A DNA stretch of 64,000 nucleotides, from contig CAMVOK010000010.1 of NCBI GenBank assembly GCA_947169115.1, positions 7,091 through 71,090 of the forward strand. The letters are read 5' to 3'. Numbering within the stretch: position 1 is the first letter of the stretch; every line of letters begins with the position of its first letter. Position numbers and translations under genes: made by a program. The notes beneath the pieces are model-generated. The model was not told the DNA's origin. It was given only the letters and a program-made list of their open reading frames with translations, and made no database searches. Shown here one piece after another: positions 1 to 64,000 of the stretch. This stretch comes from an uncultured Prevotellaceae bacterium (GTDB taxonomy: Bacteria > Bacteroidota > Bacteroidia > Bacteroidales > Bacteroidaceae).

Positions 1-1272
1 GACGTGGAACCTCCATTGCCCCCCATGCTGAAGACTATCGTCATCGAACGTCCCGACGACAACGACCCGATGGCAAAGGTCTATGCCCATGTCATCTGGA
101 ACAAACCATACATTGAGGAGGACCTGGCTGGCTACCGCATCTACTACCAACCCATGCAGAAGGACAATGAGGCCTGGCGGCTGATGACCCCTGACCTGCT
201 GGCGCCCACCGACACCATCTGCAAACTGGACATGACGGGACGGCGCACGGGCATGATATACATTGCCGCCTATGACCATACGGGCAACGAGAGCCGCTCC
301 TTCATCCAACAGGTGACACTGACGGACTTCAAGGCGCCCACCGCACCGGAGAACCTAAGGGCCGTGGTGCGCGAGATTAACCTCGAACGCGACACAGCGG
401 TGATAAACAGCAAGTGGGCCTACATCGACCTCTACTGGCAACCCCTGCCGGAGGACGACGACATCGACTACTTCGACGTGGCCTTTGCCAACGACACCAC
501 CCACAATTTCCTCATACGCAACAAGAGTGGCATACGCCAATCGACCTTCACCGACTCCGTGGCATTGAATGCCAACCAGCGTTACGTCTATTACAAGGTA
601 CGTGCCGTCGATTACTCTACAAATATCGGTGAGTGGAGCCACTGGATACAGGTGGAGCGCCCACACATCACACCACCCACACAACCTCACCTGGGCAAGT
701 CCAGCCACTCGGACGAGGAGGGCATGTACATGGAATGGATTGTGGGAGCCGATGCCGACATGAAACGCCACGTGCTTTACCGCCGCCTGGGCGACACGGG
801 CAAGTGGGAAATCCTGGCCAAGTACAACGCCGACTCGGTGAAGACGCAGGACAACACTATCATCGTACGCGACAACCCACCCTACTCGCAAACGCAACGC
901 TACTATTACTTCATGAAGAGTGTCAATGCCTCGCCCTTCGTGAGCCGCAGCTTGGCTGTGAGTTGGAAACATAAGGGACCACGCGTGCTCAACGTGCCCA
1001 TCGAACTGTCAGGCACTTACGACAATGGGACGCACCTGACGTGGTTCATCAACCCCAACAAGCTGCCCGCCGGAGATTGGTACTTCACCATCTACCGCAA
1101 GGGACCCAATGACAAGGACTTCAAATACTACATGTCTGCCGCCAAGGAAGACCGCGCCTACAAGGAACACACGCTGAAATCCAATGAAACGGCAGAATAC
1201 TACATAGAACTACAGTTCGAGGACGGCCGTCACAGCCAGTCGTCGAATACGGTGAGCGTCACGGCTAGTTGA
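1..1272 (+). CDS. C-terminal part of a large secreted protein built from fibronectin type III-like repeats (5' end lies outside the window)
   Basis: The frame is open from nt 1. About four ~100-aa units each end in a Y..V.A.D..GN.S-like strand pattern (YIAAYDHTGNES, YYKVRAVDYSTNIGEWS, YYYFMKSVNASPF, YYIELQFEDGRHSQSS). Overlapping ORFs are only short shadow frames. Confidence 0.6.
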   Translation, partial: DVEPPLPPMLKTIVIERPDDNDPMAKVYAHVIWNKPYIEEDLAGYRIYYQPMQKDNEAWRLMTPDLLAPTDTICKLDMTGRRTGMIYIAAYDHTGNESRSFIQQVTLTDFKAPTAPENLRAVVREINLERDTAVINSKWAYIDLYWQPLPEDDDIDYFDVAFANDTTHNFLIRNKSGIRQSTFTDSVALNANQRYVYYKVRAVDYSTNIGEWSHWIQVERPHITPPTQPHLGKSSHSDEEGMYMEWIVGADADMKRHVLYRRLGDTGKWEILAKYNADSVKTQDNTIIVRDNPPYSQTQRYYYFMKSVNASPFVSRSLAVSWKHKGPRVLNVPIELSGTYDNGTHLTWFINPNKLPAGDWYFTIYRKGPNDKDFKYYMSAAKEDRAYKEHTLKSNETAEYYIELQFEDGRHSQSSNTVSVTAS

Positions 1273-1300
1273 TAATAGACAACAGATAATTGATAATTAT

Positions 1301-2044
1301 ATGAAGGCGATACATAGAATCCTGTTATTCATAGTAGTAGCAGCGCAGTTGACAAGCTGCGGCCTACTGAATTATGATGTCGATGAAGAGGGGGTAACGA
1401 CACCTGCGAGCATGTCTGTGCCGGACACCATTTATGTAATGTGTGGCGATACATTCTCCTTGAATCCCGTGTTTTCCCCCGACACGATTAACATCAAGGA
1501 TATCTTCATTCTGCCTGAAAACAGCGAAGTGGTGGCGGTTCGCGGTTCAGATAAACTGGAGGCTGTGGGCGAAGGTGCTACCAAAATATACATTGTGTCT
1601 GTCTCGGCACGAATACAGGATAGTTGCATGGTCTATGTCTCAACCCCGTGGGAACCACGTCTCAGTGTCTGGCCTTACGAGACGGTGTTCTATGCCCACG
1701 TCACCGTGGGAGGACAACCCTTGGCGGAGGGCATGGAGGTGGCAGCCTTTGTGGGTGGCGAATGTCGCGCCATAGGCCAGGTCATGACCTCATTGGGCAT
1801 AACTTATACTCGTTTCCGTGTGGGGTCAGACATATTATACACGGACGATTACTGGGACGATGACGAGGATGATGACGAGGACGATGGAGAAGGAACAACC
1901 GGTCAGGAAAGCACTCTCCCAATTATCAACTTCCGGTGCTACGATCGCCCACATCGACGACTTTATACGACAGCAACCTACGGAGTCTTCGACGGCGAGG
2001 CACACGGCTCTTTGTCTGAATTGTTTGAAATAGCTTTTAAGTAA
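1301..2044 (+). CDS. Lipoprotein with an Ig-like (BIG2-type) domain and an acidic D/E linker
   Basis: Lipoprotein signal MKAIHRILLFIVVAAQLTSC. The segment IYVMCGDTFSLNP...VVAVRGSDKLEAVGEGATKIYIVS resembles a bacterial Ig-like group 2 domain. It also has the run DDYWDDDEDDDEDDGEG. Confidence 0.55.
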   Translation: MKAIHRILLFIVVAAQLTSCGLLNYDVDEEGVTTPASMSVPDTIYVMCGDTFSLNPVFSPDTINIKDIFILPENSEVVAVRGSDKLEAVGEGATKIYIVSVSARIQDSCMVYVSTPWEPRLSVWPYETVFYAHVTVGGQPLAEGMEVAAFVGGECRAIGQVMTSLGITYTRFRVGSDILYTDDYWDDDEDDDEDDGEGTTGQESTLPIINFRCYDRPHRRLYTTATYGVFDGEAHGSLSELFEIAFK

Positions 2045-2049
2045 TATCG

Positions 2050-2086
2050 TTCCTATAGTCCCTATAGTTCCTATAGTTCCTGTCAT
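2050..2086. repeat. 9-bp tandem word array (cctatagt type)
   Basis: tcctatagt ccctatagt tcctatagt tcctgtcat, between two genes. Confidence 0.85.
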
Positions 2087-2106
2087 AAGTCAAAAAACTT
2101 ACCACT

Positions 2107-4794
2107 ATGAAAAAGTTTCTTCCCTTCTTGGCTATATTTTTCCTACTCAACGGCTGTACGCTTTCGATGGAGGATTGGGTGCTTCCCGAGGAGGAGCGTG
2201 GAAAAGACGAACCCTACACCGTGGAGAGCGAGTATGGCACTATCACCTACCAGTTTAACGATAACGTGCTTTACGTTACCGACCGCGTACAGGAAGACTA
2301 TATTGTGCGTGTGGAGCACGATAGCATTCTCTACTTCAATGGTAATATACCAGACAAGTGGCGGCCTTATGTGGGGATGAAACTGGCTACGGGTTGTTCC
2401 CACTTGCTGCCATACGGTCTGAATCACCGTGTGGTCAGCGTTGAGGACGTGGGCGGCATCCTCAAGGTCGTGGCCACCAAGGTATCGACCGACGAGGTGT
2501 ATAAGCACCTAAGTTATTGCATTGATGCCGACATCGTGGCTCCCGACCTTGCCGGAATGTCAGAAGAAGAACTGAAAGACTATGGCTACGAACTGACCAT
2601 CGACCCCGAAACGGGCGACACCCTCATCATGGACTGGAACAACTACGATGTAGATAAGGGACTCCGGCCAGCCAATGCCAAACGTAATTCGCTAAAGATG
2701 GTGACACGTGCTGAGACGAATGAGGAGAAATCGGAAGAGGGCGCCCCAGACGATGTAAATGATGGAACAAAAAGGTCGGAATTTCTGAATTTGTTTTTCG
2801 ACACGCGTAACATAGACAAATTCCTTGATGCGACCACCGCTGCCCATGAATTCAGGAATGGCCTTCTCGAAATAGCCAAGGCTCGTGTACAAGAAGCCAC
2901 TGCGGGTTCGGGGCATCTGATAAGCGGTGATCCTTACATCGCATTAGGAATAGAGAGCGTACATTATCAGAAGGCTCATGCAGAGGAAGATAAGGATAAA
3001 GGCTTTGAACTCAAATATACCGACTCGTGGACTGAGTGGACTATGAAGGGTGAAGTGGGCTATTGTGTGTCTGCCGATCCTGGATATAAGGATACTCCTG
3101 CGGATAAGAGCAAGATGGGTATGCCTTCGGGCAGTTTTTTGGGTTATATGAAAGATGCCATATCCAAGAAGGCTGTTCCTAACAAAAATATTGCCCAACC
3201 TTCCAAGGGGTGGAACAATTTACGGATTCGTGTCATTATCACGGCAACTCCCATACCCATTGCTTTCATTGCTTCAGCCACGCTCACTCCCACCGTGGAA
3301 CTGAATGGTTGCCTCTGTTTCTCCGCAACCTATACATCCGACAGGCGCCGCGTGGGTTATAGGGTGGAGAATAAGGATTCAGAGAAGGAGGACATAGACA
3401 TGGAAGTATCCAAAGGAAAGATAACTGATGCCTCCATTGTGGGTAAAGGTTCGCTGAAGGTGGGCATGGCATTCAGGGCTGCCGCCGGACTGGAATTTGC
3501 CGGCACACTGGGTGTCACCTGTGGTGCAAATGTGGAGGCATACGTAGAGGGAGAACTTTCGTGCGATATCGGTGGAGCCATTAAGGATGGTGGCGTGGGA
3601 TTGGATAATTGCGATGGAAACTTTAAGTTCTATAGCGACTTCTATGGTGACATACAGTTGCATGTGGCTCCGTTGGGAATCAGTTTATGGGATAAACAGA
3701 TAGCGAAGTTCTGGACAATACATCTCATCAACTGGAGCAAGAAATATGGACCTTCGATCTATTTCATTAATGAGAAAGTCTATACAGGTAAAGATTTCAG
3801 ATGGGACCTGGAGAATACAGATAGTATAGGCATTTCCGGCTATTATCAATTCAAGGACCTTGATGGAGCAAAGGCTCTGTTCAACGTGAAGAATTATTAT
3901 CCTGGCATGAAACTCTACTTTGGCCCGATAAGTGACAACAACTATGTCTATATGGTACCCACAGACATTATGAATAAGCCACTTAACAGCAGCGATTGGA
4001 AAAATGCCAAGGAGGGTGAAACCTATCATTATTATTGGAAGGGTTTGCTCAACAAACAGCAGAAAGAAGGCATGCCAATCACTGAGGCTCATCTTGTACC
4101 TGTATTGATGGGCTTATACAATGACGTAGACTATTTGTACCCTGGAACTCTTACACAGAGTAATATGAATTCAATGGGAAATATTCTTGCCGATGCCATA
4201 GAGGTGAAGGATAGAGAAATTTCCGTTGATTTGGGTGACCCTGTCATCACAACCGTCGAGGCTGGACAGATTTCCGGCCAACCCACATACGACTTTTCTG
4301 ATGATCATGAGCAAGGGGCTTACGTCAGTACCGGAGGTGACGAACATGGAGGTCAGTCAGTCATGGTTAAGAAAGAACTGCGCAGATACACCTTCTACAC
4401 CACCGTTAAGGTACAGGGAGGAACACAATTGAAGGAATGGGGGTTGAAGGTGTACATCTTCGGACCTGATGGTAAGAAGAGGCTCGGCCCTCGCCACAAA
4501 CTACGCGTCAACAAACTTCGCTCTGGAATCTACACCTTCATCTTTTCATTCGAAACCGACTGGGGGACAACTACAAATATAGACAAGGAAAATCAGCATC
4601 TCTATTTCCGCGTACTACCCTATTGGACCAACCCGCGTGCCTCTGGTGACGAAATCGAAGCAGAGGATGCAGCCTCACTCAAGAAATACCCCATCAACTG
4701 GGAAATGGAGGACACCAAGAGCGAGGAAATTCTTAACAAAGGCAACGCTTCCAAGTGGGGCACCATCGACCAAAAGAGCATTCATGATTTTTAA
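2107..4794 (+). CDS. Large lipoprotein of unknown function (895 aa)
   Basis: Lipoprotein signal MKKFLPFLAIFFLLNGC. A long uninterrupted ORF with no recognisable catalytic motif, and a Gly/Ala-rich beta-looking core (GSLKVGMAFRAAAGLEFAGTLGVTCGANVEAYVEGE). Confidence 0.55.
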   Translation: MKKFLPFLAIFFLLNGCTLSMEDWVLPEEERGKDEPYTVESEYGTITYQFNDNVLYVTDRVQEDYIVRVEHDSILYFNGNIPDKWRPYVGMKLATGCSHLLPYGLNHRVVSVEDVGGILKVVATKVSTDEVYKHLSYCIDADIVAPDLAGMSEEELKDYGYELTIDPETGDTLIMDWNNYDVDKGLRPANAKRNSLKMVTRAETNEEKSEEGAPDDVNDGTKRSEFLNLFFDTRNIDKFLDATTAAHEFRNGLLEIAKARVQEATAGSGHLISGDPYIALGIESVHYQKAHAEEDKDKGFELKYTDSWTEWTMKGEVGYCVSADPGYKDTPADKSKMGMPSGSFLGYMKDAISKKAVPNKNIAQPSKGWNNLRIRVIITATPIPIAFIASATLTPTVELNGCLCFSATYTSDRRRVGYRVENKDSEKEDIDMEVSKGKITDASIVGKGSLKVGMAFRAAAGLEFAGTLGVTCGANVEAYVEGELSCDIGGAIKDGGVGLDNCDGNFKFYSDFYGDIQLHVAPLGISLWDKQIAKFWTIHLINWSKKYGPSIYFINEKVYTGKDFRWDLENTDSIGISGYYQFKDLDGAKALFNVKNYYPGMKLYFGPISDNNYVYMVPTDIMNKPLNSSDWKNAKEGETYHYYWKGLLNKQQKEGMPITEAHLVPVLMGLYNDVDYLYPGTLTQSNMNSMGNILADAIEVKDREISVDLGDPVITTVEAGQISGQPTYDFSDDHEQGAYVSTGGDEHGGQSVMVKKELRRYTFYTTVKVQGGTQLKEWGLKVYIFGPDGKKRLGPRHKLRVNKLRSGIYTFIFSFETDWGTTTNIDKENQHLYFRVLPYWTNPRASGDEIEAEDAASLKKYPINWEMEDTKSEEILNKGNASKWGTIDQKSIHDF

Positions 4795-4814
4795 GTAAAC
4801 CGTACTATCCGATA

Positions 4815-4848
4815 CGAGGGCACACGCAATACCAAGCGTGTGCCCTCG
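4815..4848 (+). terminator. Perfect 13-bp-stem hairpin just after the stop of the 895-aa gene (no clear U tract)
   Basis: cgagggcacacgc-aataccaa-gcgtgtgccctcg, starting 21 nt after the stop at 4794. Confidence 0.45.
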
Positions 4849-4849
4849 C

Positions 4850-5040
4850 TATATGGGGCGTGAGCGCAGAACCCCGCCAAAGCCCGAAGGGCTGATAAGA
4901 TTACAGGCAGGGGTAGAACCCCTGCTAAGATGTATGCAGTAGGCAAACCCCGAAGGGGTGGCAGAACTGTCTGTCGCCATTTTAGGGCTAACGTTACGTC
5001 TCTTTTTAACAGGGGGGTACCCCTGCCTGTAATCTGTTGC
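4850..5040. repeat. Nested GC-rich hairpin cluster bounded by a 17-bp inverted repeat (candidate structured RNA or MITE)
   Basis: gattacaggcaggggta (4899-4915) is the exact reverse complement of tacccctgcctgtaatc (5018-5034). Local hairpins are agccc-gaa-gggct (4880-4892), gcagggg-tagaa-cccctgc (4907-4925), acccc-gaa-ggggt (4946-4958) and cagggg-ggta-cccctg (5011-5026). Confidence 0.4.
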
Positions 5041-5207
5041 CCATTCTGGGCCTTGATGATAATTACACCGATAAAAATAAAGCCGATGAATTTGTCAAAC
5101 TCACGTTTTATGAACTTCTTTTGTGATATTATCGATAAATCAGTGAAATAACTACAATTTAGCATAAGAAATAAATGATTTTATTTCATTCTGCTCTCGT
5201 TTTTTCG

Positions 5208-5215
5208 TAATTTTG
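5208..5215 (+). promoter_or_regulatory. Bacteroidota -7 promoter box (TAnnTTTG)
   Basis: taattttg lies 31 nt upstream of the ATG at 5246, in an AT-rich intergenic region. Confidence 0.5.
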
Positions 5216-5245
5216 CAGCGGATTAGGTAAAAAGAGAAGAAAACA

Positions 5246-5830
5246 ATGGCAGAAAGTAATACAATTGTAGGAAAAAAGATTCGTGGCATACGCGAATCGA
5301 AGAATCTGAGTATAGAAGAAGTTGCTGAACGTAGTGGCTTGAGCGTGGAGCAAATCAAGTCGATAGAGAACGACGAGAATCTTCCTTCTTTGGGGCCGCT
5401 CATCAAAGTTGCTCGTGCCTTGGGGGTGCGTCTGGGTACGTTTATGGACGACAACGACGCGTTGGGTCCCGTGATTAACCGAGCAGAGGAGCGTGAGAAC
5501 AAGAGTAGTATCAGTTTCTCAAACGATGCCGTAGATGCGCGTACTCACATGGTTTACCACCCACTGGCCAACCAAAAAGCGGGCAGACACATGGAACCTT
5601 TCATTGTGGAGATTAATCCCAGCGAGAAAAAGGACTTCAATCTTTCGGCTCATGAGGGTGAGGAGTTCATCTATGTCATGGAAGGTGAGGTGGAAATTGA
5701 CTACGGAAAGCAGAAATATACCTTGAAACAGGGTGATAGTATCTTCTATGACAGCATTATAAAGCACCATGTACATGGGGTTGAGGGAAAGAGAGCCAAG
5801 ATTCTGGCCGTAGTCTATATTCCGTTCTAA
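5246..5830 (+). CDS. XRE-family HTH transcriptional regulator with a C-terminal cupin domain
   Basis: N-terminal HTH IGKKIRGIRESKNLSIEEVAERSGLSVEQIKSIE. C-terminal cupin strands EFIYVMEGEVEIDYGKQKYTLKQGDSIFYDSIIKHHV. Confidence 0.85.
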   Translation: MAESNTIVGKKIRGIRESKNLSIEEVAERSGLSVEQIKSIENDENLPSLGPLIKVARALGVRLGTFMDDNDALGPVINRAEERENKSSISFSNDAVDARTHMVYHPLANQKAGRHMEPFIVEINPSEKKDFNLSAHEGEEFIYVMEGEVEIDYGKQKYTLKQGDSIFYDSIIKHHVHGVEGKRAKILAVVYIPF

Positions 5831-5833
5831 TAT

Positions 5834-5866
5834 TCTCCTCCCCTTGCCTTCCCCGAGGGGAGGGTG
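5834..5866 (-). repeat. C-arm/G-arm hairpin element copy (intergenic)
   Basis: ctcctccccttgccttccccgaggggagggtg. Confidence 0.75.
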
Positions 5867-5893
5867 TGTATATGGACATAAAGATAGATAATC

Positions 5894-7600
5894 ATGTGTA
5901 AGAATAATATAGGAAAAGAAGATATGCAATCGTCAAACGTTACTGATGGGCTTGCTTTAAGCACACGTACCCTTGGCCAATGGCTTGAGCATTGGGCAGA
6001 GGTTACGCCTGACAAGGAATATATAGTATATTCAGATCGCGATTTGCGTTTCACCTGGAGTAAGTTCAACGAACGTGTTGACAACCTCGCCAAGGGACTG
6101 TTAGCTATTGGCGTGAAGAAAGGCAGCAATGTAGGTATTTGGGCTACGAATGTCCCAGACTGGCTTACGTTCCTATATGCTACGGCAAAGATTGGTGCAG
6201 TGTTGGTGACGGTGAACACCAACTACAAGCAGCACGAACTGGAGTATCTCTGCAAAGACTCAGACATGCATACGCTGTGCATTACGGACGGTACTTGGGA
6301 ATGTGACTATGTAGAGATGACTTACAAGATGCTGCCCGAACTGCGCGAATGCGAACGCGGACACTTGCAGAGCGAACGTTTCCCATACATGAAGAATGTG
6401 GTTTACATAGGTATGGAGAAATACCGTGGAATGTTCAATACTGCCGAACTGTTGCTTTTGGGTCAGAACATTGAGGATGAAGAACTGTTGGAGGCGAAGA
6501 AGGGGGTATCATGCCATGATGTAGTGAACATGCAATATACCTCGGGCACTACAGGTTTCCCCAAGGGTGTGATGCTTACGCATTATAATATCGCTAACGA
6601 CGGATTTTTCACGGGTGAGGCAATGGGCTTTACCGAGAAGGATAAACTCTGCGTGTGTGTGCCCCTATTCCATTGTTTTGGCGTGGTTCTTGCCACGATG
6701 AATTGCCTGACCCATGGCTGTACTGAGGTGATGGTGGAGAAGTTCGACCCATTGGTTGTATTAGCCAGCATTCATAAGGAGCGTTGTACGGCCCTCTATG
6801 GCGTGCCTACCATGTTTATTGCCGAACTCAATCATCCGATGTTCTCCATGTTCGACATGTCATGTCTGCGCACGGGCATTATGGCTGGTTCGCTCTGTCC
6901 CGTGGAACTCATGAAACAGGTGAGTGAAAAGATGTACATGACCATTACTTCGGTTTATGGTCTTACAGAATCGTCGCCAGGCATGACTCATACTTGTCTG
7001 GCGGACACATTCGAGCAACGTTGTACTACCGTCGGCCGCGACTATCCTTTCGTGGAAGTGCGTGTTATAGACCCCGAGACGGGAGAAGAATGTCCCGTAG
7101 GTGTGCAGGGTGAGATGTGTTGCCGCGGTTTCAATGTAATGAAGGGATATTATAAGAACCCACAGGCTACGGCAGAGGTGATAGACAAAGATGGTTTCCT
7201 CCATTCCGGTGACTTGGGCGTGAAGGACGAACAAGGCTACTATCGCATCACGGGTCGCATTAAAGATATGATTATACGTGGTGGTGAGAATGTTTATCCG
7301 CGCGAGATAGAAGAGTTCCTGTATCAAATGCCGGGTATTCGGGATGTACAGGTGGCTGCAGTTCCCTCGAAGAAATATGGCGAGGAGGTTGGGGCCTTCA
7401 TCATTCTGGAAGAAGGGGTTACCATGCAGCCTGAAGATGTACGCGATTTTTGCCGAGGCAAGATTTCACGATACAAGATACCCAAGTACGTGTTCTTTAT
7501 CGACCAGTTCCCTCTTACAGGAAGTGGTAAGATACAGAAATTTAAACTAAAGGAGATGAGTCTTGAACTCTGCAAACAGCAGGGAATAGAGGTTATCTAA
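5894..7600 (+). CDS. AMP-dependent synthetase/ligase (acyl-CoA synthetase family)
   Basis: AMP-binding motif [18 protein letters not shown], plus [12 protein letters not shown]...[29 protein letters not shown] and a terminal GKIQKFKL. The start could be 5894 or the ATG at 5924. Confidence 0.9.
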
Positions 7601-9849
7601 ACTCCTGACAGTACTTTCTTCAACTGATTCACTTTTTCGTGACAGCCAGCCACCCAAAGCTTATTGCCTTGGGTAATCTGGTGGTCGGCTCCGGCAACAC
7701 GGATATTACCATGCCGATTCTCTATGCCCACAACCAGACAACGGTATTGGTTGCGGATTCCACTGTCTTTGATAAGTATGCCTTCCAGGGGACTGCCTTC
7801 TCCTACCTCGATGCAGGCAAGTTGCATGGGGGATGTCTCATCAAGGCTGGGAGGGATGGTTTCGCTATTCATGCGCTGGCGGAGCTGTTCTATGCTTTGG
7901 TCGTCGCCTACGACTTCGAGTGTATCGTGGGGAAAGAGGATATTAGAACCGCCTGGTATATTCAGGCTTTGGTGGTCGCGGATAATTGCCGCGATATGTA
8001 CTCCATTTCGTCCCCCTATACGTAGTTGAGCCAGTGTCTTGCCGCCCCAGGCTGTACCTTCAGGTAAACTTAGGCGGGCGATGTGGAGATCGCGGCCACG
8101 AAGTTGACGGGCATAAGCGGGTCCGGAATTTTCTCGCTGTGAAAGATTGTCTAAAAAGGTATCCTCCATCCGCATACTTATTTTACGTATCCATTTGCTA
8201 CGAACAATGAGCAACACAATGGCAGTGGCAACGAGTATGTGCCAGTACCAACGGAAGGGGGAAAGGTAGTTGAGTACGTAATAGACTACGTTCACGGCAA
8301 AAATGAAGCGGACGATAATGGAGATTTCGACGAATGCCGTGCTTAGGGCTCCACGTTGTCGCAGTGCATTGGCTTCCTTCGAACGGTTATTCTTCATGAT
8401 GATGGGGCGCAACAGGGGAGCCAGAAGTAATAACACCAAGACCGCACAGATGGCATTGCCAGCCCAGTGCCCAAACAGGGAACGGCACATGAGCAGCAAC
8501 GATACGAATAATAATGTGATAACGGCAATGGAGAGAACGCCGTAAATTAGGGTTTGGAGGAGTAGCTTACGGAGGAAGGAATAAAGAATGTTGGAAAATG
8601 AAGCCTCAGAGGACAGGTCGAAGTCTTTGGTCTCCCGAGAGGTCTTCTTTTCTCCAGAATCGTTCTTCTTATTCTGGGGCTCTTTTTCTTTTCCTTTTAG
8701 TTTTCCAGCCAGCTTAATCATATAGGGCGTGAGGAATGTCGTAATGATACTTGTTGCAACAACGATGGGCATCAGATAACCTTCTGTTACGCCCAAAGAC
8801 TCACCCAGACCAGCAATGATAAAGGCAAATTCACCAATCTGCGCCATTGAGAAACCGCTCATTAGCGCATCGTTCCTGCTGCTGCCAGAAAGCAAGTATC
8901 CCATGGTGCCAAATATGGCCTGTCCCAAAAGGATGGTAAATACGAGTACTACAATGGGTAGCCAGTGGACAAGTAAGTCGCTGGGTGAAACCATCATACC
9001 CACGGATACGAAGAAGATGGCTCCGAACAAGTCTTTTATCGATGAAATGGACGAGTCGATGCGTTCTGCCTCTACGGTTTCGGCTAATATGCTGCCCATC
9101 ATGAACGCTCCCAATGCGGTGCTATATCCTACAGAATCGGCAACGACCACCATAAGGAAACACAGACCGATGGAGACAATGACAAGCGTTTCCTTGTTGA
9201 TGAACGAACGGTTGCGACTTAGAAAGGTTGGAATAAACCACATGCCCACCACAAACCACACCAATAAGAAGAAACCGAGTTTGACGAGGGAAAGTATTAG
9301 TTCTGAACCTTGAAAACGATTGCTGACAGCCACTGCCGACAAGATAACCATGACGACGATGCCTAATATGTCCTCCAGAATAAGTACTGACATCACTTTG
9401 CTGGCAAAGCGACGTGTCATCAGTCCCATGTCATCGAAGGCTTTATATATAATGGTTGTACTGGACATGGCCAACATTCCTCCCACAAACATACAGTTAA
9501 TGGGTGTCCATCCTAACAGATAGCCAGCTCCGCATCCCATGCCCCACATGCTGAGCATGATGAAAAAGGCTGCAATGATGGGCGATACTCCTCCCTTCAG
9601 AATCTTCTTGAATGAAAACTCCAAGCCCAGGGAGAACATGAGGAAGATGACACCTATCTGGCTCCAGACCTCAATGGACTCATGTTCCTCAACTGTGGGG
9701 AAGAGAGACATGTTAGGGCCAGCAATGAAGCCAGCCAATATGTAACCCAGCACCAAAGGTTGCTTCAACCGCTTAAAGATAATGGTTGTAATTCCAGCAA
9801 CTATTAGTATGAGAGCCAAGTCGCTGATGAGATGGGGCAATTCTGCCAT
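7597..9849 (-). CDS. CPA2-family cation:proton antiporter with two C-terminal RCK_C (TrkA-C) domains
   Basis: N-terminus [39 protein letters not shown] is typical of Kef/YbaL-type exchangers, and there are many TM segments. The C-terminal [17 protein letters not shown] and [15 protein letters not shown] units look like RCK_C. Confidence 0.85.
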
Positions 9850-9855
9850 AATCCT

Positions 9856-11154
9856 TTATTTTTGTATAGTGATGATGAACAGTTTATCGTTGTGCCTGAT
9901 TTTAGTAGGAAGCGGTATGCTGATGTGCCAACCTTTCCGACCTGTATCAACAGGCTGCAAATCATAGCGTATTTCTTCGACAGTGGCATAAAGGGCACCT
10001 GTGGTTGGACCAGTGACCAAGATTCGGTCGCCCACATGAAGTTCACATGCCTCTATCTTGAACTCTGCCACTTTTAGTTTAGAGTAATAACGAATACCCC
10101 GGCCACAATAGGTTTTCCGTTCTGTTGCCGACGAACCATGATTCTTGGTCCATTCGCCCAATAACTGACCTTGGTAATAACCATCCCAAAAACCACGGTT
10201 AAAGACACGTGCTAAGCGTTCGTTCCATTGTTGTTTGCGCTCTTCTGTGAAACTACCCTCCTGTACACTCTGGATGGCCTCCTTGTAACAACGGACTACG
10301 GTATCTACATAGTCGGCTCCTCGGGCTCTGCCTTCAATCTTGAATACACGTACACCAGCAGCCATCATTCTGTCGATGAAATCAATGGTTTTAAGGTCCT
10401 TGGGACTCATGATGTATTTGTTGTCAACTTGTAGCTCAGTTCCCGTTTCGGTATCATGCACGGTGTAGGAACGGCGACATAGTTGCATGCACTCACCACG
10501 ATTGGCCGAACGTCCCATGTTGTCGAGACTTAGATAACACTTGCCACTGACTGCCATACAGAGGGCACCATGACAGAACATCTCAATGCGTACCAGTTGG
10601 CCACTGGGACCTGTGATGTGTTGTTCCTCAATCTGCCTGTATATCTCGGCCACCTGTTCCATACGTAGTTCACGTGCCAAGACAACGACATCGGCAAAAT
10701 GGGCATAGAAACGCAGGGCCTCGATGTTGGAGATGTTGAGTTGAGTGGAGAGATGAACCTCCAGACCTATCTGTCGGGCATAAGTCATGGCTGCCACATC
10801 CGAAGCGATGACGGCAGATATCTGGGCTGCCTTGGCTGCATCCAGTATCTGTCGCATGAGTTCTATATCTTCGTCATATATAATAGTATTAACGGTCAGA
10901 TAACTTTTCACTCCAAAAACCTGGCATTCTCGGGCAATGTGGTGAAGGTCATCGATGGTGAATGCCGAGGCAGAGTGAGCTCGCATGTTTAATCGCTCAA
11001 TGCCGAAGTATATGCTGTCGGCACCGGCACGTAGGGCGGCAGCCAAAGACTCGGGGCTACCTACAGGAGCCATTATTTCATAGGCGCCCCCACCCCCTTT
11101 CCCCTCCCGAGGAAGGGGAGTAGTCACATTTGTATAATCGATATTATTTGTCAT
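9856..11154 (-). CDS. Peptidase U32 family protein (collagenase-like)
   Basis: YEIMAPVGSPESLAAALRAGADSIYFGIERLNMRA and MFCHGALCMAVSGKCYLS are U32 hallmarks. The first ~20 codons come from a repeat element (see findings). Confidence 0.85.
   Translation of the reverse strand: MTNNIDYTNVTTPLPREGKGGGGAYEIMAPVGSPESLAAALRAGADSIYFGIERLNMRAHSASAFTIDDLHHIARECQVFGVKSYLTVNTIIYDEDIELMRQILDAAKAAQISAVIASDVAAMTYARQIGLEVHLSTQLNISNIEALRFYAHFADVVVLARELRMEQVAEIYRQIEEQHITGPSGQLVRIEMFCHGALCMAVSGKCYLSLDNMGRSANRGECMQLCRRSYTVHDTETGTELQVDNKYIMSPKDLKTIDFIDRMMAAGVRVFKIEGRARGADYVDTVVRCYKEAIQSVQEGSFTEERKQQWNERLARVFNRGFWDGYYQGQLLGEWTKNHGSSATERKTYCGRGIRYYSKLKVAEFKIEACELHVGDRILVTGPTTGALYATVEEIRYDLQPVDTGRKGWHISIPLPTKIRHNDKLFIITIQK
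11085..11154 (-). repeat. Hairpin/G4 element copy with conserved left flank; forms the start codon and first ~22 codons of the U32 peptidase
   Basis: The minus strand reads atgacaaataatatcgattatacaaatgtgactactccccttcctcgggaggggaaagggggtgggggc. Confidence 0.8.
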
Positions 11155-11175
11155 CGTTTATTATTTTTTCGGTAT

Positions 11176-12210
11176 TTACGCCCTCCCCTCGGGGAGGGTT
11201 GGGATGGGGGTTTCGTCCATTATCTTGAACAGTTCTTCGACCGTTTCGGCGCGAAGCATCCGGATGCGGGTTTCGCGGAAGTTAGGAATTCCCTTGAATA
11301 GAGGGGAGGCGGCCAGATGACGACGGCTGTGCAAGATGCCGCGATACTCGCCGAGACGTTCTACGCTGGTCAGCACTTGCTGGCGTAGGACGTTGAGGCA
11401 CCATAGCCCCCCTTCGCTCCCCCCGAGGGGGGAAGAATCGCCTCCCCTCGGGGAGGTTGGGAGGTGGCTGAGGAGGGTTTTTATCTCCTTGAATATCCAA
11501 GGTCTTCCAAAAGTGGCACGACCGACCATTATGGCATCGACTCCGTAGCGTTCGAAGCACTCTTTGGCTCTTTCGGGAGTGGTGATATCGCCGTTGCCGA
11601 TAATGGGAATGTGGATGCGCGGATTGCGCTTTACCTCGCCGATGAGGGTCCAGTCGGCTTCGCCTGTGTACATTTGGCTGCGTGTACGACCATGGATGGT
11701 AAGGGCCTGAATGCCGCAGTCTTGCAGCTGCTCGGCAAGTTCGGTGATGATGAGGTGTTCCTGATCCCAGCCTAAACGAGTCTTTACGGTTACAGGTGTG
11801 TTGGGCACTGCATTTACCACGGCTCGTGTAATTTCCAGCATGAGGGGGATGTTTTGCAGCATTCCTGCTCCAGCCCCTTTCCCAGCTACTCGTTTTACGG
11901 GACAACCGAAGTTGATGTCCAGAATATCGGGATGAGCCTGTTCAACAACAATCTGTGCAGCATCACGCATGGCTTCAACGAAACGTCCATATATCTGTAT
12001 GGCAACAGGACGCTCCTCGTCGCATACCTGTAATTTCTCAATACTACGATTGACTCCTCGAACAAGTGCATCGCTCGACACAAACTCGGAATATACGAGA
12101 TCGGCTCCCATCTGTTTGCACAACAGGCGGAAACCGATGTCCGTCACATCCTCCATTGGGGCGAGGAAGACGGGATAAGGCGTATCAAAGTGAACGGGGC
12201 CGATGTTCAT
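11176..12210 (-). CDS. dusB: tRNA-dihydrouridine synthase (DusB-like) carrying repeat-derived insertions
   Basis: PVFLAPMEDVTDIGFRLLCKQMGADLVYSEFVSSDAL, DINFGCPVKRV and TIHGRTRSQMYTGEADW are Dus TIM-barrel motifs. Its ATG overlaps the upstream mod stop codon (ATGA). Confidence 0.85.
   Translation of the reverse strand: MNIGPVHFDTPYPVFLAPMEDVTDIGFRLLCKQMGADLVYSEFVSSDALVRGVNRSIEKLQVCDEERPVAIQIYGRFVEAMRDAAQIVVEQAHPDILDINFGCPVKRVAGKGAGAGMLQNIPLMLEITRAVVNAVPNTPVTVKTRLGWDQEHLIITELAEQLQDCGIQALTIHGRTRSQMYTGEADWTLIGEVKRNPRIHIPIIGNGDITTPERAKECFERYGVDAIMVGRATFGRPWIFKEIKTLLSHLPTSPRGGDSSPLGGSEGGLWCLNVLRQQVLTSVERLGEYRGILHSRRHLAASPLFKGIPNFRETRIRMLRAETVEELFKIMDETPIPTLPEGRA
11180..11210 (+). repeat. Hairpin/G4 element copy forming the last codons and stop of dusB
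   Basis: ccctcccctcggggagggttgggatggggg. Confidence 0.8.
11406..11466. repeat. Two head-to-head hairpin element copies in frame inside dusB
   Basis: gccccccttcgctccccccgaggggggaag + cgcctcccctcggggaggttgggaggtgg. Encodes SPRGGDSSPLGGSEGG. Confidence 0.8.
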
Positions 12211-14168
12211 AGTGCGTAGGTGGTTTCGTCACCACAGATATTACGAATCTTCATGCGGAGTGGCTTCTGGTCGCACTTGATGGTGGCATCCCAGAAGTCT
12301 TGGGTCTTCTTGCCATTAAGAATGACATAGCCCAAGCGGTCAATCTTCACTTCCGCATCGCTGTGCCAGGGAGCTTGCTTGTCAGCGGTGGAGCAGTCCA
12401 GACTGACCCATTCGATGGTTTCAAGTCCCTCATCGCTTATCTCAATAGGATTGAACGCTTTGCCTTTGGCTATGGACTGCTGCTGACCCTTCATGTTCAC
12501 TTCCTCAATCTTGCGCAGCACACGGTCGCTGTGGAAACTCTTCAGGTCCACTTTCCAGCCTTTGAACAGGTTGTCTTGTGTTTCCGTTAGTTCCCACTCG
12601 ACCTCGTCTTCCACCACCACTTCGTCCAGCACCTGCTTTAGGTCGCGCAGTTCTATGTCGATGATACTACGAGTGTTTTTTTCCTTGATGAACTGTTCTA
12701 TTTCCTCACGATCTGTGATATCGATGTAATATACAATGACGCGCCGTACATCGTCTGGCAGATAAGGCAGTTTATCAATAATGTTGTTCATTTGCGGTTT
12801 GTCGAGCAGACGTGTAGAACTGTCCATCAGGTTAGGCAGATAGACTGGCATCATGCCGTGTTGGGAATGAATGATACCGCCTGCCCAAAAGTCGCTCAGA
12901 CTGTCAAGGAAACACAACCCTTTTATGAGGTGCTTCAATTTGTCCATCGTCTGAACGGGATTGCGATAAAGAGACACACCGTCTTTTACTTCCAGGACAT
13001 CGAACTCTGCTTTGTCAGCCAATAGGCGGTCTCTTACGGTCTGAATGCTATTGATTCCAATGTCGCAGTGGATAAAGTTACGCCCCAACTTATTGGATAC
13101 TGCAGCTGTTACGCCGCTACCACCAAAGAAATCAGCAACAAGCATTCCTTCGTTACTGCTAGCTTTGATGATACGCTCCAATAAAGCCTCAGGCTTCTGA
13201 GTGGCATAGTCAACACGTTCTTCTGCTTGGGAGTTTACAGCATTTACATCAGTCCAAATATCATCAAGAGGTATACCCTCGGTTTCGTCAAGATATACTT
13301 TTAGGCGCATTCCTCCGGATGCAGTATAATAAATTTTGTTTTCTTTCTTTAATTGTTCTATAGTAGCTTGTGTTGTAGCTGTTCCCAAGAAGGCATCCTT
13401 GAATCTACGTTCTTTGCTATCAATTACTTCTACATGAGAAAATCTTTGTTCGATGTACTCATCGCTATAAGGCAAATATTGCGTATTATATAGGAATTCA
13501 TCACTTTTACCATAAACAAGAATGTTATCGTGGTTCTTTCCCATTGCATTTTTTCCCTTAAACCCACTAGATGTTTGTCGTTTCCATGTAACGTCATTAA
13601 TGAAGTTCTCTTCCCCAAAGATTTCATCCATCAAGATCTTTACATAGTGAACGATATGCCAATCCAAATGCACATAGATACTTGCCTCATCGCTCATGAT
13701 GCTCTTCATTGCCATCAGGTTCTCGTACATCCAATTGAGATAACGCTCTTTGTCCCATACGTCACCATACATCTTTTCCTCGAAGGCGCGTAGTTCCTCA
13801 ATGTCAAGTTCGCTTTCTGCCTGGGCAATAGCCGCTGCCACCTTGGGATTACGACGGATATACACCTTCTTGGCATAGTCGGCACCGCTGGCAAAGGGCG
13901 GGTCAACATATATGAGGTCAACAAAGATGCCTTTGTCTCTGAGATAAGCACAAGCCGACACACACTCGCCACGAATAACCAGATTGTTGGGATTCTGTCC
14001 AATCTGCTCTTTCAACTCCATCTCATAGAGGGGCATACCTCTCTGCACGCGCTCAATGACTTGGTCATTGTCACGATAACGCAACACCCGCTTGGTGCGT
14101 ACAAAATTGTCTAATATGGCCTGTCCTTCAAGCGTATTGGGGAAATAGGGAACATATTTAATAGCCAT
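12207..14168 (-). CDS. Type III-like restriction-modification methyltransferase (Mod, beta-class N6A/N4C MTase) with an extra ~250-aa C-terminal region
   Basis: Motif IV LIYVDPPFASGADY (aa ~85) comes before motif I VADFFGGSGVTAAV (aa ~340). That order is the beta-class arrangement of Type III Mod proteins. Confidence 0.85.
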   Translation of the reverse strand: MAIKYVPYFPNTLEGQAILDNFVRTKRVLRYRDNDQVIERVQRGMPLYEMELKEQIGQNPNNLVIRGECVSACAYLRDKGIFVDLIYVDPPFASGADYAKKVYIRRNPKVAAAIAQAESELDIEELRAFEEKMYGDVWDKERYLNWMYENLMAMKSIMSDEASIYVHLDWHIVHYVKILMDEIFGEENFINDVTWKRQTSSGFKGKNAMGKNHDNILVYGKSDEFLYNTQYLPYSDEYIEQRFSHVEVIDSKERRFKDAFLGTATTQATIEQLKKENKIYYTASGGMRLKVYLDETEGIPLDDIWTDVNAVNSQAEERVDYATQKPEALLERIIKASSNEGMLVADFFGGSGVTAAVSNKLGRNFIHCDIGINSIQTVRDRLLADKAEFDVLEVKDGVSLYRNPVQTMDKLKHLIKGLCFLDSLSDFWAGGIIHSQHGMMPVYLPNLMDSSTRLLDKPQMNNIIDKLPYLPDDVRRVIVYYIDITDREEIEQFIKEKNTRSIIDIELRDLKQVLDEVVVEDEVEWELTETQDNLFKGWKVDLKSFHSDRVLRKIEEVNMKGQQQSIAKGKAFNPIEISDEGLETIEWVSLDCSTADKQAPWHSDAEVKIDRLGYVILNGKKTQDFWDATIKCDQKPLRMKIRNICGDETTYAL

Positions 14169-14201
14169 TTTACACGTTGCCTTGTTTGTTTAGAATTTCT
14201 A

Positions 14202-14220
14202 AGGTGCAAAAATTGCACCT
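14202..14220 (-). other. 7-bp-stem hairpin in the ORF6N-mod intergenic gap
   Basis: aggtgca-aaaat-tgcacct. No evidence for its function. Confidence 0.3.
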
Positions 14221-14234
14221 CAAATATAGTACAC

Positions 14235-14855
14235 TCACTTATTGACAATAAACCCTATTGGATTTCTTTGTTTGTTAATCTCCCTTTGTGTTGACTCTGC
14301 TTGTAGTTGAGCGATTGCATCGTTGATATTTTCCAGTTGCCTTGCAATTATCTCTTGGTCATTGGCAACCATCTCATTGATATCGTTCTGGTCACGTAGT
14401 GTTTCATCCATATCGATACGCAATTGTTTGATTTCGGAATGAATCTGCTCTATCTGCAGTTGAGTGTCAGTCATTGCCAATAAGGCTTGCTGCATTTGGA
14501 AGAAGGCTCGCATGATATTGATGTTTACCTGAATGGCAATAGGAGTCCTGAGAAGTCCAGAGAGCATGGCTATGCCCTCCTGAGTGAACGCGTATGGAAG
14601 ATATTTGCTGTGCTTTCCCCGTCCATTCTCTATGGTGAAAAAATTGCACCTTAAAAAATCATACTCTTCTTTGGTCAGTTCGAACATGAAATCTTCTGGG
14701 AAACGTTCCTTGTTCATGCGGACAGCTCTTTTCAGATTCTTCGTCTCTATTCCATATAACATACTGAGATCGCTGTCTATCATTATCTTTCGACCTCGAA
14801 GTTCGTAAATATGTCCTTTAATGGACTCTGTACTTAGTATTACAGTATTATCCAT
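14235..14855 (-). CDS. ORF6N (KilA-N/Bro-N-like DNA-binding) domain protein with a C-terminal coiled coil
   Basis: IYELRGRKIMIDSDLSMLYGIETKNLKRAVRMNKERFPEDFMFELTKEE...GKHSKYLPYAFTQEGIAMLS matches the ORF6N family pattern. The C-terminus is heptad-like (QLQIEQIHSEIKQLRIDMDE...). Confidence 0.8.
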   Translation of the reverse strand: MDNTVILSTESIKGHIYELRGRKIMIDSDLSMLYGIETKNLKRAVRMNKERFPEDFMFELTKEEYDFLRCNFFTIENGRGKHSKYLPYAFTQEGIAMLSGLLRTPIAIQVNINIMRAFFQMQQALLAMTDTQLQIEQIHSEIKQLRIDMDETLRDQNDINEMVANDQEIIARQLENINDAIAQLQAESTQREINKQRNPIGFIVNK

Positions 14856-14875
14856 GTTACTTTCTCCTAATTATT

Positions 14876-17746
14876 CTATAATTCAGTTTCTGAACTCGCG
14901 CGTTCCAAATAGTTTTCATTAAAGAAGTTCTTGATTGCTTGCATCGTTTTTTGTCTGCGCTGCTCTGCATTGAGTGTGTCCTCCAAATAGAGAAAGTCGA
15001 AACGCTGGTATCCAAACTTGTCGTTGTTTTTCTTGACGAACTCTGACATGAAGTCGAGTTTGTCCTTGAACTTGGCGGCAAAGCCCTCGCCCTTGGTTTC
15101 GATGATGATAACCTTTTCTATCTGCTTCTGCTCATTACGGCTGAGCAAGAGGAAGTCGGGTACATACCTACCGATGTATCGCCAATTGTTACTTACACGT
15201 TTGTAGCAATCAATCTTGAAATCAGTCAGTGTATCGTCGCCATTGAAATAGACCTCCAACACCTTTTCCTTAATCAAAGGAATAACTTCTTGGGATAGGA
15301 AATGCCTCTCCAAACCGCTATCGAAGCGGTAAGGCAGATAATGGTACGTCTGACTACGCTCTGGATGTGGGTCGGATCTTGGATTGCGCAGCGCGGAAAC
15401 ATCTATGCCCAAGGCCTCCAGTTCTGCAATCTTTGCTTTCTGCTCTGTTGTCAACTCTTGCTGAGGAGGCTTCTCGTCCCATTCCATAATCTCATGAACG
15501 GCCTGCTGGTCGGGGAAGAACTTTTCGCTGTCCTCAACAGGCGATGCCAGTCGCTCAATTTGCAACAAACGGGCTTGTTTGGGCAGGATTTTCTCTTTCG
15601 TCGTAAAGTCTCGTTGAGGAGCAAACGCCTGACGGATAAGCGAACGGATGCGTTGGTGGTCGTACTTTCTGTTTTCCAGTAACACACCATCTTTCTCTGT
15701 AGTAATCTTTGCGAAGATATATTGCAGTTCTGTATCGCACTTTTTCAAATTGGCCACCGTCAACATTCCGAAACTCTCTTTGGCTATCTGATGGAGCCAC
15801 CATTGGAAGGAAGTACGTATTTCCTCTTTGTTTTCCTGTTCAACGGAAGCAATTAGATTACCTTCCATATCCTGTTGATGAATCAGGGAAATATCTGCCA
15901 GAGCCAGAATGTCCTTGCTTTGCAACAGTTGTGCAGGGTCGTTGGCATCGTCGATGATAAGTGTTTCGTAGCTGACCTTCAGTTGATAGAAATTTATCTC
16001 AGGCACCTGCATATGGAAGCGTTCTATCAGTTTTTGCTCCACGTTTGGTTTGCCGCCAAATTCCTTCAGCGTGATATTCTGCTGCTGTTGCAACTGGCGG
16101 TTTAGTTTCTCGGCATTGAACTTGTTGAGCCAGATGAGGGCGGTCTCCTGACTATTCTTTACAACCTGACGCAGACACCGGCAAGAGGTCTGGAGCACCA
16201 TATTCGTGGGACAGACGCCCTTTTGTGGCAGGATAACACCTGTCAGGCTTTTGCAGTCCCAGCCCTCCTTACCAATTTGGACAAGGAGCACTATCTTGTA
16301 TTTCGAGATAGAAGTGTCGAGAGAAGCAAAAGCTGTCTCAGAACCTTCATGCTGAGGGTATTGCTTATTTCCGCCGTGATAAGGCAGAATGGTATCTGTG
16401 GGGTTCAGTCCGTAGGATGCCACAATCTCTGACACCAACGGATAGATGCTTTCTTCAAGCGTCTCAATCTGACCGCAATAGATGGCCAGTTTGGCACAAG
16501 TACCATTCGAATACATGGTGTCGCGATACTTGTCGAGGAACTCACGTACACCGTTGGCAACAATCGTCTGGGTGTCGTTATCCTCAAACTTCACATCTGG
16601 GTTTTTCAGGAAGTTGCCAATACCCTCTACCAGCGGATAATAATACACCACGTTGGCAAGGTCGGTGTTCTTGATGGTCAGTGTTTCTGATATCTTCAAC
16701 GGCTCTGCACTATCCAAATAAGGCGTGCCTGAGAAACCGAGCACGGAGTTGAACGTATGCTTCTCCGTCCATTTGTTCACCACCTGACGGAGCTTAATTT
16801 CGCCATCAGCTGCATGATGAACCTCGTCGATATAAACGGCAAGGTGAGGGATGGAACCAATGAGTTCGCGCAGTTCTTTGGCCAATTCCATTCGTTTAAG
16901 TTCCTCTTCAGAGAAGAGCGATGGGTCTTGATTGGTATCGAAGCGATCAAGAATAACCTTTTCGGCATTGGTGATAGCCACCAGACCCTTCAAGTCTTCA
17001 AACGGTTGGTGGTTGTTGATTTTCTGGGCATTGGGGTTCTTGATGCGGTTGCTCTTGTTGGCCGTTTTCTGCTCATCCAGAATCTCGAACTTAATCAGTC
17101 GGCGCAATGGGGCAGCCTTGGCTTCAGGGATTATCCACGAGGGGTCAAACTCCTTGATATGCTTCAAACTGGGTACAATCGATGACTTCAAGCCCGACGG
17201 TGCCATCACCATGAAGTTATGAGCAAAGGCTGGATTGTTCGGCTCGTTCTGAGCAAAGTAGAGGTCAAGATAGATGAACGCGGCCATCAGATAGGTCTTG
17301 CCGGCTCCCATAGGCAGACTAAAGAGGTAGTCGGTGTAAGTGACTCCGTAGAATATCTTCAGGAACGTGGTCTCATAATTTATCTCGTCGGCGTGCTGCT
17401 TGATATATTGCTCCAGTTCAGGAGCCAATTGCTTGCCTTTTTTGTCATGTAGGCGAGAATACTGGAACAAAGCCACAGCAGCCTTGTTTGTGCTAAAAAT
17501 CTGGCGTACAGTTTCTGTCAGCTCCACCTGACCGATGTTGGTGTCGTTGAAAACACCATCGACAAAAAGTCGCCACAGAGGCTGGTTCTTGCAAGCTATC
17601 TTCAGAAACAAATATGTTTTGATGGCTTCCAACTGAGCATCGCGCATCATACCCCGCTGTTCTATATACTGCAGCAGTTCCTTGATGGTGCAATTGTCAG
17701 ACAAAAGCCACTCGTTGCGCTTCTTCTCGATGAGCTTATAGAACAT
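14876..17746 (-). CDS. Type III restriction enzyme Res subunit (SF2 helicase plus C-terminal PD-(D/E)xK nuclease)
   Basis: Walker A LPMGAGKTYLMA, DEAH-type box VYIDEVHH, motif III GFSGTP, motif VI-like QTSCRCLRQ. C-terminal nuclease signature RYVPDFLLL...VIIIETKGEG. Confidence 0.85.
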   Translation of the reverse strand: MFYKLIEKKRNEWLLSDNCTIKELLQYIEQRGMMRDAQLEAIKTYLFLKIACKNQPLWRLFVDGVFNDTNIGQVELTETVRQIFSTNKAAVALFQYSRLHDKKGKQLAPELEQYIKQHADEINYETTFLKIFYGVTYTDYLFSLPMGAGKTYLMAAFIYLDLYFAQNEPNNPAFAHNFMVMAPSGLKSSIVPSLKHIKEFDPSWIIPEAKAAPLRRLIKFEILDEQKTANKSNRIKNPNAQKINNHQPFEDLKGLVAITNAEKVILDRFDTNQDPSLFSEEELKRMELAKELRELIGSIPHLAVYIDEVHHAADGEIKLRQVVNKWTEKHTFNSVLGFSGTPYLDSAEPLKISETLTIKNTDLANVVYYYPLVEGIGNFLKNPDVKFEDNDTQTIVANGVREFLDKYRDTMYSNGTCAKLAIYCGQIETLEESIYPLVSEIVASYGLNPTDTILPYHGGNKQYPQHEGSETAFASLDTSISKYKIVLLVQIGKEGWDCKSLTGVILPQKGVCPTNMVLQTSCRCLRQVVKNSQETALIWLNKFNAEKLNRQLQQQQNITLKEFGGKPNVEQKLIERFHMQVPEINFYQLKVSYETLIIDDANDPAQLLQSKDILALADISLIHQQDMEGNLIASVEQENKEEIRTSFQWWLHQIAKESFGMLTVANLKKCDTELQYIFAKITTEKDGVLLENRKYDHQRIRSLIRQAFAPQRDFTTKEKILPKQARLLQIERLASPVEDSEKFFPDQQAVHEIMEWDEKPPQQELTTEQKAKIAELEALGIDVSALRNPRSDPHPERSQTYHYLPYRFDSGLERHFLSQEVIPLIKEKVLEVYFNGDDTLTDFKIDCYKRVSNNWRYIGRYVPDFLLLSRNEQKQIEKVIIIETKGEGFAAKFKDKLDFMSEFVKKNNDKFGYQRFDFLYLEDTLNAEQRRQKTMQAIKNFFNENYLERASSETEL

Positions 17747-17752
17747 TATTTG

Positions 17753-18232
17753 TCATTTTGTGGAGAACGCCAATGCATACATTTTCATCTGCTTGAGCAT
17801 GGCCAAGAGTCCATTTGAACGGGTGGGAGAAAGATGTTCGCGCAGACCGATTTCCTCAATGAAATAAAGGTCGGCTGCAAGAATATCCTTGGGTGTTTGG
17901 TTGTTCAGCACACGTAGCAGGAGTGTGACAATACCTTTCACGATGAGAGCATCGCTCTCTGCCTGAAAATGGACACGCCCATCGATGAGGTCGGCCTGTA
18001 ACCATACGCGGCTTTGGCAACCATCGATGAGGTTCTGTTCCGTCTTATACTGTTCGGGCAAAGGCTCTTGGTCGCTACCCATCTCAATGAGCAGCTGGTA
18101 TCGGTCCATCCAGTCGTCAAGTTCTTGGAACTCTTCAATGATCTCGTCTTGCCTACGGCGTATTTCAGCCCCCTCCTGACCTCCCTGAGGGGAGGAAGTG
18201 ATTTCGTTTATATTATCGAGATTGTTAGTCAT
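17753..18232 (-). CDS. sufE: SufE-family cysteine desulfuration (sulfur acceptor) protein
   Basis: DRYQLLIEMG...LIDGCQSRVWL...DALIVKGIVTLLLRVLNNQTPKDIL...GLREHLSPTRSNGLLAMLKQMK includes the conserved Cys-loop GCQS. The N-terminal ~20 codons are repeat-derived. Confidence 0.85.
   Translation of the reverse strand: MTNNLDNINEITSSPQGGQEGAEIRRRQDEIIEEFQELDDWMDRYQLLIEMGSDQEPLPEQYKTEQNLIDGCQSRVWLQADLIDGRVHFQAESDALIVKGIVTLLLRVLNNQTPKDILAADLYFIEEIGLREHLSPTRSNGLLAMLKQMKMYALAFSTK
18168..18232 (-). repeat. Hairpin element copy with conserved left flank; forms the start codon and first ~21 codons of sufE
   Basis: The minus strand reads atgactaacaatctcgataatataaacgaaatcacttcctcccctcagggaggtcaggagggggctg. 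Confidence 0.8.
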
Positions 18233-18257
18233 ATTTATTTCATATATTTATATTAGT

Positions 18258-18295
18258 AACTACTCCCTCCCCTAGGGAGGGAATGGGGTAGGGGC
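18258..18295 (+). repeat. Hairpin/G4 element copy (intergenic)
   Basis: gtaactactccctcccctagggagggaatggggtaggggc. Confidence 0.8.
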
Positions 18296-18298
18296 TTT

Positions 18299-19294
18299 TT
18301 ATTTTGCATCGTTGCAAATAAGTTGCAGCACACTTTGCCCTACCGCCTCCAATACATTGGGGTCGATATTGTCGGGTGTGTCATTAATGGTATGCCATGT
18401 CGGGCCAAAACTGCTGGGACCATCGCTATGATAGGGAATGATGTCAATGCAGGGAACTTGTGCAATTTGGTTGACGTTGAGGTGGTCATCAATAATACTC
18501 CCTCCTTCGCGCATGGGGAAGTAGTGGCCATAACCCAGTTGGTCGGCAACTTTCCATAACATATCTACAATCGGTTTCGCATAATAGAGCGATACACTCT
18601 CCTTGGCAAAGGTACTTCCACGTCCTCCAACCATATCAAGTAAAATTCCGAAGCGTGCCTGATAGCCATTTGATACGGCTTGTTCGGCCCATGCCTTCGA
18701 CCCCAGACACCAAGTGCTTTCCTCTTGTTCTCGCTCCACGTCGTCCCATTGTGGGGTGCCATAGTCTTCGACATCGAAACAAACGAAGTCTATGCCCGTT
18801 TTTATCGATGAACTTTGGCTGAGGATTCTGGCCAGTTCGAGCATGACGGCAACGCCACTGGCACCATCGTTGGCAGCTAACACAGGTTGGTGGCGGTTTT
18901 CGGGACTGGGATCGTTGTCAGCCCATGGGCGACTATCCCAGTGGCTGCATAAAAGTATGCGGTCACGATTCTCAGGATTCAGACTGGCCGTGATGTTACG
19001 ACAGGGAACGGTTGTTCCGTCAAATACTTTGACGTTGAGGTTCTGTTCTGTAACATTGAGTCCCAGAGTTGAAAACCAAGATACAATGCTGTCGCCACAG
19101 GCACGCCATGCGTCGCTGCCAGGTACACGAGCCCCCATGGCACACTGTGCATGAATGTTTGCCATAGCTCGCTCGCTCATGAAGGTTGGACAAGGCGCCA
19201 TAGCAATGGTGTCGCGACCATTACCTTGTTGTGTCTTGTTGCCACAACTAACCATTACGAGGAAAGAAAATAAAATGTATAGAAGTCGTTTCAT
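18299..19294 (-). CDS. M28-family peptidase / glutaminyl-peptide cyclotransferase-like lipoprotein
   Basis: Lipoprotein signal MKRLLYILFSFLVMVSC from the ATG at 19294. ILLCSHWDSRPWADND and DGASGVAVMLELAR are M28/QC-type metal-site regions. The ORF-track start at 19387 overlaps the upstream gene and is unlikely. Confidence 0.7.
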   Translation of the reverse strand: MKRLLYILFSFLVMVSCGNKTQQGNGRDTIAMAPCPTFMSERAMANIHAQCAMGARVPGSDAWRACGDSIVSWFSTLGLNVTEQNLNVKVFDGTTVPCRNITASLNPENRDRILLCSHWDSRPWADNDPSPENRHQPVLAANDGASGVAVMLELARILSQSSSIKTGIDFVCFDVEDYGTPQWDDVEREQEESTWCLGSKAWAEQAVSNGYQARFGILLDMVGGRGSTFAKESVSLYYAKPIVDMLWKVADQLGYGHYFPMREGGSIIDDHLNVNQIAQVPCIDIIPYHSDGPSSFGPTWHTINDTPDNIDPNVLEAVGQSVLQLICNDAK

Positions 19295-19383
19295 TGCTTT
19301 CAACTTTATGTAACTCCGTTCCATGACTCTTGTCACGACTCGGCCATTCGGGCAAGCCTGATGGCTCTCGCTGCTCCAAAAGT

Positions 19384-21141
19384 TCAACTCTCAACTCCCA
19401 CCTGCACTTGTCGCATAACTCGAAGGAAGTTCTCGCCCCATAGCAAACTTAGTTGTTTGTCACTATATCCTACTTGTTGCAAAAGGCGGGTTAAGTTGAT
19501 AAGTTCGCTTGCGTTAGCCAGTCCTGGAACGCCCCCGTCTCCGTCGAAGTCCGTGCCGATGCCGACATGTTCAATGCCCATCACTTGTACGGCGTGGTTA
19601 ATATGTTTCACAGCATCAAGGATGGTGGCTTGGCCATCGGTGCGCAAGAAACCATTATAGAACGTAATCTGCATGACGCCGCCAGCCTGGGCTAAGGCTG
19701 TCATCTGTTCGTCGGTCAGGTTTCGTGGATGGTCGCACAGACTACGGCAACTGCTGTGGCTGCATACGATAGGCAGTTTGCTGGTCTCCAGTGCATCCCA
19801 GAAACTGCTTTCTGCGGCGTGGCTCAAATCTACCATCATGCCAACGCGGTTCATTTCGCGTATGACATCCTTCCCAAAGTCACTTAATCCTCCGTGTTCT
19901 GCATTGCCGCGAGCCGAATCGCATATATCGTTGTCGCCATTGTGACAAAGGGTCATATATACGACACCCCGTTGACGGAATTTCTCAATGAGTGATAGGT
20001 CATGTCCAATGGCATAACCGTTTTCTATTCCCATCATAATGGCCTTTTTCCCTTGTCCCTTCAGTTGGTAAAGTTCATCGGGTGTGCGTGCCAGACTGAC
20101 AGACTGGTTGCTTTTGGCTACCATGTCCTCTATTCCTGTTAGCAGTTGGTTGGCTTTTTCGGTAGCAGCATTCAGTGAGTCTTGGTCGCGTTCGCCTTGG
20201 GGTAGGTAGGCCACCATGATGCTGGTGTCGAGATGCCCCTCAGTCATTTTGTGCAGGTCAACAAGAATCTTTGGGTCGCGATGGTCAAAGTGGATGTCTT
20301 GGCCGAAAAACATGGGGGTATCACAATGGCTGTCGAGGGTGAGCATGTGCTGATGGGCATCAACGGCTCTATGGAATGATGTTGCTTCTTCTGTCAGCCA
20401 TTGGAAAAGAGGCAACATGGCCTTTTCGCCTCGCAGGACAAAACATTCGGGGTGCCATTGTACGCCTATAATACTCTTATTCTCGCAGCTTTCTATACCT
20501 TCGACAACACCATCGGCCGACACTGCCGATACCCGCATGTGGGGACCTGCTTCGTGTACAGCTTGATGATGGAATGAGTTAACGTACAGGGTGTCTGTTT
20601 GGAATATGTGCTGTAGGATGCTGTCTTTGCTTATGCTGACGCTGTGGGAAGCATATTCTCGGGGCAGATCCTGACTATGCTTGATGATATTGCAGTTGGG
20701 CATAGCCTCATGGATGTCTTGATATATGCTCCCTCCGAGTGCAACAGCCATCACTTGACATCCCCGACAGATGCCGAGGATGGGGATTTGCCGGTCGTAA
20801 GCCAGTTTGGTAAGCAGCAACTCGGGTAGGTCGCGACGTGGGTTGATGCTATGAAGGGCTTGCGACGGTTCTTCTCCAAGATATAGCGGATTGAGGTCTC
20901 CTCCGCCCGAAAGCAGTAACCCATCAATTTGATCGAGCGTGCTTAGCAGAGCCTCGCGGTCTTCGTATGGTGGAATAATGAATGGAACGCCCCCTGCCTC
21001 CAAGATGGAACGGAAGTATCCTTCGGCCAATTCGCAGCCCTTGTCGCCAAAATTACCAGTGATGCCAATTACGGGTTTCCGACTGTGGTTGGGAAAAGTG
21101 GAATTCGTATCGGCATACGTTTGTTTCCAGTCGAAAGTCAT
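19384..21141 (-). CDS. Fusion protein: peptidase C26 / class-I glutamine amidotransferase-like domain plus M19 membrane-dipeptidase-like domain
   Basis: N-terminal half: PVIGITGNF...GGGDLNP...ILGICRGCQVMAVALGG...FHHQAV...VQWHPE. C-terminal half: TLDSHCDTP...VDLHKMTEGHLD...MVDLSHAAE...VCSHSSCRSL...GIGTDFDG. Confidence 0.8.
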   Translation of the reverse strand: MTFDWKQTYADTNSTFPNHSRKPVIGITGNFGDKGCELAEGYFRSILEAGGVPFIIPPYEDREALLSTLDQIDGLLLSGGGDLNPLYLGEEPSQALHSINPRRDLPELLLTKLAYDRQIPILGICRGCQVMAVALGGSIYQDIHEAMPNCNIIKHSQDLPREYASHSVSISKDSILQHIFQTDTLYVNSFHHQAVHEAGPHMRVSAVSADGVVEGIESCENKSIIGVQWHPECFVLRGEKAMLPLFQWLTEEATSFHRAVDAHQHMLTLDSHCDTPMFFGQDIHFDHRDPKILVDLHKMTEGHLDTSIMVAYLPQGERDQDSLNAATEKANQLLTGIEDMVAKSNQSVSLARTPDELYQLKGQGKKAIMMGIENGYAIGHDLSLIEKFRQRGVVYMTLCHNGDNDICDSARGNAEHGGLSDFGKDVIREMNRVGMMVDLSHAAESSFWDALETSKLPIVCSHSSCRSLCDHPRNLTDEQMTALAQAGGVMQITFYNGFLRTDGQATILDAVKHINHAVQVMGIEHVGIGTDFDGDGGVPGLANASELINLTRLLQQVGYSDKQLSLLWGENFLRVMRQVQVGVES

Positions 21142-21635
21142 GATTCCTCTTCAATAATGACGGTTGGTTCGGCCTTTTGGGTCTTAATGGGTACCTCTTT
21201 CTTGATGCCTTGGTCCAGCGAAATAAGTGTTTCGGTGGAAATCACGCCTGGAATCTCTTGTATTTTGCTGTTCAGCAACTCCATCAGGTGTGCATTGTCG
21301 CGGGCATAAAGTTTGATGAGCATGGTGTAGGGGCCTGTTGTGAAGTGGCATTCTACAATTTCAGGAATCTCCTTGAATGCTTCACATACCTCGCGATACA
21401 TGGCTCCTCGTTCCAACTTGATACCAACGAAGGTGCAAGTGCCGTAGCCTAAGCTTTGAGGGTGAACGTGATAGCCCGAGCCGACAATTACTTTCATGTC
21501 GATAAGGCGTTGTACACGTTGGTGGATGGCTGCACGGCTCACTCCACATACAGCGGCAACGTCCTTGAAGGGAATACGGGCGTTGGTAGAGATAATCTCA
21601 AGAATCTTTTTGTCCAAATTGTCAATCTTTTCCAT
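21138..21635 (-). CDS. Lrp/AsnC-family transcriptional regulator
   Basis: LDKKILEIISTNARIPFKDVAAVCGVSRAAIHQRVQRLIDMKVI plus a C-terminal RAM-like domain. The start is set at 21635 because the -7 box at 21666-21673 overlaps the longer ORF. Its stop overlaps the downstream ATG (ATGA). Confidence 0.85.
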   Translation of the reverse strand: MEKIDNLDKKILEIISTNARIPFKDVAAVCGVSRAAIHQRVQRLIDMKVIVGSGYHVHPQSLGYGTCTFVGIKLERGAMYREVCEAFKEIPEIVECHFTTGPYTMLIKLYARDNAHLMELLNSKIQEIPGVISTETLISLDQGIKKEVPIKTQKAEPTVIIEEES

Positions 21636-21665
21636 CTCCTTTGTGCTTTGTGTTTTTATTCTTTG

Positions 21666-21673
21666 CAAATATA
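21666..21673 (-). promoter_or_regulatory. Bacteroidota -7 promoter box (TAnnTTTG) for the Lrp operon
   Basis: The minus strand reads tatatttg, 30 nt upstream of the ATG at 21635. Confidence 0.45.
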
Positions 21674-21762
21674 ATGATTTTTTGTCAAAGAGCCATCATG
21701 AAACGGAAAAAAGTGGGGAGCATAGCTACATTAGCCATGCTCCCCACTTCAATGCAATATGA

Positions 21763-22659
21763 TTATTTTTCAATGCTCAGTAATTCTACTGTGAAAATAA
21801 GGGTAGAGAAGGGTGGGATTTTCCCACTTTCGCGGTCGCCGTATGCCAGTTCATGGGGGATGTAGAGTTCCCATTTGGAACCGACGGGCATCATAGTTAA
21901 TGCCTCTGTCCAGCCTTTGATGACTTGATTGCAGCCAAACGTGGCAGGTTCGCCTCGTTTGTATGAACTGTCAAATTCTGTGCCATCAATGAGGTGGCCT
22001 TCGTAGTTCACCTTGACGCGCTGTGTGGCTGTGGGTATTTCGCCTTCCCCTTTGGTAAGAATCTTATACTGCAAACCGCTGGGGGTGGTTACAACATCCT
22101 TCTTTTTACCATTCTCCTTCAAGAACTCCTCGCCGGCACGACGGGTGGCACCATATTTGCGTTCCATGCGTGCCTGATGGTAGTAGTCCATCTGTTTCTT
22201 TACCACTTGTTGGGCACTATCCATTGTGATGGGCAACAGGTCGTTTTCGCCAGATATTCCGGCACGGAAACCGGCCAAGAACACTTCGGGTTGCAGTATC
22301 TTTACAGAATCGTCAACCTGCTGTGCCACTTGAGGGAGCATTTGATTTTCTACCTGTGAACGAATGTCCATGCCCGCGAGACGTGCTTTCATGCGCTTGT
22401 CGGCTTCTGTCAGCGTGGCATTGTCATAGCCTTGCAGAAAGTCGGCAATATAGGCAGTATCGATGCCCATGCGCTGCACGAGATAGTCCTTCAGTCCCAT
22501 CGTGTGGGCTTTGCCAAAAAGGTAGCTGAAGTCGTGGGCGCTGATGGTATCTACCTTTTCAGCGACAGGTCCCACGACTTTCTTAGTCTTCTTCTTGTTA
22601 GAGGCAGCACTGGCTGACATACAGCACAGTACTGCCATAAGGAACAAAAGCTTTTTCAT
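21763..22659 (-). CDS. FKBP-type peptidyl-prolyl cis-trans isomerase (FkpA/Mip-like, secreted)
   Basis: Signal peptide MKKLLFLMAVLCCMSASA. FKBP core VKVNYEGHLIDGTEFDSSYKRGEPATFGCNQVIKGWTEAL...GSKWELYIPHELAYG. Confidence 0.9.
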   Translation of the reverse strand: MKKLLFLMAVLCCMSASAASNKKKTKKVVGPVAEKVDTISAHDFSYLFGKAHTMGLKDYLVQRMGIDTAYIADFLQGYDNATLTEADKRMKARLAGMDIRSQVENQMLPQVAQQVDDSVKILQPEVFLAGFRAGISGENDLLPITMDSAQQVVKKQMDYYHQARMERKYGATRRAGEEFLKENGKKKDVVTTPSGLQYKILTKGEGEIPTATQRVKVNYEGHLIDGTEFDSSYKRGEPATFGCNQVIKGWTEALTMMPVGSKWELYIPHELAYGDRESGKIPPFSTLIFTVELLSIEK

Positions 22660-23525
22660 TACTTCTCGATAGAAAGCAGTTCGATGGTGAATACCAGAGT
22701 CGAGAAGGGCTTGATTTGTCCAGCTTCGCGCTCACCGTAGGCTTGATCCTGAGGAATATATACCTTCCACTTAGAACCTACAGGCATGTGGGTGAGGGCA
22801 TTGGTCCATCCGGGAATAACCTGGTTGCAACGGAAGGTGGTAGGCTCGTTACGCTTGTAAGAACTGTCGAAGATGGTGTCGTTGATGAGGCGACCTTCGT
22901 AGTGAACCTTTACGCGGCTGGTGTCGGCAGGAACCTCGCCCTTGCCTTCCTCGATAACTTCGTAGTACACACCATTCTCCAGTTGGCTGAGACCTTCCTG
23001 CTTGGCAATCTTGGCCATGTACTCCTCGTTCTCCTGCTTCCAGGGGCCATACATCTTTTCCATTTGAGCCTTCTTGATTTCCATTTCCTTGGTGCGGGCA
23101 GTAGCCTGTGCTTCCTCAACGGTCATCAGACCACCTTCGCCCAGTGTGCCACTTACGAAACCTGCCATGAAGTTCTTCAGGCTAATGGTCTGGGTTGAGT
23201 CCTCACCAAAGATTTCGTAGTTGATGCCCTTCATCATCTGTTGGCTGATTTGCTGGCCAATCTGGATGCCGGTGTAATAAGCAGTCTTCTTCTTGTCATC
23301 GCCAGCATTGGCACCTTCGTTCAGACCTTTGATGAATTCGTCCATGTAGGTGCTGTCAACACCGAGGCGGTTCAGATACTCGCGCAGGCCCTGTGTTTGT
23401 GCCATACCGATGGCGTAGCTCAGAGTATCGATGTCGTTCTTCAGGTCAGCCTTGGGCGTACCATTTCCACAAGATGCAATCATTGCAGCTACGATAGCTA
23501 CAAAAACAAAACTAAGTTTTTTCAT
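22659..23525 (-). CDS. FKBP-type peptidyl-prolyl cis-trans isomerase (lipoprotein paralog)
   Basis: MKKLSFVFVAIVAAMIASC. VKVHYEGRLINDTIFDSSYKRNEPTTFRCNQVIPGWTNAL...GSKWKVYIPQDQAYG. Confidence 0.9.
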   Translation of the reverse strand: MKKLSFVFVAIVAAMIASCGNGTPKADLKNDIDTLSYAIGMAQTQGLREYLNRLGVDSTYMDEFIKGLNEGANAGDDKKKTAYYTGIQIGQQISQQMMKGINYEIFGEDSTQTISLKNFMAGFVSGTLGEGGLMTVEEAQATARTKEMEIKKAQMEKMYGPWKQENEEYMAKIAKQEGLSQLENGVYYEVIEEGKGEVPADTSRVKVHYEGRLINDTIFDSSYKRNEPTTFRCNQVIPGWTNALTHMPVGSKWKVYIPQDQAYGEREAGQIKPFSTLVFTIELLSIEK

Positions 23526-23568
23526 TGTAATTTATTTTTTTAGAGTTGTTGATAATCTTTTTAATGGT

Positions 23569-23599
23569 GACTATAGTTTCTATAGTACCTATAGTAATT
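23569..23599. repeat. 9-bp tandem word array (ctatagt type)
   Basis: ctatagttt ctatagtac ctatagtaa. Abuts the stop of one FKBP gene, upstream of the next. Confidence 0.85.
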
Positions 23600-24182
23600 A
23601 CAGGACTTTGATAAGCTCTACATCGAAGATAAGGGTAGAGAAGGGTGGGATGCTGCTACCAGCCCCTTGTTCTCCATAGCCCAGCAGATAAGGAATGTAG
23701 AAACGGAACTTGGCTCCTTCCTTCATTAACTGCACGCCCTCTGTCCATCCGGCGATAACTTGGTTCAAGCCGAAGTCGGCAGGCTGATTGCGCTTGTACG
23801 AACTATCGAAAACATCTCCGTTGATGAGACGACCTTCGTAGTGGCAGCGTACCTTGTCGGTGGCCTTGGGACTACGTCCCGTACCCTCCTGCAATATCTC
23901 GTACTGGAGACCGCTCTTGGTGGTTACCACGCCTTCGCGCTTGCCATTATTCTCCAAGAAAACCTTGCCCTCGGCTATGTGCTCTTTGGCATCTTCGGCA
24001 GCCTTGTTGGCGAAGTATTCGTTGAGCAGTTCTTGTGCTTCGCGAGCCGTCATTAGAGTGGGCTGCCCGTCGATTACCTCGGCAATGCTCTTGGTGAAGT
24101 CGCCAATGTTGAAACCTTTGATATTCATACTCTTGAGCTGCTGACCAATACCCAGCCCCAGAGCGTAACTGATTTTGTCCAT
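23598..24182 (-). CDS. FKBP-type peptidyl-prolyl cis-trans isomerase (no signal peptide)
   Basis: VRCHYEGRLINGDVFDSSYKRNQPADFGLNQVIAGWTEGVQLM. The start is set at 24182 (MDKISYALG) because the -7 box at 24210-24217 overlaps the longer ORF. Confidence 0.85.
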   Translation of the reverse strand: MDKISYALGLGIGQQLKSMNIKGFNIGDFTKSIAEVIDGQPTLMTAREAQELLNEYFANKAAEDAKEHIAEGKVFLENNGKREGVVTTKSGLQYEILQEGTGRSPKATDKVRCHYEGRLINGDVFDSSYKRNQPADFGLNQVIAGWTEGVQLMKEGAKFRFYIPYLLGYGEQGAGSSIPPFSTLIFDVELIKVL

Positions 24183-24209
24183 ATTTATGAGTTTTAATAA
24201 ATTCGGGTG

Positions 24210-24217
24210 CAAAGGTA
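24210..24217 (-). promoter_or_regulatory. Bacteroidota -7 promoter box
   Basis: The minus strand reads tacctttg. Confidence 0.5.
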
Positions 24218-24302
24218 CGCAAAAAGTATGTAATCTGTCTTGCTTCTACCCTTTTTTTATATAAAAATAACATAAAAGATTGTCTGTGTCCGAAAAAAAA
24301 CG

Positions 24303-24310
24303 TAAGTTTG
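24303..24310 (+). promoter_or_regulatory. Bacteroidota -7 promoter box
   Basis: taagtttg lies 19 nt upstream of the aroB ATG. Confidence 0.45.
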
Positions 24311-24328
24311 CATGGATAAAATAATCGC

Positions 24329-25381
24329 ATGGAAAAGCAGGAAGTTATCATAAGCGAAAATCTCGGACAAAGTCTGTCGGCTGCCATTGGTGGTGTAGAG
24401 CACGACAGGCTTTTTGTTTTGACCGACGAGAATACCCTACGGCTATGTTGGCCTCTGGTGTGTGAGATGCCTTGTATGCAGGGGGGACAGATGATAACCA
24501 TTGGAGCCACCGATGAGAATAAGACGCTGGAGTCGCTGGTACACGTGTGGACCGTCTTGCAGCAAGGCGGAGCTACGCGCCATTCCCTGATGATATGTCT
24601 GGGAGGAGGCATGGTAACCGACTTAGGTGGCTTTGCGGCTTCTACTTTCAAGCGAGGAATAGCATACATCAATGTGCCCACAACACTGCTTTCGATGGTT
24701 GATGCCTCGGTGGGTGGTAAGACGGGCATTAACTTTGGTGGACTGAAGAACGAGGTGGGAGTGTTCAATTGTGCACAGACAGTAATTTTGGATACCACAT
24801 TCTTGCGTACGCTTGATTATCAGAATCTGGCTTCCGGTTATGCCGAGATGTTGAAACACGGGCTTATTAGTACCGTTGAGAACTGGGCCGAACTGCTCCG
24901 TTTCGACATTGCTGAGGCCGACTATGCCGAGTTGGGCAAACTGGTGGGGAAGAGCGTTGCGGTGAAGGAACACATCGTCGAAGAAGACCCTCTGGAAAAA
25001 GGAATCCGAAAAGCCTTGAACTTGGGACATACCGTGGGACATGCCTTCGAGAGTCTGGCCATGGCTGAGGGGCGTACGGTATTGCATGGCTATGCTGTAG
25101 CATGGGGGCTGGTTTGCGAACTTTATCTGAGTGCCAAACGAATGGGATTCCCAAGGGAAAAACTCTATCAGACGATACAGTATGTAAAGAATCACTATGG
25201 CACGTTTGATTTCGACTGCAAAAAATATGACTGCCTTTACGAACTGATGACTCACGACAAAAAGAACACTTCGGGAAGCGTGAACTTTACCTTATTGGGC
25301 GACGTGGGGGACATACACATCAACCAGACGGCCACACGTGAGGAAATCTTTGATATGTTGGACTTTTATAGAGAAAACTGA
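24329..25381 (+). CDS. aroB: 3-dehydroquinate synthase
   Basis: GGGMVTDLGGFAASTFKRGIAYINVPTTLLSMVDASVGGKTGINF, GYAEMLKHGLI and LNLGHTVGHAFE. Confidence 0.92.
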   Translation: MEKQEVIISENLGQSLSAAIGGVEHDRLFVLTDENTLRLCWPLVCEMPCMQGGQMITIGATDENKTLESLVHVWTVLQQGGATRHSLMICLGGGMVTDLGGFAASTFKRGIAYINVPTTLLSMVDASVGGKTGINFGGLKNEVGVFNCAQTVILDTTFLRTLDYQNLASGYAEMLKHGLISTVENWAELLRFDIAEADYAELGKLVGKSVAVKEHIVEEDPLEKGIRKALNLGHTVGHAFESLAMAEGRTVLHGYAVAWGLVCELYLSAKRMGFPREKLYQTIQYVKNHYGTFDFDCKKYDCLYELMTHDKKNTSGSVNFTLLGDVGDIHINQTATREEIFDMLDFYREN

Positions 25382-25389
25382 CAAGTAAT

Positions 25390-26454
25390 ATGAGACACTA
25401 CTTATTTTGTTTCCTCCTGTTGCTGGCAACGGGGGTGCATGCCGGGAAAAAGAAATGGAGTGGGAACCCGATTCTCCCAGAATTTCATGCCGATCCAGAG
25501 GTGATGTATAGCCACCAGACGGGACGCTACTACATCTATAGTACCACTGATGGTGCTCCAGGTTGGGGAGGCTACTATTTTACTGTGTTTTCCAGTAAGG
25601 ACCTGACCGAGTGGCGACACGAGGGCATCATGCTCGATTTGGGAACGAATCAGGTTGCCTGGGCTACAGGAAATGCATGGGCTCCCTGCATCGAAGAAAG
25701 ACAGCAGGCTGATGGCTCCTACAAATATTATTTCTATTATAGTGGTCATGACAAGGAGCGTAACCGAAAGTCGATAGGTGTAGCCGTAAGCAATACGCCT
25801 ACAGGACCTTTTGTGGATTATGGCCAACCTATTGTTACGGATGCCGACCGTCCACAGGCAGCACATGGTGGACAGGCCATTGACGTAGATGTCTTCCACG
25901 ACCCACAGTCGGGCAAGTATTACCTCTATTGGGGAAATGGCTTTATGGCTGGTGCCGAGCTTAACGATGATATGCTTTCAATAAAGAAAGAGACGACAAC
26001 CTTGCTGACCCCCCAGGGTGGTTCCTTGCGTGACTATGCATTCCGTGAGGGCGCTTATGTTTTCTACCGCCAGGGTAAGTATTATTTCCTATGGAGTGTC
26101 GATGACACGGGGAGTCCTAATTACCATGTGGCATACGGTACGTCGTCTTCGCCCCTCGGCCCTATCGAGGTGGCTAAGGAGCCCATTGTCCTAATTCAGG
26201 ATGCGAAAAACGAGATATATGGCCCTGCTCACAACAGTGTGCTCCAAATTCCGGGCCGTGACGAGTGGTACATCGTTTATCACCGTATCAACAAGGACTA
26301 TCTGTTGCCTACGCCCAATGGTCCTGGCTTCCACCGTCAGGTGTGCATCGACCGCATGGAGTTCAATGCAGACGGTACTATCCGTCGTGTCGTGCCCACT
26401 CAAAAAGGCGTTGCTGCGGTGAAAAAAGTAAAAAAATCTAAAAAAGGGAAGTAA
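25390..26454 (+). CDS. Glycoside hydrolase family 43 protein
   Basis: Signal peptide, NPILPEFHADPEVMY...YYIYSTTDG, WAPCIEE and REGAYVFYRQGKYYFLWSVDD are five-bladed propeller GH43 motifs. Confidence 0.85.
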   Translation: MRHYLFCFLLLLATGVHAGKKKWSGNPILPEFHADPEVMYSHQTGRYYIYSTTDGAPGWGGYYFTVFSSKDLTEWRHEGIMLDLGTNQVAWATGNAWAPCIEERQQADGSYKYYFYYSGHDKERNRKSIGVAVSNTPTGPFVDYGQPIVTDADRPQAAHGGQAIDVDVFHDPQSGKYYLYWGNGFMAGAELNDDMLSIKKETTTLLTPQGGSLRDYAFREGAYVFYRQGKYYFLWSVDDTGSPNYHVAYGTSSSPLGPIEVAKEPIVLIQDAKNEIYGPAHNSVLQIPGRDEWYIVYHRINKDYLLPTPNGPGFHRQVCIDRMEFNADGTIRRVVPTQKGVAAVKKVKKSKKGK

Positions 26455-26533
26455 GACTTAAACTTATTTCGACTGGGAGGTCAAAAGGGATAGAGAGTTC
26501 TTCCTGATGTTGAATCGTAATAAACAGAAAATT

Positions 26534-27409
26534 ATGAAAAAGACACTCTTTCTTACACTGATGCTGGCTATGGTAAGCCTGAGCACAATGGCAATGTCGA
26601 GAAGTAAAATACGTAACCATGCCCGTTATCTCACCGACCGTATGGCCTACGAACTCGACTTTACTCCCATGCAGTATGACGACTGCTACGAAATCAACTA
26701 CGATTTCATCTACAATGTTCAGTATCTGATGGACGATGTAGTACGTGGGTATTACGATGCCATCAATGCTTACTACCGCTACCTCGACTATCGCAACGAG
26801 GATTTGCGTTTCATCATGACGGCCGGACAGTACATCCGTTTCATGTCGCGTGATTATTTCTATCGTCCCCTCTATTCTACCGGGTCTTCGTGGGAGTTCC
26901 GTATCTATACAACCTATAGCAATCGTTCGTTCTTCTACTATGATGCCCCCAGTGTATTCAAGGATTATCGTGGGGGACACGATCGTACCCATTACGCAAA
27001 TGGCTATTATGGCAACCGCTATACTTCCACTGACCGATACACGGGAAGGGGTAACATACTGGATTCGAAGAACTTCAACGACCAGCGTCGCCATGACTTC
27101 GGCATCAATCTACGCGACCGTAACCAGAAGCCCGATTATAACAATTATGGCAACCGGAACAGCGGTAATCGTACGGCAGATCCTCGCTATCGCGATTCGA
27201 GTGGCAACCGCAATACGCCGATGATAAACAATCGTTCTACGGGTGTAGAACATCGTGGAGCCCCCAACACATCAACGCAACCCACGAACACCCAACAGAA
27301 CACAGGAAGCCGCACAGCACCAGCCACTCGTAACTCCGGCACACGTTCTGGCAATACGGGGAACACCACTACTACACGAGAGACCCGTGGCAGTCGCACC
27401 ACTCGATAA
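26534..27409 (+). CDS. Secreted Tyr/Arg/Asn-rich protein with a low-complexity N/R/T/G tail, function unknown
   Basis: Signal MKKTLFLTLMLAMVSLSTMA from the ATG at 26534. Repeated Y-D-Y-R words, and the tail NRNSGNRTADPRYRDSSGNRNTP...TRNSGTRSGNTGNTTTTRETRGSRTTR. Confidence 0.55.
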   Translation: MKKTLFLTLMLAMVSLSTMAMSRSKIRNHARYLTDRMAYELDFTPMQYDDCYEINYDFIYNVQYLMDDVVRGYYDAINAYYRYLDYRNEDLRFIMTAGQYIRFMSRDYFYRPLYSTGSSWEFRIYTTYSNRSFFYYDAPSVFKDYRGGHDRTHYANGYYGNRYTSTDRYTGRGNILDSKNFNDQRRHDFGINLRDRNQKPDYNNYGNRNSGNRTADPRYRDSSGNRNTPMINNRSTGVEHRGAPNTSTQPTNTQQNTGSRTAPATRNSGTRSGNTGNTTTTRETRGSRTTR

Positions 27410-27430
27410 CATGGATAGAGTGTAGTTCCC

Positions 27431-28078
27431 ATGAAAGGTCTTCGGTTGTTTGCCCTGCTGTTTGCAATTCCGCAGTTGTTTCTCAATGCTCAGACCTCCG
27501 TCATAGACGAATGGGAGATAGAAGCAGAGCATAGTGCCACACACTTACAATTCCGACAAGACACTATTGAAATCTGGACACCGGCTGGCCTCACCTTATG
27601 GCGACGCCAGCCGCTTTCCGTTCCTTTTCTCCTGGAGTACGAGGCCATGGTGGTGCTTCGGGATTCGACCGACCGCCTTAGCGACCTCAACTGTTTCTGG
27701 CTTGCTACCGACCCTTCTGCGGCCGAGGGGAGTGTCTTTGCTCGTATGAACGAGCGCAATGGCGTATTTTCACGGGCTGCCACACTTCAGCTTTATTATA
27801 TGGGTTATGGAGGCAACTCGAACACTACCACCCGTTTCCGCCGCTATCACGGTCTGCCTCAACCCCCATTGTTGCAGGAATATACCGACTCTGCTCACCT
27901 GCTCATCCCCAACCAGTGGTACCACATCCGCATCGAGGCTACGCGCGAGCACACGCGTTATTATATAAATGAAGAACTACTGATTGATTATGCTGACCCC
28001 GAACCTCTCCTCCGTGGTTGGTTCGGATTCCGCACGACATGGAGTCATTGCCTCTTACGTGGTTTTCGGGTTCATTAG
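27431..28078 (+). CDS. Secreted protein, possibly a concanavalin-A-like lectin/glucanase fold (DUF6250-like)
   Basis: Signal MKGLRLFALLFAIPQLFLNAQ. LNCFWLATDP...LQLYYMGYGGNSNTTTRFRRY...WYHIRIE...GWFGFRTTW resembles ConA-like DUF proteins. The family assignment comes from memory only. Confidence 0.4.
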   Translation: MKGLRLFALLFAIPQLFLNAQTSVIDEWEIEAEHSATHLQFRQDTIEIWTPAGLTLWRRQPLSVPFLLEYEAMVVLRDSTDRLSDLNCFWLATDPSAAEGSVFARMNERNGVFSRAATLQLYYMGYGGNSNTTTRFRRYHGLPQPPLLQEYTDSAHLLIPNQWYHIRIEATREHTRYYINEELLIDYADPEPLLRGWFGFRTTWSHCLLRGFRVH

Positions 28079-28102
28079 TTATTGATTGAGGCAACCAATC
28101 TT

Positions 28103-28263
28103 CAATGGTTGCTACAACCATCATGGATTGATTGCTACAACCATCATGGATTGATTGCTGCAACCATCATAGATTGATTGCTACAACCATCATGGATTGA
28201 TTGCTGCAACCATCATAGATTGATTGCTGCAACCAACATTATTTGATTGCAGCAATCATTATG
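28103..28263. repeat. Tandem array of a 23-bp unit (about 6.5 copies) with a 46-bp higher-order alternation
   Basis: Units gattgattgctacaaccatcatg (28126, 28172) alternate with gattgattgctgcaaccatcata (28149, 28195). Degenerate copies flank them. There are no spacers. Confidence 0.9.
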
Positions 28264-28278
28264 TACTTATTAAACAAG

Positions 28279-28314
28279 CAGGGGCGCATCCAAATGAACG
28301 CGCCCCTGTTTATT
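28279..28314. terminator. Bidirectional rho-independent terminator between convergent genes
   Basis: caggggcgc-atccaaatgaac-gcgcccctg, followed by tttatt on + and ttgttt on -. Confidence 0.7.
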
Positions 28315-28330
28315 GGTCATGGAATAGAGG

Positions 28331-28519
28331 TTACCAGCCTTGTTCCCACACGTCTGGGTTTGCTGGCTTGCTCTCTTCTTCGAAATGTTGTTCTGCTTTA
28401 GTATCGAATTCTTCTACTTCGTCGTCACTACGCTCAATTTGGCTTGCACAGATAATCTCAGCACCTTCCCACATCTGGATGATGAGATTTATTTCTGGTT
28501 TTGTATAGTTCTTTTTCAT
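28331..28519 (-). CDS. Small acidic hypothetical protein (62 aa)
   Basis: Starts 3 nt after the stop of the upstream LRR gene and ends just before the terminator. It is E/D-rich. There is no homology evidence. Confidence 0.35.
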   Translation of the reverse strand: MKKNYTKPEINLIIQMWEGAEIICASQIERSDDEVEEFDTKAEQHFEEESKPANPDVWEQGW

Positions 28520-28522
28520 TGC

Positions 28523-30727
28523 TTAGAATAATATTTTTTTGCCATTCTTAATATAGATTCCTCTCTGAGTGGGCTTTGCGATGCGCTGGCCGCTTATGGT
28601 GTACCATGTATTGTCTTCTGTCTTGTTGGTAGTAACAGAAACCTCCTCAATGGCTGTCTCTTCGTCGTCGGGTGCATCTTGATAGCCATCTTCAAAGATA
28701 TTGAAGGATAAAGAGGTTGCCTTTACATCCAGGCCAGCTTCTTCAGTCATATACCAGCGGAAGGGACTTAATGTTACCTCGTCACTCTTGGGCTTCGACA
28801 ATTTTCCACTGGCCATAGCCCATCCACCGATAGATTTCAGGCCCTGCGTCTTAGTATATACACCATGATAAGTGCATTCACCCAATACCCATGGGTTGCT
28901 ATCGTCATTAGCTGCCTTAAATTCGCTTACTGATGCTTCAATCGTTTTCACACCTGCTACCTTTGCTCTTATCAAGTAGGGCTTGCCGGCAATGAGCTTA
29001 CCACTGGATAATTTTGCCACATTGATGGCTCCACCAGCGGTCTGGTTGTTCAAGATAGCTGCCACATCAAAGTTGGCTTTAAGGTCTTCGTATTTCATGT
29101 TGAAGGGTACGAACAAGGCCTGCCAATTGTTGTTCTTAAAGTTACGGGTGTAGCGAACTTTAATATTTTGGTATTGGCGTACGAAACTATTTTCATTGGT
29201 ATATGCATAATCGTCACTTAATGCCGTCTCGTCAAGCTCTGCAATATAGTTCTTTACAGAATTCCAACCCTCGGCTGCATTGTATGTGGCCATATGATCA
29301 AAGTCAATATGGAAAATGGCACTACGCACTACGTCAGCATCCAAGGAACCAAATGGATTGTTTCCCGTTACAACAGCTGGAGCTCCAGCACAATATACGT
29401 CAGTGACTTCTGAATTACCGCTAAAGGCGGCAGCACCTATCTCTTGAACAGAAGCGGGAATGGTTATTGTCGTAAGTCCACCATATCGATAGAAGGTATA
29501 GGCTCCAATTTTGGTTGTTCCTGCTGGGATAACAAGGTCTCCCTCCACTCTTTCTCCGCCCATAGTCAGAGTATGGCAGTAGTTGATGGGTGAGGAATAG
29601 TTGTTAGCAAAATCTGTCTCACACCATGCTCCTAAATCTGAGATTTCTATGCTTGTGATAGCTTTGTCATTCTCAAAAGCATTGCCACCAACCGTTGTGA
29701 TGCTGCTGGGGAAATCTATACTTGCTAAACTTGTACAGCTTTTAAATGCTTGTTCACCAATTTCCACAAGTCCATTCCCATCAATGTCAATATTCTCAAT
29801 TGCGGAACATCCAAAGAATGCTTGTGTGCCAATGGAGGTTACTGTTGCAGGAATGCTAATTTCGGTTATGTTTCTTGCTGTATAGAAAGCATAGTTCTTT
29901 ATGGCTGTGGTTCCAGAAGGGATGGTGCTCGGAGCAGTTTCTCCATCGGAAAGGAAAAGTTTCTTTGTGACGTTGACTGGATTTGCAGAAGCACTTTCAA
30001 AGTCAATCTGAGACCATGCACTTATATCCTCCGCAATAACCTTCGCATCACTCGAAAAGCCTGTTATAGCATTGTTCTTTATTTCCGTTACCGAAGCTGG
30101 TATTCTGATTTCTCCCGTAAAAGAATCCCACCTGTAGAACGCGTATGCATTGATTTTCGTCGCATCTGTTAAAACGAGATCAGTTGTGACTGGAGTACCA
30201 TTGACATACAATCCCTTCTTGTAGTTCGTGGGGTTGGATACATGGTTTGTAAACTCTATCTCACACCATCTGTTGATGTCGGTGATATCGACTCTTGCTA
30301 ATTCTTTGTCACTTTCAAAGGCTTCACCAGCGATGGCTGTAACGGTTTCAGGGATGTTAATCTGCTCTAAGGCATAACAGTACTTAAAAGCTCTGTAACC
30401 AATCGATTCCACATTGCCTTGGATAGCAACACCCGTAATTGTGCCGCAACCGAAGAAAGCATAGTCTCCAATGCGAGTAACGTTGTAGGTTACTGCATTG
30501 TTGGCGATTGTTGCTGGAACCGTAATGTTGCCCTCGGTGGCTCTGTCGATTGCCGAAATCTTAGATGAAGGTCCGTACACCTCAACTTCGTCGTCGGCAG
30601 TTACGCGGAACTTCATTATCACGCCATTCACATCGGCATCGAATGTATCTCCGATGGCTGCAAAGGACGTTGTTGTGTACATTGATGCAAAAAATGCACA
30701 CAGAATAGAGAGTAATAACTTTTTCAT
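28523..30727 (-). CDS. BspA-like leucine-rich-repeat surface protein with a T9SS C-terminal sorting domain
   Basis: Signal peptide. Many IG..AF..C..L..I.IP..V..I LRR units (e.g. IGDYAFFGCGTITGVAIQGNVESIGYRAFKYCYALEQINIPETVTAI). The C-terminus WYTISGQRIAKPTQRGIYIKNGKKILF is a typical T9SS CTD. Confidence 0.85.
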   Translation of the reverse strand: MKKLLLSILCAFFASMYTTTSFAAIGDTFDADVNGVIMKFRVTADDEVEVYGPSSKISAIDRATEGNITVPATIANNAVTYNVTRIGDYAFFGCGTITGVAIQGNVESIGYRAFKYCYALEQINIPETVTAIAGEAFESDKELARVDITDINRWCEIEFTNHVSNPTNYKKGLYVNGTPVTTDLVLTDATKINAYAFYRWDSFTGEIRIPASVTEIKNNAITGFSSDAKVIAEDISAWSQIDFESASANPVNVTKKLFLSDGETAPSTIPSGTTAIKNYAFYTARNITEISIPATVTSIGTQAFFGCSAIENIDIDGNGLVEIGEQAFKSCTSLASIDFPSSITTVGGNAFENDKAITSIEISDLGAWCETDFANNYSSPINYCHTLTMGGERVEGDLVIPAGTTKIGAYTFYRYGGLTTITIPASVQEIGAAAFSGNSEVTDVYCAGAPAVVTGNNPFGSLDADVVRSAIFHIDFDHMATYNAAEGWNSVKNYIAELDETALSDDYAYTNENSFVRQYQNIKVRYTRNFKNNNWQALFVPFNMKYEDLKANFDVAAILNNQTAGGAINVAKLSSGKLIAGKPYLIRAKVAGVKTIEASVSEFKAANDDSNPWVLGECTYHGVYTKTQGLKSIGGWAMASGKLSKPKSDEVTLSPFRWYMTEEAGLDVKATSLSFNIFEDGYQDAPDDEETAIEEVSVTTNKTEDNTWYTISGQRIAKPTQRGIYIKNGKKILF

Positions 30728-30777
30728 ATTCTTTTTGTTTTTCTTTCGTACGTGATTTAAAAATTACTTTCGGACGG

Positions 30778-30785
30778 CAAATTTA
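30778..30785 (-). promoter_or_regulatory. Bacteroidota -7 promoter box
   Basis: The minus strand reads taaatttg, about 50 nt upstream of the LRR gene ATG. Confidence 0.4.
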
Positions 30786-30884
30786 CGAAGAAAAGACGAA
30801 TTGGGCAAAAATTTCACATAAATTAATTATATTAATTCAAAAATAGAGTAAAATCAGTTTTTAAAGTTGATAGTTTGAAGCAAA

Positions 30885-31541
30885 TTACAGTTTCTCGCCA
30901 TAACAAAGGTCGCCACAGTCGCCGAAGCCAGGAACGATGTATTTGTGTTCGTTCATGCCAGGGTCGATGGTGGCGCACCAGAGGGTGGTGTCGGGTGATA
31001 CATTACGCTGAAGCATGTCCACACCTTCGGGAGTGCCGATGACACTGGCTATGTGTACCTGGTGGGGCTTTCCCGTCTTCAGCAGGGCTTCATAAGCAGC
31101 CACCATGGAGCCGCCGGTGGCCAGCATGGGATCGACGATGAGCAGGGTTTTACCCTTGACCGAGGGCGAGGCCATGTATTCGGTGTGGATGCCCACCTCG
31201 GTGTGCTCGCGGTTTGTGTACATGCGGAAGGCAGAGACAAAGGCATTCTCAGCATGGTCAAAGACGTGGAGGAAACCTTCGTGGAAGGGAAGTCCGGCAC
31301 GCAGGACGGTGGCCAGTAGCAGTTCGTCCTTTATCAGTTGGGTCTCGCAGGTGCCCAGCGGCGTGGTGACCGTTTTGGGTTTGTAGGTCAGGGTCTTAGA
31401 GATTTCGTAGGCCATCACTTCGCCGATACGACGGATGTTGTTACGAAAAAGGGCGCGGTTTTTCTGGTAGCTTTTGTCACGGATTTCGGCCATGAAATGG
31501 TTCAGGACCGAATTGTTTTCGCTGAGGTTAATGGTTTTCAT
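30885..31541 (-). CDS. upp: Uracil phosphoribosyltransferase
   Basis: PRPP-binding motif LLIVDPMLATGGSMVAAYEALL and the terminal GFGDCGDLCYG. Confidence 0.92.
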   Translation of the reverse strand: MKTINLSENNSVLNHFMAEIRDKSYQKNRALFRNNIRRIGEVMAYEISKTLTYKPKTVTTPLGTCETQLIKDELLLATVLRAGLPFHEGFLHVFDHAENAFVSAFRMYTNREHTEVGIHTEYMASPSVKGKTLLIVDPMLATGGSMVAAYEALLKTGKPHQVHIASVIGTPEGVDMLQRNVSPDTTLWCATIDPGMNEHKYIVPGFGDCGDLCYGEKL

Positions 31542-31575
31542 AATGTTAAATGTTAAATGTCAAATGTCAAATGTA
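31542..31575. repeat. 7-bp tandem word array abutting the upp start codon
   Basis: aatgtta aatgtta aatgtca aatgtca aatgta. Confidence 0.9.
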
Positions 31576-31711
31576 TCGTGCATGGCAAAGATAGGAAATA
31601 ATTGTGAATTATTTGCAATGTCCACTTCTCAAAAGTGCGAAATAAACGAAAAACTATGGGTCGAGATGGCAAAAAATCGTCTAATTGCTTCTCTAAATTA
31701 AAAGATTTCAT

Positions 31712-31719
31712 TATTTTTG
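31712..31719 (+). promoter_or_regulatory. Bacteroidota -7 promoter box
   Basis: tatttttg lies 41 nt upstream of the pckA ATG. Confidence 0.45.
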
Positions 31720-31759
31720 CATCGTCAAAATAAACCTTTAATTTTATATCTTAAATACA

Positions 31760-33373
31760 ATGGCAAAATTAGATTTAACTCAGTATGGCATCACGGGTTC
31801 GACCGTGATAGCCCACAATCCTTCCTACGAGTTCCTCTTCGAAGAGGAGACCAAGGCTGGTCTGACAGGCTTTGACAAGGGCGTGAACACCGAATTGAAC
31901 GCTGTCAATGTGATGACAGGTATCTACACCGGCCGTTCTCCCAAGGATAAGTACATCGTTGATGATGCTCAGAGCCACGACAAGGTATGGTGGACCACCG
32001 AGGGTTATAAGAACGACAACCACCCCATGAGTGAGGAGGTTTGGGCCAAGGTGAAGGATATCGCCATCAAGGAACTCTGCAACAAGGATTTGTATGTAGT
32101 TGATGCCTTCTGTGGTGCCAACGAGGCTACTCGTCTGAGCGTTCGCTTCATCGTAGAGGTCGCTTGGCAGGCTCATTTCGTAAAGAACATGTTCATCCAA
32201 CCCACTGCTGAGGAACTGGAGAAGTTCGAGCCCAACTTCGTTATTTATAATGCCAGCAAGGCTAAGGTTGAGAACTACAAGGAACTGGGTCTGAACTCTG
32301 AGACCTGTGTGGCTTTCAATACAACAAGCCGCGAACAGTGTATCATCAACACTTGGTACGGCGGTGAGATGAAGAAGGGTATGTTCTCTATGCAGAACTA
32401 CTACCTGCCCCTGCAGGGTATCGCTTCTATGCACTGCTCTGCCAACACTGACATGGAAGGCAAGAACACTGCTATCTTCTTCGGTTTGTCTGGTACCGGT
32501 AAGACAACTCTGTCAACCGACCCGAAGCGTCTGCTCATTGGTGACGACGAGCACGGATGGGACGACGAAGGCGTATTCAACCTCGAAGGTGGCTGCTATG
32601 CCAAGGTTATTAACCTCTCTAAGGAGAACGAGCCCGACATCTATGGTGCCATCAAGCGCAATGCCCTGTTGGAGAACGTAACGGTTGCTGCTGACGGCAA
32701 GATTGACTTCGCTGACAAGAGCGTAACTGAGAACACCCGTGTAAGCTATCCCATTGACCACATCGAGAAGATTGCCCAGAAGGTAAATGGCAAGAGTGCT
32801 GGTCCCGACGCTAAGAACGTTATCTTCTTGAGTGCCGACGCATTCGGCGTACTGCCTCCCGTTAGCATCCTGACTCCCGAGCAGACGAAGTACTACTTCC
32901 TCTCTGGTTTCACCGCTAAGTTGGCCGGCACAGAGCGTGGTATCACTGAGCCCACTCCCACCTTCTCGGCTTGCTTCGGTCAGGCTTTCCTCGAGTTGCA
33001 TCCCACTAAGTATGCTGAGGAACTCGTGAAGAAGATGGAGAAGAGCGGTGCCAAGGCTTATCTGGTGAACACGGGTTGGAACGGTACCGGCAAGCGTATC
33101 TCAATTCCCGACACACGTGGTATCATCGATGCTATTCTGGATGGCAGCATCCTGAAGGCTCCTACGAAGAAGATTCCTTTCTTCGACTTCGAGGTTCCCA
33201 CCGAACTGCCTAACGTAAATCCTGCTATCCTCGATCCTCGAGACACCTACGCTGAGGCCAGCATTTGGGAGGAGAAGGCTAAGGATTTGGCTGCTCGTTT
33301 CATCAAAAACTTTGGTAAGTACACCACAAATGAGGCTGGTAAGGCTCTCGTTGAGGCTGGTCCCAAACTCTAA
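31760..33373 (+). CDS. pckA: Phosphoenolpyruvate carboxykinase (ATP)
   Basis: [29 protein letters not shown] and NTGWNG motifs. Confidence 0.95.
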
Positions 33374-33400
33374 TCGGGTACTTACTCACAATTTTTATCA

Positions 33401-33430
33401 GCGGTTCCCTTTCGGGGAGCCGCTTTTTTT
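33401..33430 (+). terminator. Rho-independent terminator of pckA
   Basis: gcggttccc-tttc-ggggagccgc followed by ttttttt. Confidence 0.75.
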
Positions 33431-33516
33431 GTGTCTCTGCCATCATCGGCGGCTTAGATACTTCGTCTCAGCATAAAAAACAAACAAATTTGTTTTGTTC
33501 TGCTCTCGACTTTACG

Positions 33517-33524
33517 TATCTTTG
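33517..33524 (+). promoter_or_regulatory. Bacteroidota -7 promoter box
   Basis: tatctttg lies 26 nt upstream of the dsbD ATG. Confidence 0.45.
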
Positions 33525-33549
33525 TACCCAAATTGTTAAATAATAAGGT

Positions 33550-35712
33550 ATGAAACGGATTTCGCTTTCGTTATTGTTGCTTGTTGGTGCAGTTAACTTT
33601 CAGCTTTCTACTTTCTTGCCCCACTTCGTTCTGCAAGCGTGGCCTACGGCTGCCGATTATTGTTTTCAACTTGGTGTAGCCTATGCCCAGTTTCATGAAC
33701 CCGTGCAGTTCAGTGTTAAACAGAACAAGCTTTCAGAATCTGAAATCGAGGTGGTATTTACGGGAAAGGTAGATGCCGGATGGCATGTCTATAGTACTGA
33801 TATCCCCGATGGCGGACCAACAAAGGCCGAGCTGACGCTGGAGAAGCAACAAGGTGTGAAGCCCAAAGGCGCATTGCGAGCTACGGGCAAGGTACACCGC
33901 GAGATGGACGACATGTTTGACATGGAACTTTCCTATATGGAGGGAACAGCCTCGTTTAGCCAGAAGTTCACGGTGACGGAGCCTACCTACGAGGTGGCTG
34001 GCTATCTGACATACGGGGCTTGCAATGACGAAAACTGCATTCCTCCCACGAATGTCGATTTCAGTTTCAAAGGAGAGGTAAGCCTCACCCCCGACCCCTC
34101 TCTTGCAGAGAAGGGAGCAGATACGTCTGAAAATAAGACGGATGCCGAAATTGACGAGGCGGAAAGTGATTCTGCAAATGTATCTACCCCCCTCCCTACA
34201 GGGGAGGGGCTTGGGGAGGGTCTTCATCTATGGGTACCCGTCATTGACGAACTGAAAGCCTTCTCCGATGGAACTTCCTCGTCTCAAGGGGGAAGCCAAA
34301 GCGGGGCTTCCGCTCTACTTTGGATATTTCTGATGGGGCTTCTGGGTGGGTTTGCAGCCCTGCTTACCCCCTGCGTGTGGCCAATCATTCCCATGACCGT
34401 TAGTTTCTTCCTGAAGCGAGGGAGCAAGGAGCAGGGGGCAAGGAACAAGGGCGTTCGGGATGCCATGTTATATGGCCTAAGCATCATTGTCATTTACATG
34501 GCTCTTGGTTTGCTCGTTACCCTGCTGTTTGGTGCAAGTGCGTTGAATGCGCTCAGTACCAATGCCATCTTTAACATTTTCTTCTGTCTTCTGTTATTGC
34601 TGTTTGCGGCTTCCTTTCTGGGCGGCTTCGAAATAACGTTGCCCAGTAGTTGGTCAAATGCCGTGGATAGTAAGGCCACAAGTACCACTGGTCTGCTCTC
34701 GATCTTCCTCATGGCTTTCACCTTGTCGTTGGTCAGTTTCTCCTGCACAGGACCCATCATTGGTTTCCTGTTGGTAGAGGTAGCCTCGACGGGTAATATT
34801 GTCGGCCCTGCCATTGGCATGTTCGGCTTTGCTCTTGCCTTGGCCTTGCCCTTCACCCTGTTCGCCCTCTTCCCCTCGTGGTTGAAGGCTGCTCCCAAAA
34901 GCGGAAACTGGATGAATTGCATTAAGGTGACATTGGGATTCCTGGAACTGGCATTCTCCTTGAAGTTCCTTTCTGTAGCCGATTTGGCATACGGTTGGCA
35001 TATTTTGGACCGCGAAGTGTTCCTTTCCCTGTGGATAATCATCTTCGCCCTGCTCGGTGCCTACTTCATTGGCTGGATACGCTTCCCTCATGATGAGGAT
35101 GAATACGACGAGATGGGGGAGGTCATACAGCATCCACGTACTACTGTCACCCGTTTCTTCTTGGCTTTAGTGTCGTTTGCCTTTGCCCTTTACATGGTGC
35201 CTGGGCTATGGGGAGCCCCCTGTAAGGCTGTCAGTGCTTTTGCTCCACCCATGTCAACTCAGGATTTCAACCTCTCCAAGAGTGAGTCCCTGCACTTCGA
35301 GGATTACGAAGAGGGTATGGCATACGCCCGTGAGCACCACATGCCAGTGTTCCTCGACTTTACGGGGTATGGTTGTGTAAACTGTCGTAAGATGGAGGCT
35401 GCTGTATGGACAAACTCCGAGGTGCAGCAATTGATGGGGGATAACTTTGTGCTCATCTCTCTGTTTGTGGATGAAAAAACTCCTCTGAAGGAACCGAAAA
35501 TTGTTGATGAAAACGGAGAAAAACGTAAGCTGCGTACTGTGGGGGACCAATGGAGCTATTTGCAGCGTTATAAGTTTGGTGCCAATGCCCAGCCTTTCTA
35601 TGTCCTGGTAGATAATGAGGGCCATCCCTTGGCTCCCTCGTATAGTTATGATGAGGATGTGCAGGCATTCAAGCAGTTCCTCGAAACGGGTATCAGGAAC
35701 TACAAGAAATAG
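33550..35712 (+). CDS. dsbD: Thiol:disulfide interchange protein DsbD-like (N-terminal domain, CcdA-type membrane core, C-terminal thioredoxin)
   Basis: Membrane-core motifs LLTPCVWPIIPMT and SFSCTGPI. C-terminal thioredoxin CxxC DFTGYGCVNCRKME. The linker carries a repeat-derived insertion (STPLPTGEGLGEGL). Confidence 0.85.
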   Translation: MKRISLSLLLLVGAVNFQLSTFLPHFVLQAWPTAADYCFQLGVAYAQFHEPVQFSVKQNKLSESEIEVVFTGKVDAGWHVYSTDIPDGGPTKAELTLEKQQGVKPKGALRATGKVHREMDDMFDMELSYMEGTASFSQKFTVTEPTYEVAGYLTYGACNDENCIPPTNVDFSFKGEVSLTPDPSLAEKGADTSENKTDAEIDEAESDSANVSTPLPTGEGLGEGLHLWVPVIDELKAFSDGTSSSQGGSQSGASALLWIFLMGLLGGFAALLTPCVWPIIPMTVSFFLKRGSKEQGARNKGVRDAMLYGLSIIVIYMALGLLVTLLFGASALNALSTNAIFNIFFCLLLLLFAASFLGGFEITLPSSWSNAVDSKATSTTGLLSIFLMAFTLSLVSFSCTGPIIGFLLVEVASTGNIVGPAIGMFGFALALALPFTLFALFPSWLKAAPKSGNWMNCIKVTLGFLELAFSLKFLSVADLAYGWHILDREVFLSLWIIIFALLGAYFIGWIRFPHDEDEYDEMGEVIQHPRTTVTRFFLALVSFAFALYMVPGLWGAPCKAVSAFAPPMSTQDFNLSKSESLHFEDYEEGMAYAREHHMPVFLDFTGYGCVNCRKMEAAVWTNSEVQQLMGDNFVLISLFVDEKTPLKEPKIVDENGEKRKLRTVGDQWSYLQRYKFGANAQPFYVLVDNEGHPLAPSYSYDEDVQAFKQFLETGIRNYKK
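34174..34220 (+). repeat. Hairpin/G4 element copy in frame in the dsbD linker
   Basis: gcaaatgtatctacccccctccctacaggggaggggcttggggaggg. Confidence 0.8.
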
Positions 35713-35717
35713 GGAAC

Positions 35718-35760
35718 TCCATCCCCTTTGACCCCTCCCGAGGGAGGGGAGTGGTTACTA
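35718..35760 (-). repeat. Hairpin element copy (intergenic)
   Basis: The minus strand reads tagtaaccactcccctccctcgggaggggtcaaaggggatggag. Confidence 0.8.
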
Positions 35761-35836
35761 ACGCAAATATAAAACGAAAAATATTAATAACATAAATAAC
35801 AATTGTAAAAAAGCCTTACTCTTCAATCGTATATAC

Positions 35837-35868
35837 GCCCTCCCCCTGGGGAGGGGATGGGGAGGGGG
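35837..35868 (+). repeat. Hairpin/G4 element copy (intergenic)
   Basis: cgccctccccctggggaggggatggggaggggg. Confidence 0.8.
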
Positions 35869-35887
35869 TTGTAAATTTTATTAAAAG

Positions 35888-38713
35888 ATGAAACTACGCA
35901 TTCTTTTCAGTACAGCGGCGTTGGCCTTGACTACGCTGCTTTGTGCGCAGGGCATGGAACAGGCGATGCAGCCCCTGCCCCTCGAACCCAACACCCGTTA
36001 TGGAAAACTCGACAACGGGTTGACGTATTACATTCGTCATAATGAATACCCCAAAGGACAGGCCAACTTCTATATTGCTCAGAAGGTAGGGTCGGTCCAG
36101 GAAGAGGATGACCAACGTGGTCTGGCTCACTTCTTGGAGCACATGTGTTTCAACGGAACAGAGAACTTCCCCGAGAACGGAGTTATCCGCTATTTGGAAA
36201 CCCTTGGCGTGAAATTCGGTGAGCAACTTAATGCCTACACCAGCATTGAGGAGACGGTGTACAATATTAATAATGTACCTACTCAGCGAGAGGCTACCAT
36301 CGACTCTGTTCTGCTCATTTTGCACGACTGGAGCCACAACCTGACTCTCGATTCCAAAGAAATAGATAAGGAACGTGGGGTAATTCATGAAGAGTGGCGA
36401 CTTCGTACCAGTGCCATGCAGCGCATCCTCACGCGTCAGGCTCCCCGACTGATGTCAGACAGCCGTCCAGGAAATCGTATGCCTATCGGTTTGATGGAGA
36501 TTATCGACAACTTCCCTCCCGAAGTGCTGCGTGCCTATTACGAGAAATGGTATCGTCCCGACTTACAGGCCATCATTGTCGTGGGCGACCTCGATGTGGA
36601 ACGTACTGAGGAGAGCATTAAGCGTATGTTCTCACCCATCCCCATGCCCGAAAATGCTGCTGTGCGTGAGTACTATACCGTACCCAAGAACGATGAACCC
36701 ATTGTGGTGAGCGACCATGATAAGGAGCAAACCATACCTATTGTACTCATTTGCAACAAGCACGACGAACTGATGCCGCGCGAATATCGCAATACGGCTC
36801 CTTATATGTCTGTCAACTACGTCAAGGAAATGGCGATGGACATGCTCAACCAACGTCTCGAAGAGAAGTCTCTTGACCCAGAGTGCCCTTACGTGCAGGC
36901 TTTTGTAGAAGACGGTGACTTCCTGCTATCGAAAAGTCCGGCTTTCCAATCAACGATAATTCCCAAGGAGGGTATGATAGAGCAAGCCATACAGGCAGTG
37001 ATGGCAGAGGTCTATCGTGCAGCAGAGCATGGTTTCACGGCTTCGGAATACGGTCGAGTGCGCAGCGAGTGGTTGAGTCAGGTGGCTAAAGCCTACGACA
37101 ATCGGGAGAAGACGGAGACCGGGCACTATATCCATCAGTGTGTACGTAACTTCCTCGACAACGAGCCTATGCCCGGCATCGAATTTGAGAACATGCTTTA
37201 TAATGCCATCGCTCCACAGTTGCCTGTTGATATGGTGAACGAACTGTTCAGAGGACTGGTAAGTGTCAGCGATACGAATCTGGTGGTTCTGAGTATAAAC
37301 CCCGAGAAAGAGGGTTATGTACAGCCTACTGAGACTGCTCTGTTGCAGGCCATTCATTCGGCTCAGCAGATGAAACTGGAGGCATACGTCGATAACGTGA
37401 AGAACGAGCCATTGATTGCCAAAATGCCCAAGATGGGTAGGATAAAGAAGGAAGAAGACGGTAAGTTTGGAACAAAGGTTCTTACTCTTTCTAATGACGT
37501 ACGTGTCATTCTGAAACAGACTGATTATCAGGACAACGAGGTGCTGATGAAGGCATACAGCGATGGCGGTACCGCACGCTATGGCGTGGAAGATAAATAT
37601 AATCTGCGTATGGCAGGTGCTCTCATAGCCTCTTCGGGCTTGGGCAATTTCACCGACACTGAACTTGATAAGGCATTGGCTGGCATACAGGCCAGTGTTA
37701 GCCCCTCGTTAAGTGGGCGTAGTGAATATCTTAGTGGAAGTGCTGTCCCCAAAGACTTGCGTACACTTTTTGAACTCGTTTATCTCCATTTTGGTGAGCT
37801 CAAGCGTGACGACAAGGCCGTGGCTTCGGCTCTGGCTCAAACCAAGGAGATGTTGCGGAACCAGGCAGCCAACCCCATGAAGGCATTTAGCGACTCGCTA
37901 CAAACCACCTTCTACGGTGCTGACAATCCACGTCTGGTAATTCTGAACGAGGAGGATGTAGATAAGGTCAGCTACGACCGCGTGCTGGAAATATATAAAG
38001 AACGTTATGCCGATGCCAGTGACTTTACGTTCGTATTTGTGGGCAATTTCGACAACGACAGCATCCGTCAATACGTTCGCCAGTATATTGCCACTCTGCC
38101 TACGCTGAAACGCAATGATACACCTGTAGATAACGGATTCAACGTGCGTCTGGGCGAGTACACAACCCGTTTCCAACGCAAGATGGAAGAGCCTAAGAGC
38201 CAGATGATACAATACCTTCAGGCTCCTATTGAGAATACTCTGGAGAATCAGGTTGTTGCCGATGTGCTGGGCCAGGTACTTACCATGCGCTTGCTGGAGG
38301 TGGTGCGTGAAGACATGGGTGCAGCCTATAGCCTGGGTGCAGATTGTGGAGTATCGAAGATTAGCGACGGCACATGCCGAGTGAGTCTTCAGATTTATGC
38401 TCCCGTAAAGCCTGAGATGTGCGACACGTCCATTCTGGTTATCAGCCAAGAACTGGAAAAGATGGCCAGGGAGGGCGCTGAAGAGAAGTATCTGGCTAAA
38501 GTGAAAGAGTATTTGTTGAAAAACTATAAGGAAAACGAGCGGAAAAACTGGACTTGGATAGGCTATATTGAGGACTATTTCCGCGATGGAATCGATGATT
38601 TTAGTGAATATGAGACTTTGGTGAAGAATCTTTCGGGTGAAGATGTCGCTCGTATGGCACAACATATCTTGAACGCCAAGAACCACATTACGATAGTGAT
38701 GTTGCCCGAGTAA
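35888..38713 (+). CDS. M16-family (pitrilysin/insulinase-like) zinc peptidase, secreted
   Basis: Signal peptide. HxxEH zinc motif GLAHFLEHMCFNGTENF. The length (941 aa) fits a two-half M16 protein. Confidence 0.88.
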   Translation: MKLRILFSTAALALTTLLCAQGMEQAMQPLPLEPNTRYGKLDNGLTYYIRHNEYPKGQANFYIAQKVGSVQEEDDQRGLAHFLEHMCFNGTENFPENGVIRYLETLGVKFGEQLNAYTSIEETVYNINNVPTQREATIDSVLLILHDWSHNLTLDSKEIDKERGVIHEEWRLRTSAMQRILTRQAPRLMSDSRPGNRMPIGLMEIIDNFPPEVLRAYYEKWYRPDLQAIIVVGDLDVERTEESIKRMFSPIPMPENAAVREYYTVPKNDEPIVVSDHDKEQTIPIVLICNKHDELMPREYRNTAPYMSVNYVKEMAMDMLNQRLEEKSLDPECPYVQAFVEDGDFLLSKSPAFQSTIIPKEGMIEQAIQAVMAEVYRAAEHGFTASEYGRVRSEWLSQVAKAYDNREKTETGHYIHQCVRNFLDNEPMPGIEFENMLYNAIAPQLPVDMVNELFRGLVSVSDTNLVVLSINPEKEGYVQPTETALLQAIHSAQQMKLEAYVDNVKNEPLIAKMPKMGRIKKEEDGKFGTKVLTLSNDVRVILKQTDYQDNEVLMKAYSDGGTARYGVEDKYNLRMAGALIASSGLGNFTDTELDKALAGIQASVSPSLSGRSEYLSGSAVPKDLRTLFELVYLHFGELKRDDKAVASALAQTKEMLRNQAANPMKAFSDSLQTTFYGADNPRLVILNEEDVDKVSYDRVLEIYKERYADASDFTFVFVGNFDNDSIRQYVRQYIATLPTLKRNDTPVDNGFNVRLGEYTTRFQRKMEEPKSQMIQYLQAPIENTLENQVVADVLGQVLTMRLLEVVREDMGAAYSLGADCGVSKISDGTCRVSLQIYAPVKPEMCDTSILVISQELEKMAREGAEEKYLAKVKEYLLKNYKENERKNWTWIGYIEDYFRDGIDDFSEYETLVKNLSGEDVARMAQHILNAKNHITIVMLPE

Positions 38714-38745
38714 ATCCACATTGTTTCTTTCGAACTTATTTATGA

Positions 38746-38782
38746 CGAGCCCTGGGCAACAGCCTGGGGCTCGCCTGTTTTT
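38746..38782 (+). terminator. Putative terminator after the M16 peptidase gene
   Basis: cgagccc...gggctcg stem followed by cctgttttt. Confidence 0.45.
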
Positions 38783-38961
38783 GCGACATTAAAGTGTAGT
38801 TTGTTGGAGTAACTATCTTGTGGCTATATGGGGGGCTTTGGAAAGTTTCGTTCTGCCATATTTTACCCCCATAATATGCCAATCGTTTAAAGAATAAATT
38901 GTAATTTATTAAATTGGAAAAATTTGAATGGAAAAGATTTGTCCGATTGTCATTTTTTTTG

Positions 38962-38969
38962 TACCTTTG
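38962..38969 (+). promoter_or_regulatory. Bacteroidota -7 promoter box for the six-gene envelope operon
   Basis: tacctttg preceded by a T run, 43 nt upstream of the ATG at 39012. Confidence 0.5.
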
Positions 38970-39011
38970 CGCCCGAATTTAACTTATTAAAGGTCAAAAG
39001 TTTTAAAGGTA

Positions 39012-41675
39012 ATGAAGCAAATAAATTCAGGATATACGATGAAAAGCCGCATGATGGCCCTCTTGGCCATGGTTGTTGTCTGCTCAACTGTACAGGCACA
39101 GATGATTAACTTCAAGTTCAAAATCAAGGAAGTGAAGGAGGAGGTTCAGTCTAATGGTAAATCCGTTAAGATGGAAAACGACGTGAACTCGGGACTCGAA
39201 GTCTTCACTTTTGGTGTTGAAGCCAGAGCTCGTGCCGCAGCTAAGCGTTTCATTGAAGGCTACGAAATCAAAAAGGGTGAAGGCGACTGCTATGACCAGA
39301 AGAAAGCTAAAGGTGGTGTTGCCAATAACGTAAAGGGTGATACACGTGGCTATGCTGTACTTACTGTGGCAGGTTCAAAGAGTGATACGGCCATAGTTAT
39401 CCCCATTGCAAAATATTACGAAGAGAGCACCAATACCGTTACCTATTCCGATGTGATTGATGGTGGTAAGGTGTTGAAGACGGTGCAGAAGAGTGGAAAG
39501 CAGAAGGCCCGTGGCGATAAGCAGGGTTCGGCTCGCATCTATGGCAACAAGGTGGTTGTAAAGGGTCAGATTCGTTTGGATTCGGCTTATACCCGTGACG
39601 ATGCCCGTTTCGTAGGTGCTCCCCGCTTGATGATGGTAGATACTGATGGCAAGGGAAAGGATAAGGTGGTTCACTATTTTGACCCTGTTGTGCTTGATGG
39701 GCAACCTTACGAGGAAACGCAATATCGTCGTATGCAATTCAATCTTGCAAATGACAAACTAAACAAGAACAAAATCAATCGTGATCGTCAGGTTATCCGT
39801 AGTGAAGTCTATCATGATGGTTTCAGGGGGCAGGACTCTATCTTTATGGAAACGGGGGAACCTTACCTCTTCAACTTCCAGGAAGAATACAGTCCCATTG
39901 ACCGTAATAAAAAATACAATGCTCGTTTGCATCGTTGGTATGAGGATTATAACAAGGTTTATAAAGACGACCCTGATTACTTGTTCTGGGATGGAAACTT
40001 GCAAGACCCCATGCAGTTCCTTGACTGGAGTAGTGCTCGTTCCATGCTTGATATAGACCCCTTGGAATACAAAAAGGAGGAAAAGTCTGAGGTTTCCAAG
40101 GCCAATAGGTCGGTAAAGCTGGAGTTTGAAGTGGGTAAAACCAGTTTGAACCAAGAGGACTCGTTGACTATGGCTGAGTTGAGTGGATTGAAAGATATGC
40201 TACAGCGTTGGTATAACGATGAAAATGCTGAGGTGCGTGATGTATATGTGAAGGGTTATGCTTCTCCCGAGGGTGGGTATGCTACCAATAAGACCTTAGC
40301 TGCTGGCCGTTCGCAAACGTTGATGGGAATTCTGCGTGGCCAAGCTGGTGCCAGCAAGGTAAAGGGTTGGCATCACGATTCGGATGTGGTAAGCTGGGAC
40401 GAGGTGGCAGACAGTCTGGAACAGAAGATAGCCACGCCAGAAGCTATTGAAGCTGCACAGGCGATCCGCTTGGTGACTTCGGCTACCAAAGATCGTGATG
40501 CTCAGGCACGACAAATTCAGTCGGCTCCTTATTTTGGCTATGTCAAGGACAATGCCTTGAAGATGGTACGTCGTGTGAATATCACTATTGAGTATGTAGC
40601 AACGCGTATCCTTACCCCCGAGGAAATCTATGAGAAATACGTGAAGGATGATCCCAAGGGCTATCGTGAGGGTATTGGTGAAAAAGACTACGAATATTAC
40701 CATCTGATGAATCGACTTTATGCAGAAGAGCGTTGGGATGAACTCTATACCATCTCGAAGGCTGCCTATAAGAATGTGGAAATCACGGGCGAACAGGCCA
40801 CGAAGGCTCGCCGTAAGCTAAACCCAGATTGGGCTCCCGAAAAAACGGACTCTGTGGATAAGTACTACATCGAGGAAGATAGGCAAAGCCCCTACTTCCG
40901 TCCTTATTCGCTGGCAGCTTACTATCTCAGTATATGCAAGTTGCGTAAGGAGGAAGCTGATACCCTATTGCTGGCCGACTATCTGGACGACCACCGCAAA
41001 CGCATCAATAAGAATCCCGACCTTGGTCAGGGCTTTGGTATCTGGAACGACCCCGCTATTGTGGTTAATCACATTCTGATGTTCTGCTATGCCAAGAACT
41101 TTGACCGCGCTGAGTATTATGCCCTCAACTGGCTACCCGATGACCCCAATGACCCGAACTACCAGACATTCCATAATCTGAGTATGTTTGTGGGCTGTCT
41201 GAATGGACGTGAGAGCGATCCCGAGGTGCAGGATTACATTAAATCGACATCTCCTATGAACCATGCCGTCATAGCTGCCGCTCAGGATAGCGAGGCTGGT
41301 TATAAGGAGGCACTGGAGATACTGAACGACCCTGATAAAGTGGACAATGATGAACCCAAGGTGCATTACTTGAAAGCTATCTGTCGTTTCCGTTTGAATC
41401 CCTTCAAGGATTACGAGCATCCTGCTTATCCTTCCTATAATATTTATGATAAAGACGGTGATGAGGAGACTGGCAAACGTGATTTTGCTGCGCCCATGTT
41501 GGAAGCCTTGCGCTTGAATCCAGATTATCTGAAACAATTGGAAGTAGATGGTTACTTTAATGATGCCTATCGTCGTATGGTAAAATACTTCTGGTATCGT
41601 TTGCAGCAGGGTGCAGAAATGCCCGACATCTGTCGTGAGTATGATGAACTGCGTCAGAAGTACACCGTGAAATAA
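39012..41675 (+). CDS. Secreted 887-aa protein with a degenerate OmpA-like motif and a helical-repeat C-terminal half (envelope operon gene 1)
   Basis: Signal MKSRMMALLAMVVVCSTVQAQ (alternative ATG at 39039). VYVKGYASPEGGYATNKTLAAGRSQTLMGIL (nt ~40248-40322) resembles the OmpA_C G.TD..G....N..LS..RA core. The C-terminal half is TPR-like and helical. Confidence 0.55.
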   Translation: MKQINSGYTMKSRMMALLAMVVVCSTVQAQMINFKFKIKEVKEEVQSNGKSVKMENDVNSGLEVFTFGVEARARAAAKRFIEGYEIKKGEGDCYDQKKAKGGVANNVKGDTRGYAVLTVAGSKSDTAIVIPIAKYYEESTNTVTYSDVIDGGKVLKTVQKSGKQKARGDKQGSARIYGNKVVVKGQIRLDSAYTRDDARFVGAPRLMMVDTDGKGKDKVVHYFDPVVLDGQPYEETQYRRMQFNLANDKLNKNKINRDRQVIRSEVYHDGFRGQDSIFMETGEPYLFNFQEEYSPIDRNKKYNARLHRWYEDYNKVYKDDPDYLFWDGNLQDPMQFLDWSSARSMLDIDPLEYKKEEKSEVSKANRSVKLEFEVGKTSLNQEDSLTMAELSGLKDMLQRWYNDENAEVRDVYVKGYASPEGGYATNKTLAAGRSQTLMGILRGQAGASKVKGWHHDSDVVSWDEVADSLEQKIATPEAIEAAQAIRLVTSATKDRDAQARQIQSAPYFGYVKDNALKMVRRVNITIEYVATRILTPEEIYEKYVKDDPKGYREGIGEKDYEYYHLMNRLYAEERWDELYTISKAAYKNVEITGEQATKARRKLNPDWAPEKTDSVDKYYIEEDRQSPYFRPYSLAAYYLSICKLRKEEADTLLLADYLDDHRKRINKNPDLGQGFGIWNDPAIVVNHILMFCYAKNFDRAEYYALNWLPDDPNDPNYQTFHNLSMFVGCLNGRESDPEVQDYIKSTSPMNHAVIAAAQDSEAGYKEALEILNDPDKVDNDEPKVHYLKAICRFRLNPFKDYEHPAYPSYNIYDKDGDEETGKRDFAAPMLEALRLNPDYLKQLEVDGYFNDAYRRMVKYFWYRLQQGAEMPDICREYDELRQKYTVK

Positions 41676-41729
41676 TATTATATATAATAAGGAAAAAAAT
41701 AAGGTATAAAAGATATACGGCATACAAAT

Positions 41730-43385
41730 ATGGGACTAAAAAAGGTATTAGCAATTTCACTTTTTGCCGTTAGCGGTAACGTAGTGCTTGCACAGACAGA
41801 GTACACCCCTGAGTATTTGGCGAAAACAGAAAACTACCTCGGTCGTCTTGGCCATGGGCGTGACAGCATAGAGGCACGTAAGTTCTTCGAAATGTATGTG
41901 AAGAACTTTAACACTGCTTGGAGTAGCGATAAAATAGAAGACTGGCGTGAGTGTTATCGTCCGTGGAAAGAGAGCATGGTCTTGGCACCCTACGCTTCGT
42001 ATAACCTGACCAATACGGGTGGTGGTATGCGTATGCTTACCAAGTTAATGGAAAATGAAACAGATACCGTGCTGCGTTACGTCTATTTCAAGGATTTGAT
42101 GAAGACTGACCAGTTCCGTATCCGCAATTTGGAGAAGTTGAATGCTGTCCCTAAAGATGGTGGAGAGGCGCGTATTCCTCTTTCGAAGGGTAGCGCCCTG
42201 ATGTGGAAGGCCCATCATTACCACACATTGGGAGGTGATTCGGCCTATGTTCCTGACCGTGTTTATCGCAAGGATTCTGCTTACCAGTATTTTGTAGATG
42301 CCTTTGCCCAGATTCGTAACGAAAACGTGGGTACAGACAATGAAATCAATCCTGGATACCTTGGAGAGTATTTCCGTGTATGTCGTGACTTATATATGTC
42401 AGACAAGGAAAAATACACGGAGCAGTTCTTGACGGACTATACCACCTGTTTGGAGACCTGTGACAAGATGATGGCTGTGTATAAAGATAAGGATACGCTA
42501 AACTGGAGTTATTATGCAGGTGTGCGTAACAATACGCAGATTTGGTTCAATGAAACTGGTGCTGGCAGTGCGGGTAATATAGCTGATTTCTACGGCTCGC
42601 GTATCGATTCACTGAAAGATAATCCTACGGCATTGAAGAATGCCATACATCTGATGATGACCAACGATTCGTTGTTGAACATGCCCATTCTGTATAAGGC
42701 ATGTCGCTATGCGTATGAACAAAATCCAGACTTCGAGAATAGTATTGGTATGGCCATGGAGGCAAAGATGAAACATAAGAGAGACTCTGCCATCTACTAT
42801 TTCGGACGTGCTTTTGATTTGGCTAAAAACGATAAGGAACGTTATGTGGCTACCTATCAGATGGGAATGGGCTTGTTTGTGGAAGCTATGCCAGAAGCCC
42901 CGACCAAGGAAGAACTGGATGCTTTGAGAGCTGTTTCAAGGTCGGAGTATGATGCAGTTGTTCAAGAGTATAACGAGGCGTTGGATGCTTGGCGTTCCCG
43001 TCAGAACGTGGCCGCTAACAAAATGGGTGAAGCTTTGACTTATGCCAATCGTGCTGGTATGGAAGGTCAGTATCTGGCACCCGTCTATTATAGTATGGCT
43101 CAGGCTTATCGTAGGGCACGTACATCAGAATCGCTAAGTAACGCCGAAACTTGTCTGCACAATGCAGTGGCAGTATATCCAGCCTTTACGCAAGGAAACA
43201 ACCTCATTGAGACGGAGCAGGCTAACATTTTAGCAGCCAAGGAAGGTATTGCTCGTGACGAGGAAAAAAGACAAGCCCGTCTGGCACTTATAAAATCGGC
43301 TGAGGCTAAGAGTGCCGAACAGAGGAAATACGAGGAATACCTGCGTAAGAAGAAGGAAGAGGAAGCCTTCTGGGGTAAGAAATAA
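41730..43385 (+). CDS. Secreted helical (TPR-like) protein with a K/E-rich tail (envelope operon gene 2)
   Basis: Signal MGLKKVLAISLFAVSGNVVLAQ. No catalytic motif. Tail EEKRQARLALIKSAEAKSAEQRKYEEYLRKKKEEEAFWGKK. Confidence 0.5.
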   Translation: MGLKKVLAISLFAVSGNVVLAQTEYTPEYLAKTENYLGRLGHGRDSIEARKFFEMYVKNFNTAWSSDKIEDWRECYRPWKESMVLAPYASYNLTNTGGGMRMLTKLMENETDTVLRYVYFKDLMKTDQFRIRNLEKLNAVPKDGGEARIPLSKGSALMWKAHHYHTLGGDSAYVPDRVYRKDSAYQYFVDAFAQIRNENVGTDNEINPGYLGEYFRVCRDLYMSDKEKYTEQFLTDYTTCLETCDKMMAVYKDKDTLNWSYYAGVRNNTQIWFNETGAGSAGNIADFYGSRIDSLKDNPTALKNAIHLMMTNDSLLNMPILYKACRYAYEQNPDFENSIGMAMEAKMKHKRDSAIYYFGRAFDLAKNDKERYVATYQMGMGLFVEAMPEAPTKEELDALRAVSRSEYDAVVQEYNEALDAWRSRQNVAANKMGEALTYANRAGMEGQYLAPVYYSMAQAYRRARTSESLSNAETCLHNAVAVYPAFTQGNNLIETEQANILAAKEGIARDEEKRQARLALIKSAEAKSAEQRKYEEYLRKKKEEEAFWGKK

Positions 43386-43432
43386 AGGAAAAGGAAACAA
43401 AGTACATACTTATATAGTTTATACATAAAGTA

Positions 43433-45805
43433 ATGAGATACAGATTCATCATTTTGGTGGCTGCCGTGTGTGGCCTCATGTCTGTGACGGACATAAAGGC
43501 CCAGGTGACGATAAGCCCGGAGGACGAAGCCTTCTTTAAATCACTCTTCCCTCAAAAGGAAGGAGATAATTGGGCCGACACGTACTATCAGGACAAATTC
43601 AAAAACCGACTTTCGTTCCATGCGAACGTAGTGGACTGGGTGCTTACCATGCCCAGTGCGGGTATTGAGTTCGACCTGAATAACAAGTTTGTCTTCGACG
43701 AGCACAAGAAGCGTACATGGAAGACCAATCGTACATTGTTGCTCTTTGGTAAGTACAATGGTCACACCAAGCATACAGTGGCTCCGAAGTTTGTCTTCGA
43801 CGTGGCTGCTGTTCGTTTGGAGTTTCGCAAGTATTGGCGTACGGGTAAAGTGGGATTGAATAATAACTACCATGAGGACTATCGTACGATGGACCTGTAC
43901 AAGCCCGATACGTTGTGGCGCAAGGTGAAGACGACCGATGAGTTTGGTGATACAATAATCAAGAGGGAGGCTTACTATAGCAGTAAAGACTCGGCAAGAA
44001 TAAACGAGGGCAAGGAGTTTGAGGGCGATCCAAATCGTGGACGTTTCTCAAATATGTATGAGAATGCCCGTCGTTTGGCCAGTACCCGCACGATAGAGAA
44101 TGCCCGCAACTGGCGTGCTTACTATCTGGGTGCATTTGCCGGTTGGGACAAGTATTCGTGGTGCCTGAGTAAGAAAGGTGAACAGGGAACTTTACTCTCC
44201 GTGGGTGCAACCTTCGGTTGGAGTGTACCCCTGTTGGCTACACACGACAAGGATTATGGTCTTGACCTTGATTTAGGTCTGAATGTCGGTGTTCCTGCTG
44301 CCAAGTATGAGGGATATAAGTATGTAGATGTGGACAACAATGCATACTATGTACATGACGGTCGCTCGAAGAACGATGGCTGGACCATCAATCCCAAGTA
44401 CATCCTGCGCGACATACACGTGGCACTCGTTTATCGTTTCCGTTCCATCAGCCGTAAGGTCAGCTTGGCTATTGTTGACGATTACCAGAAGCGCATCGAT
44501 GCCTGGAATGAGCGTCAGCGTAAGATGTCGGAAGAGAAACGTCTGATAGAAGAGGAGTGGCAGCGTAGGTTGGAAGAGCAGAAACGTACTGACAAGCACA
44601 ATACCGACTCTCTGTCATGGTACAACTGGCAGCGTAAGGAATATCTGGTGGCCATGAAGGAACTCTATCCCGATCGTCCATGGCAGACTCGCCAAGACAG
44701 TATCGACTATATCCGACTTGTGCTGGGTATCGACACGGTTGACTATGTACGTGTGAAGGCTCGTGAGGATCGTCTGAAGAAGATGCAGGAAGATATGTTG
44801 CGTGACTCACTGGATTGGATTAAGCGTGTGGCCGAACGTGACAGTCTGGGCAAGGCTAAGATTGAACAACGCAAGCAGAAGCGTGCTGAGCGTGATAGTT
44901 TGGACAAGCGCAATGCCTTCATGAAGGATAGTATTGCACACGTAAAGGATAGTCTCGATCAGATTCGCAGGGATAGCATCGGTGCTGTACGCGATAGTGC
45001 TCAGAAGGTCAAGGATGCCGCACGTGATAGCATCCAGGCCATTAAGAATGCTCAACGCGATAGTTTGCAGAAGATTCGTGATGATGAGCGTCGGGCACGC
45101 TTGGCAGAAAAGAAGGCTTTGCAGGACGAACGTGATGCCGAAGAGGCTAAGCGCAAGGCCGAGCAGAAGTTGCGTCAGGATTCTATTGATGCTGAACGTC
45201 GCAAACAGCGTATCGAACAGGAAATGGAACGTAAACAACGTGAGTTTGACGCTGGCGTGAACAAGGATAAGCGCAAGGAAGAGGCTGAGGCTCGGAAGCA
45301 AGCTCGTGAGCGGGATAAGGAAGAAGAGGCTGAGGCTCGTCGCATTGAACAGGAAGCTCAGAAGCGTGCTCGTGAGAACGAGAAACGTATGAGGGCTCAG
45401 GAGGCAGAGAACCGCAAGCAGCGTGAGGCTGAGGAGCAGGAGGAACTGAAAGCAGAGGCTGAAAAGAAGAAAGCCGAAGCTGATGCCATGAAGGAAAAGA
45501 AAGCTCAGGAAGCAGAGGCAAAGAAGGCTGAGGCTGATGCCAAAAAGCAGGCTGACAAGGAAGCCAAGGATGCTGAGCGAGCTAAGAAGGAAGCTGAGAA
45601 GGCCGAGGCTGATGCCAAGAAGCAGGCTGACAAGGAAGCCAAGGATGCTGAACGGGCTAAGAGGGAAGCTGAGAAGGCCGAGGCTGATGCCAAGAAGCAA
45701 GCTGAACGTGAGGCCAAAGAGGCAGCAAAACGTGCAGAGCAAGAGCGAAAGGCTGCTGAGAAAGAGGCTGCTAAAGCTGCCAAAGAGGCCAAAACCGAAG
45801 AATAA
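43433..45805 (+). CDS. DUF3575-like outer-membrane beta-barrel fused to a ~450-aa highly charged E/K/R/A helical domain (envelope operon gene 3)
   Basis: Signal MRYRFIILVAAVCGLMSVTDIKAQ. Barrel cues LSFHANVVDWVLTMPSAGIEFDL and VRLEFRKYWR. From aa ~345 the sequence is a continuous charged helix with RDS[LI] repeats and 25-aa EADAKKQADKEAKDAERAKKEAEKA repeats. Confidence 0.6.
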   Translation: MRYRFIILVAAVCGLMSVTDIKAQVTISPEDEAFFKSLFPQKEGDNWADTYYQDKFKNRLSFHANVVDWVLTMPSAGIEFDLNNKFVFDEHKKRTWKTNRTLLLFGKYNGHTKHTVAPKFVFDVAAVRLEFRKYWRTGKVGLNNNYHEDYRTMDLYKPDTLWRKVKTTDEFGDTIIKREAYYSSKDSARINEGKEFEGDPNRGRFSNMYENARRLASTRTIENARNWRAYYLGAFAGWDKYSWCLSKKGEQGTLLSVGATFGWSVPLLATHDKDYGLDLDLGLNVGVPAAKYEGYKYVDVDNNAYYVHDGRSKNDGWTINPKYILRDIHVALVYRFRSISRKVSLAIVDDYQKRIDAWNERQRKMSEEKRLIEEEWQRRLEEQKRTDKHNTDSLSWYNWQRKEYLVAMKELYPDRPWQTRQDSIDYIRLVLGIDTVDYVRVKAREDRLKKMQEDMLRDSLDWIKRVAERDSLGKAKIEQRKQKRAERDSLDKRNAFMKDSIAHVKDSLDQIRRDSIGAVRDSAQKVKDAARDSIQAIKNAQRDSLQKIRDDERRARLAEKKALQDERDAEEAKRKAEQKLRQDSIDAERRKQRIEQEMERKQREFDAGVNKDKRKEEAEARKQARERDKEEEAEARRIEQEAQKRARENEKRMRAQEAENRKQREAEEQEELKAEAEKKKAEADAMKEKKAQEAEAKKAEADAKKQADKEAKDAERAKKEAEKAEADAKKQADKEAKDAERAKREAEKAEADAKKQAEREAKEAAKRAEQERKAAEKEAAKAAKEAKTEE
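45530..45730 (+). repeat. 75-bp tandem repeat (about 2.7 copies) inside the charged-helix coding region
   Basis: gaggctgatgccaa starts at 45530, 45605 and 45680. Units are near-identical and encode 25 aa each. Confidence 0.9.
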
Positions 45806-45838
45806 CCCCAATAATGAACTAAAATAACGAAAGACGAT

Positions 45839-46195
45839 ATGCGTTTAAGATATTTCTTAGGATTGTGTGCCGCACTGTTGTTTACGGCTTGCAGTGTGGG
45901 GGTGGATGTCGAATACGACAACACGATGTCGCCCTGCGATATTCGGATAAAGTGGGATGTGGATCCTGCTGCCGTAGTCAAAGGCAAGGTGTTATATACC
46001 CGCGTTGGGGCTACAACTACGGAATCGGTGGATTTCAGTGCTCATTATCGCTATCGTGACAATGGCAGTTTTGAAACACGCATCTTGATGCCCAAGAAGG
46101 TGAAGAAAACAGTAACCGTACAGGTGGCTGATGGAACATACGCAGCTACAATAGAGAATGATGGCTCGGATCGTGTAATTAAGGTAACATTATAG
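45839..46195 (+). CDS. Small lipoprotein (118 aa, envelope operon gene 4)
   Basis: Lipobox MRLRYFLGLCAALLFTAC. Beta-rich, with no known motif. Confidence 0.55.
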   Translation: MRLRYFLGLCAALLFTACSVGVDVEYDNTMSPCDIRIKWDVDPAAVVKGKVLYTRVGATTTESVDFSAHYRYRDNGSFETRILMPKKVKKTVTVQVADGTYAATIENDGSDRVIKVTL

Positions 46196-46203
46196 GTATT
46201 GGT

Positions 46204-46776
46204 ATGAAAGTTTTGATGAGACGTCTGTTTTTGACTACGATTATAAGTCTTTCTGCATTTGGTACGGCAAGGGCTCAGATGCTTGCGCTGAAGACCGATG
46301 CTCTGCCTTATGTGGCATTTGCTCCCAATTTGGGTGCGGAGCTTGTGACGAGTAACAAGACAAGTGTGACGCTGGAGGCCGTGGTGGCTCTGCATTCCTT
46401 CGGTACAAACATGAAGGCAGCAGCTGTTTCTCCAGAATTCCGTTACTACTTCCATGGCCGTCCTATGACACGTGAGTTTATAGGTTTCAGCGTGGTGGGT
46501 GCTACCTACAAATGGTACAACGATGATGGTAAGACGTTTAAGGGAAATGTCGGTGGATTCGGTCTGACATTTGGTTACGTATGGCGCCTGGGAGTCAAGC
46601 AGCGTTGGAACATGGAAGCCCGTGGTGGAATTGGACTCTACCGTTACAATCAGCAGTCGCGCTATGCTTGGGAGGGTTCTCAGGATGAATTCCCAGAACG
46701 CGGTTGGGTCGTGCTGCCCTATAAAGTAGGATTGGCTTTCAGTTACATTCTTCCCACGGAGAAGAAAAAGAAGTAA
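46204..46776 (+). CDS. DUF3575-type small outer-membrane beta-barrel protein (envelope operon gene 5)
   Basis: Signal peptide, then LALKTDALPYVAFAPNLGAELV...VSPEFRYYF...FGLTFGYVW. This alternating-hydrophobic strand pattern is typical of the DUF3575 family. Confidence 0.65.
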   Translation: MKVLMRRLFLTTIISLSAFGTARAQMLALKTDALPYVAFAPNLGAELVTSNKTSVTLEAVVALHSFGTNMKAAAVSPEFRYYFHGRPMTREFIGFSVVGATYKWYNDDGKTFKGNVGGFGLTFGYVWRLGVKQRWNMEARGGIGLYRYNQQSRYAWEGSQDEFPERGWVVLPYKVGLAFSYILPTEKKKK

Positions 46777-46819
46777 GGTTTGACAGTTGAATAAGGAAAA
46801 AAGAAAATATATACGTGAT

Positions 46820-49800
46820 ATGTTTACTATAAAATCAAGATATGTTTGTGTGCTCACCCTCCTCTTTGGAGCATTCGTGACGGATGCAAGGGGAGAGAGT
46901 TTACCAGACCAACCAAAGGAGATGCCTGCCGACTCTGTTTCGGCGAGCACGGGAAGTGTATCGACACGGCGTGCTCCTATCGACCCGTTCATGTACAGGG
47001 TTCAGAATCGTCATCTGGAGAAAGGAGCCGACTTCTATTCCGACAGCATCAAGTGGACAGACCATATTTCTCTTGGCCTGTTTACTGGCCCTGTGGTTCA
47101 TGGTGGGCATGTGAGTTCTATGACTCTGGGTTCGCGCATCAACTTTGGTCGCCCCATCGGTGTGATTGCTTCATTCCAGTTCAGTCGTCTGCATGGTGCA
47201 CGTTTGATATACCAGAACAATCTGTTTAAGAACAACTATCGTATCGACGGTTCGCTCAATACTCATGAATTGGGTGCTGGTTATATGTTTAACTTCACCA
47301 ATTACTTCAAGGGCTATGATCCCAACAAGCGTTTTAATGTGTTGGCTACAGCTACGGCATTTGCTGATTTTACTAAGACTAAATTTGACGGAAAGAGACG
47401 CGTAGGAGCCCGTGGTGAGTTTGGTCTGTTGTTCAACTATCGTGTATTGCGTAACCTGTCTGTATTTGCTGAACCTTATATCGGCCTTACAACCGACGAT
47501 TACGACCATGACCTTACTCCCCATCGTTATGACTTCCTTGGCGGTCTGCGTGCCGGTGTTGCTACTAACGGTGCAACAAAGTCGTTCTTCGAACATGTAC
47601 GGAACAGTAAGAATAACCTCTATCAGCCCAAGTTCTGGGGTCAGCACTTCTTCTTTGGTGCCAGTGGTGGACGCATCTGGTCGAATGCCGATAAGGATCC
47701 TATACATGGCAAGATGTCAGCTGAGTCTCACGTATTCTTAGGTTATAGATTCTCACCTGCTCATGCTTTACGTTTCCAGGCCACATACTTTAAGACGCCA
47801 GAGAACATCGAGCGTAAGCATCACGTGATGGGTGAATTGGACTACATGATTAACTTCACCAACATGTGGCGTGGTTATGACCCCAAGCGTCGTTTCCTCG
47901 TATCGGGAATCCTCGGTATGGGTGCACGCTATCTTGAGGATCCTGGTAAAGATGATGTTGTTGTTCCCATGGCGGTGGCAGGTCTTGGATTTAACTACCA
48001 TCTGACTCCGCAGATTAGTTTCTTCGCTGAGCCTTATGGTGGGTATGCTTTAGGACGTAAGGGTGCGAAGAATACGATTTTTGGTGGTATTCGTGGAGGT
48101 GTTCAATTTGACTTTATAGATACTTACACCTACATGCCTCATTATGCCCTTACTACCCATGAGATGGAGGTAGCTTCGAAGTGGCAGATGAATCCGATGT
48201 CTCACGTCTTCTATGGTGCTAGTCTTGGATCGCAGGCTGTGCATAGCCGTCCAAATAATAACGAATTTACGATGCCTTTTAATGCTTTTATAGGGTATCG
48301 CTTTACTCCTGTACAGTCGTTGCGATTCATGGGATCCTACATCAAGACAGATGAGGATATTGTCCGTGGCAAGCATACGTCTTTTGAATTAGACTATATG
48401 CTCAACTTCTCCAATTTAATCTATGGCTATAAGGAGAATCGCCGCCTGAATGTAACTGGATTTGTCGGTGCGGGTATGCGCAACATTATCAGCGAAGGTA
48501 CGAATGGTAGGCGTGCTGTGATGATAAGTTCTGGTGCCAATGTCTCTTATCGCCTCTACAAAGGTATGAGCCTCTTCTTGGAACCCTATGTGCAGCTGGC
48601 ATACACACAACCTCACCGCTATTATTCGTTTGTTGGAGGTGTAAATGGTGGTGTGATGGTAGATATGGAATATGCAACCATGTATGGCAAACGTCTTGGT
48701 GGCGATTATCAGCCTGACTGGAAAAATGAGGTGTGGCGTCACTTCTTTGTTGGAGGTGGCGGTGGTATAACGGGTGTACACACTCGTGTTTACAAGCACA
48801 TGAAGACTTACCCCATGTTCTTATTAATGGGCTATCGCTTCTCTCCCAATCAGGCTCTGCGTTTGAAGGCTGGATACATCAAGACGGATGAGAACATTGA
48901 CCGCCATCAGCATGTGAGTGCTGAGGTTGATTACATGCTCAACTTCACTAATATGTTTAATCCCTATCGTCCAAATCGTCTGTTGAACGTGATGGGTTAT
49001 TTGGGTGTCGGCGCAAAATATCTTGATAACCTGAAGGATCGTGATGGTATTCTCTCTCCCATGGGAACTATGGGTGTGGACATCGCTCTACGTATCAAAC
49101 CAGGTTTGAGCGTCTTTGCCGAGCCTCATTTGGATATCGCGAAAGCTAAGGATCAGAACTTCTTGTCGATGTATTACGGAGCCAACTTAGGTCTTGTGCT
49201 CAGCTTCGACGAACTGAATGCTTATAGTCCTCGATGGGGTACTCCCACGGCGGAGTGGATTTTCAAACCCTATCAGCGTCTCTTCTTCGGAGGCAGTGCT
49301 GGTTACTTGCGTACTCAGCGTGTGAGCTCCAAGAATCAGGTGCCTGTATCCTTGTTCATGGGTTACCGATTCAATCCCAACCATGCTTTGCGTCTGAGAG
49401 CTACCTATAATAAGACCGATGAGAAGATTAACCGTTCTAACCACGTAGGTGGAAGTCTTGACTATATGTTCAATGCTTCGAATATGATTGCTGGTTATAA
49501 ACCAAATCGTCCTCTTAACCTAATTGGTTTTATTGGTCTTGGTGTTCGTAATGTAGAGGCTGAGAACCTGAAGAGAAACGAGGTGGCACTGGGCTTGATG
49601 GGAAATGCAGGTATGGACATTGCATATCGCGTTACCCGCAATTTGAACATCTTTATAGAACCCTATGTAGGTGGTGTACATTCGCGCAGGACTAAAGAGA
49701 ACGTGAACTTCTTTATGGGTGTAAATGGTGGTTTCGTACTTAACTTACAAGATGTAGACGAGTCCTATCGTGGTGTTAAGACCAATCATAATCCTATCGT

Positions 49801-50923
49801 AGAGGCTTCTTATGGTTGGATGTTCCCCATGCTTACGGGTTCTGGTATGCACAATTCGGGTCTTTCACTTGATGTACGTTTGGGAACCTGGCTTGATCCC
49901 TATTTCGGTGTTCGTGGCTCGTTACTCTTTGAGCACTATGGATATTCTCCCTATTACAGTTCTCAGAAAGACAAAAATAAGGATAAGGATAATGGAAATG
50001 CAAATTCACGTGTAGTGAAGGGGCGTGTCGAAGGCTTGTTTAATCCTCTGAACCTCTCTTCTAACTGGCGTGAAAATGCCGATGAAAAGAAGTTTGAACT
50101 GAATTTGGCTGCTGGTATTGAACTCGGTGTGGCTGATAAGAAGTATGCCATAGGCAAGGGCGATGATAAATACGGTGTCTATGGTATCACATTCGCAGCC
50201 CAGGCTTTGTATAAAGTAAACCCCAATACAGCCATCTTCATTGAGCCTCGCTACGAACACATGGGTGCATGGTTTGTAGGTAGTGGTAAGACCGTGAAAT
50301 ATCTGGGTGACTTTAAGCATGATAATATTGCTACGATTAGTGGTGGTGTGCGTGTCATACGTGGAACGGCTGAGCAACGTGACGATGAACGCCGTCTCAA
50401 CTTTGAGCAGTCCATCTTCATGATGGCCAATGTCGGTGGCTACAAGGGCTTGGGCTACTACAAGAGAGAAAATGGTGGACGCCTAGGTAAGTTTGGTGGT
50501 CTTTCACTCGGTTTCTTGATTACCCCGGTTCATGGTATTAAGTTCAATGTTCAGCCTTCTTGGTATAAGGTGAAGGGTGGTGCAAAGCCCTATAACTATA
50601 CGCTTATGGACTACCGCCTTTCCTACCTTCTCAACTTCAGCAATCTCTACCAGAGTCCAGCTTATCGCAAGGTTGATTTCTATTGGCAGGCTGGTGTAGG
50701 TCTCTCCACTATTATCTCATCACCCAAGGGATGGAAACGCCGTGCACCAAGTGCATCGCTCGGGTTCTTGGTTGCCTATAACATCAACAAGCACTGGGCT
50801 ATTACCACTGAGCCTCTCGGCCAGTTGGTAGCAAAGAGAAATTTCTTGCCCGGCTACAGTATTAAGCCTCGCATGGCTATGATGAGGGCTGATATCTCTG
50901 TTGGCGCAATGTGGAAGTTCTAA
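46820..50923 (+). CDS. Giant outer-membrane protein made of about seven tandem small beta-barrel modules (envelope operon gene 6)
   Basis: Signal MFTIKSRYVCVLTLLFGAFVTDARG (ATG 46820; the ORF track uses TTG 46787). The module GYRF[ST]P..ALR....Y.KT.E.I.R..HV..E[LV]DYM.NF[TS]N....Y.P.R...V.G..G.G.R recurs in four clear internal copies at ~195-aa spacing, with three more divergent modules flanking them. The protein ends in ...VGAMWKF, a terminal aromatic beta-signal. Confidence 0.7.
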   Translation: MFTIKSRYVCVLTLLFGAFVTDARGESLPDQPKEMPADSVSASTGSVSTRRAPIDPFMYRVQNRHLEKGADFYSDSIKWTDHISLGLFTGPVVHGGHVSSMTLGSRINFGRPIGVIASFQFSRLHGARLIYQNNLFKNNYRIDGSLNTHELGAGYMFNFTNYFKGYDPNKRFNVLATATAFADFTKTKFDGKRRVGARGEFGLLFNYRVLRNLSVFAEPYIGLTTDDYDHDLTPHRYDFLGGLRAGVATNGATKSFFEHVRNSKNNLYQPKFWGQHFFFGASGGRIWSNADKDPIHGKMSAESHVFLGYRFSPAHALRFQATYFKTPENIERKHHVMGELDYMINFTNMWRGYDPKRRFLVSGILGMGARYLEDPGKDDVVVPMAVAGLGFNYHLTPQISFFAEPYGGYALGRKGAKNTIFGGIRGGVQFDFIDTYTYMPHYALTTHEMEVASKWQMNPMSHVFYGASLGSQAVHSRPNNNEFTMPFNAFIGYRFTPVQSLRFMGSYIKTDEDIVRGKHTSFELDYMLNFSNLIYGYKENRRLNVTGFVGAGMRNIISEGTNGRRAVMISSGANVSYRLYKGMSLFLEPYVQLAYTQPHRYYSFVGGVNGGVMVDMEYATMYGKRLGGDYQPDWKNEVWRHFFVGGGGGITGVHTRVYKHMKTYPMFLLMGYRFSPNQALRLKAGYIKTDENIDRHQHVSAEVDYMLNFTNMFNPYRPNRLLNVMGYLGVGAKYLDNLKDRDGILSPMGTMGVDIALRIKPGLSVFAEPHLDIAKAKDQNFLSMYYGANLGLVLSFDELNAYSPRWGTPTAEWIFKPYQRLFFGGSAGYLRTQRVSSKNQVPVSLFMGYRFNPNHALRLRATYNKTDEKINRSNHVGGSLDYMFNASNMIAGYKPNRPLNLIGFIGLGVRNVEAENLKRNEVALGLMGNAGMDIAYRVTRNLNIFIEPYVGGVHSRRTKENVNFFMGVNGGFVLNLQDVDESYRGVKTNHNPIVEASYGWMFPMLTGSGMHNSGLSLDVRLGTWLDPYFGVRGSLLFEHYGYSPYYSSQKDKNKDKDNGNANSRVVKGRVEGLFNPLNLSSNWRENADEKKFELNLAAGIELGVADKKYAIGKGDDKYGVYGITFAAQALYKVNPNTAIFIEPRYEHMGAWFVGSGKTVKYLGDFKHDNIATISGGVRVIRGTAEQRDDERRLNFEQSIFMMANVGGYKGLGYYKRENGGRLGKFGGLSLGFLITPVHGIKFNVQPSWYKVKGGAKPYNYTLMDYRLSYLLNFSNLYQSPAYRKVDFYWQAGVGLSTIISSPKGWKRRAPSASLGFLVAYNINKHWAITTEPLGQLVAKRNFLPGYSIKPRMAMMRADISVGAMWKF

Positions 50924-50932
50924 TTTATCAAA

Positions 50933-52732
50933 ATGCAAGACATACGCAATATTGCTATTATCGCTCATGTCGACCATGGTAAAACTACCTTGGTCGACAA
51001 GATGCTTATGGAGGGGAACCTGTTTCGCGACAATCAGCAGACGGGTGAGTTGATGTTGGACAATAACGAGCTGGAGCGTGAGCGCGGTATTACCATCCTC
51101 TCGAAGAATGTTAGCATAAACTACAAGGGTACAAAGATAAATATTATCGATACCCCGGGGCACTCAGATTTTGGCGGTGAGGTAGAGCGTGTTCTAAATA
51201 TGGCAGATGGTTGTCTTCTTTTGGTGGATGCTTTTGAAGGTCCAATGCCCCAGACACGTTTCGTATTGCGCAAGGCACTAGAGATAGGTCTAAAACCTAT
51301 TGTTGTGGTAAATAAGGTGGACAAATTAAACTGCCGACCAGAGGAAGTTTATGAAATGGTCTTTGACCTTATGTTCGACCTTGGCGGTACCGAAGAACAA
51401 CTTGACTTTCCTGTTATCTACGGTTCTGCAAAGAACGGATGGATGGGCCCCGACTATAGTAACCCCACGGGGGATATAAAGTATTTACTCGACCAAATTC
51501 TGGAACATATACCCGCTCCTAATCAGTTGGAGGGTACGCCTCAAATGCTTATTACGTCACTTGACTATTCTATCTATACAGGACGTATTGCCGTGGGACG
51601 TGTCCATCGTGGCACCATCCGCGAGGGTATGAATATCACCATTGCTCATCGCGATGGTTCGATGGAAAAGACCAAGATAAAGGAACTGCACACCTTTACG
51701 GGTATGGGGCAGGCCAAAATCTCTGAAGTAACCAGTGGCGACATCTGTGCTATCATCGGCCTTGAACATTTCGAGATTGGTGATACTATCTGTGACTTTG
51801 AGAATCCCGAACCTCTGCCACCGATTAGCATTGATGAACCCACAATGTCCATGCTTTTCACCATCAACGACTCTCCTTTCTTCGGAAAGGAAGGCAAATA
51901 CTGCACCAGCCGTCACATCCATGAGCGTCTGCAAAAGGAACTGGAGAAGAATCTGGCTTTGCGTGTAGAGCAGCCCGAAGGATTCAATGACCGTTGGATC
52001 GTTTCTGGTCGTGGTGTACTTCATCTCTCTGTACTTATCGAAACCATGCGCCGTGAGGGCTACGAACTTCAGGTTGGTCAGCCACAAGTCATCTATAAGG
52101 ATATTGACGGTGTGAAGTGTGAGCCCATAGAGGAATTGACCATCAATGTGCCTGAGGAGTTCTCCAGTAAGATGATAGATATGGTAACTCGTCGTAAGGG
52201 TGAGATGACTAGCATGGAGACGCAAGGATCGCGCGTGAACATCGAGTTTAACATACCTTCGCGTGGTATCATCGGTCTGCGTACTAATGTTCTTACGGCC
52301 AGTCAGGGTGAGGCTATTATGGCTCACCGCTACAAGGAATATCAGCCTTATAAGGGTGACATACAGCGTCGTATCAATGGTTCAATGATTGCTCTCGAAG
52401 GTGGTACGGCCTATGCTTATGCCATCAACAACCTGCAAGACCGCGGTTCTTTCTTCATCGACCCACAGACTGAGGTATATGCTGGTCAGGTAGTAGGTGA
52501 GCATGTTCATGAAAACGACCTTGTAGTTAATGTCTGCAAGGCCAAGCAACTTACGAACATGCGTGCTTCGGGTAGCGATGAGAAGGTTCGTATTATTCCT
52601 CCCATTGTTTTCTCCTTGGAGGAAGCTCTCGAATACATAAAGGAGGATGAATACGTAGAGGTAACCCCAAAATCCATGCGTCTGCGTAAGATTATCCTCG
52701 ATCATTTGGAGAGAAAACGTGCAAATCGTTAA
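50933..52732 (+). CDS. typA: Translational GTPase TypA/BipA
   Basis: [36 protein letters not shown] and NKVD. Length and C-terminal domain fit BipA. Confidence 0.93.
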
Positions 52733-52753
52733 AGTAATCCCCATCATTGTTGT

Positions 52754-54343
52754 ATGAAGAAATTCCTGTCTACCATTTTCCTAATGACAGTTCTCTCTGG
52801 GCATGCTCAGCAGAGTGATTTCGTCATAGAGAAAGGAGCATTTACAAACGAGTGGTCATCCCTCTCTGCATGGGAGTGCCCAGAATGGTTCAAGGATGCC
52901 AAGTTTGGAATATGGGCACACTGGGGACCTCAATGTCATGCAGAAGCGGGCGACTGGTATGCCCGTTTCATGTATTATCAGGGCAGTGGTGCATTTAAAT
53001 GGCATGTAAAGCACTTTGGCGACCCCAATAACTTTGGATTGAAAGAACTGTGTAATGACTGGAAAGCTCAGAATTGGAATCCGGAGGAGTTGATTAACTT
53101 ATATAAGAGCGTGGGGGCTCGTTATTTTATGACTTTGGGTAACCATCACGACAACTTTGACTTATGGGGCTCACCTTATCAGGAGTGGAACTCGGTAAAT
53201 GTGGGACCTAAGAAAGATATCGTGAAGGGATGGAGCGAAGCCTGTAAAAAGGTGGGATTACCTTTGGGCGTTAGCATTCATGCGTCTCATGCCTGGACAT
53301 GGCTGGAGCCTTCGCAGAACTATGATGGAAACTTGACGAAGGCTGATGGAGTAGGGCTCTGGTGGGAAGGCTTTGATCCTCAGGAACTCTATGCACAGAA
53401 TCATGCACACTCTATGGGATGGGAGAATTCTGGGAGTATTCACGGGCAGTGGGACTGGGCTAACGGTGCCAGTTTGCCCTCTGCTACATACAAACAGAAG
53501 TTTCAGAACCGCGTATTGGAGTTAATCAGTGATTATAATCCTGATATGCTGTACTTCGACGACACCGCCATGCCATTCTATGGCTGTGACGAGCAGATAG
53601 GTAAAAATATATTGCAGCATTACTATAATCATAGTGCCAATCAGCATAAGGGAAAGCCACAGGTCGTTGTTACGGGTAAGCAGCTGACCCCAGACCAGAA
53701 GCAATACATGATGTGGGATGTAGAACGCGGTATTCCCGACCGCCCACAGCCTCTTTATTGGCAGACATGTACATGCATAGGTGAGTGGCACTATAATCAG
53801 GATGTATATAATAGAAACAGATATAAAAGTGCTGCTACGGTTATTCGCATGCTTGTAGATGTGGTTTCAAAGAATGGTAACCTCTTACTGAGTATTCCCA
53901 TTAAGAGTGACGGTACTATCGACGATAAGGAACGCCTTATATTAAGTGAAATCAAAGCATGGATGGACATCAATAGCGAGAGTATATATGGTACGCGTCC
54001 TTACCTGCCCTTTGGCGAAGGACCTTTGGCAGAAGCCAATAATCCCATGAAAGCACAGGGTTTCAACGAGGGACAGGCATATTCGTCGCAGGATGTTCGG
54101 TATGTGGAGAAAAAGGGGAAAGTCTATGCCACTATCATGTCATGGCCGTCGGAGGGTGATTTCATGTTCAAGTCATTCCCAATAGTTAAGTCTATGGATG
54201 GCCGTAAGGTGAAAGAGGTTAATCTCTTGGGTTATGGAAAGGTTGCCTTCAAACAAGACTCTAATGGCCTCACGGTGTCTATTCCTTCTACACAGCCTAA
54301 TTCCATCGCCCCAGTTTTCCGGATCGCTTTTAAGAGAAAATAA
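52754..54343 (+). CDS. Alpha-L-fucosidase-like glycoside hydrolase (GH29-like)
   Basis: Signal peptide. WFKDAKFGIWAHWGPQ resembles the GH29 N-terminal motif, and the C-terminal beta-sandwich is of typical length. The family call is moderately confident. Confidence 0.65.
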   Translation: MKKFLSTIFLMTVLSGHAQQSDFVIEKGAFTNEWSSLSAWECPEWFKDAKFGIWAHWGPQCHAEAGDWYARFMYYQGSGAFKWHVKHFGDPNNFGLKELCNDWKAQNWNPEELINLYKSVGARYFMTLGNHHDNFDLWGSPYQEWNSVNVGPKKDIVKGWSEACKKVGLPLGVSIHASHAWTWLEPSQNYDGNLTKADGVGLWWEGFDPQELYAQNHAHSMGWENSGSIHGQWDWANGASLPSATYKQKFQNRVLELISDYNPDMLYFDDTAMPFYGCDEQIGKNILQHYYNHSANQHKGKPQVVVTGKQLTPDQKQYMMWDVERGIPDRPQPLYWQTCTCIGEWHYNQDVYNRNRYKSAATVIRMLVDVVSKNGNLLLSIPIKSDGTIDDKERLILSEIKAWMDINSESIYGTRPYLPFGEGPLAEANNPMKAQGFNEGQAYSSQDVRYVEKKGKVYATIMSWPSEGDFMFKSFPIVKSMDGRKVKEVNLLGYGKVAFKQDSNGLTVSIPSTQPNSIAPVFRIAFKRK

Positions 54344-54520
54344 TCTCTTTGCGTAGCATTACTAATGTTGAAGTTTCAACGTTACTAATGTTGTGCTTCT
54401 TTGCATTTAGGGTCTATTGCTTCACTTTACATAGATACGGAATCTATTGATTTTTATAAGGATATTCAATGCCTGGAAATAATTTTTAACTTTTAATTTT
54501 TAAATTTTAATTAATTTTCG

Positions 54521-54528
54521 TACCTTTG
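54521..54528 (+). promoter_or_regulatory. Bacteroidota -7 promoter box for rpsO
   Basis: tacctttg follows an AT-rich ttttaa-repeat tract. The leader is ~70 nt. Confidence 0.5.
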
Positions 54529-54603
54529 CATCCGCATTTGCGAAACAGTACCAATGAGAGGCGGCTGTTCGACAAACAAGTTTAACACAAATTATTAAGT
54601 ACT

Positions 54604-54873
54604 ATGTATTTAGATTCAACTAAGAAGACAGAGATTTTCACCGAGTTTGGCGGTGGTGCAACCAACACAGGTAGTGCCGAGAGCCAGATTGCATTGTTTA
54701 CCTATCGCATTAAGCACCTGACGGAGCACATGAAGGAGAACCGTAAGGATCACAGCACCGAGCGTGCCCTGACTGGTTTGGTAGGTAAGCGTCGTTCCCT
54801 TCTGAACTATCTGAAGGCTCGCGACATCAATCGCTACCGTGCTATCGTGAAGGCTCTGGGTCTGCGTAAGTAA
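54604..54873 (+). CDS. rpsO: 30S ribosomal protein S15
   Basis: 89 aa. GSAESQIALFTYRIKHLTEHMKENRKDHSTERALTGLVGKRRSLLNYLK. Confidence 0.95.
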   Translation: MYLDSTKKTEIFTEFGGGATNTGSAESQIALFTYRIKHLTEHMKENRKDHSTERALTGLVGKRRSLLNYLKARDINRYRAIVKALGLRK

Positions 54874-54879
54874 TCACAA

Positions 54880-54917
54880 TCCCCCTCCCTATCCCTCCCA
54901 CCTCTCGGGGAGGGGGA
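54880..54917 (-). repeat. Hairpin/G4 element copy between the rpsO stop and its terminator
   Basis: tccccctccctatccctcccacctctcggggaggggga. Confidence 0.75.
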
Positions 54918-54920
54918 CAA

Positions 54921-54946
54921 GCCACAGTGTTTTGCTGTGGCTTTTT
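54921..54946 (+). terminator. Rho-independent terminator of rpsO
   Basis: gccacag-tgttttg-ctgtggc followed by tttttcttttt. Confidence 0.7.
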
Positions 54947-54953
54947 CTTTTTC

Positions 54954-55010
54954 AAATAGTAAATAGTAAACAGTAAATGGTAAATAGTAAATTGTTAAAA
55001 AGTAAATTAG
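54954..55010. repeat. 7-bp tandem word array containing the YfhO-like start codon
   Basis: aaatagt aaatagt aaacagt aaatggt aaatagt aaattgt taaaaagt aaattag. Confidence 0.9.
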
Positions 55011-57601
55011 TTGATGTCTTGATGGTGGCCATGTTTGCCCTTATCAGCTTGGCTTATTTCTGGAACCCCATCATGGAAGGAATGGTTCTGACGGGTACCG
55101 ACCACAATGCTGCTGTGGGCAGTAATGTGGAATTGAGCGAATATCGTAAGACGCACAACGGTGAACGTACCCGCTGGACAAACTCCCTGTTTTCGGGTAT
55201 GCCCACCTATCAGATGTCACCCTCTTACAACAGCACCGACACGTTAGCAACATTGGAGAAGATTTATCAGCTGGGTCTTCCAGAAGTGGCCGGCTATGTG
55301 TTTATGATGCTTCTGGGTTTCTACATTCTACTTCGTGCCTTTGATTTTCGCGCATGGATGGCTGCCCTTGGTGCCATCTTGTGGGCGTTTTCCAGTTACT
55401 ATTTCATAATCATTGCCGCCGGACATATCTGGAAACTACTGACGCTTTGTTTCATTCCGCCCACAATTGCGGGCATGGTGCTCTGTTATCGTGGCAAGTA
55501 TTTGTGGGGTATTGCTGTCACTGGTATCTTTACGGGTTTGCAAGTGTTCTCGAACCACATCCAGATGTCATATTACTTCCTGCCCGTCATGGGGCTGATG
55601 GCGATAGCGTTCTTAGCCCCCTCCCGACCTCCCCGAAGGGAGGAGGAAGCATCCCCCTCGGGGGATAAGAGGTGGGCTGTTCGTTGGCTCAAAGGCTCAC
55701 TTGCTGCCTTTATCGGCGGATTGCTTGGAGTGGGCATTAATATCTCCAATCTCTACCACACTTACGAGTACAGTAAGGAGACGATGCGTGGCAAGAGCGA
55801 ACTGACGCAGAAGACGAAGGACGCTGCCGACCAGACGGGCAGTGGTCTGGAACGCTCGTACATTACAGCTTGGAGTTATGGTATAGGTGAGACGTGGACG
55901 TTGCTTGTACCCAACACAAAGGGTGGAGCCTCCGTTCCTCTTAGTCAGAACGAAACGGCCATGGCGAAAGCCAAGAATGAGTACCGTCCTCTCTACCAAC
56001 AACTTGGCCAGTATTGGGGAGAACAGCCAGGAACGAGTGGCCCCGTGTATGTGGGTGCTTTTGTGTTTTTCCTTTTCATTTTGGGACTATTTATTGTAAA
56101 AGGTTCGATGAAATGGGCTCTTTTGATTGCCACCATTTTGAGCATCCTGCTCTCGTGGGGTAAGAACTTCATGCCTTTTACCGACTTTTTCCTCGACTAT
56201 GTGCCCATGTACGATAAGTTCCGTACCGTGGCCTCCATTCTTGTCATAGCCGAGTTTACCATCCCTTTGTTGGCGATGCTCGCCTTGAAGACGTTGGTTA
56301 AGGATGAAGGGTTAAGGATGAAGGATTATTCGAAGCCCATGTTTATCAGCCTCGGGCTGACCGCAGGCGTGTGCTTCCTTTTCTGGCTGATGCCAGACTT
56401 TTTCTTTGGCAGTTATATCTCCACGAGCGAGATGCAAGCCTTGAAGGGATTGGAGGAATATGGTTGGCCTGTAGGAGATGTCATGCAGAATCTTAGTGAT
56501 ATGCGTCGCGCCATGTTCACGGCCGATGCCATGCGCTCGTTCATCATTATTCTCATAGGTTTTGGCATCCTCATGCTCTATAGGGCCAAGAAACTGAAAG
56601 AGGTAACTATGGTAGCATGTCTCTCGCTGCTTTGTCTCATCGATATGTGGTCGGTGAACAAACGTTATCTGAGCGATAGCGACTTCGTTCGTCCGCGTCC
56701 TAACACCGAGACATTCCCACTGACTGAGGTTGACCAACGCATCCTGCAAGATCCAGACACATATTATCGTGTGCTAAACCTTACTGTCAGCACCTTTAAC
56801 GACAATACCACTTCATATTATCACAAGTCGATTGGTGGCTACCATGCTGCCAAGTTGCGCCGCTATCAGGAACTCATAGAGGAACATATCCAAAGTGAGA
56901 TGCAGACCGCATGGTCTTTGGCTCCCGAGATGGAGAATGCCGATTCTCTGCTGCCTGTGCTGAACATGCTGAACATGAAGTATATGATTCTGCCTTTGAA
57001 GGATAATGGTAAAATTGAAGTGGAAAATCCGTCGGCCAACGGTAATGCGTGGTTCGTCAACGAGGTTCGTTATGTGGAGGATGCTGATGATGAATTGGCC
57101 GGATTGCATGGGCTCGACACGAAGCATGTGGCGGTAGCCGATAAAAAGATGGAATCCATCTTAGGAGCCACAGCCCCCCTCTCTACCTCCGTCGCTGCGC
57201 TCCCCAACGCTAACGCCCGTCCTTGCGTTGCCCCCGAGGGGGAAGATTCTATCAAGAGCACCTCCCCTCGGGGAGGTCGGGAGGGGGCTGCCGTGTTGAC
57301 TAGTTATGAAGCCAACGAACTGCAATACGACGTGGAGAGTCGCGACGGCGGTGTACTCGTATTCAGCGAGATTTATTATCCGGGTTGGACTTGCACCGTC
57401 GATGGTCAGTCCGTAGAGATTGGCCGTGTCAATTATGTGCTTCGTGCCATTCACATTGATGGCGGAAGGCACAAGGTTGTTCTCACCTTCAAGCCCCGTT
57501 CTGAGCGCATAACAGAAACAATAGCATATTCTGCTCTTGGCCTTCTTGCGTTGCTCTTCTTAGGATTGCTGATAAGGCTATTTGTGAAGCGAAAGAACTA
57601 A
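54977..57601 (+). CDS. YfhO-family polytopic membrane protein (putative glycosyl-carrier/glycosyltransferase)
   Basis: 874 aa with many TM segments, an N-terminal periplasmic loop and a C-terminal single TM. The architecture resembles YfhO-like proteins. It contains two repeat-derived insertions and a repeat-derived N-terminus. Confidence 0.65.
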   Translation: MVNSKLLKSKLVDVLMVAMFALISLAYFWNPIMEGMVLTGTDHNAAVGSNVELSEYRKTHNGERTRWTNSLFSGMPTYQMSPSYNSTDTLATLEKIYQLGLPEVAGYVFMMLLGFYILLRAFDFRAWMAALGAILWAFSSYYFIIIAAGHIWKLLTLCFIPPTIAGMVLCYRGKYLWGIAVTGIFTGLQVFSNHIQMSYYFLPVMGLMAIAFLAPSRPPRREEEASPSGDKRWAVRWLKGSLAAFIGGLLGVGINISNLYHTYEYSKETMRGKSELTQKTKDAADQTGSGLERSYITAWSYGIGETWTLLVPNTKGGASVPLSQNETAMAKAKNEYRPLYQQLGQYWGEQPGTSGPVYVGAFVFFLFILGLFIVKGSMKWALLIATILSILLSWGKNFMPFTDFFLDYVPMYDKFRTVASILVIAEFTIPLLAMLALKTLVKDEGLRMKDYSKPMFISLGLTAGVCFLFWLMPDFFFGSYISTSEMQALKGLEEYGWPVGDVMQNLSDMRRAMFTADAMRSFIIILIGFGILMLYRAKKLKEVTMVACLSLLCLIDMWSVNKRYLSDSDFVRPRPNTETFPLTEVDQRILQDPDTYYRVLNLTVSTFNDNTTSYYHKSIGGYHAAKLRRYQELIEEHIQSEMQTAWSLAPEMENADSLLPVLNMLNMKYMILPLKDNGKIEVENPSANGNAWFVNEVRYVEDADDELAGLHGLDTKHVAVADKKMESILGATAPLSTSVAALPNANARPCVAPEGEDSIKSTSPRGGREGAAVLTSYEANELQYDVESRDGGVLVFSEIYYPGWTCTVDGQSVEIGRVNYVLRAIHIDGGRHKVVLTFKPRSERITETIAYSALGLLALLFLGLLIRLFVKRKN
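55616..55672. repeat. Two head-to-head hairpin element copies in frame inside the YfhO-like gene
   Basis: gccccctcccgacctccccgaagggaggagg + catccccctcgggggataagaggtgggc. Encodes PSRPPRREEEASPSGDKRW. Confidence 0.8.
57172..57287. repeat. Composite ~116-bp hairpin-element insertion in frame inside the YfhO-like gene
   Basis: Ends with cacctcccctcggggaggtcgggagggggctg and begins with the inverted G-tail gcccccctctctacctcc. Encodes APLSTSVAALPNANARPCVAPEGEDSIKSTSPRGGREGA. Confidence 0.7.
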
Positions 57602-57642
57602 GAATTCTTGATAAATAACAATAAGGCGGTGGACACTTGTGT

Positions 57643-58455
57643 TTACCGCTTTATTATTGCCCGAACCACGAACCATAGATGTTCGGTGATGGCGGTTCCC
57701 CAGCCATAGTGATGTGCCATCAGTCGGAGGCGTTCGAGAAGGGAACGCCGGTGGTTCTTGGTGGTCATGCCTTCACTGAGATAGTCGGTAAGGATGAGGT
57801 GGGTGTTGAGAAAGCGCAGGCGACGTTTTTCGGCACGTTGCATCAGGCGGATGCACCAGTCATAGTCGGCAGAATAGCGATAACGGAGGTCGTAGGGTGT
57901 GGCTTTTGCCAAGTCGGTACGGACATAGAAACTCTGGTGACAGACAAGCATGCCACTACGGAACGATTTGCTGGTCAGTTTCTCTGGAGCCTTCAGACGA
58001 CGGTGGCGAAGAAAAATCCCATTGTTATCTACAAGGTCTGTTTCCCCATATAAGACAGCATAATTAGCATGGTCGCGCTCCCAGCCGGACAAGGAGGCCA
58101 GTTTTTCAATGGTGGTGGTTTCGTGGAGTTTGTCACCGGCATTCAAGAACACCAGATAATCCCCTGTAGCATACTGTATGCCCTTGTTCATGGCATCGTA
58201 TAGTCCATTGTCTGGTTCGCGGATAACACGGATAAGGTGATTTGGGGTGACAATGGTATCACTGTCTGAAAGGGAAGGGCTGACATTGCGTTCCACGTAG
58301 CGCTGGATGTGGGAGAGGGTGTGGTCAGTGGAACATCCGTCGATGATGACATGTTCGATGCGCGGATAGGTCTGTTGCTCCACACTCTGGAGAGTACGCC
58401 CTATGGTATGTTCTGCGTTGTAAGTTACAGTTATAATGCTTATCAGGGGAGACAT
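57643..58455 (-). CDS. Glycosyltransferase family 2
   Basis: ISIITVTYNAEHTIGRTLQSVEQQTYPRIEHVIIDGCSTDHT...EPDNGLYDAMNKG...LNAGD. Confidence 0.88.
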   Translation of the reverse strand: MSPLISIITVTYNAEHTIGRTLQSVEQQTYPRIEHVIIDGCSTDHTLSHIQRYVERNVSPSLSDSDTIVTPNHLIRVIREPDNGLYDAMNKGIQYATGDYLVFLNAGDKLHETTTIEKLASLSGWERDHANYAVLYGETDLVDNNGIFLRHRRLKAPEKLTSKSFRSGMLVCHQSFYVRTDLAKATPYDLRYRYSADYDWCIRLMQRAEKRRLRFLNTHLILTDYLSEGMTTKNHRRSLLERLRLMAHHYGWGTAITEHLWFVVRAIIKR

Positions 58456-58458
58456 TGG

Positions 58459-58509
58459 GGGTTAAGAGTTAAGGATTAAGGGTTAAGGGTTAAGAGTTAA
58501 GGGTTAAGT
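58459..58509. repeat. 7-bp tandem word array filling the GT4-stop / GT2-start gap
   Basis: gttaaga gttaagg attaagg gttaagg gttaaga gttaagg gttaag. Confidence 0.9.
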
Positions 58510-59670
58510 GGTATAGGTAGATAGGTAAAGGTTGGCGATGCGGTGCTCATCGTAGGTTTCGTGAGCATACTGAGCAGCCGCTTCGCCCGATTCAGGATGA
58601 GCAAGAACATAGCGAATGCCTTCGGCCAAGTCGTCTGCATCACGATAACGAGCCACATAGCCGTCCTTTTTGTGGTGAATCATTTCGGGAATACCGCCCA
58701 CGTGGAAACCCACACAGGGGGTTCCGCACGACATGGCTTCCACGATGGTGTTGGGGAGGTTGTCTTGTAGGGAAGGGGTCACAAAGACATCGGTAGCGGC
58801 ATATAACAGGGCCATCTGCTGCTCTTCGTGTATCTCGTAGTCCCCCCCCTTGCCAACTCGAATGAGTCGAATTCCAGATAACTGTTTTAGTGCATCCTCT
58901 AAGTACCAGCCGCCCTTGCGCTCGTCTGTCACCTTTTGGCTAATGAACAATACTATCTTCTCATTCTCAGGTAATCCGAATGCTTTGCGTGCCTCTGTCT
59001 TAGGTATGGGGCGGAACACCTTATGGTCAATGGCGTTGGGGATGCTCACAATACGGTGGCCTTGGGTCAAGGCACTCTGTTGTGCAAGGCTGGCAATCCA
59101 ATGACTGCATCCCACGAAGGTGATGTTGGCCTCTTTCCATATCCTATTCTTTTCCTCAAAAACCTTATATGAGAGGTCCCTTTTGCTGGGATGTAAGAGT
59201 TGTGGACAATCGTGACAGTGTTTCTGATAACGGTTACACTCATCCGTGTAATGACAGATTCCAGCATATGGCCACTGGTCGTGAAGTGTCCAGACTATGC
59301 GTTTCCCGCTCTTAAATATTTTCTCCAGTCCCTTCAGCGACAGGAAACCTTGATTTATCCAGTGTAGATGTATTACATCGGCCTCCTGAAACTCACGTGT
59401 TAGTGTAATGTCCTCACCGCAGTTGGCGATATCCACCAGCCATAGGTTACGGCGACTAAAGCGATTGGCCATGAATATTCGCAACCGCTCCCAGTAAAAA
59501 GACCAAGGTTTAAGTGAAAAATGAAAAGTGAAAAGTGAAAAATTAATACCTTTATCCTGTGTCAACATCGAAACTTCCACCCCCTCGGCTTCGAGGGCAT
59601 GTGCCAGTCGGTTGGCAGCAATAGCTGCTCCGCCAGTCCGTTCTGTGGTGTTGACGATTAAGACCTTCAT
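58504..59670 (-). CDS. Glycosyltransferase family 4 (GT-B, GT1/4 type)
   Basis: MKVLIVNTTERTGGAAIAANRLAHALEAEG. C-terminal TPSLQDNLPNTIVEAMSCGTPCVGFHVGGIPEMI is an EX7E-type motif. Confidence 0.85.
   Translation of the reverse strand: MKVLIVNTTERTGGAAIAANRLAHALEAEGVEVSMLTQDKGINFSLFTFHFSLKPWSFYWERLRIFMANRFSRRNLWLVDIANCGEDITLTREFQEADVIHLHWINQGFLSLKGLEKIFKSGKRIVWTLHDQWPYAGICHYTDECNRYQKHCHDCPQLLHPSKRDLSYKVFEEKNRIWKEANITFVGCSHWIASLAQQSALTQGHRIVSIPNAIDHKVFRPIPKTEARKAFGLPENEKIVLFISQKVTDERKGGWYLEDALKQLSGIRLIRVGKGGDYEIHEEQQMALLYAATDVFVTPSLQDNLPNTIVEAMSCGTPCVGFHVGGIPEMIHHKKDGYVARYRDADDLAEGIRYVLAHPESGEAAAQYAHETYDEHRIANLYLSTYTT
59508..59545. repeat. 7-bp tandem word array inside the GT4 coding region
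   Basis: gtgaaaa atgaaaa gtgaaaa gtgaaaa at. Encodes NFSLFTFHFSLK on the minus strand. Confidence 0.85.
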
Positions 59671-60581
59671 GCCCGTAGCTTTTTATAGATATAACGAACA
59701 ATTCGGCCTAATGTTGTGTAACGGATGCCCCAGTCTGTGATGGCATGTGCAAATTGGGCCTCAATGCCGGCGTTGGCCTCGGGGTGTTCCAGCTTTTTAA
59801 GTGGGAGAGGCTGTTGCTGAGGCTCTCGGTCAAATTCGTACCACTGTAGCAGACGGAACGAACGGAAGTGTGTACCGTTGTTAAGACCGATATTGCGCAC
59901 CATTGTGCGGCCTGGCGTAAGACATAGTCCATGAGCCCTGTAGATAGCCAGTTCCCAGCAGATATCCCAGGGGATGGGTTGTTTGTCAAGGCTGTTTAGG
60001 CAACGGAAAACACCGCCATATTGTATGCGGTCGAGGTCTTCTTCCATGAATCCCTGAAGGGCTTCATCACGGGACGTATAGTGGAGAAAATGCCCATTCC
60101 ATCGGTCGCGCCATGTTCCCCATCCCCATCCGCTCATGTGCGGTGTGAAGTAGAAGGGAGTGTCTTCCAGGGCCAGATTGGTGAAGCCGGACACGTGCAT
60201 TACACGCGGTACATCTTTGTAAAGTTCAAAGGCTTCGTTCATGTACTGGAGGTAGTAGGGCGAGGTGACAATGTCATCCTCCAGCACAATGATGCGGTCG
60301 TGTTCCGTGAACACCTGTGCAATGCCCTCCGTGATGTTACGTTCAAGGTAGATGTTTTCGGGTCGTTCTACGAGTGTAAGGCTTTTAAAGGAGTCCATAA
60401 ACTCTCTGACCGTCTGCCTTACTTCCTTTACTTCTGCCCACGATTTCTCGTTCTTTCCACCGTCACTGAACACATACACCTCCGTCTCCTTGGCCAGTGT
60501 ATTTTTGGCCAACGCCTCCAGTGTTCGTTGGGTGTTATTTGCCCTATTATAGACGAAAAGTGCTACGGGTGTGAGTTTCAT
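59667..60581 (-). CDS. Glycosyltransferase (GT-A fold, GT2/HlpA-like)
   Basis: VALFVYNRANNTQRTLEALAKN...VYVFSDGGKN...IIVLEDDIV contains a DxD-type motif. Overlaps the downstream GT4 gene by 4 nt. Confidence 0.6.
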   Translation of the reverse strand: MKLTPVALFVYNRANNTQRTLEALAKNTLAKETEVYVFSDGGKNEKSWAEVKEVRQTVREFMDSFKSLTLVERPENIYLERNITEGIAQVFTEHDRIIVLEDDIVTSPYYLQYMNEAFELYKDVPRVMHVSGFTNLALEDTPFYFTPHMSGWGWGTWRDRWNGHFLHYTSRDEALQGFMEEDLDRIQYGGVFRCLNSLDKQPIPWDICWELAIYRAHGLCLTPGRTMVRNIGLNNGTHFRSFRLLQWYEFDREPQQQPLPLKKLEHPEANAGIEAQFAHAITDWGIRYTTLGRIVRYIYKKLRA

Positions 60582-60595
60582 ATCTACAAAGATAC

Positions 60596-60636
60596 GAATA
60601 AATTAAGAATTAAGAATTAAGAATTAAGAATTAATT
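60596..60636. repeat. 7-bp tandem word array in the divergent GT / acyltransferase gap
   Basis: attaaga x4 plus partial copies (aattaagaattaagaattaagaattaagaatt). Confidence 0.9.
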
Positions 60637-60637
60637 C

Positions 60638-60645
60638 ATATCTTT
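60638..60645 (+). promoter_or_regulatory. Bacteroidota -7 box only 6 nt upstream of the ATG (leaderless-type arrangement)
   Basis: tatctttg-ccctc-ATG. Confidence 0.45.
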
Positions 60646-60651
60646 GCCCTC

Positions 60652-61662
60652 ATGAAACAGCGGAACCATGCTTTTGACCTTTTGTGTGGGTTGTGCATTG
60701 TGCGTATGGTCATGTTGCACGTTGTGGGCATGTGCCATCTGCGGGGGGAGTATCACTTCGGTAAACTGATGGCATGGACTTTCTTTTTTCTCTCTTTCTT
60801 TTTCTTCAAAGCAGGATATTTCAACAAGACGGTGGCGGGCGATTCGTGGTTTTTTGTCAGGGATAAAGCCAAACGATTGCTTATTCCCTATCTCGCATGG
60901 GGCTTGATAGGTAATCTGGTTTATTTTGGTTTTCTGTATGGCTGGCCACGTCTGTTTGCCTCCACGTGGCGTACTGTGCGTTGGAGTCATCTCTGGGAAC
61001 AGAGTCAGTTCTATGGCAATCCTCCCGTGTGGTTTCTGTTTTCCTTTTTCATGATGTATGTGAGTGTCCACCTCTGGCGGCGTTACGTGCCCCGTGTACA
61101 GTGGGCGTGGGTGGTGCTGCCAGCCGTGAGCTATTGGCTGTGGACGCAGGATAATCCGCTGTGGATGAGTCTGAGCAACCTGCCTATGGGTGTCTTCTTC
61201 TTTGAGTTGGGTCATTGGTGGCATCGGGCACAGATTCGACTGCCACGTTGGTGGTTTGTTGCACTTTCGCTATTGATGGTTGCTGTCTTTGTCTATGACA
61301 ACCGTCACTGGCATGGCGAATACGACATGGCCCTGAACAAATGGGTGCAACGGCCATGGGGTTCGGTGTTGAACACCGTGTGTGTGCTTTGCGGGTTGTC
61401 GGGCATATTGCTTTCGCTTCCCCTGCGTCGGATTCCTCTGTTGGGTTTTGTCGGAGAACATTCCATGGTCTTTTTCGTTATGCACTATCCTCTGCTTTTC
61501 CTTTATCGTTTCGGATCTTCCGTTTTCCATATTAGCATACTTCGTCAGTGGCTCCACGTTGCCATTCTGCTCATTCTCGTTTTCGTGATATGTTCCCTTT
61601 GGGTACGAAGTATCGAGAAGATACCGTGGCTAAGTGGAAGATGGAAAAAAGTTGAAACTTGA
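60652..61662 (+). CDS. Acyltransferase family 3 (OafA-like) membrane protein
   Basis: RNHAFDLLCGLCIVRMVMLHV start motif and about 10 TM segments. Paralog of the next gene. Confidence 0.65.
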   Translation: MKQRNHAFDLLCGLCIVRMVMLHVVGMCHLRGEYHFGKLMAWTFFFLSFFFFKAGYFNKTVAGDSWFFVRDKAKRLLIPYLAWGLIGNLVYFGFLYGWPRLFASTWRTVRWSHLWEQSQFYGNPPVWFLFSFFMMYVSVHLWRRYVPRVQWAWVVLPAVSYWLWTQDNPLWMSLSNLPMGVFFFELGHWWHRAQIRLPRWWFVALSLLMVAVFVYDNRHWHGEYDMALNKWVQRPWGSVLNTVCVLCGLSGILLSLPLRRIPLLGFVGEHSMVFFVMHYPLLFLYRFGSSVFHISILRQWLHVAILLILVFVICSLWVRSIEKIPWLSGRWKKVET

Positions 61663-61716
61663 AGGTCCTTTCTAAAGAAAGCGAACAAGTTCGAGCGAAA
61701 AGTTGAAAGTTTTTTG

Positions 61717-61724
61717 TACCTTTG
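61717..61724 (+). promoter_or_regulatory. Bacteroidota -7 box 5 nt upstream of the ATG (leaderless-type arrangement)
   Basis: tacctttg-ccccc-ATG. Confidence 0.45.
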
Positions 61725-61729
61725 CCCCC

Positions 61730-62797
61730 ATGAACATTGCAAAACCACGAAACCATGCCTTTGATTTTCTATGCGGCATCTGCATTATCCGCATGGTCAG
61801 TCTCCATGTGATGGCCTTTTGTGGTCATGCCGACGACGATTGGTGGCGCGAGGTGATGCAGTGGACGTACTATTTCATGTCCTTCTTCTTTTTCAAGGCC
61901 GGCTATTTCAATAAGTCGGTTTTGGGTGACAGCAAACAGTATTGTAAGGACAAAGCCAAGCGTCTGCTCATTCCCTATTTCACTACGGGCCTGATAGGAG
62001 GTGCCATCTATTTTTCCTTCCTGCCTTTCCTGCTCCATAAGTTCCACAATCCCATCGAGCCTCTGGAACTGACTCACATTTGGACCACCAGCAGTTTCTA
62101 TGGCAACAATCCCACGTGGTTCCTTTTCAGTTTCTTTGCCGCCTACATCACCATTCATTTTTTGGAGAAGGCACGCCATTGGGCTTTCGGACGTTTCTCG
62201 TCCCGTGTCTTGCAGTATTCCTCCATGCTCTATTTTGTATTTCCCTTCATCAGCTATTGGCTTTACATGCAGGGCAATCCCCTGTGGATGAGTCTTAGTA
62301 ATGTACCTATGGGACTGTTCTTCTTCGAGCTGGGACGTGCATGGAATCGTTTGATGAGCCGTTGGAGCGACGAACAGACCATTCGTATCTCCATAACGCT
62401 GATACTTCTATTTATTGCCAGCAACATCGTCTTTCACGATTGTTCCTACACCATGTCGAGCAACAAGTTTGGTGGCAACCCTATCATTACGGTGCTCAAC
62501 ATCACTGTCATTCTCTGCGGTCTGTCGGGTCTGCTCATTGCCGCCCATCTTCCCCGTGTGCCTGTTGTTAATTTCATTGGTCAGCATTCCATGGTGTTCT
62601 TCGTCAGCCACTATCCCATGCTGTACTATTACAAGTTCATGCACCTCTGTTTTGCCCGTAGCATCTATGGTCGTTATGATGAGGTATTGGTTCTTCTTCC
62701 TGTTATTTTCATCATTTGTGCTTGGCTTGTGCCCTACATTGAGCGTACACCATGGCTGAGTGGGCGATGGCCAAAGGGGGAGAAAGTTGAGAGTTAA
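61730..62797 (+). CDS. Acyltransferase family 3 (OafA-like) membrane protein, tandem paralog
   Basis: RNHAFDFLCGICIIRMVSLHV. Shares FFFFKAGYFNK, KAKRLLIPY, NP.WFLFSFF, NPLWMSLSN.PMG.FFFELG and GLSG.L with the previous gene. The start is set at 61730 after the -7 box. Confidence 0.65.
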   Translation: MNIAKPRNHAFDFLCGICIIRMVSLHVMAFCGHADDDWWREVMQWTYYFMSFFFFKAGYFNKSVLGDSKQYCKDKAKRLLIPYFTTGLIGGAIYFSFLPFLLHKFHNPIEPLELTHIWTTSSFYGNNPTWFLFSFFAAYITIHFLEKARHWAFGRFSSRVLQYSSMLYFVFPFISYWLYMQGNPLWMSLSNVPMGLFFFELGRAWNRLMSRWSDEQTIRISITLILLFIASNIVFHDCSYTMSSNKFGGNPIITVLNITVILCGLSGLLIAAHLPRVPVVNFIGQHSMVFFVSHYPMLYYYKFMHLCFARSIYGRYDEVLVLLPVIFIICAWLVPYIERTPWLSGRWPKGEKVES

Positions 62798-62810
62798 GAA
62801 GGACGGAGAG

Positions 62811-63620
62811 GTGAGTCACGAAGAATTAAAGTCAAAATACAACCCTGATGGGTCGTTACTTCGGCAGATGCAGGAGCGTATGCTCCATGTCTATCAGGCT
62901 ATCGATGACATTTGCCGTCGTCACTCCCTTCCTTACTGGCTTTCGGGTGGTTCCATGCTTGGAGCCGTGCGCCATCGGGGTTTCATCCCTTGGGACGATG
63001 ATCTTGACATAGAGATGTTACGTCCCGATTTCGAGCGACTGATGCAGATTCTTCCCCGCGAATTGCCAGAGGATATGGCCCTGCAGTGGCACACCACCGA
63101 CCCTAACTACTTTTTCCAGTATGCCAAGGTACGTGACCGTCGTAGTTGCCTGTCCGAGCGCAATGGCTACGACCGTGTTTGGCAAGAGCGGGGGGTCTTC
63201 GTCGATATTTTCCCCTTAGAGCAGATTCCCCGATGGATTCACCGTTTTTCGCTTCTCACCTTCGGGCATACCTATAAGATAATGCGTACCTCGCAGGATG
63301 TCCGTCGTGTCATGTGGCGTGTACGTCTCTGGGCTGGACTGAATTGTCACCTCGTTTTCCCCTTTTTGCGTCTGCTGTCGCGTTTGTTCCGTACCCCCTA
63401 TTACGATTTTGCCCTCGGCATTCCCTATTTCCAGCATAGTCTGCACGACGATTTCCTGCCTGTCCGTCGTATCCCTTTCGAGGACACTACGGCTCCCATC
63501 ATGCGGGAGGCCGAGAAGTGCCTTACATACCGCTATGGCGACTACCTGAGCCTACCCGATAATCCGGGGGCTCAGTACCATGCCGACGATGTAAATTTGG
63601 ATTTTCGGGTGCAAATATAA
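62811..63620 (+). CDS. LicD-family phosphotransferase (phosphocholine / polyol-phosphate transfer to glycans)
   Basis: ICRRHSLPYWLSGGSMLGAVRHRGFIPWDDDLDIEM is the LicD signature. The start is uncertain (GTG 62811, ATG 62868; the ORF is open from 62760). Confidence 0.8.
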   Translation: MSHEELKSKYNPDGSLLRQMQERMLHVYQAIDDICRRHSLPYWLSGGSMLGAVRHRGFIPWDDDLDIEMLRPDFERLMQILPRELPEDMALQWHTTDPNYFFQYAKVRDRRSCLSERNGYDRVWQERGVFVDIFPLEQIPRWIHRFSLLTFGHTYKIMRTSQDVRRVMWRVRLWAGLNCHLVFPFLRLLSRLFRTPYYDFALGIPYFQHSLHDDFLPVRRIPFEDTTAPIMREAEKCLTYRYGDYLSLPDNPGAQYHADDVNLDFRVQI

Positions 63621-63667
63621 TACTTTTTTCTCGATTTCCAAATCCGAAATCGAGCCATCGCTGATTA

Positions 63668-64000
63668 TCAGCCTCTTACGCGATTCAGCATTTCTATTAC
63701 CTCATCGCTCACTCCACTTTGGAACTTGCGGGCAAACATGCGTCCACTGCCCATGAGCTCAGGGAAGTCCTTGGCCGTCATGACGCGGATGACGGGTTTA
63801 TACACGATGTAGTGTAGGGGAGTGAGTGCATCCAGTCCGGGGTAGTCCCCTTGACTCAGCATACAGCGCGAAGCCCATTTCGTGGAGTTGAAGGCAATGG
63901 TCTGTATCAGGCACTCGTCGGGTCCGAAACTGTGCAGGAAGTATCGTCGTATTTCGGGATGTGCCTTGTACGTGTCCACCACGTAACGTGCCAGTTCCTC
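63668..64000 (-). CDS. C-terminal part of a GT14-like (core-2/I-branching type) glycosyltransferase; the N-terminus is outside the window
   Basis: The frame is open to the window edge. PDECLIQTI...LHYIVY...RMFARKF resembles the C-terminus of bacterial GT14-family proteins. The call comes from memory of the family. Confidence 0.45.
   Translation of the reverse strand, partial: EELARYVVDTYKAHPEIRRYFLHSFGPDECLIQTIAFNSTKWASRCMLSQGDYPGLDALTPLHYIVYKPVIRVMTAKDFPELMGSGRMFARKFQSGVSDEVIEMLNRVRG

Follow-up and report, generated by a model that had tools for sequence, protein, structure and literature searches.

Gene organization of the locus

The analysed stretch of DNA (64,000 nucleotides; hereinafter referred to as the window) contained a cluster of six genes, referred to as g1 to g6, on the plus strand. 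The features of the cluster and its upstream region are as follows.

38746-38783, + strand: strong intrinsic terminator behind the M16 peptidase gene (12-bp stem with 9 GC pairs at 38746-38773, then a T-run)
38962-38969, + strand: Bacteroidetes-type -7 box TACCTTTG (TAnnTTTG), with the g1 ATG 50 nt downstream
39012-50923, + strand: cluster g1-g6, six co-directional ORFs
39012-41675, + strand: g1, 887 aa, PgmA-like, putative periplasmic protein (signal peptide, AF2, Foldseek, profile)
41730-43385, + strand: g2, 551 aa, exported helical (TPR-like) protein (alignment, PDB profile search)
43433-45805, + strand: g3, 790 aa, DUF3575-type barrel with helix and charged tail (Pfam, hhalign, alignment)
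45839-46195, + strand: g4, 118 aa, small, poorly conserved lipoprotein (lipobox)
46204-46776, + strand: g5, 190 aa, FimX-like DUF3575 small outer-membrane barrel (Pfam)
46820-50923, + strand: g6, 1367 aa, poly-8 multibarrel of seven tandem ~185-aa units, ending ...MWKF

This envelope cluster is a real, conserved operon of gut and rumen Bacteroidales. All six ORFs were recovered on re-reading with the lengths and intergenic gaps (54, 47, 33, 8, and 43 bp from g1 to g6) given in a first-pass annotation, and no terminator-like site was found in these gaps. The M16 peptidase terminator marks the 5' boundary of the unit, and the putative promoter box TACCTTTG, also reported by that annotation, was located 3' of it within a 298-bp spacer. 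Only ~0.1 TAnnTTTG boxes would be expected by chance in this spacer; the plus strand of the window contained 29 against ~21 expected, so that the box alone is weak promoter evidence. The typA gene starts 9 bp 3' of the g6 stop codon with no intervening terminator, and the transcript may thus extend beyond g6.

As had been stated earlier, every product carried a signal peptide or lipobox. The signal peptides read from the sequence ended A↓Q in g1, g2, g3, and g5 and ARG↓E in g6, and the g4 lipobox was LFTAC↓S. Searches against Pfam and NCBIfam matched none of the six products to an enzyme family, in agreement with the reported lack of catalytic motifs, and plug, pore, or pilin families were not found in the cluster by the same searches. 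The earlier inventory of the six parts was correct.

The FimX/PgmA-type pair

Judged by sequence, g5 and g1 are relatives of the DUF3575/DUF3868-OmpA-TPR pair heading type V (Mfa/Fim) pilus operons, which corresponds to FimX/PgmA of P. gingivalis and has been recognised since the 2000s (PMC3436787, PMC1887533, PMC2954217); the equation of FimX with DUF3575 and of PgmA with DUF3868/OmpA was taken from papers and accession order. The likeness to this pair (PG2130/PG2131; BT1066/BT1064 type) included a full-length match of g5 to Pfam DUF3575 (E 3.9e-31, 108 bits), with 18 relatives included in the g5 alignment. The best PDB match of g5, the OprF N-terminal barrel, was not significant (E 0.095).

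In g1, a beta-rich region near the N-terminus (aa ~30-330) was followed by an extended OmpA_C-like domain (aa ~355-535), and helical repeats made up the C-terminal half (aa ~536-887). The AF2 model of g1 (pLDDT 80.2) matched the OmpA-like peptidoglycan-binding domains 6TOP, 5U1H, 3TD3, 5NHX, and 4RHA in Foldseek. The top matches, the C-domains of PorE, OprF, and OmpA (probability 1.0, target-normalised TM-score 0.5-0.71), support the OmpA_C-like nature proposed in the first-pass annotation. The domain contained the following site.

40248-40322, + strand: variant peptidoglycan-site motif VKGYASPEGGYATNKTLAAGRSQTL, aa 413-437 of g1 (alignment)

Residues G415, S418, P419, E420, G421, N426, L429, and R433 of g1 were invariant in 15 homologs. 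Another residue stands in place of the canonical Asp at the OmpA peptidoglycan site (GYA-S-PEG), and the Pfam OmpA match fell below threshold (E 0.063, 14.1 vs 27.2 bits), which leaves g1 a candidate wall binder.

The g1 profile aligned over ~200 aa with ~480-aa DUF3868/OmpA/TPR proteins (E 1e-10 to 1e-30). As in the PgmA type, g1 has a ~200-aa extended OmpA-like domain with GYASPEG..N..LA..R followed by helical repeats, and, as in the FimX/PgmA pair, g5 and g1 lie in one cluster on the same strand and encode exported proteins. In contrast to the PgmA type, g1 is roughly double the length, lacks a detectable DUF3868 domain, and carries another beta-rich N-terminal region, which is CarbopepD_reg-like in distant g1 relatives. 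Unlike the known pair, g1 and g5 are not adjacent in the window, and a poly-8 barrel chain is linked to them instead of downstream pilin genes.

A search of metagenomes with the g1 motif yielded 117 in-frame genes from 120 loci. A DUF3575 gene was immediately upstream in at least 68 of the 117 loci of OmpA-like genes matching the g1 profile, and the occurrence of DUF3575/OmpA-like partners beside type V pilus genes was verified in metagenome loci. Fimbrillin genes were found neither in the cluster nor in the rest of the window, which bears out their reported absence. Links to a known pilus system, regarded beforehand as an argument against a distinct assembly, were partly found: the head genes of pilus operons were matched, but these are non-pilin genes.

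The PgmA homolog of P. gingivalis (PG2131, "60 kDa protein; OmpA COG2885"; PMC1887533) is recovered in the outer-membrane fraction (PMC3436787), and DUF3575 proteins occur in outer-membrane vesicles (PMC12937337). According to reports cited in PMC3436787, fimA transcription falls via the FimS/FimR cascade when fimX or pgmA is inactivated, a hint at regulation rather than mechanics. On this basis the cluster could be taken for an envelope sensor or regulatory module, with the pair signalling envelope state to a two-component system and the barrels as the target that is sensed or controlled. We consider this reading quite improbable: genes for kinases, sigma factors, and anti-sigma factors were absent in and beside the cluster in the window and in most related loci, and structural proteins totalling ~4000 aa would be a large investment for a sensor.

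The g6 multibarrel protein

Poly-8 multibarrels of Bacteroidetes were introduced as a class by a computational study of 2021 (Solan, Pereira, Lupas, Kolodny, Ben-Tal, PNAS; PMC8346858). In common with this class, g6 has tandem eight-stranded units in one chain, Prevotella/Bacteroides-type hosts, and a variable unit number. Relatives in the present loci had 3 to ~15 units (roughly 230-2889 aa) vs 2-11 in PMC8346858, which is silent on the gene context and partners of poly-8 proteins. Translation from an upstream TTG would give 1378 aa, but the ortholog alignment favours the ATG at 46820 (M1 invariant). The units were delimited as follows.

47057-47605, + strand: unit 1
47633-48127, + strand: unit 2
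48191-48679, + strand: unit 3
48731-49219, + strand: unit 4
49265-49759, + strand: unit 5
49781-50359, + strand: unit 6
50387-50920, + strand: unit 7

Seven EP[YHRL] landmarks were spaced ~185 aa apart, and hhalign related units 1-5 and 7 to each other at 98-100% probability. Unit 6 was divergent (86-93% vs units 1, 2, 3, and 5; 20-23% vs units 4 and 7). The AF2 model of aa 268-1367 (units 2-7; pLDDT 73.9) contained exactly 48 strands, i.e., 6 x 8; the barrel number thus refers to AF2 strand counts, not to coordinates of closed barrels. The proposal of about seven tandem barrels is upheld by the landmarks, the unit comparisons, and the strand count. Foldseek matches were outer-membrane barrels without exception, and Pfam OMP_b-brl was matched at E 9e-7. 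The match to PorG was not significant (E 0.025), and hhalign detected no relatedness between the DUF3575 barrel and the poly-8 unit.

With the termini taken to lie in the periplasm, as is usual, the outer loops predicted for g6 were short (mean 8-10 aa) and variable (conservation 0.42-0.45), whereas the predicted periplasmic turns were conserved (0.63-0.68). Every unit repeated an unusually long, 13-aa predicted periplasmic turn with a helix and the motif F[TS]N..xGYxPxRR, and the last strand of each unit was hydrophobic or aromatic, resembling a beta-signal. Solan et al. proposed for gut poly-8 proteins that they form surface adhesin or receptor arrays (PMC8346858); the many identical loops of the chain would bind repetitive glycans with high avidity and the FimX/PgmA-like pair would only serve as an anchor. 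The pair is otherwise tied to adhesive pili, and exposed surfaces are expected to be the most variable part, as the outer loops are. Such an array nevertheless seems unlikely to us, as the short loops lack a conserved motif, conservation lies on the predicted periplasmic side, and no lectin or adhesin domain is present in the cluster.

Eight-stranded barrels of other families have uptake or lipid-modifying roles, and the host gut is rich in lipid and bile. The module might take up hydrophobic compounds or lipids or let them diffuse laterally, by analogy with small barrels such as OmpW, or it might modify lipids as an array of PagP- or PagL-like enzymes. This is a very unlikely reading: similarity to the OmpW, PagP, and PagL families was not found in the six products, the residues kept in all g6 units besides glycines are charged or aromatic (the GYRF Arg, the DY pair, and the EP Glu) with no recognisable catalytic set among them, and the peptidoglycan-binding partner would be left unexplained.

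The g2, g3, and g4 proteins

The C-terminal helix of g2 is K/E-rich, and in the ortholog alignment the chain ends in an invariant ...FW-x-KK. Profile searches of the PDB gave weak TPR matches (Tom70, E 0.0027; OGT TPR), and the g2 ortholog in locus L001 gave weak TPR_1 matches. Further g2-like genes were detected in L136 (E 4e-90) and L134 (E 4e-8).

The g3 product consisted of an insertion-bearing barrel (aa ~55-340), a helical stretch that is conserved (aa ~340-440), and a variable tail (aa 441-790; 84% K/E/R/D/A/Q, proline absent). The Pfam DUF3575 match was partial (E 5.9e-5, 22.9 bits); the L006 ortholog scored 33 bits over two stretches, and hhalign related g5 to the N-terminal part of g3 (81% probability, E 1e-5). 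The first-pass annotation had described a DUF3575-like barrel fused to a ~450-aa charged, ruler-like helix. The barrel stands, but the helix resolves into ~100 aa of conserved helix and a variable tail of ~350 aa, which contained the following repeat.

45522-45705, + strand: 75-bp tandem repeat within the g3 tail (2.5 copies, 94% identical)

The repeat points to a recent change in the length of the tail. Charged-tail g3-like genes were present in L132, L134, and L138, and the tail ranged from 0 to ~360 aa across orthologs, so that the idea of a ruler is unsupported. As one straight helix the tail would measure ~52 nm, which exceeds the periplasm width and misfits a simple tether. Like the Braun lipoprotein (Lpp), a periplasmic ruler, g3 would extend a long helix from the outer membrane into the periplasm; unlike Lpp, its tail varies in length, with tandem-repeat changes, and a covalent or defined attachment is not indicated.

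The g4 orthologs (52-242 aa) had little in common outside the lipobox region, and no Pfam family was found in g4 or its orthologs. Similar positions in L134, L136, and L138 were held by lipoprotein genes unrelated to g4.

Conservation of the module

The same six families were clustered in seven close loci, in two different gene orders. The poly-8 loci read were the window, L001, L003-L010, GCA_016648615, L132-L135, L137, and L138. A DUF3575 gene adjoined the poly-8 gene in all 18 loci with upstream DNA, in near and distant lineages alike, and a g1-like gene was also present in 17 of the 18 poly-8 loci; g1 could not be scored in L003 because this locus is cut off at the start of the DUF3575 gene. 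Relatives of g3, g2, and a lipoprotein were frequent in poly-8 modules, and genes in L132 overlapped by 4 bp. Synteny, whose absence had been named beforehand as grounds for refutation, was thus strongly conserved in near and distant loci. The gene content of the module, its folds, its homologies, and its linkage are established. The linkage of poly-8 genes to DUF3575 and g1-like genes is apparently new; this linkage and the predicted periplasm-facing conservation go beyond the account in PMC8346858. The assembly had been called undescribed; this is too strong for the parts, as the poly-8 class (PMC8346858) and the FimX/PgmA-type pair are known.

Weak Mfa_like_1 genes lay directly upstream of the module in L135, and the pair normally precedes pilin genes. 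A decayed type V pilus operon, left without pilins and with no present function, is nonetheless disfavoured and hardly credible: every ORF is intact, dozens of residues are invariant across homologs at 31-70% identity, and distant lineages carry the gene set again, with 3 to ~15 barrels.

The recurrence of lipoprotein genes across modules may be read in favour of a biogenesis system, in which the helical-repeat proteins g1 and g2 (with a BamD/BepA-like logic) would, together with the DUF3575 barrels, act as chaperones and initiate the insertion of a demanding client: in this cluster the multibarrel chain, in pilus operons the lipoprotein pilins. Insertion of a multibarrel chain is an open problem (PMC8346858), the beta-signal-like strand closing each g6 unit would fit, and PgmA has been suggested to be an usher (PMC7482747). 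We likewise regard this as unlikely, because fimX and pgmA of P. gingivalis are dispensable for FimA export and polymerisation (PMC3436787), an eight-stranded barrel lacks a substrate lumen, and a peptidoglycan-binding fold is unexpected in a chaperone.

A putative wall-anchored barrel patch

PorE of the type IX secretion system is a periplasmic TPR/CRD/OmpA_C protein bound to the PorP barrel and peptidoglycan. Its C-domain (6TOP) was the structure that best matched the OmpA-like domain of g1, distant g1 relatives share with PorE the domain set CarbopepD_reg, OmpA-like, and TPR, and the cluster has in common with PorE-PorP the logic of a barrel with a wall-anchored partner. Unlike PorE, g1 has no sequence-level membership, beta-propeller, or lipobox, and type IX secretion genes were not found in the cluster. 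The cluster also contains the elements of OmpA, a small barrel and an OmpA_C fold. In contrast to OmpA, these are on separate polypeptides, nine barrels share a single predicted wall-binding domain, the barrels belong to other families (DUF3575 and the poly-8 unit), and the peptidoglycan-site Asp is replaced.

The outer-membrane-to-peptidoglycan spanning role suggested in the first-pass annotation is kept as a best guess: quite possibly, the module is a peptidoglycan-anchored patch of small barrels that acts as a split, multivalent OmpA. The FimX/PgmA-type pair (g5 and g1) would serve the seven-barrel chain g6 in place of pilins, with g3 (another DUF3575 barrel, bearing a long charged helix in the periplasm), the TPR-like g2, and the g4 lipoprotein as additions to the pair. 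Membrane topology, peptidoglycan binding, protein contacts, and the tethering role are all predicted. The barrels of g5 and g3 and the seven of g6, nine small barrels in all, would lie next to one another in the outer membrane and be nearly devoid of surface loops, g1 would bind peptidoglycan via its OmpA-like domain, and the beta and helical-repeat domains of g1 and g2 may grip the conserved periplasmic turns of the barrels. The outcome would be an outer-membrane patch stapled to the cell wall, equivalent to an OmpA divided among several chains and made multivalent.

Organization of the gene cluster

Six co-directional open reading frames (g1 to g6) encoding envelope proteins were present in the window, with the lengths and intergenic gaps (54, 47, 33, 8, and 43 bp) given in the first-pass annotation.

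Features of the cluster and its flanks
38746-38773, strong terminator of the upstream M16 peptidase gene
38962, box TACCTTTG (TAnnTTTG), 50 nt 5' of the g1 start
39012-41675, + strand, g1, ORF of 887 aa
41730-43385, + strand, g2, ORF of 551 aa
43433-45805, + strand, g3, ORF of 790 aa
45522-45705, 75-bp tandem repeat in the part of g3 encoding its tail
45839-46195, + strand, g4, ORF of 118 aa
46204-46776, + strand, g5, ORF of 190 aa
46820-50923, + strand, g6, ORF of 1367 aa
50924-52732, typA/bipA, starting 9 bp past the g6 stop

Because the genes share one strand with gaps of 8-54 bp, no terminator-like site was found in any of these gaps, and the clustering is conserved in other genomes, the layout is consistent with a single predicted operon. 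All six genes had been placed behind one TAnnTTTG box. The box was confirmed at 38962, and ~0.1 such box is expected by chance in the 298-bp spacer upstream of g1. Taken alone, the box is weak evidence, since the window contains 29 copies vs. ~21 expected. The six-gene end of the transcript had to be corrected: neither a terminator nor a TAnnTTTG box was found between g6 and typA (the nearest box lies 445 nt upstream, within g6), and owing to the close, terminator-free position of typA, transcription may extend past the sixth gene. Among related loci from other genomes and metagenomes, typA adjoins the cluster in six close ones (L001, L002, L004, L005, L007, and GCA_016648615) and is absent from this position in L003, L006, and all distant modules. 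It was therefore rejected as a component of the module; its adjacency probably reflects synteny within the lineage, and read-through into it may occur. No Rfam RNA element was found in the interval 38000-53000, and an NCBIfam search of the cluster proteins gave no match. A genomic island origin of the cluster was ruled out, as its GC content resembles that of the rest of the window.

The N-termini of all six products read as a signal peptide or lipobox, as had been proposed. The sequences of g1, g2, g3, and g5 indicate signal peptides cleaved at A|Q, that of g6 ends in ARG|E, and g4 carries a lipobox. Exported proteins of Bacteroidetes often carry an N-terminal glutamine (pyroglutamate), which the predicted signal peptidase I site, Ala|Gln in all four of the former proteins, fits.

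OmpA-like protein g1

The predicted structure of g1 (AF2; pLDDT 80.2) comprised a beta-rich N-terminal third, a central OmpA-type domain, and a helical C-terminal half. The best PDB matches of the modelled central domain were all OmpA-type peptidoglycan-binding domains (Foldseek; probability 1.0, target-normalised TM-score 0.5-0.71), namely PorE (6TOP), OprF (5U1H), 3TD3, 5NHX, and 4RHA, with OmpA of A. baumannii, Klebsiella, and Salmonella among them, and the model displayed the alpha/beta fold of OmpA_C. The OmpA_C-like nature claimed for g1 was thus borne out by its fold, although the match to Pfam OmpA (PF00691; 14.1 bits, E 0.063) was below the gathering threshold of 27.2 bits. A PDB profile search also placed OmpA domains in the top three positions, at weak E-values (0.19-1.7).

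The motif GYASPEG-x4-N-x2-LA-x2-R was invariant across 15 g1 homologs, including N426, L429, and R433 of g1. At the position of the canonical Asp stands Ser418, followed two residues later by Glu420, which is invariant. In the D...N..L..R motif of A. baumannii OmpA, the Asp and Arg hold diaminopimelate; g1 thus retains the Arg and has Ser in place of the Asp. Peptidoglycan binding by g1 is accordingly regarded as putative, with the canonical Asp missing. DUF3868 (PF12984) gave no match in g1 at E <= 1, and distant g1 relatives carry CarbopepD_reg_2 in place of an N-terminal DUF3868. A second protein search with the g1 profile yielded almost no further homologs.

DUF3575-type proteins g5 and g3, and accessory proteins g2 and g4

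Both g5 and g3 had been annotated as DUF3575-type barrels. The assignment held over the full length of g5 (PF12099; 108.2 bits, model positions 3-177 of 177, cut-off 21.1 bits), whereas g3 gave a partial match only (22.9 bits). Since the L006 ortholog of g3 matched DUF3575 in two stretches (33 bits), g3 is interpreted as a DUF3575-type barrel with an insertion; alignment of g5 with the g3 barrel (hhalign) gave a probability of 81%. No solved relative of DUF3575 was found, the best match being the OprF barrel (E 0.095).

The g3 barrel is followed by a conserved helix and then a 350-aa tail that consists of 84% K/E/R/D/A/Q and lacks proline. For this charged helix, earlier called ruler-like, the role of a fixed-length ruler was rejected, because the tail ranges from absent to ~360 aa among orthologs and its gene contains the 75-bp tandem repeat, which is present in 2.5 copies at 94% identity and encodes EADAKKQADKEAKDAERAKKEAEKA-type repeats. 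The repeat is a likely source of between-strain variation in tail length. Charged tails recur among g3-like proteins of distant modules.

The helical protein g2 ends in an invariant FW-x-KK in the ortholog alignment. It had no Pfam match itself; its L001 ortholog matched TPR_1 below the cut-off (E 2.9e-4), and a PDB profile search gave weak TPR signals (Tom70, E 0.0027; OGT TPR, E 0.005). The idea that g2 duplicates the helical half of g1 was rejected (probability 2%). The lipoprotein g4 was poorly conserved. Its interpretation as a vestigial pilin was discarded, as no family match was obtained and orthologs have only the lipobox region in common.

Multibarrel protein g6

Unit-to-unit comparison divided g6 into seven homologous units of ~185 aa each, in agreement with the about seven tandem barrels first proposed. 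In the AF2 model of aa 268-1367 (units 2-7; pLDDT 73.9), exactly 48 strands were predicted, eight per unit, joined by modelled linkers of 16-31 residues that are partly helical. From this model we infer that each unit would close as a separate barrel; a Foldseek search with the six-unit model retrieved only generic outer-membrane barrels at a query-normalised TM-score of ~0.1 and is silent on unit closure. The protein matched Pfam OMP_b-brl (E 9e-7). A relationship of the units to DUF3575 was rejected, with hhalign probabilities of at most 9%.

With several non-overlapping eight-stranded units in one chain (seven units, 48 strands in six), g6 has the make-up of the poly-8 multibarrels that Solan et al. 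(PNAS 2021; PMC8346858) recognized by computation, and its host taxonomy and architecture agree with their account, in which 289 proteins with 2-11 barrels form a superfamily confined to Bacteroidetes, chiefly Prevotella and Bacteroides. Those proteins were presented without gene context (PMC8346858), and we found no literature follow-up. In a HMMER scan of g6 units 2-5 against 1.84 billion representatives, 234 clusters were retrieved, 129 of them at E <= 1e-10; the lengths listed for the 234 ranged from ~230 to 2889 aa, most being ~570-1500 aa.

Assuming that g6 adopts the usual topology, in which both termini are periplasmic, its predicted outer loops average a short 8-10 aa and are its least conserved parts (0.42-0.45), while conservation of the predicted periplasmic turns (0.63-0.68) equals that of the strands. 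Turn 2 is unusually long (13 aa), with a short helix and the repeated motif F[TS]N..xGYxPxRR. Under this topology the short, variable outer loops and conserved turns make the conserved face of g6 appear to point inward. An adhesin array, in line with the adhesion by avidity suggested by the authors of PMC8346858, is weakened as an explanation by these short, unconserved outer loops.

Conserved linkage in related loci

Close relatives were rare: 19 g6 homologs and 15 g1 homologs were found among 5.8 billion proteins, their source genomes being those of uncultured Bacteroidaceae/Prevotellaceae of the rumen and gut. Synteny in related genomes was conserved in both close and distant loci. All six genes were clustered in L001/L002, L004, L005, L007, and GCA_016648615, the last scored by gene lengths and Pfam alone, and L006 contained five of the six, without g4. 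Two gene orders occurred, g1-g2-g3-g4-g5-g6 and g2-g3-g1-(g4)-g5-g6. Among distant loci, the minimal module was DUF3575 -> g1-like -> poly-8 with 3-7 units (L008, L009, L010/L011, L133, and L137), its g1-like protein (667-695 aa) combining CarbopepD_reg, an OmpA-like domain with SPEG, and TPR.

Other distant poly-8 loci
L132: g3-like, DUF3575, g1-like, 2244-aa poly-8; 4-bp gene overlaps
L134: g3-like, two lipoproteins, DUF3575, g1-like, 2889-aa poly-8, g2-like TPR protein
L135: two weak Mfa-like genes, DUF3575, g1-like, poly-8
L136: poly-8, lipoprotein, g2-like (E 4e-90); upstream side ends at the contig end
L138: g3-like, lipoprotein, DUF3575, g1-like, poly-8

A neighborhood census covered 18 loci of the poly-8 superfamily with upstream DNA, the window included. 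A DUF3575 gene lay beside the poly-8 gene in all of them (18/18), and a g1-like gene was also present in 17/18; in the remaining locus, L003, the sequence is truncated where its DUF3575 gene starts, which left g1 unscorable.

Relationship to type V pilus operons

A metagenome scan with a degenerate DNA pattern of the g1 motif returned at least 120 loci. The motif was in frame in 117 of the 120 listed, mostly in proteins of 466-500 aa, and at least 68 of these 117 had a DUF3575 gene directly upstream on the same strand. With E-values of 1e-20 to 1e-30, the g1 profile aligned with the ~480-aa pilus-operon proteins over ~200 residues (profile positions ~343-534, reaching ~570 at most), which shows that homology of g1 to the OmpA-like partner extends beyond the short motif. 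The order of Pfam families in pilus loci was DUF3575 -> DUF3868 + OmpA (weak) + TPR -> Mfa1-like fimbrillin -> Mfa2 anchor -> FimA-like, and most of 59 genes just downstream of the listed ordinary pairs matched pilin families, with 38 Fimbrillin_C, 14 P_gingi_FimA, and 7 Mfa2 matches, counts that may overlap. The metagenome loci thus substantiated the statement that DUF3575 and OmpA-like partners adjoin type V pilus genes.

Such a pair corresponds to FimX and PgmA of P. gingivalis. There, PG2130 bears the name FimX and PG2131 the description "60 kDa protein; OmpA COG2885", both Bacteroidales-specific (PMC1887533), and BT1066 and BT1064 are homologs of this pair in a fimbrial operon of B. thetaiotaomicron (PMC2954217). 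The equation of FimX with DUF3575 and of PgmA with DUF3868/OmpA rests on the papers and accession order. PgmA was found in the outer-membrane fraction (PMC3436787), and outer-membrane vesicles contain DUF3575 proteins (PMC12937337). In PMC7482747 the function of FimX/PgmA is called "not fully characterized", and a proposal of PgmA as the usher is mentioned. A biogenesis or usher system is weakened as a reading of the present cluster by the dispensability of fimX and pgmA, neither of which is needed for FimA polymerisation (mutants were reported with lowered fimA transcription; PMC3436787), and by the small barrels, which lack a lumen.

While g1 shares the OmpA-like domain (~200 aa) of the PgmA-type partner, it has no detectable DUF3868. 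In the window, g1 and the DUF3575 gene g5 share strand and predicted operon and are separated by g2-g4; the corresponding genes are immediately adjacent in L008-L010, L132-L135, L137, and L138. In type V pilus operons pilins follow the pair, whereas the window cluster has none: Fimbrillin_C, P_gingi_FimA, Mfa2, and Mfa_like_1 gave no match in g1-g6 at E <= 1, none in g4 orthologs, and none in other window genes at E <= 1e-5, in keeping with the reported lack of a fimbrillin-like gene. A decayed pilus operon, which would have kept the pair and lost its pilins, is contradicted by the strong conservation of the cluster genes. L135 was the only locus seen with pilin-like and poly-8 genes side by side, two genes that match Mfa_like_1 weakly or faintly (785-3647) lying directly upstream of its DUF3575, g1-like, poly-8 module.

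The anatomy first described for the cluster proved accurate. The cluster is no orphan system and is built from two known, functionally blank kinds of component, a FimX/PgmA-type head pair and a poly-8 protein. Of the earlier description as a distinct, undescribed assembly, the novelty of the parts was lost; the constant association of poly-8 genes with the pair appears not to have been reported before.

Other genes in the window

An M16 (insulinase-type) peptidase gene lies directly 5' of the cluster (35888-38713) and also in L001 (1-2684) and L002. In L136, an unrelated locus, an M16-like gene (5071-5655; motif HFTEH) overlaps the end of the g2-like gene. The M16 peptidase may be a recurrent neighbor of the module. 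Downstream, a tandem pair of Acyl_transf_3 paralogs and a gene of the LicD family (60652-63620) adjoin glycosyltransferases and a YfhO-like protein (54977-57601), and this region looks like a surface-glycan modification neighborhood.

On the minus strand, a restriction-modification-like block (12210-17746) encodes proteins of 653 aa (N6_N4 DNA methylase), 206 aa (with an ORF6N domain), and 956 aa (ResIII helicase type). Three consecutive FKBP-type peptidyl-prolyl isomerases (21766-24182; 298, 288, and 194 aa), each with FKBP_N and FKBP_C, and a BspA-type leucine-rich-repeat surface protein (28526-30727; 734 aa) were also encoded on this strand. The C-terminus of the latter (...GIYIKNGKKILF) looks like a type IX secretion sorting domain by sequence, with no confirming family match. 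Three ORFs on the plus strand at 1-4791, of 423 aa (truncated at the edge of the window), 247 aa, and 895 aa, had no Pfam family at E <= 1e-5 and one weak fn3 match; they lie where the GC content of the window is highest (0.54).

Possible function of the cluster

The apparently inward conserved face of g6, the wall-binding fold of g1, the helical repeats of g1 and g2, and g3 are most economically read together as a patch of nine small barrels anchored to peptidoglycan, an OmpA that is both split and multivalent, which we put forward tentatively, at somewhat less than an even chance. In such a patch, g1 would be the partner that anchors the barrels to peptidoglycan, the C-terminal half of g1 together with g2 would supply helical-repeat regions suited to gripping peptides, and g3 would add a further barrel with a periplasmic helix. 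The logic is analogous to that of PorE-PorP in the type IX system; OmpA itself carries barrel and wall-binding domain in one chain. Among rival roles, an envelope sensor finds no signalling gene nearby, and a conduit for lipids or hydrophobes is another candidate.

A broader proposal, which we consider unlikely as it stands, is that the FimX/PgmA-type pair is a general wall-anchored docking platform with the poly-8 protein as a pilus-independent client, its covalently joined belt of barrels serving as a membrane-embedded skeleton that would be tuned in length by unit number (3 to ~15) and stapled to peptidoglycan via the repeated periplasmic motifs. If true, this would give the first function for both multibarrel proteins and pilus-operon head genes.

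The locus joins two puzzles. Multibarrels were predicted in 2021 with no partner, context, or function known, and the literature has for some twenty years shown FimX/PgmA-type genes at the head of Bacteroidales pilus operons with, to our knowledge, no assigned role. Their linkage yields one testable hypothesis for both, a cell-wall-anchored barrel platform, and cultured gut Bacteroides and Prevotella carriers exist in which it could be tested. As Braun's lipoprotein is, as far as we know, absent from Bacteroidales, how the outer membrane is fastened and how vesicles are shed in these bacteria is of interest for gut biology.

Follow-up and report, generated by a model that had tools for sequence, protein, structure and literature searches.

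Organization of the locus

The window, a stretch of 64,000 nucleotides analyzed as a whole, comes from a rumen Bacteroidales bacterium. On its plus strand, positions 46820..50923 hold a gene (ATG at 46820, stop codon at 50921-50923) whose 1367-aa product is assigned as a poly-8 multibarrel outer-membrane protein on the basis of its translation, 15 collinear orthologues and seven family-HMM domains. The N-terminus, MFTIKSRYVCVLTLLFGAFVTDA followed by RG, is Sec-signal-peptide-like, and a putative Sec-type signal peptide covers approximately aa 1-23 (46820..46888, +), as read from the letters. An N-terminal leader, predicted with low confidence and weakly conserved (35% identity to orthologues), follows at aa 24-82 (46889..47065, +); the pLDDT of the AF2 models is below 50 over aa 1-78. 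The chain ends in ...VGAMWKF.

The genes upstream on the same strand should be noted, since two of them are conserved partners. Directly upstream lies a stand-alone DUF3575 small barrel of 190 aa (46204..46776, +; PF12099, E 4e-31), which adjoins poly-8 genes in the loci L001-L009. The other partner is an 887-aa secreted protein (39012..41675, +), which has a weak OmpA_C-like segment at aa ~372-436 and is helical and TPR-like towards its C-terminus. Its homologues adjoin poly-8 genes in L001-4, L006, and L007, judging from sequence matches, and in L008 and L009, judging from position and Pfam. The OmpA_C-like match is sub-threshold (E 0.013-0.06) and found in 7/7 members of the family. A PDB search with the 887-aa protein alone gives no match; with a 7-sequence profile of the family, 6/6 matches are OmpA-like domains, all sub-threshold. 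The three-gene cassette consists of the DUF3575 barrel, a 650-890-aa TPR protein with the weak OmpA_C-like match, and finally the barrel chain; all three genes are present in 9/10 loci with readable upstream sequence, distant loci included. As a loose trend, the partner protein is longer in loci with more modules (~660-690 aa for 4 modules and 840-890 aa for 7), but there is a counter-example in L004, where 5 modules accompany a partner of at least ~860 aa (tblastn match). This trend is not counted as evidence, since it comes from only ~7 related loci with that one counter-example.

The remaining operon members lie between the two partners. A 551-aa secreted protein (41730..43385, +), conserved in L001-L004, has no match in Pfam or NCBIfam and appears helical in our reading of its sequence. 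A 790-aa protein (43433..45805, +), conserved in L001-L004 and L007, has a DUF3575-like N-terminal barrel with a weak PF12099 match and a long K/E/A-rich coiled-coil tail, the gene segment of which contains a 75-nt tandem repeat. A 118-aa putative lipoprotein with an LFTAC lipobox (45839..46195, +) is weakly conserved.

Seven repeated modules

Seven modules follow the leader in tandem, each with eight strands in the DSSP strings of the AF2 models. Barrel 1 (aa 83-250; 47066..47569, +; HMM E 4e-34) is divergent. Barrels 2 (aa 277-431; 47648..48112, +; E 5e-53), 3 (aa 463-615; 48206..48664, +; E 3e-44), 4 (aa 642-795; 48743..49204, +; E 5e-44), and 5 (aa 821-975; 49280..49744, +) come next, the last two being seen in both models. 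Barrel 6 (aa 992-1180; 49793..50359, +; E 5e-30) has longer loops and the highest divergence, and barrel 7 (aa 1198-1367; 50411..50920, +; E 2e-29) carries the G-A-M-W-K-F end, which is also characterized by the motif statistics given below. The family HMM matches 7/7 modules with E 2e-29 to 5e-53, each match spanning nearly the full 184-position profile, and has no match elsewhere in the window. The model was iterated with --hand at 184 positions; with unfixed match columns it swelled to 275-332.

Self-BLAST of the whole 1367-aa protein returns the identity alignment alone, and the repeats are seen by module-against-module BLAST. Modules 2-5 match one another at 37-40% identity (E 1e-29 to 1e-40), whereas the E-values are ~1e-11 for module 1 against modules 2-5, 7e-9 for module 7 against module 3, and 1e-5 for module 6 against module 5. 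The motif GYRF recurs at aa 308, 492, 671, and 848, N[FA][ST]N at aa 158, 345, 529, 708, 885, and 1272, and F.EP at aa 216, 402, 586, 766, 945, and 1140, giving a period of ~177-195 aa. At the DNA level, only 20-25-nt motif remnants are left, spaced 531-561 nt apart, indicating that the duplication is old. An earlier sequence-only reading had described about seven modules of ~195 aa, clear in modules 2-5 and divergent at the ends, arising from an old duplication; this description stands except for the module size, which is about 180 aa.

Fold of the module

The AF2 models predict eight strands per module and 56 in total, with mean pLDDT values of 70.5 and 75.1 for the two models, read as DSSP strings and Foldseek scores; confidence is moderate with the shallow input alignment of 14 sequences. 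The earlier estimate of 8-10 strands is thus narrowed to exactly eight, and its separate small barrels are retained, as described below for contact prediction. Direct coupling analysis (mfDCA) of 952 modules (Meff 921) gives antiparallel ladders at 7/7 neighboring strand pairs and also between S1 and S8. Cross-lumen pairs include R62-E149, 85-131, and 28-147. The analysis used core columns in the zero-sum gauge with the gap state excluded, an earlier pass having been swamped by terminal-gap and register artefacts. Because the alignment pools paralogous modules, the couplings speak for the family average rather than for each module here, module 6 in particular.

These observations, together with those below, suggest that the protein is very probably a Sec-exported string of seven autonomous 8-stranded NspA/OmpA-like (OMP_b-brl) transmembrane barrels and a member of the poly-8 superfamily. 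Each barrel would be self-closed and present a hydrophobic surface to the lipid. Its narrow lumen would be lined by conserved glycines and a buried Arg-Glu pair, with Arg supplied by the 'ALR' motif and Glu by the 'F.EP' motif.

The Pfam families proposed earlier, PF13505 and DUF3575, give different results. For PF13505, the whole protein scores 29.7 bits, marginally above the gathering cut-off of 28.7, with only the stretch in barrel 5 contributing; among the separate modules, only module 5 (25.1 bits) and module 4 (13.5 bits) score, both below the cut-off. A precomputed PF13505 match exists in 5/15 orthologues. In contrast, neither the protein nor any module matches PF12099 at E ≤ 10, and an hhalign comparison between the module profiles and the family of the adjacent DUF3575 gene gives a probability of 0.4-1.7%. 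The DUF3575 affiliation is therefore withdrawn from the module and belongs to the separate gene directly upstream. Membership in the OmpA family proper was also rejected, no PF00691 (OmpA_C) match being found in the 1367-aa chain. The T9SS protein PorG (NF052316) was likewise rejected, with 14.3 bits against the 130 needed, in module 1 only.

Linkers, loops, and turns

The linkers between consecutive modules, counted from the last strand to the first, have 26, 31, 26, 25, 16, and 17 residues and would be periplasmic. They are moderately conserved among orthologues (40% identity), have short helices, and include Trp, Tyr, and Pro residues that are invariant. Within the modules, identity among orthologues is 24-29% in the odd-numbered connections, 53-55% in the even-numbered ones, and 49% in the strands. 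Outward and periplasmic connections were assigned by the general rule for even-stranded OMPs. Under this standard topology, the four surface loops of each barrel are predicted to be short (2-17 residues), variable, and fast-evolving, and the periplasmic turns to be the most conserved connecting segments. This applies above all to T2, a conserved 13-residue helix-turn with the pattern 'NF[TS]N...GY.PNR'.

β-Signals of terminal and internal modules

The aromatic C-terminal β-signal that the sequence-only reading had noted in ...VGAMWKF is a family feature. Among 168 recounted proteins, G..[FYW].[FYW] ends 79% of the chains, and Phe is the last residue in 132/168. The aromatic signal is found in 79% of terminal but 20% of internal modules, whereas 82% of internal modules have G..Φ.Φ, a hydrophobic β-signal-like end. 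The poly-8 study (PMC8346858) explicitly leaves unsettled by what route BAM inserts a chain with several barrels. We infer that BAM would read the canonical aromatic signal of the last barrel and, in the internal ones, degenerate versions that are hydrophobic. The contrast between terminal and internal modules is absent from the main text of that study and is a modest addition.

These features bear on whether the chain is a polyprotein precursor, the linkers of which are cut after export to free seven single barrels as stoichiometric paralogous OMPs. The G..Φ.Φ ends speak for this possibility, since each internal module would in principle be insertable alone. However, the conservation, invariant residues, and short helices of the linkers give them a structural look rather than that of a protease site, the rarity of the aromatic signal in internal modules suggests that these are not handled as free proteins, and the conserved cassette contains no protease gene in the loci examined. 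Cleavage into single barrels is thus unlikely.

Separate barrels or larger sheets

The string of autonomous barrels must also be weighed against fusion of the modules into a few larger barrels or just one, such as 16-stranded pairs or one giant sheet. Concatenation can turn small barrels into larger ones, and two OmpX barrels artificially joined by a 2-residue linker merged into a larger barrel (Arnold et al., as cited in PMC8346858). In addition, the best E-values in a Foldseek search with a five-module AF2 model belong to LptD, TonB-dependent transporters, and OmpG. However, despite significant 3Di E-values, these LptD, transporter, and porin folds give TM-scores of 0.07-0.28 and rmsd values of 23-43 Å, i.e., no geometric fit, and were rejected. 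Closure cannot be read from the five-module query, in which long barrels are ranked by their 3Di similarity although the TM-scores are poor. Closure is shown by the DCA of two-module units: the S1-S8 coupling within the modules is 1.79 and 1.24 (99.9th percentile, 1.16), whereas that between S8 of one module and S1 of the next is 0.55, at the noise level, with no ladder, and 183/200 top couplings are intra-module. The cross-lumen contacts are possible only in a narrow barrel, the linkers of 16-31 residues contain short helices, and among the 168 recounted proteins the number of modules ranges freely between 2 and 15, odd counts included. Larger barrels, named in the sequence-only reading as one large barrel, are therefore very unlikely.

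Soluble periplasmic or secreted β-barrel or β-sandwich repeats, of which the sandwiches were named there as well, are compatible with the marginal Pfam support. However, the lumen-facing columns are G, R, D, Q, and E and the outward ones L, V, I, A, and F. A soluble barrel would show the opposite pattern, and the polarity seen is that of a lipid-exposed one. A 47-module profile matches NspA (1p4t, 8-stranded) in the PDB over its whole length with E 0.0018, and all its remaining matches are outer-membrane or designed transmembrane barrels; the profile of the seven window modules alone finds only CarO (E 0.75). With every PDB sequence match a membrane barrel and the C-terminal aromatic signal frequent in the family, soluble repeats are highly improbable.

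The assembly error also raised earlier, or an annotation artefact joining adjacent small OMP genes, is scarcely conceivable, judging from a 99%-identical protein from another data set, 14 further full-length collinear orthologues from NCBI, ENA, and Logan assemblies (31-55% identical), four independent MAGs carrying the same gene and operon, and DNA repeats of 20-25 nt that are too short to cause misassembly. The 15 collinear orthologues have 1357-1424 aa and come from independent assemblies. A profile search extends the family to 782 clusters at 50% identity, a number at odds with the initial view that multi-barrel chains are rare. Most of these clusters are unlabelled, and the taxon-labelled relatives are all from Bacteroidaceae/Prevotellaceae MAGs, Prevotella micans, or Coprobacter.

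Possible roles of the barrel chain

The string of seven barrels is possibly, though tentatively so, not a channel but a multivalent anchor or scaffold in the membrane, acting with the DUF3575 barrel(s) and the periplasmic TPR/OmpA_C-like protein. The chain and its co-transcribed partners would link the outer membrane with the cell wall or organize an outer-membrane patch. The partner cassette points to such an envelope-scaffold role rather than adhesion, and the repeated conserved periplasmic turn could serve as a docking site.

A more specific and more speculative proposal, which we consider doubtful, is that the chain anchors an undescribed Bacteroidales-specific three-component envelope system. 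Besides the chain, this system would comprise the DUF3575 barrel and the periplasmic TPR protein, the OmpA_C-like domain of which would bind peptidoglycan. If the T2 helix on every barrel is a docking site, the barrel number would set the valency or spacing of links between the outer membrane and the cell wall. With the aromatic BAM signal on the last barrel only, the internal barrels would be threaded processively in a non-canonical assembly. Gut and rumen Bacteroidales contain the family in abundance, so that its role could be relevant to the envelope biology of dominant commensals, and this locus offers a clean, well-conserved seven-barrel example for testing.

Comparison with known systems

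The novelty initially attached to the chain does not hold, as this kind of protein is already known. Solan, Pereira, Lupas, Kolodny and Ben-Tal (PNAS 2021, PMC8346858) described computationally a poly-8 superfamily of 2-11 barrels found in Bacteroidetes only, chiefly in Prevotella and Bacteroides, with linkers of median 22 ± 13 residues and (8)7 among its architectures. Judged by these published features, the assignment of the seven-barrel chain to this class is supported, and our analysis re-finds it. Common to both are a single chain of 8-stranded outer-membrane barrels arranged in tandem, ~20-residue linkers, the restriction to Bacteroidetes, a variable barrel number altered by lineage-specific module deletion and amplification, and independent barrels backed by contact prediction. 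In contrast, the family here reaches 15 modules and 782 clusters in present databases, and the DUF3575 and TPR/OmpA_C-like partner genes are absent from the main text of that study ('DUF3575', 0 occurrences). In the literature searched, we found no relevant later work on the evolution, structure, or function of poly-8 proteins or on the function of DUF3575, and no poly-8 protein with a solved structure, a localization experiment, or a known function; the multi-barrel OMPs there are predicted.

The module resembles the barrels of NspA, the OmpA N-terminal domain, and OmpX (PF13505, MBB clan) in its eight antiparallel strands, hydrophobic exterior, buried charge pairs in a polar, non-conducting lumen, C-terminal aromatic signal, variable surface loops, and short periplasmic turns. 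It differs from them in its seven copies per polypeptide with no OmpA_C in the chain, in its surface loops of 2-17 residues, and in a conserved T2 that contains a helix and has the unusual length of 13 residues. The Bacteroidales small barrels of DUF3575 (PF12099) share the size of ~180 aa, the predicted fold class, and the operon with the chain, but here DUF3575 is a partner gene and not the repeat unit, and no sequence kinship to the modules is detected. The YjbH/GfcD-type and PagP-LptD multibarrels (PMC8346858) also have more than one membrane barrel per chain. However, they combine two unlike barrels of 8-26 strands, act in known pathways, and occur in Proteobacteria, whereas the chain described here is a homo-repeat of one small barrel.

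Tandem modules in a single chain

The barrel gene (46820–50923, + strand) encodes one chain of 1367 aa. The ATG at 46820 is the aligned start in all orthologues, and the N-terminus (MFTIKSRYVCVLTLLFGAFVTDA before RG) has a putative Sec signal peptide with n-, h-, and c-regions. The translated chain ends in VGAMWKF, as previously read. The landmark motifs are repeated approximately every 177–195 aa: GYRF at aa 308, 492, 671, and 848, N[FA][ST]N at aa 158, 345, 529, 708, 885, and 1272, and F.EP at aa 216, 402, 586, 766, 945, and 1140. In module-versus-module BLASTP, modules M2–M5 are mutually alike (37–40% identity, E 1e-29 to 1e-40), M1 matches M2–M5 at E of about 1e-11, M7 matches M3 at E 7e-9, and M6 matches M5 at E 1e-5. 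Seven domains of this ORF match the family HMM (E 2e-29 to 5e-53), which has no match elsewhere in all six frames of the window. Together with the significant BLASTP matches, these domains bear out the sequence-only reading of a single polypeptide with about seven tandem modules. At the DNA level, recurrence is limited to 20–25-nt remnants surrounding the codons of NF[TS]N (531–561 nt apart), indicating that the module duplications are old, as had also been proposed.

Each module probably closes on itself as an eight-stranded barrel

AlphaFold2 models of aa 1–983 and aa 623–1367, based on alignments of 14 sequences, have mean pLDDT values of 70.5 and 75.1 and pTM values of 0.51 and 0.56, respectively. 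Every module in the models has exactly eight strands (S1–S8) of 10–20 residues each, 56 in total, and short helices lie within the inter-module segments. The small barrel anticipated from the sequence is thus retained, but its range of 8–10 strands narrows to eight. A Foldseek search with the five-module model gave outer-membrane barrels exclusively, with TM-scores of 0.07–0.28. Since these scores exclude a global fit to one large barrel without proving closure of the small ones, closure was tested by coevolution.

Among 1.84 billion cluster representatives, a profile made from the seven window modules matched 782 clusters at E ≤ 1e-3, of which 177 reached E ≤ 1e-30, and the best 150 clusters contain 2–15 matched stretches each. 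The abundance of such clusters contradicts the earlier statement that chains of several barrels are rare. From 168 family proteins, 959 modules were taken, and 952 of them (Meff 921) were used for mean-field DCA. The top couplings form antiparallel ladders between all sequential strands (S1-S2, S2-S3, S3-S4, S4-S5, S5-S6, S6-S7, and S7-S8), and a further antiparallel ladder joins S1 and S8 (columns 26-174 and 30-172). Couplings between non-neighbouring strands, 62-149 (S3-S7), 85-131 (S4-S6), 28-147 (S1-S7), and 52-110 (S2-S5), require a narrow closed barrel.

Because a single-module alignment cannot separate S1(k)-S8(k) from S8(k)-S1(k+1), DCA was also performed with 788 concatenated pairs of consecutive modules. 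The intra-module S1-S8 maxima are 1.79 and 1.24 (99.9th percentile of all pairs, 1.16), whereas the S8(k)-S1(k+1) maximum is 0.55 (99th percentile, 0.52), and intra-module couplings account for 183 of the top 200. This difference favors separate barrels, as first read, and the results strongly support the barrel chain being a Sec-exported string of seven autonomous eight-stranded outer-membrane barrels.

Barrel polarity and family relationships

The lumen-facing columns, defined from the cross-barrel DCA couplings, are occupied in the family modules by G30 (93%), G52 (90%), R62 (89%), D85 (67%), G110 (97%), G133 (79%), Q135 (58%), E149 (89%), and G172 (98%). The columns alternating with these point outward and hold L, V, I, A, or F, at a mean hydropathy of +2 to +3.8. 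A lumen of glycine and charged or polar residues with a hydrophobic exterior is the arrangement expected of an OmpA-like barrel embedded in lipid. A soluble barrel, and with it the soluble β-sandwich considered as an alternative, is very unlikely, since the polarity runs in the opposite direction. The coupled buried pair consists of the Arg of the 'ALR' motif and the Glu of the 'F.EP' motif, so that the motif letters picked out by the sequence-only reading map onto the lumen pattern.

A 47-module profile aligns at positions 16–157 with residues 16–155 of the eight-stranded Neisseria barrel NspA (1p4t; E 0.0018); its remaining matches are a porin fragment, a designed transmembrane barrel, EstA, and CarO. 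The Pfam PF13505 cut-off of 28.7 bits is exceeded by the whole barrel protein only, marginally (29.7 bits), the separate modules falling under it. The other family suggested earlier, DUF3575, has no detectable relationship with the modules in profile comparison.

The β-signal in terminal and internal modules

S8 ends in the pattern G-x-x-Φ-x-Φ in 97% of the terminal modules and in 82% of those that are internal; at any other anchor column, at most 40% of modules have it. Its aromatic form, G..[FYW].[FYW], is found in 79% of terminal modules but in just 20% of internal ones, and Phe is the last residue in 132 of the 168 family proteins. The window protein carries the aromatic form in M2 (GVQFDF) and M7 (GAMWKF), the latter confirming the proposed C-terminal signal, and the hydrophobic form in M3, M4, and M5; both forms are absent from M1 and M6. 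Solan et al. (PNAS 2021, PMC8346858) left open whether one β-signal is needed per chain or one per barrel. The contrast between terminal and internal modules bears on this question without settling it.

Topology and the conserved turn T2

By the standard rule, both termini of an even-stranded outer-membrane protein are periplasmic, so that connections 1, 3, 5, and 7 of each module would face outward. Among 13 orthologues, the predicted outward loops L1–L4 (2–17 residues) are 24–29% identical, and the predicted periplasmic turns are 53–55% identical (T1, 4 residues; T2, 12–17; T3, 2–4). The strands (10–20 residues in the AlphaFold2 models) and the inter-barrel linkers (16–31 residues) show 49% and 40% identity, respectively. 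The predicted surface loops being short and variable argues against a large adhesin-type surface display. T2 stands out: this turn is unusually long (usually 13 residues), has a short helix, and contains the most conserved motif, NF[TS]N...GY.PNR. The sevenfold recurrence of this conserved periplasmic feature suggests that T2 may be a docking site for a periplasmic partner.

Orthologues of the barrel gene

A search of 5.8 billion proteins gave one protein with 99% identity and 14 further collinear orthologues (1357–1424 aa, 31–55% identity, approximately 100% query coverage) from NCBI, ENA, and Logan assemblies. With 15 collinear proteins from such sources, a fusion caused by assembly error is not supported, and the ORF is, judging from its orthologues, a genuine gene and not an artefact. 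The loci are in rumen and gut MAGs of Bacteroidaceae and Prevotellaceae. Compared with these MAGs, the downstream typA is 95–96% identical but the barrel protein just 52–53%, which makes the barrel gene one of those that evolve rapidly in this region.

A closely related Prevotellaceae MAG, with the same operon and a 96% identical typA, encodes a five-barrel version (P0011, 997 aa; locus L004, 10001–12991). This orthologue keeps only M1, M2, M6, M7, and one M3-like module, so that there was a recent loss of two central repeats in L004 or a recent gain of them in the window lineage.

The operon and its partner cassette

The barrel gene is the last in a same-strand (+) run with gaps of 9–55 nt, encoding in order an 887-aa secreted protein (39012–41675), a 551-aa secreted protein, a 790-aa protein (43433–45805), a putative 118-aa lipoprotein, a 190-aa DUF3575 barrel (46204–46776; family match E 4e-31), and the barrel chain. 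The run is kept in loci L001–L004. Among distant relatives (22–24% identity, 4–6 modules), L006–L009 keep a core order of DUF3575 (171–190 aa), a 659–815-aa protein, and the barrel chain. In L006 and L007, the protein in the middle is a homologue of the 887-aa protein (E 2e-18); in L008 and L009, its assignment relies on position and on CarbopepD_reg_2 and TPR matches. A DUF3575 gene is also upstream in L005; in L010, a contig of 3 kb, hardly any sequence precedes the barrel gene.

Each of the seven 887-aa family members tested matches OmpA (PF00691) at the same place, below threshold in every case (best E 0.013), and all six PDB matches of the family profile are OmpA_C-like domains (E 0.06–0.67). 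One member has clear CarboxypepD_reg and TPR domains. In the 887-aa protein, the segment at aa ~372–436, containing VKGYASPEGGYATNKTLAAGRSQTL, is similar to the core of OmpA_C that binds peptidoglycan. Because the segment is under every curated threshold (E 0.013–0.06) in all seven members, it may represent a divergent OmpA_C subfamily beyond current Pfam.

The 790-aa protein combines a DUF3575-like barrel in its N-terminal third with a K/E/A-rich coiled-coil tail of several hundred residues, which is unusual in itself. A 75-nt tandem repeat in the tail region (45491–45705; 2.5–2.9 copies, 80–94% matches) encodes repeats of the form AEADAKKQADKEAKDAERAKKEAEK.

Downstream, typA/bipA (50933–52732) begins 10 nt past the barrel-gene stop, an adjacency kept in L001, L002, and L004; this translational GTPase gene may be co-transcribed with the outer-membrane operon. 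All listed long ORFs in 31.7–57.6 kb share the + strand, and GC skew stays positive throughout ~38–62 kb, consistent with positions 38001–62000 belonging to one replichore with leading-strand gene bias.

Possible function

Since the lumens are narrow and packed with glycine and charge, the barrel chain would be non-conducting, serving as an anchor or scaffold rather than a pore. In combination with the DUF3575 barrel(s) and a TPR protein bearing the OmpA_C-like segment, it could form an outer-membrane patch linked to peptidoglycan, in which T2 would be the docking element; the fast-evolving loops would reflect surface exposure to phages and host. We put this reading forward tentatively, as one possibility. 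A role in avidity and adhesion, as put forward by Solan et al., appears more doubtful still, weakened by the shortness of the predicted surface loops.

Comparison with the poly-8 superfamily

Solan et al. (PNAS 2021, PMC8346858) described 12,643 multibarrel proteins in 34 architectures. Their poly-8 superfamily is restricted to Bacteroidetes, mainly Prevotella and Bacteroides, and comprises 289 proteins with 2–11 barrels, including (8)7 forms and lineage-specific deletions and amplifications (PMC8346858). The barrel chain agrees with this class in every testable respect, and the change in central repeats at L004 is the kind of event that their paper describes. The window gene is thus real and was correctly interpreted, but the class was already published in 2021, and the gene is another member of it. 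The only annotation on named relatives is 'hypothetical protein', and our literature searches revealed no subsequent study of poly-8 protein structure or function. Cultivable relatives include Prevotella micans F0438 (HMPREF9140_01319, WP_006952716.1).

In the profile search, P0021 (2889 aa), P0023 (2559 aa), and P0022 (2427 aa) have 15, 13, and 12 matched stretches, respectively. P0019 of Prevotella micans (2244 aa) has six barrels at ~380-aa spacing, implying a domain of ~200 aa between barrels. In our recount of the 168 proteins, 2, 3, 4, 5, 6, and 7 modules are present in 1, 12, 33, 55, 4, and 47 proteins, and 8, 9, 10, 11, 12, 14, and 15 modules in 2, 8, 1, 2, 1, 1, and 1, respectively. 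The largest proteins have 11–15 modules by this local recount, exceeding the 2021 maximum of 11 barrels. Small additions to this known class, which make its open questions testable, are its partner cassette, the conserved turn T2, and the contrast between terminal and internal β-signals.
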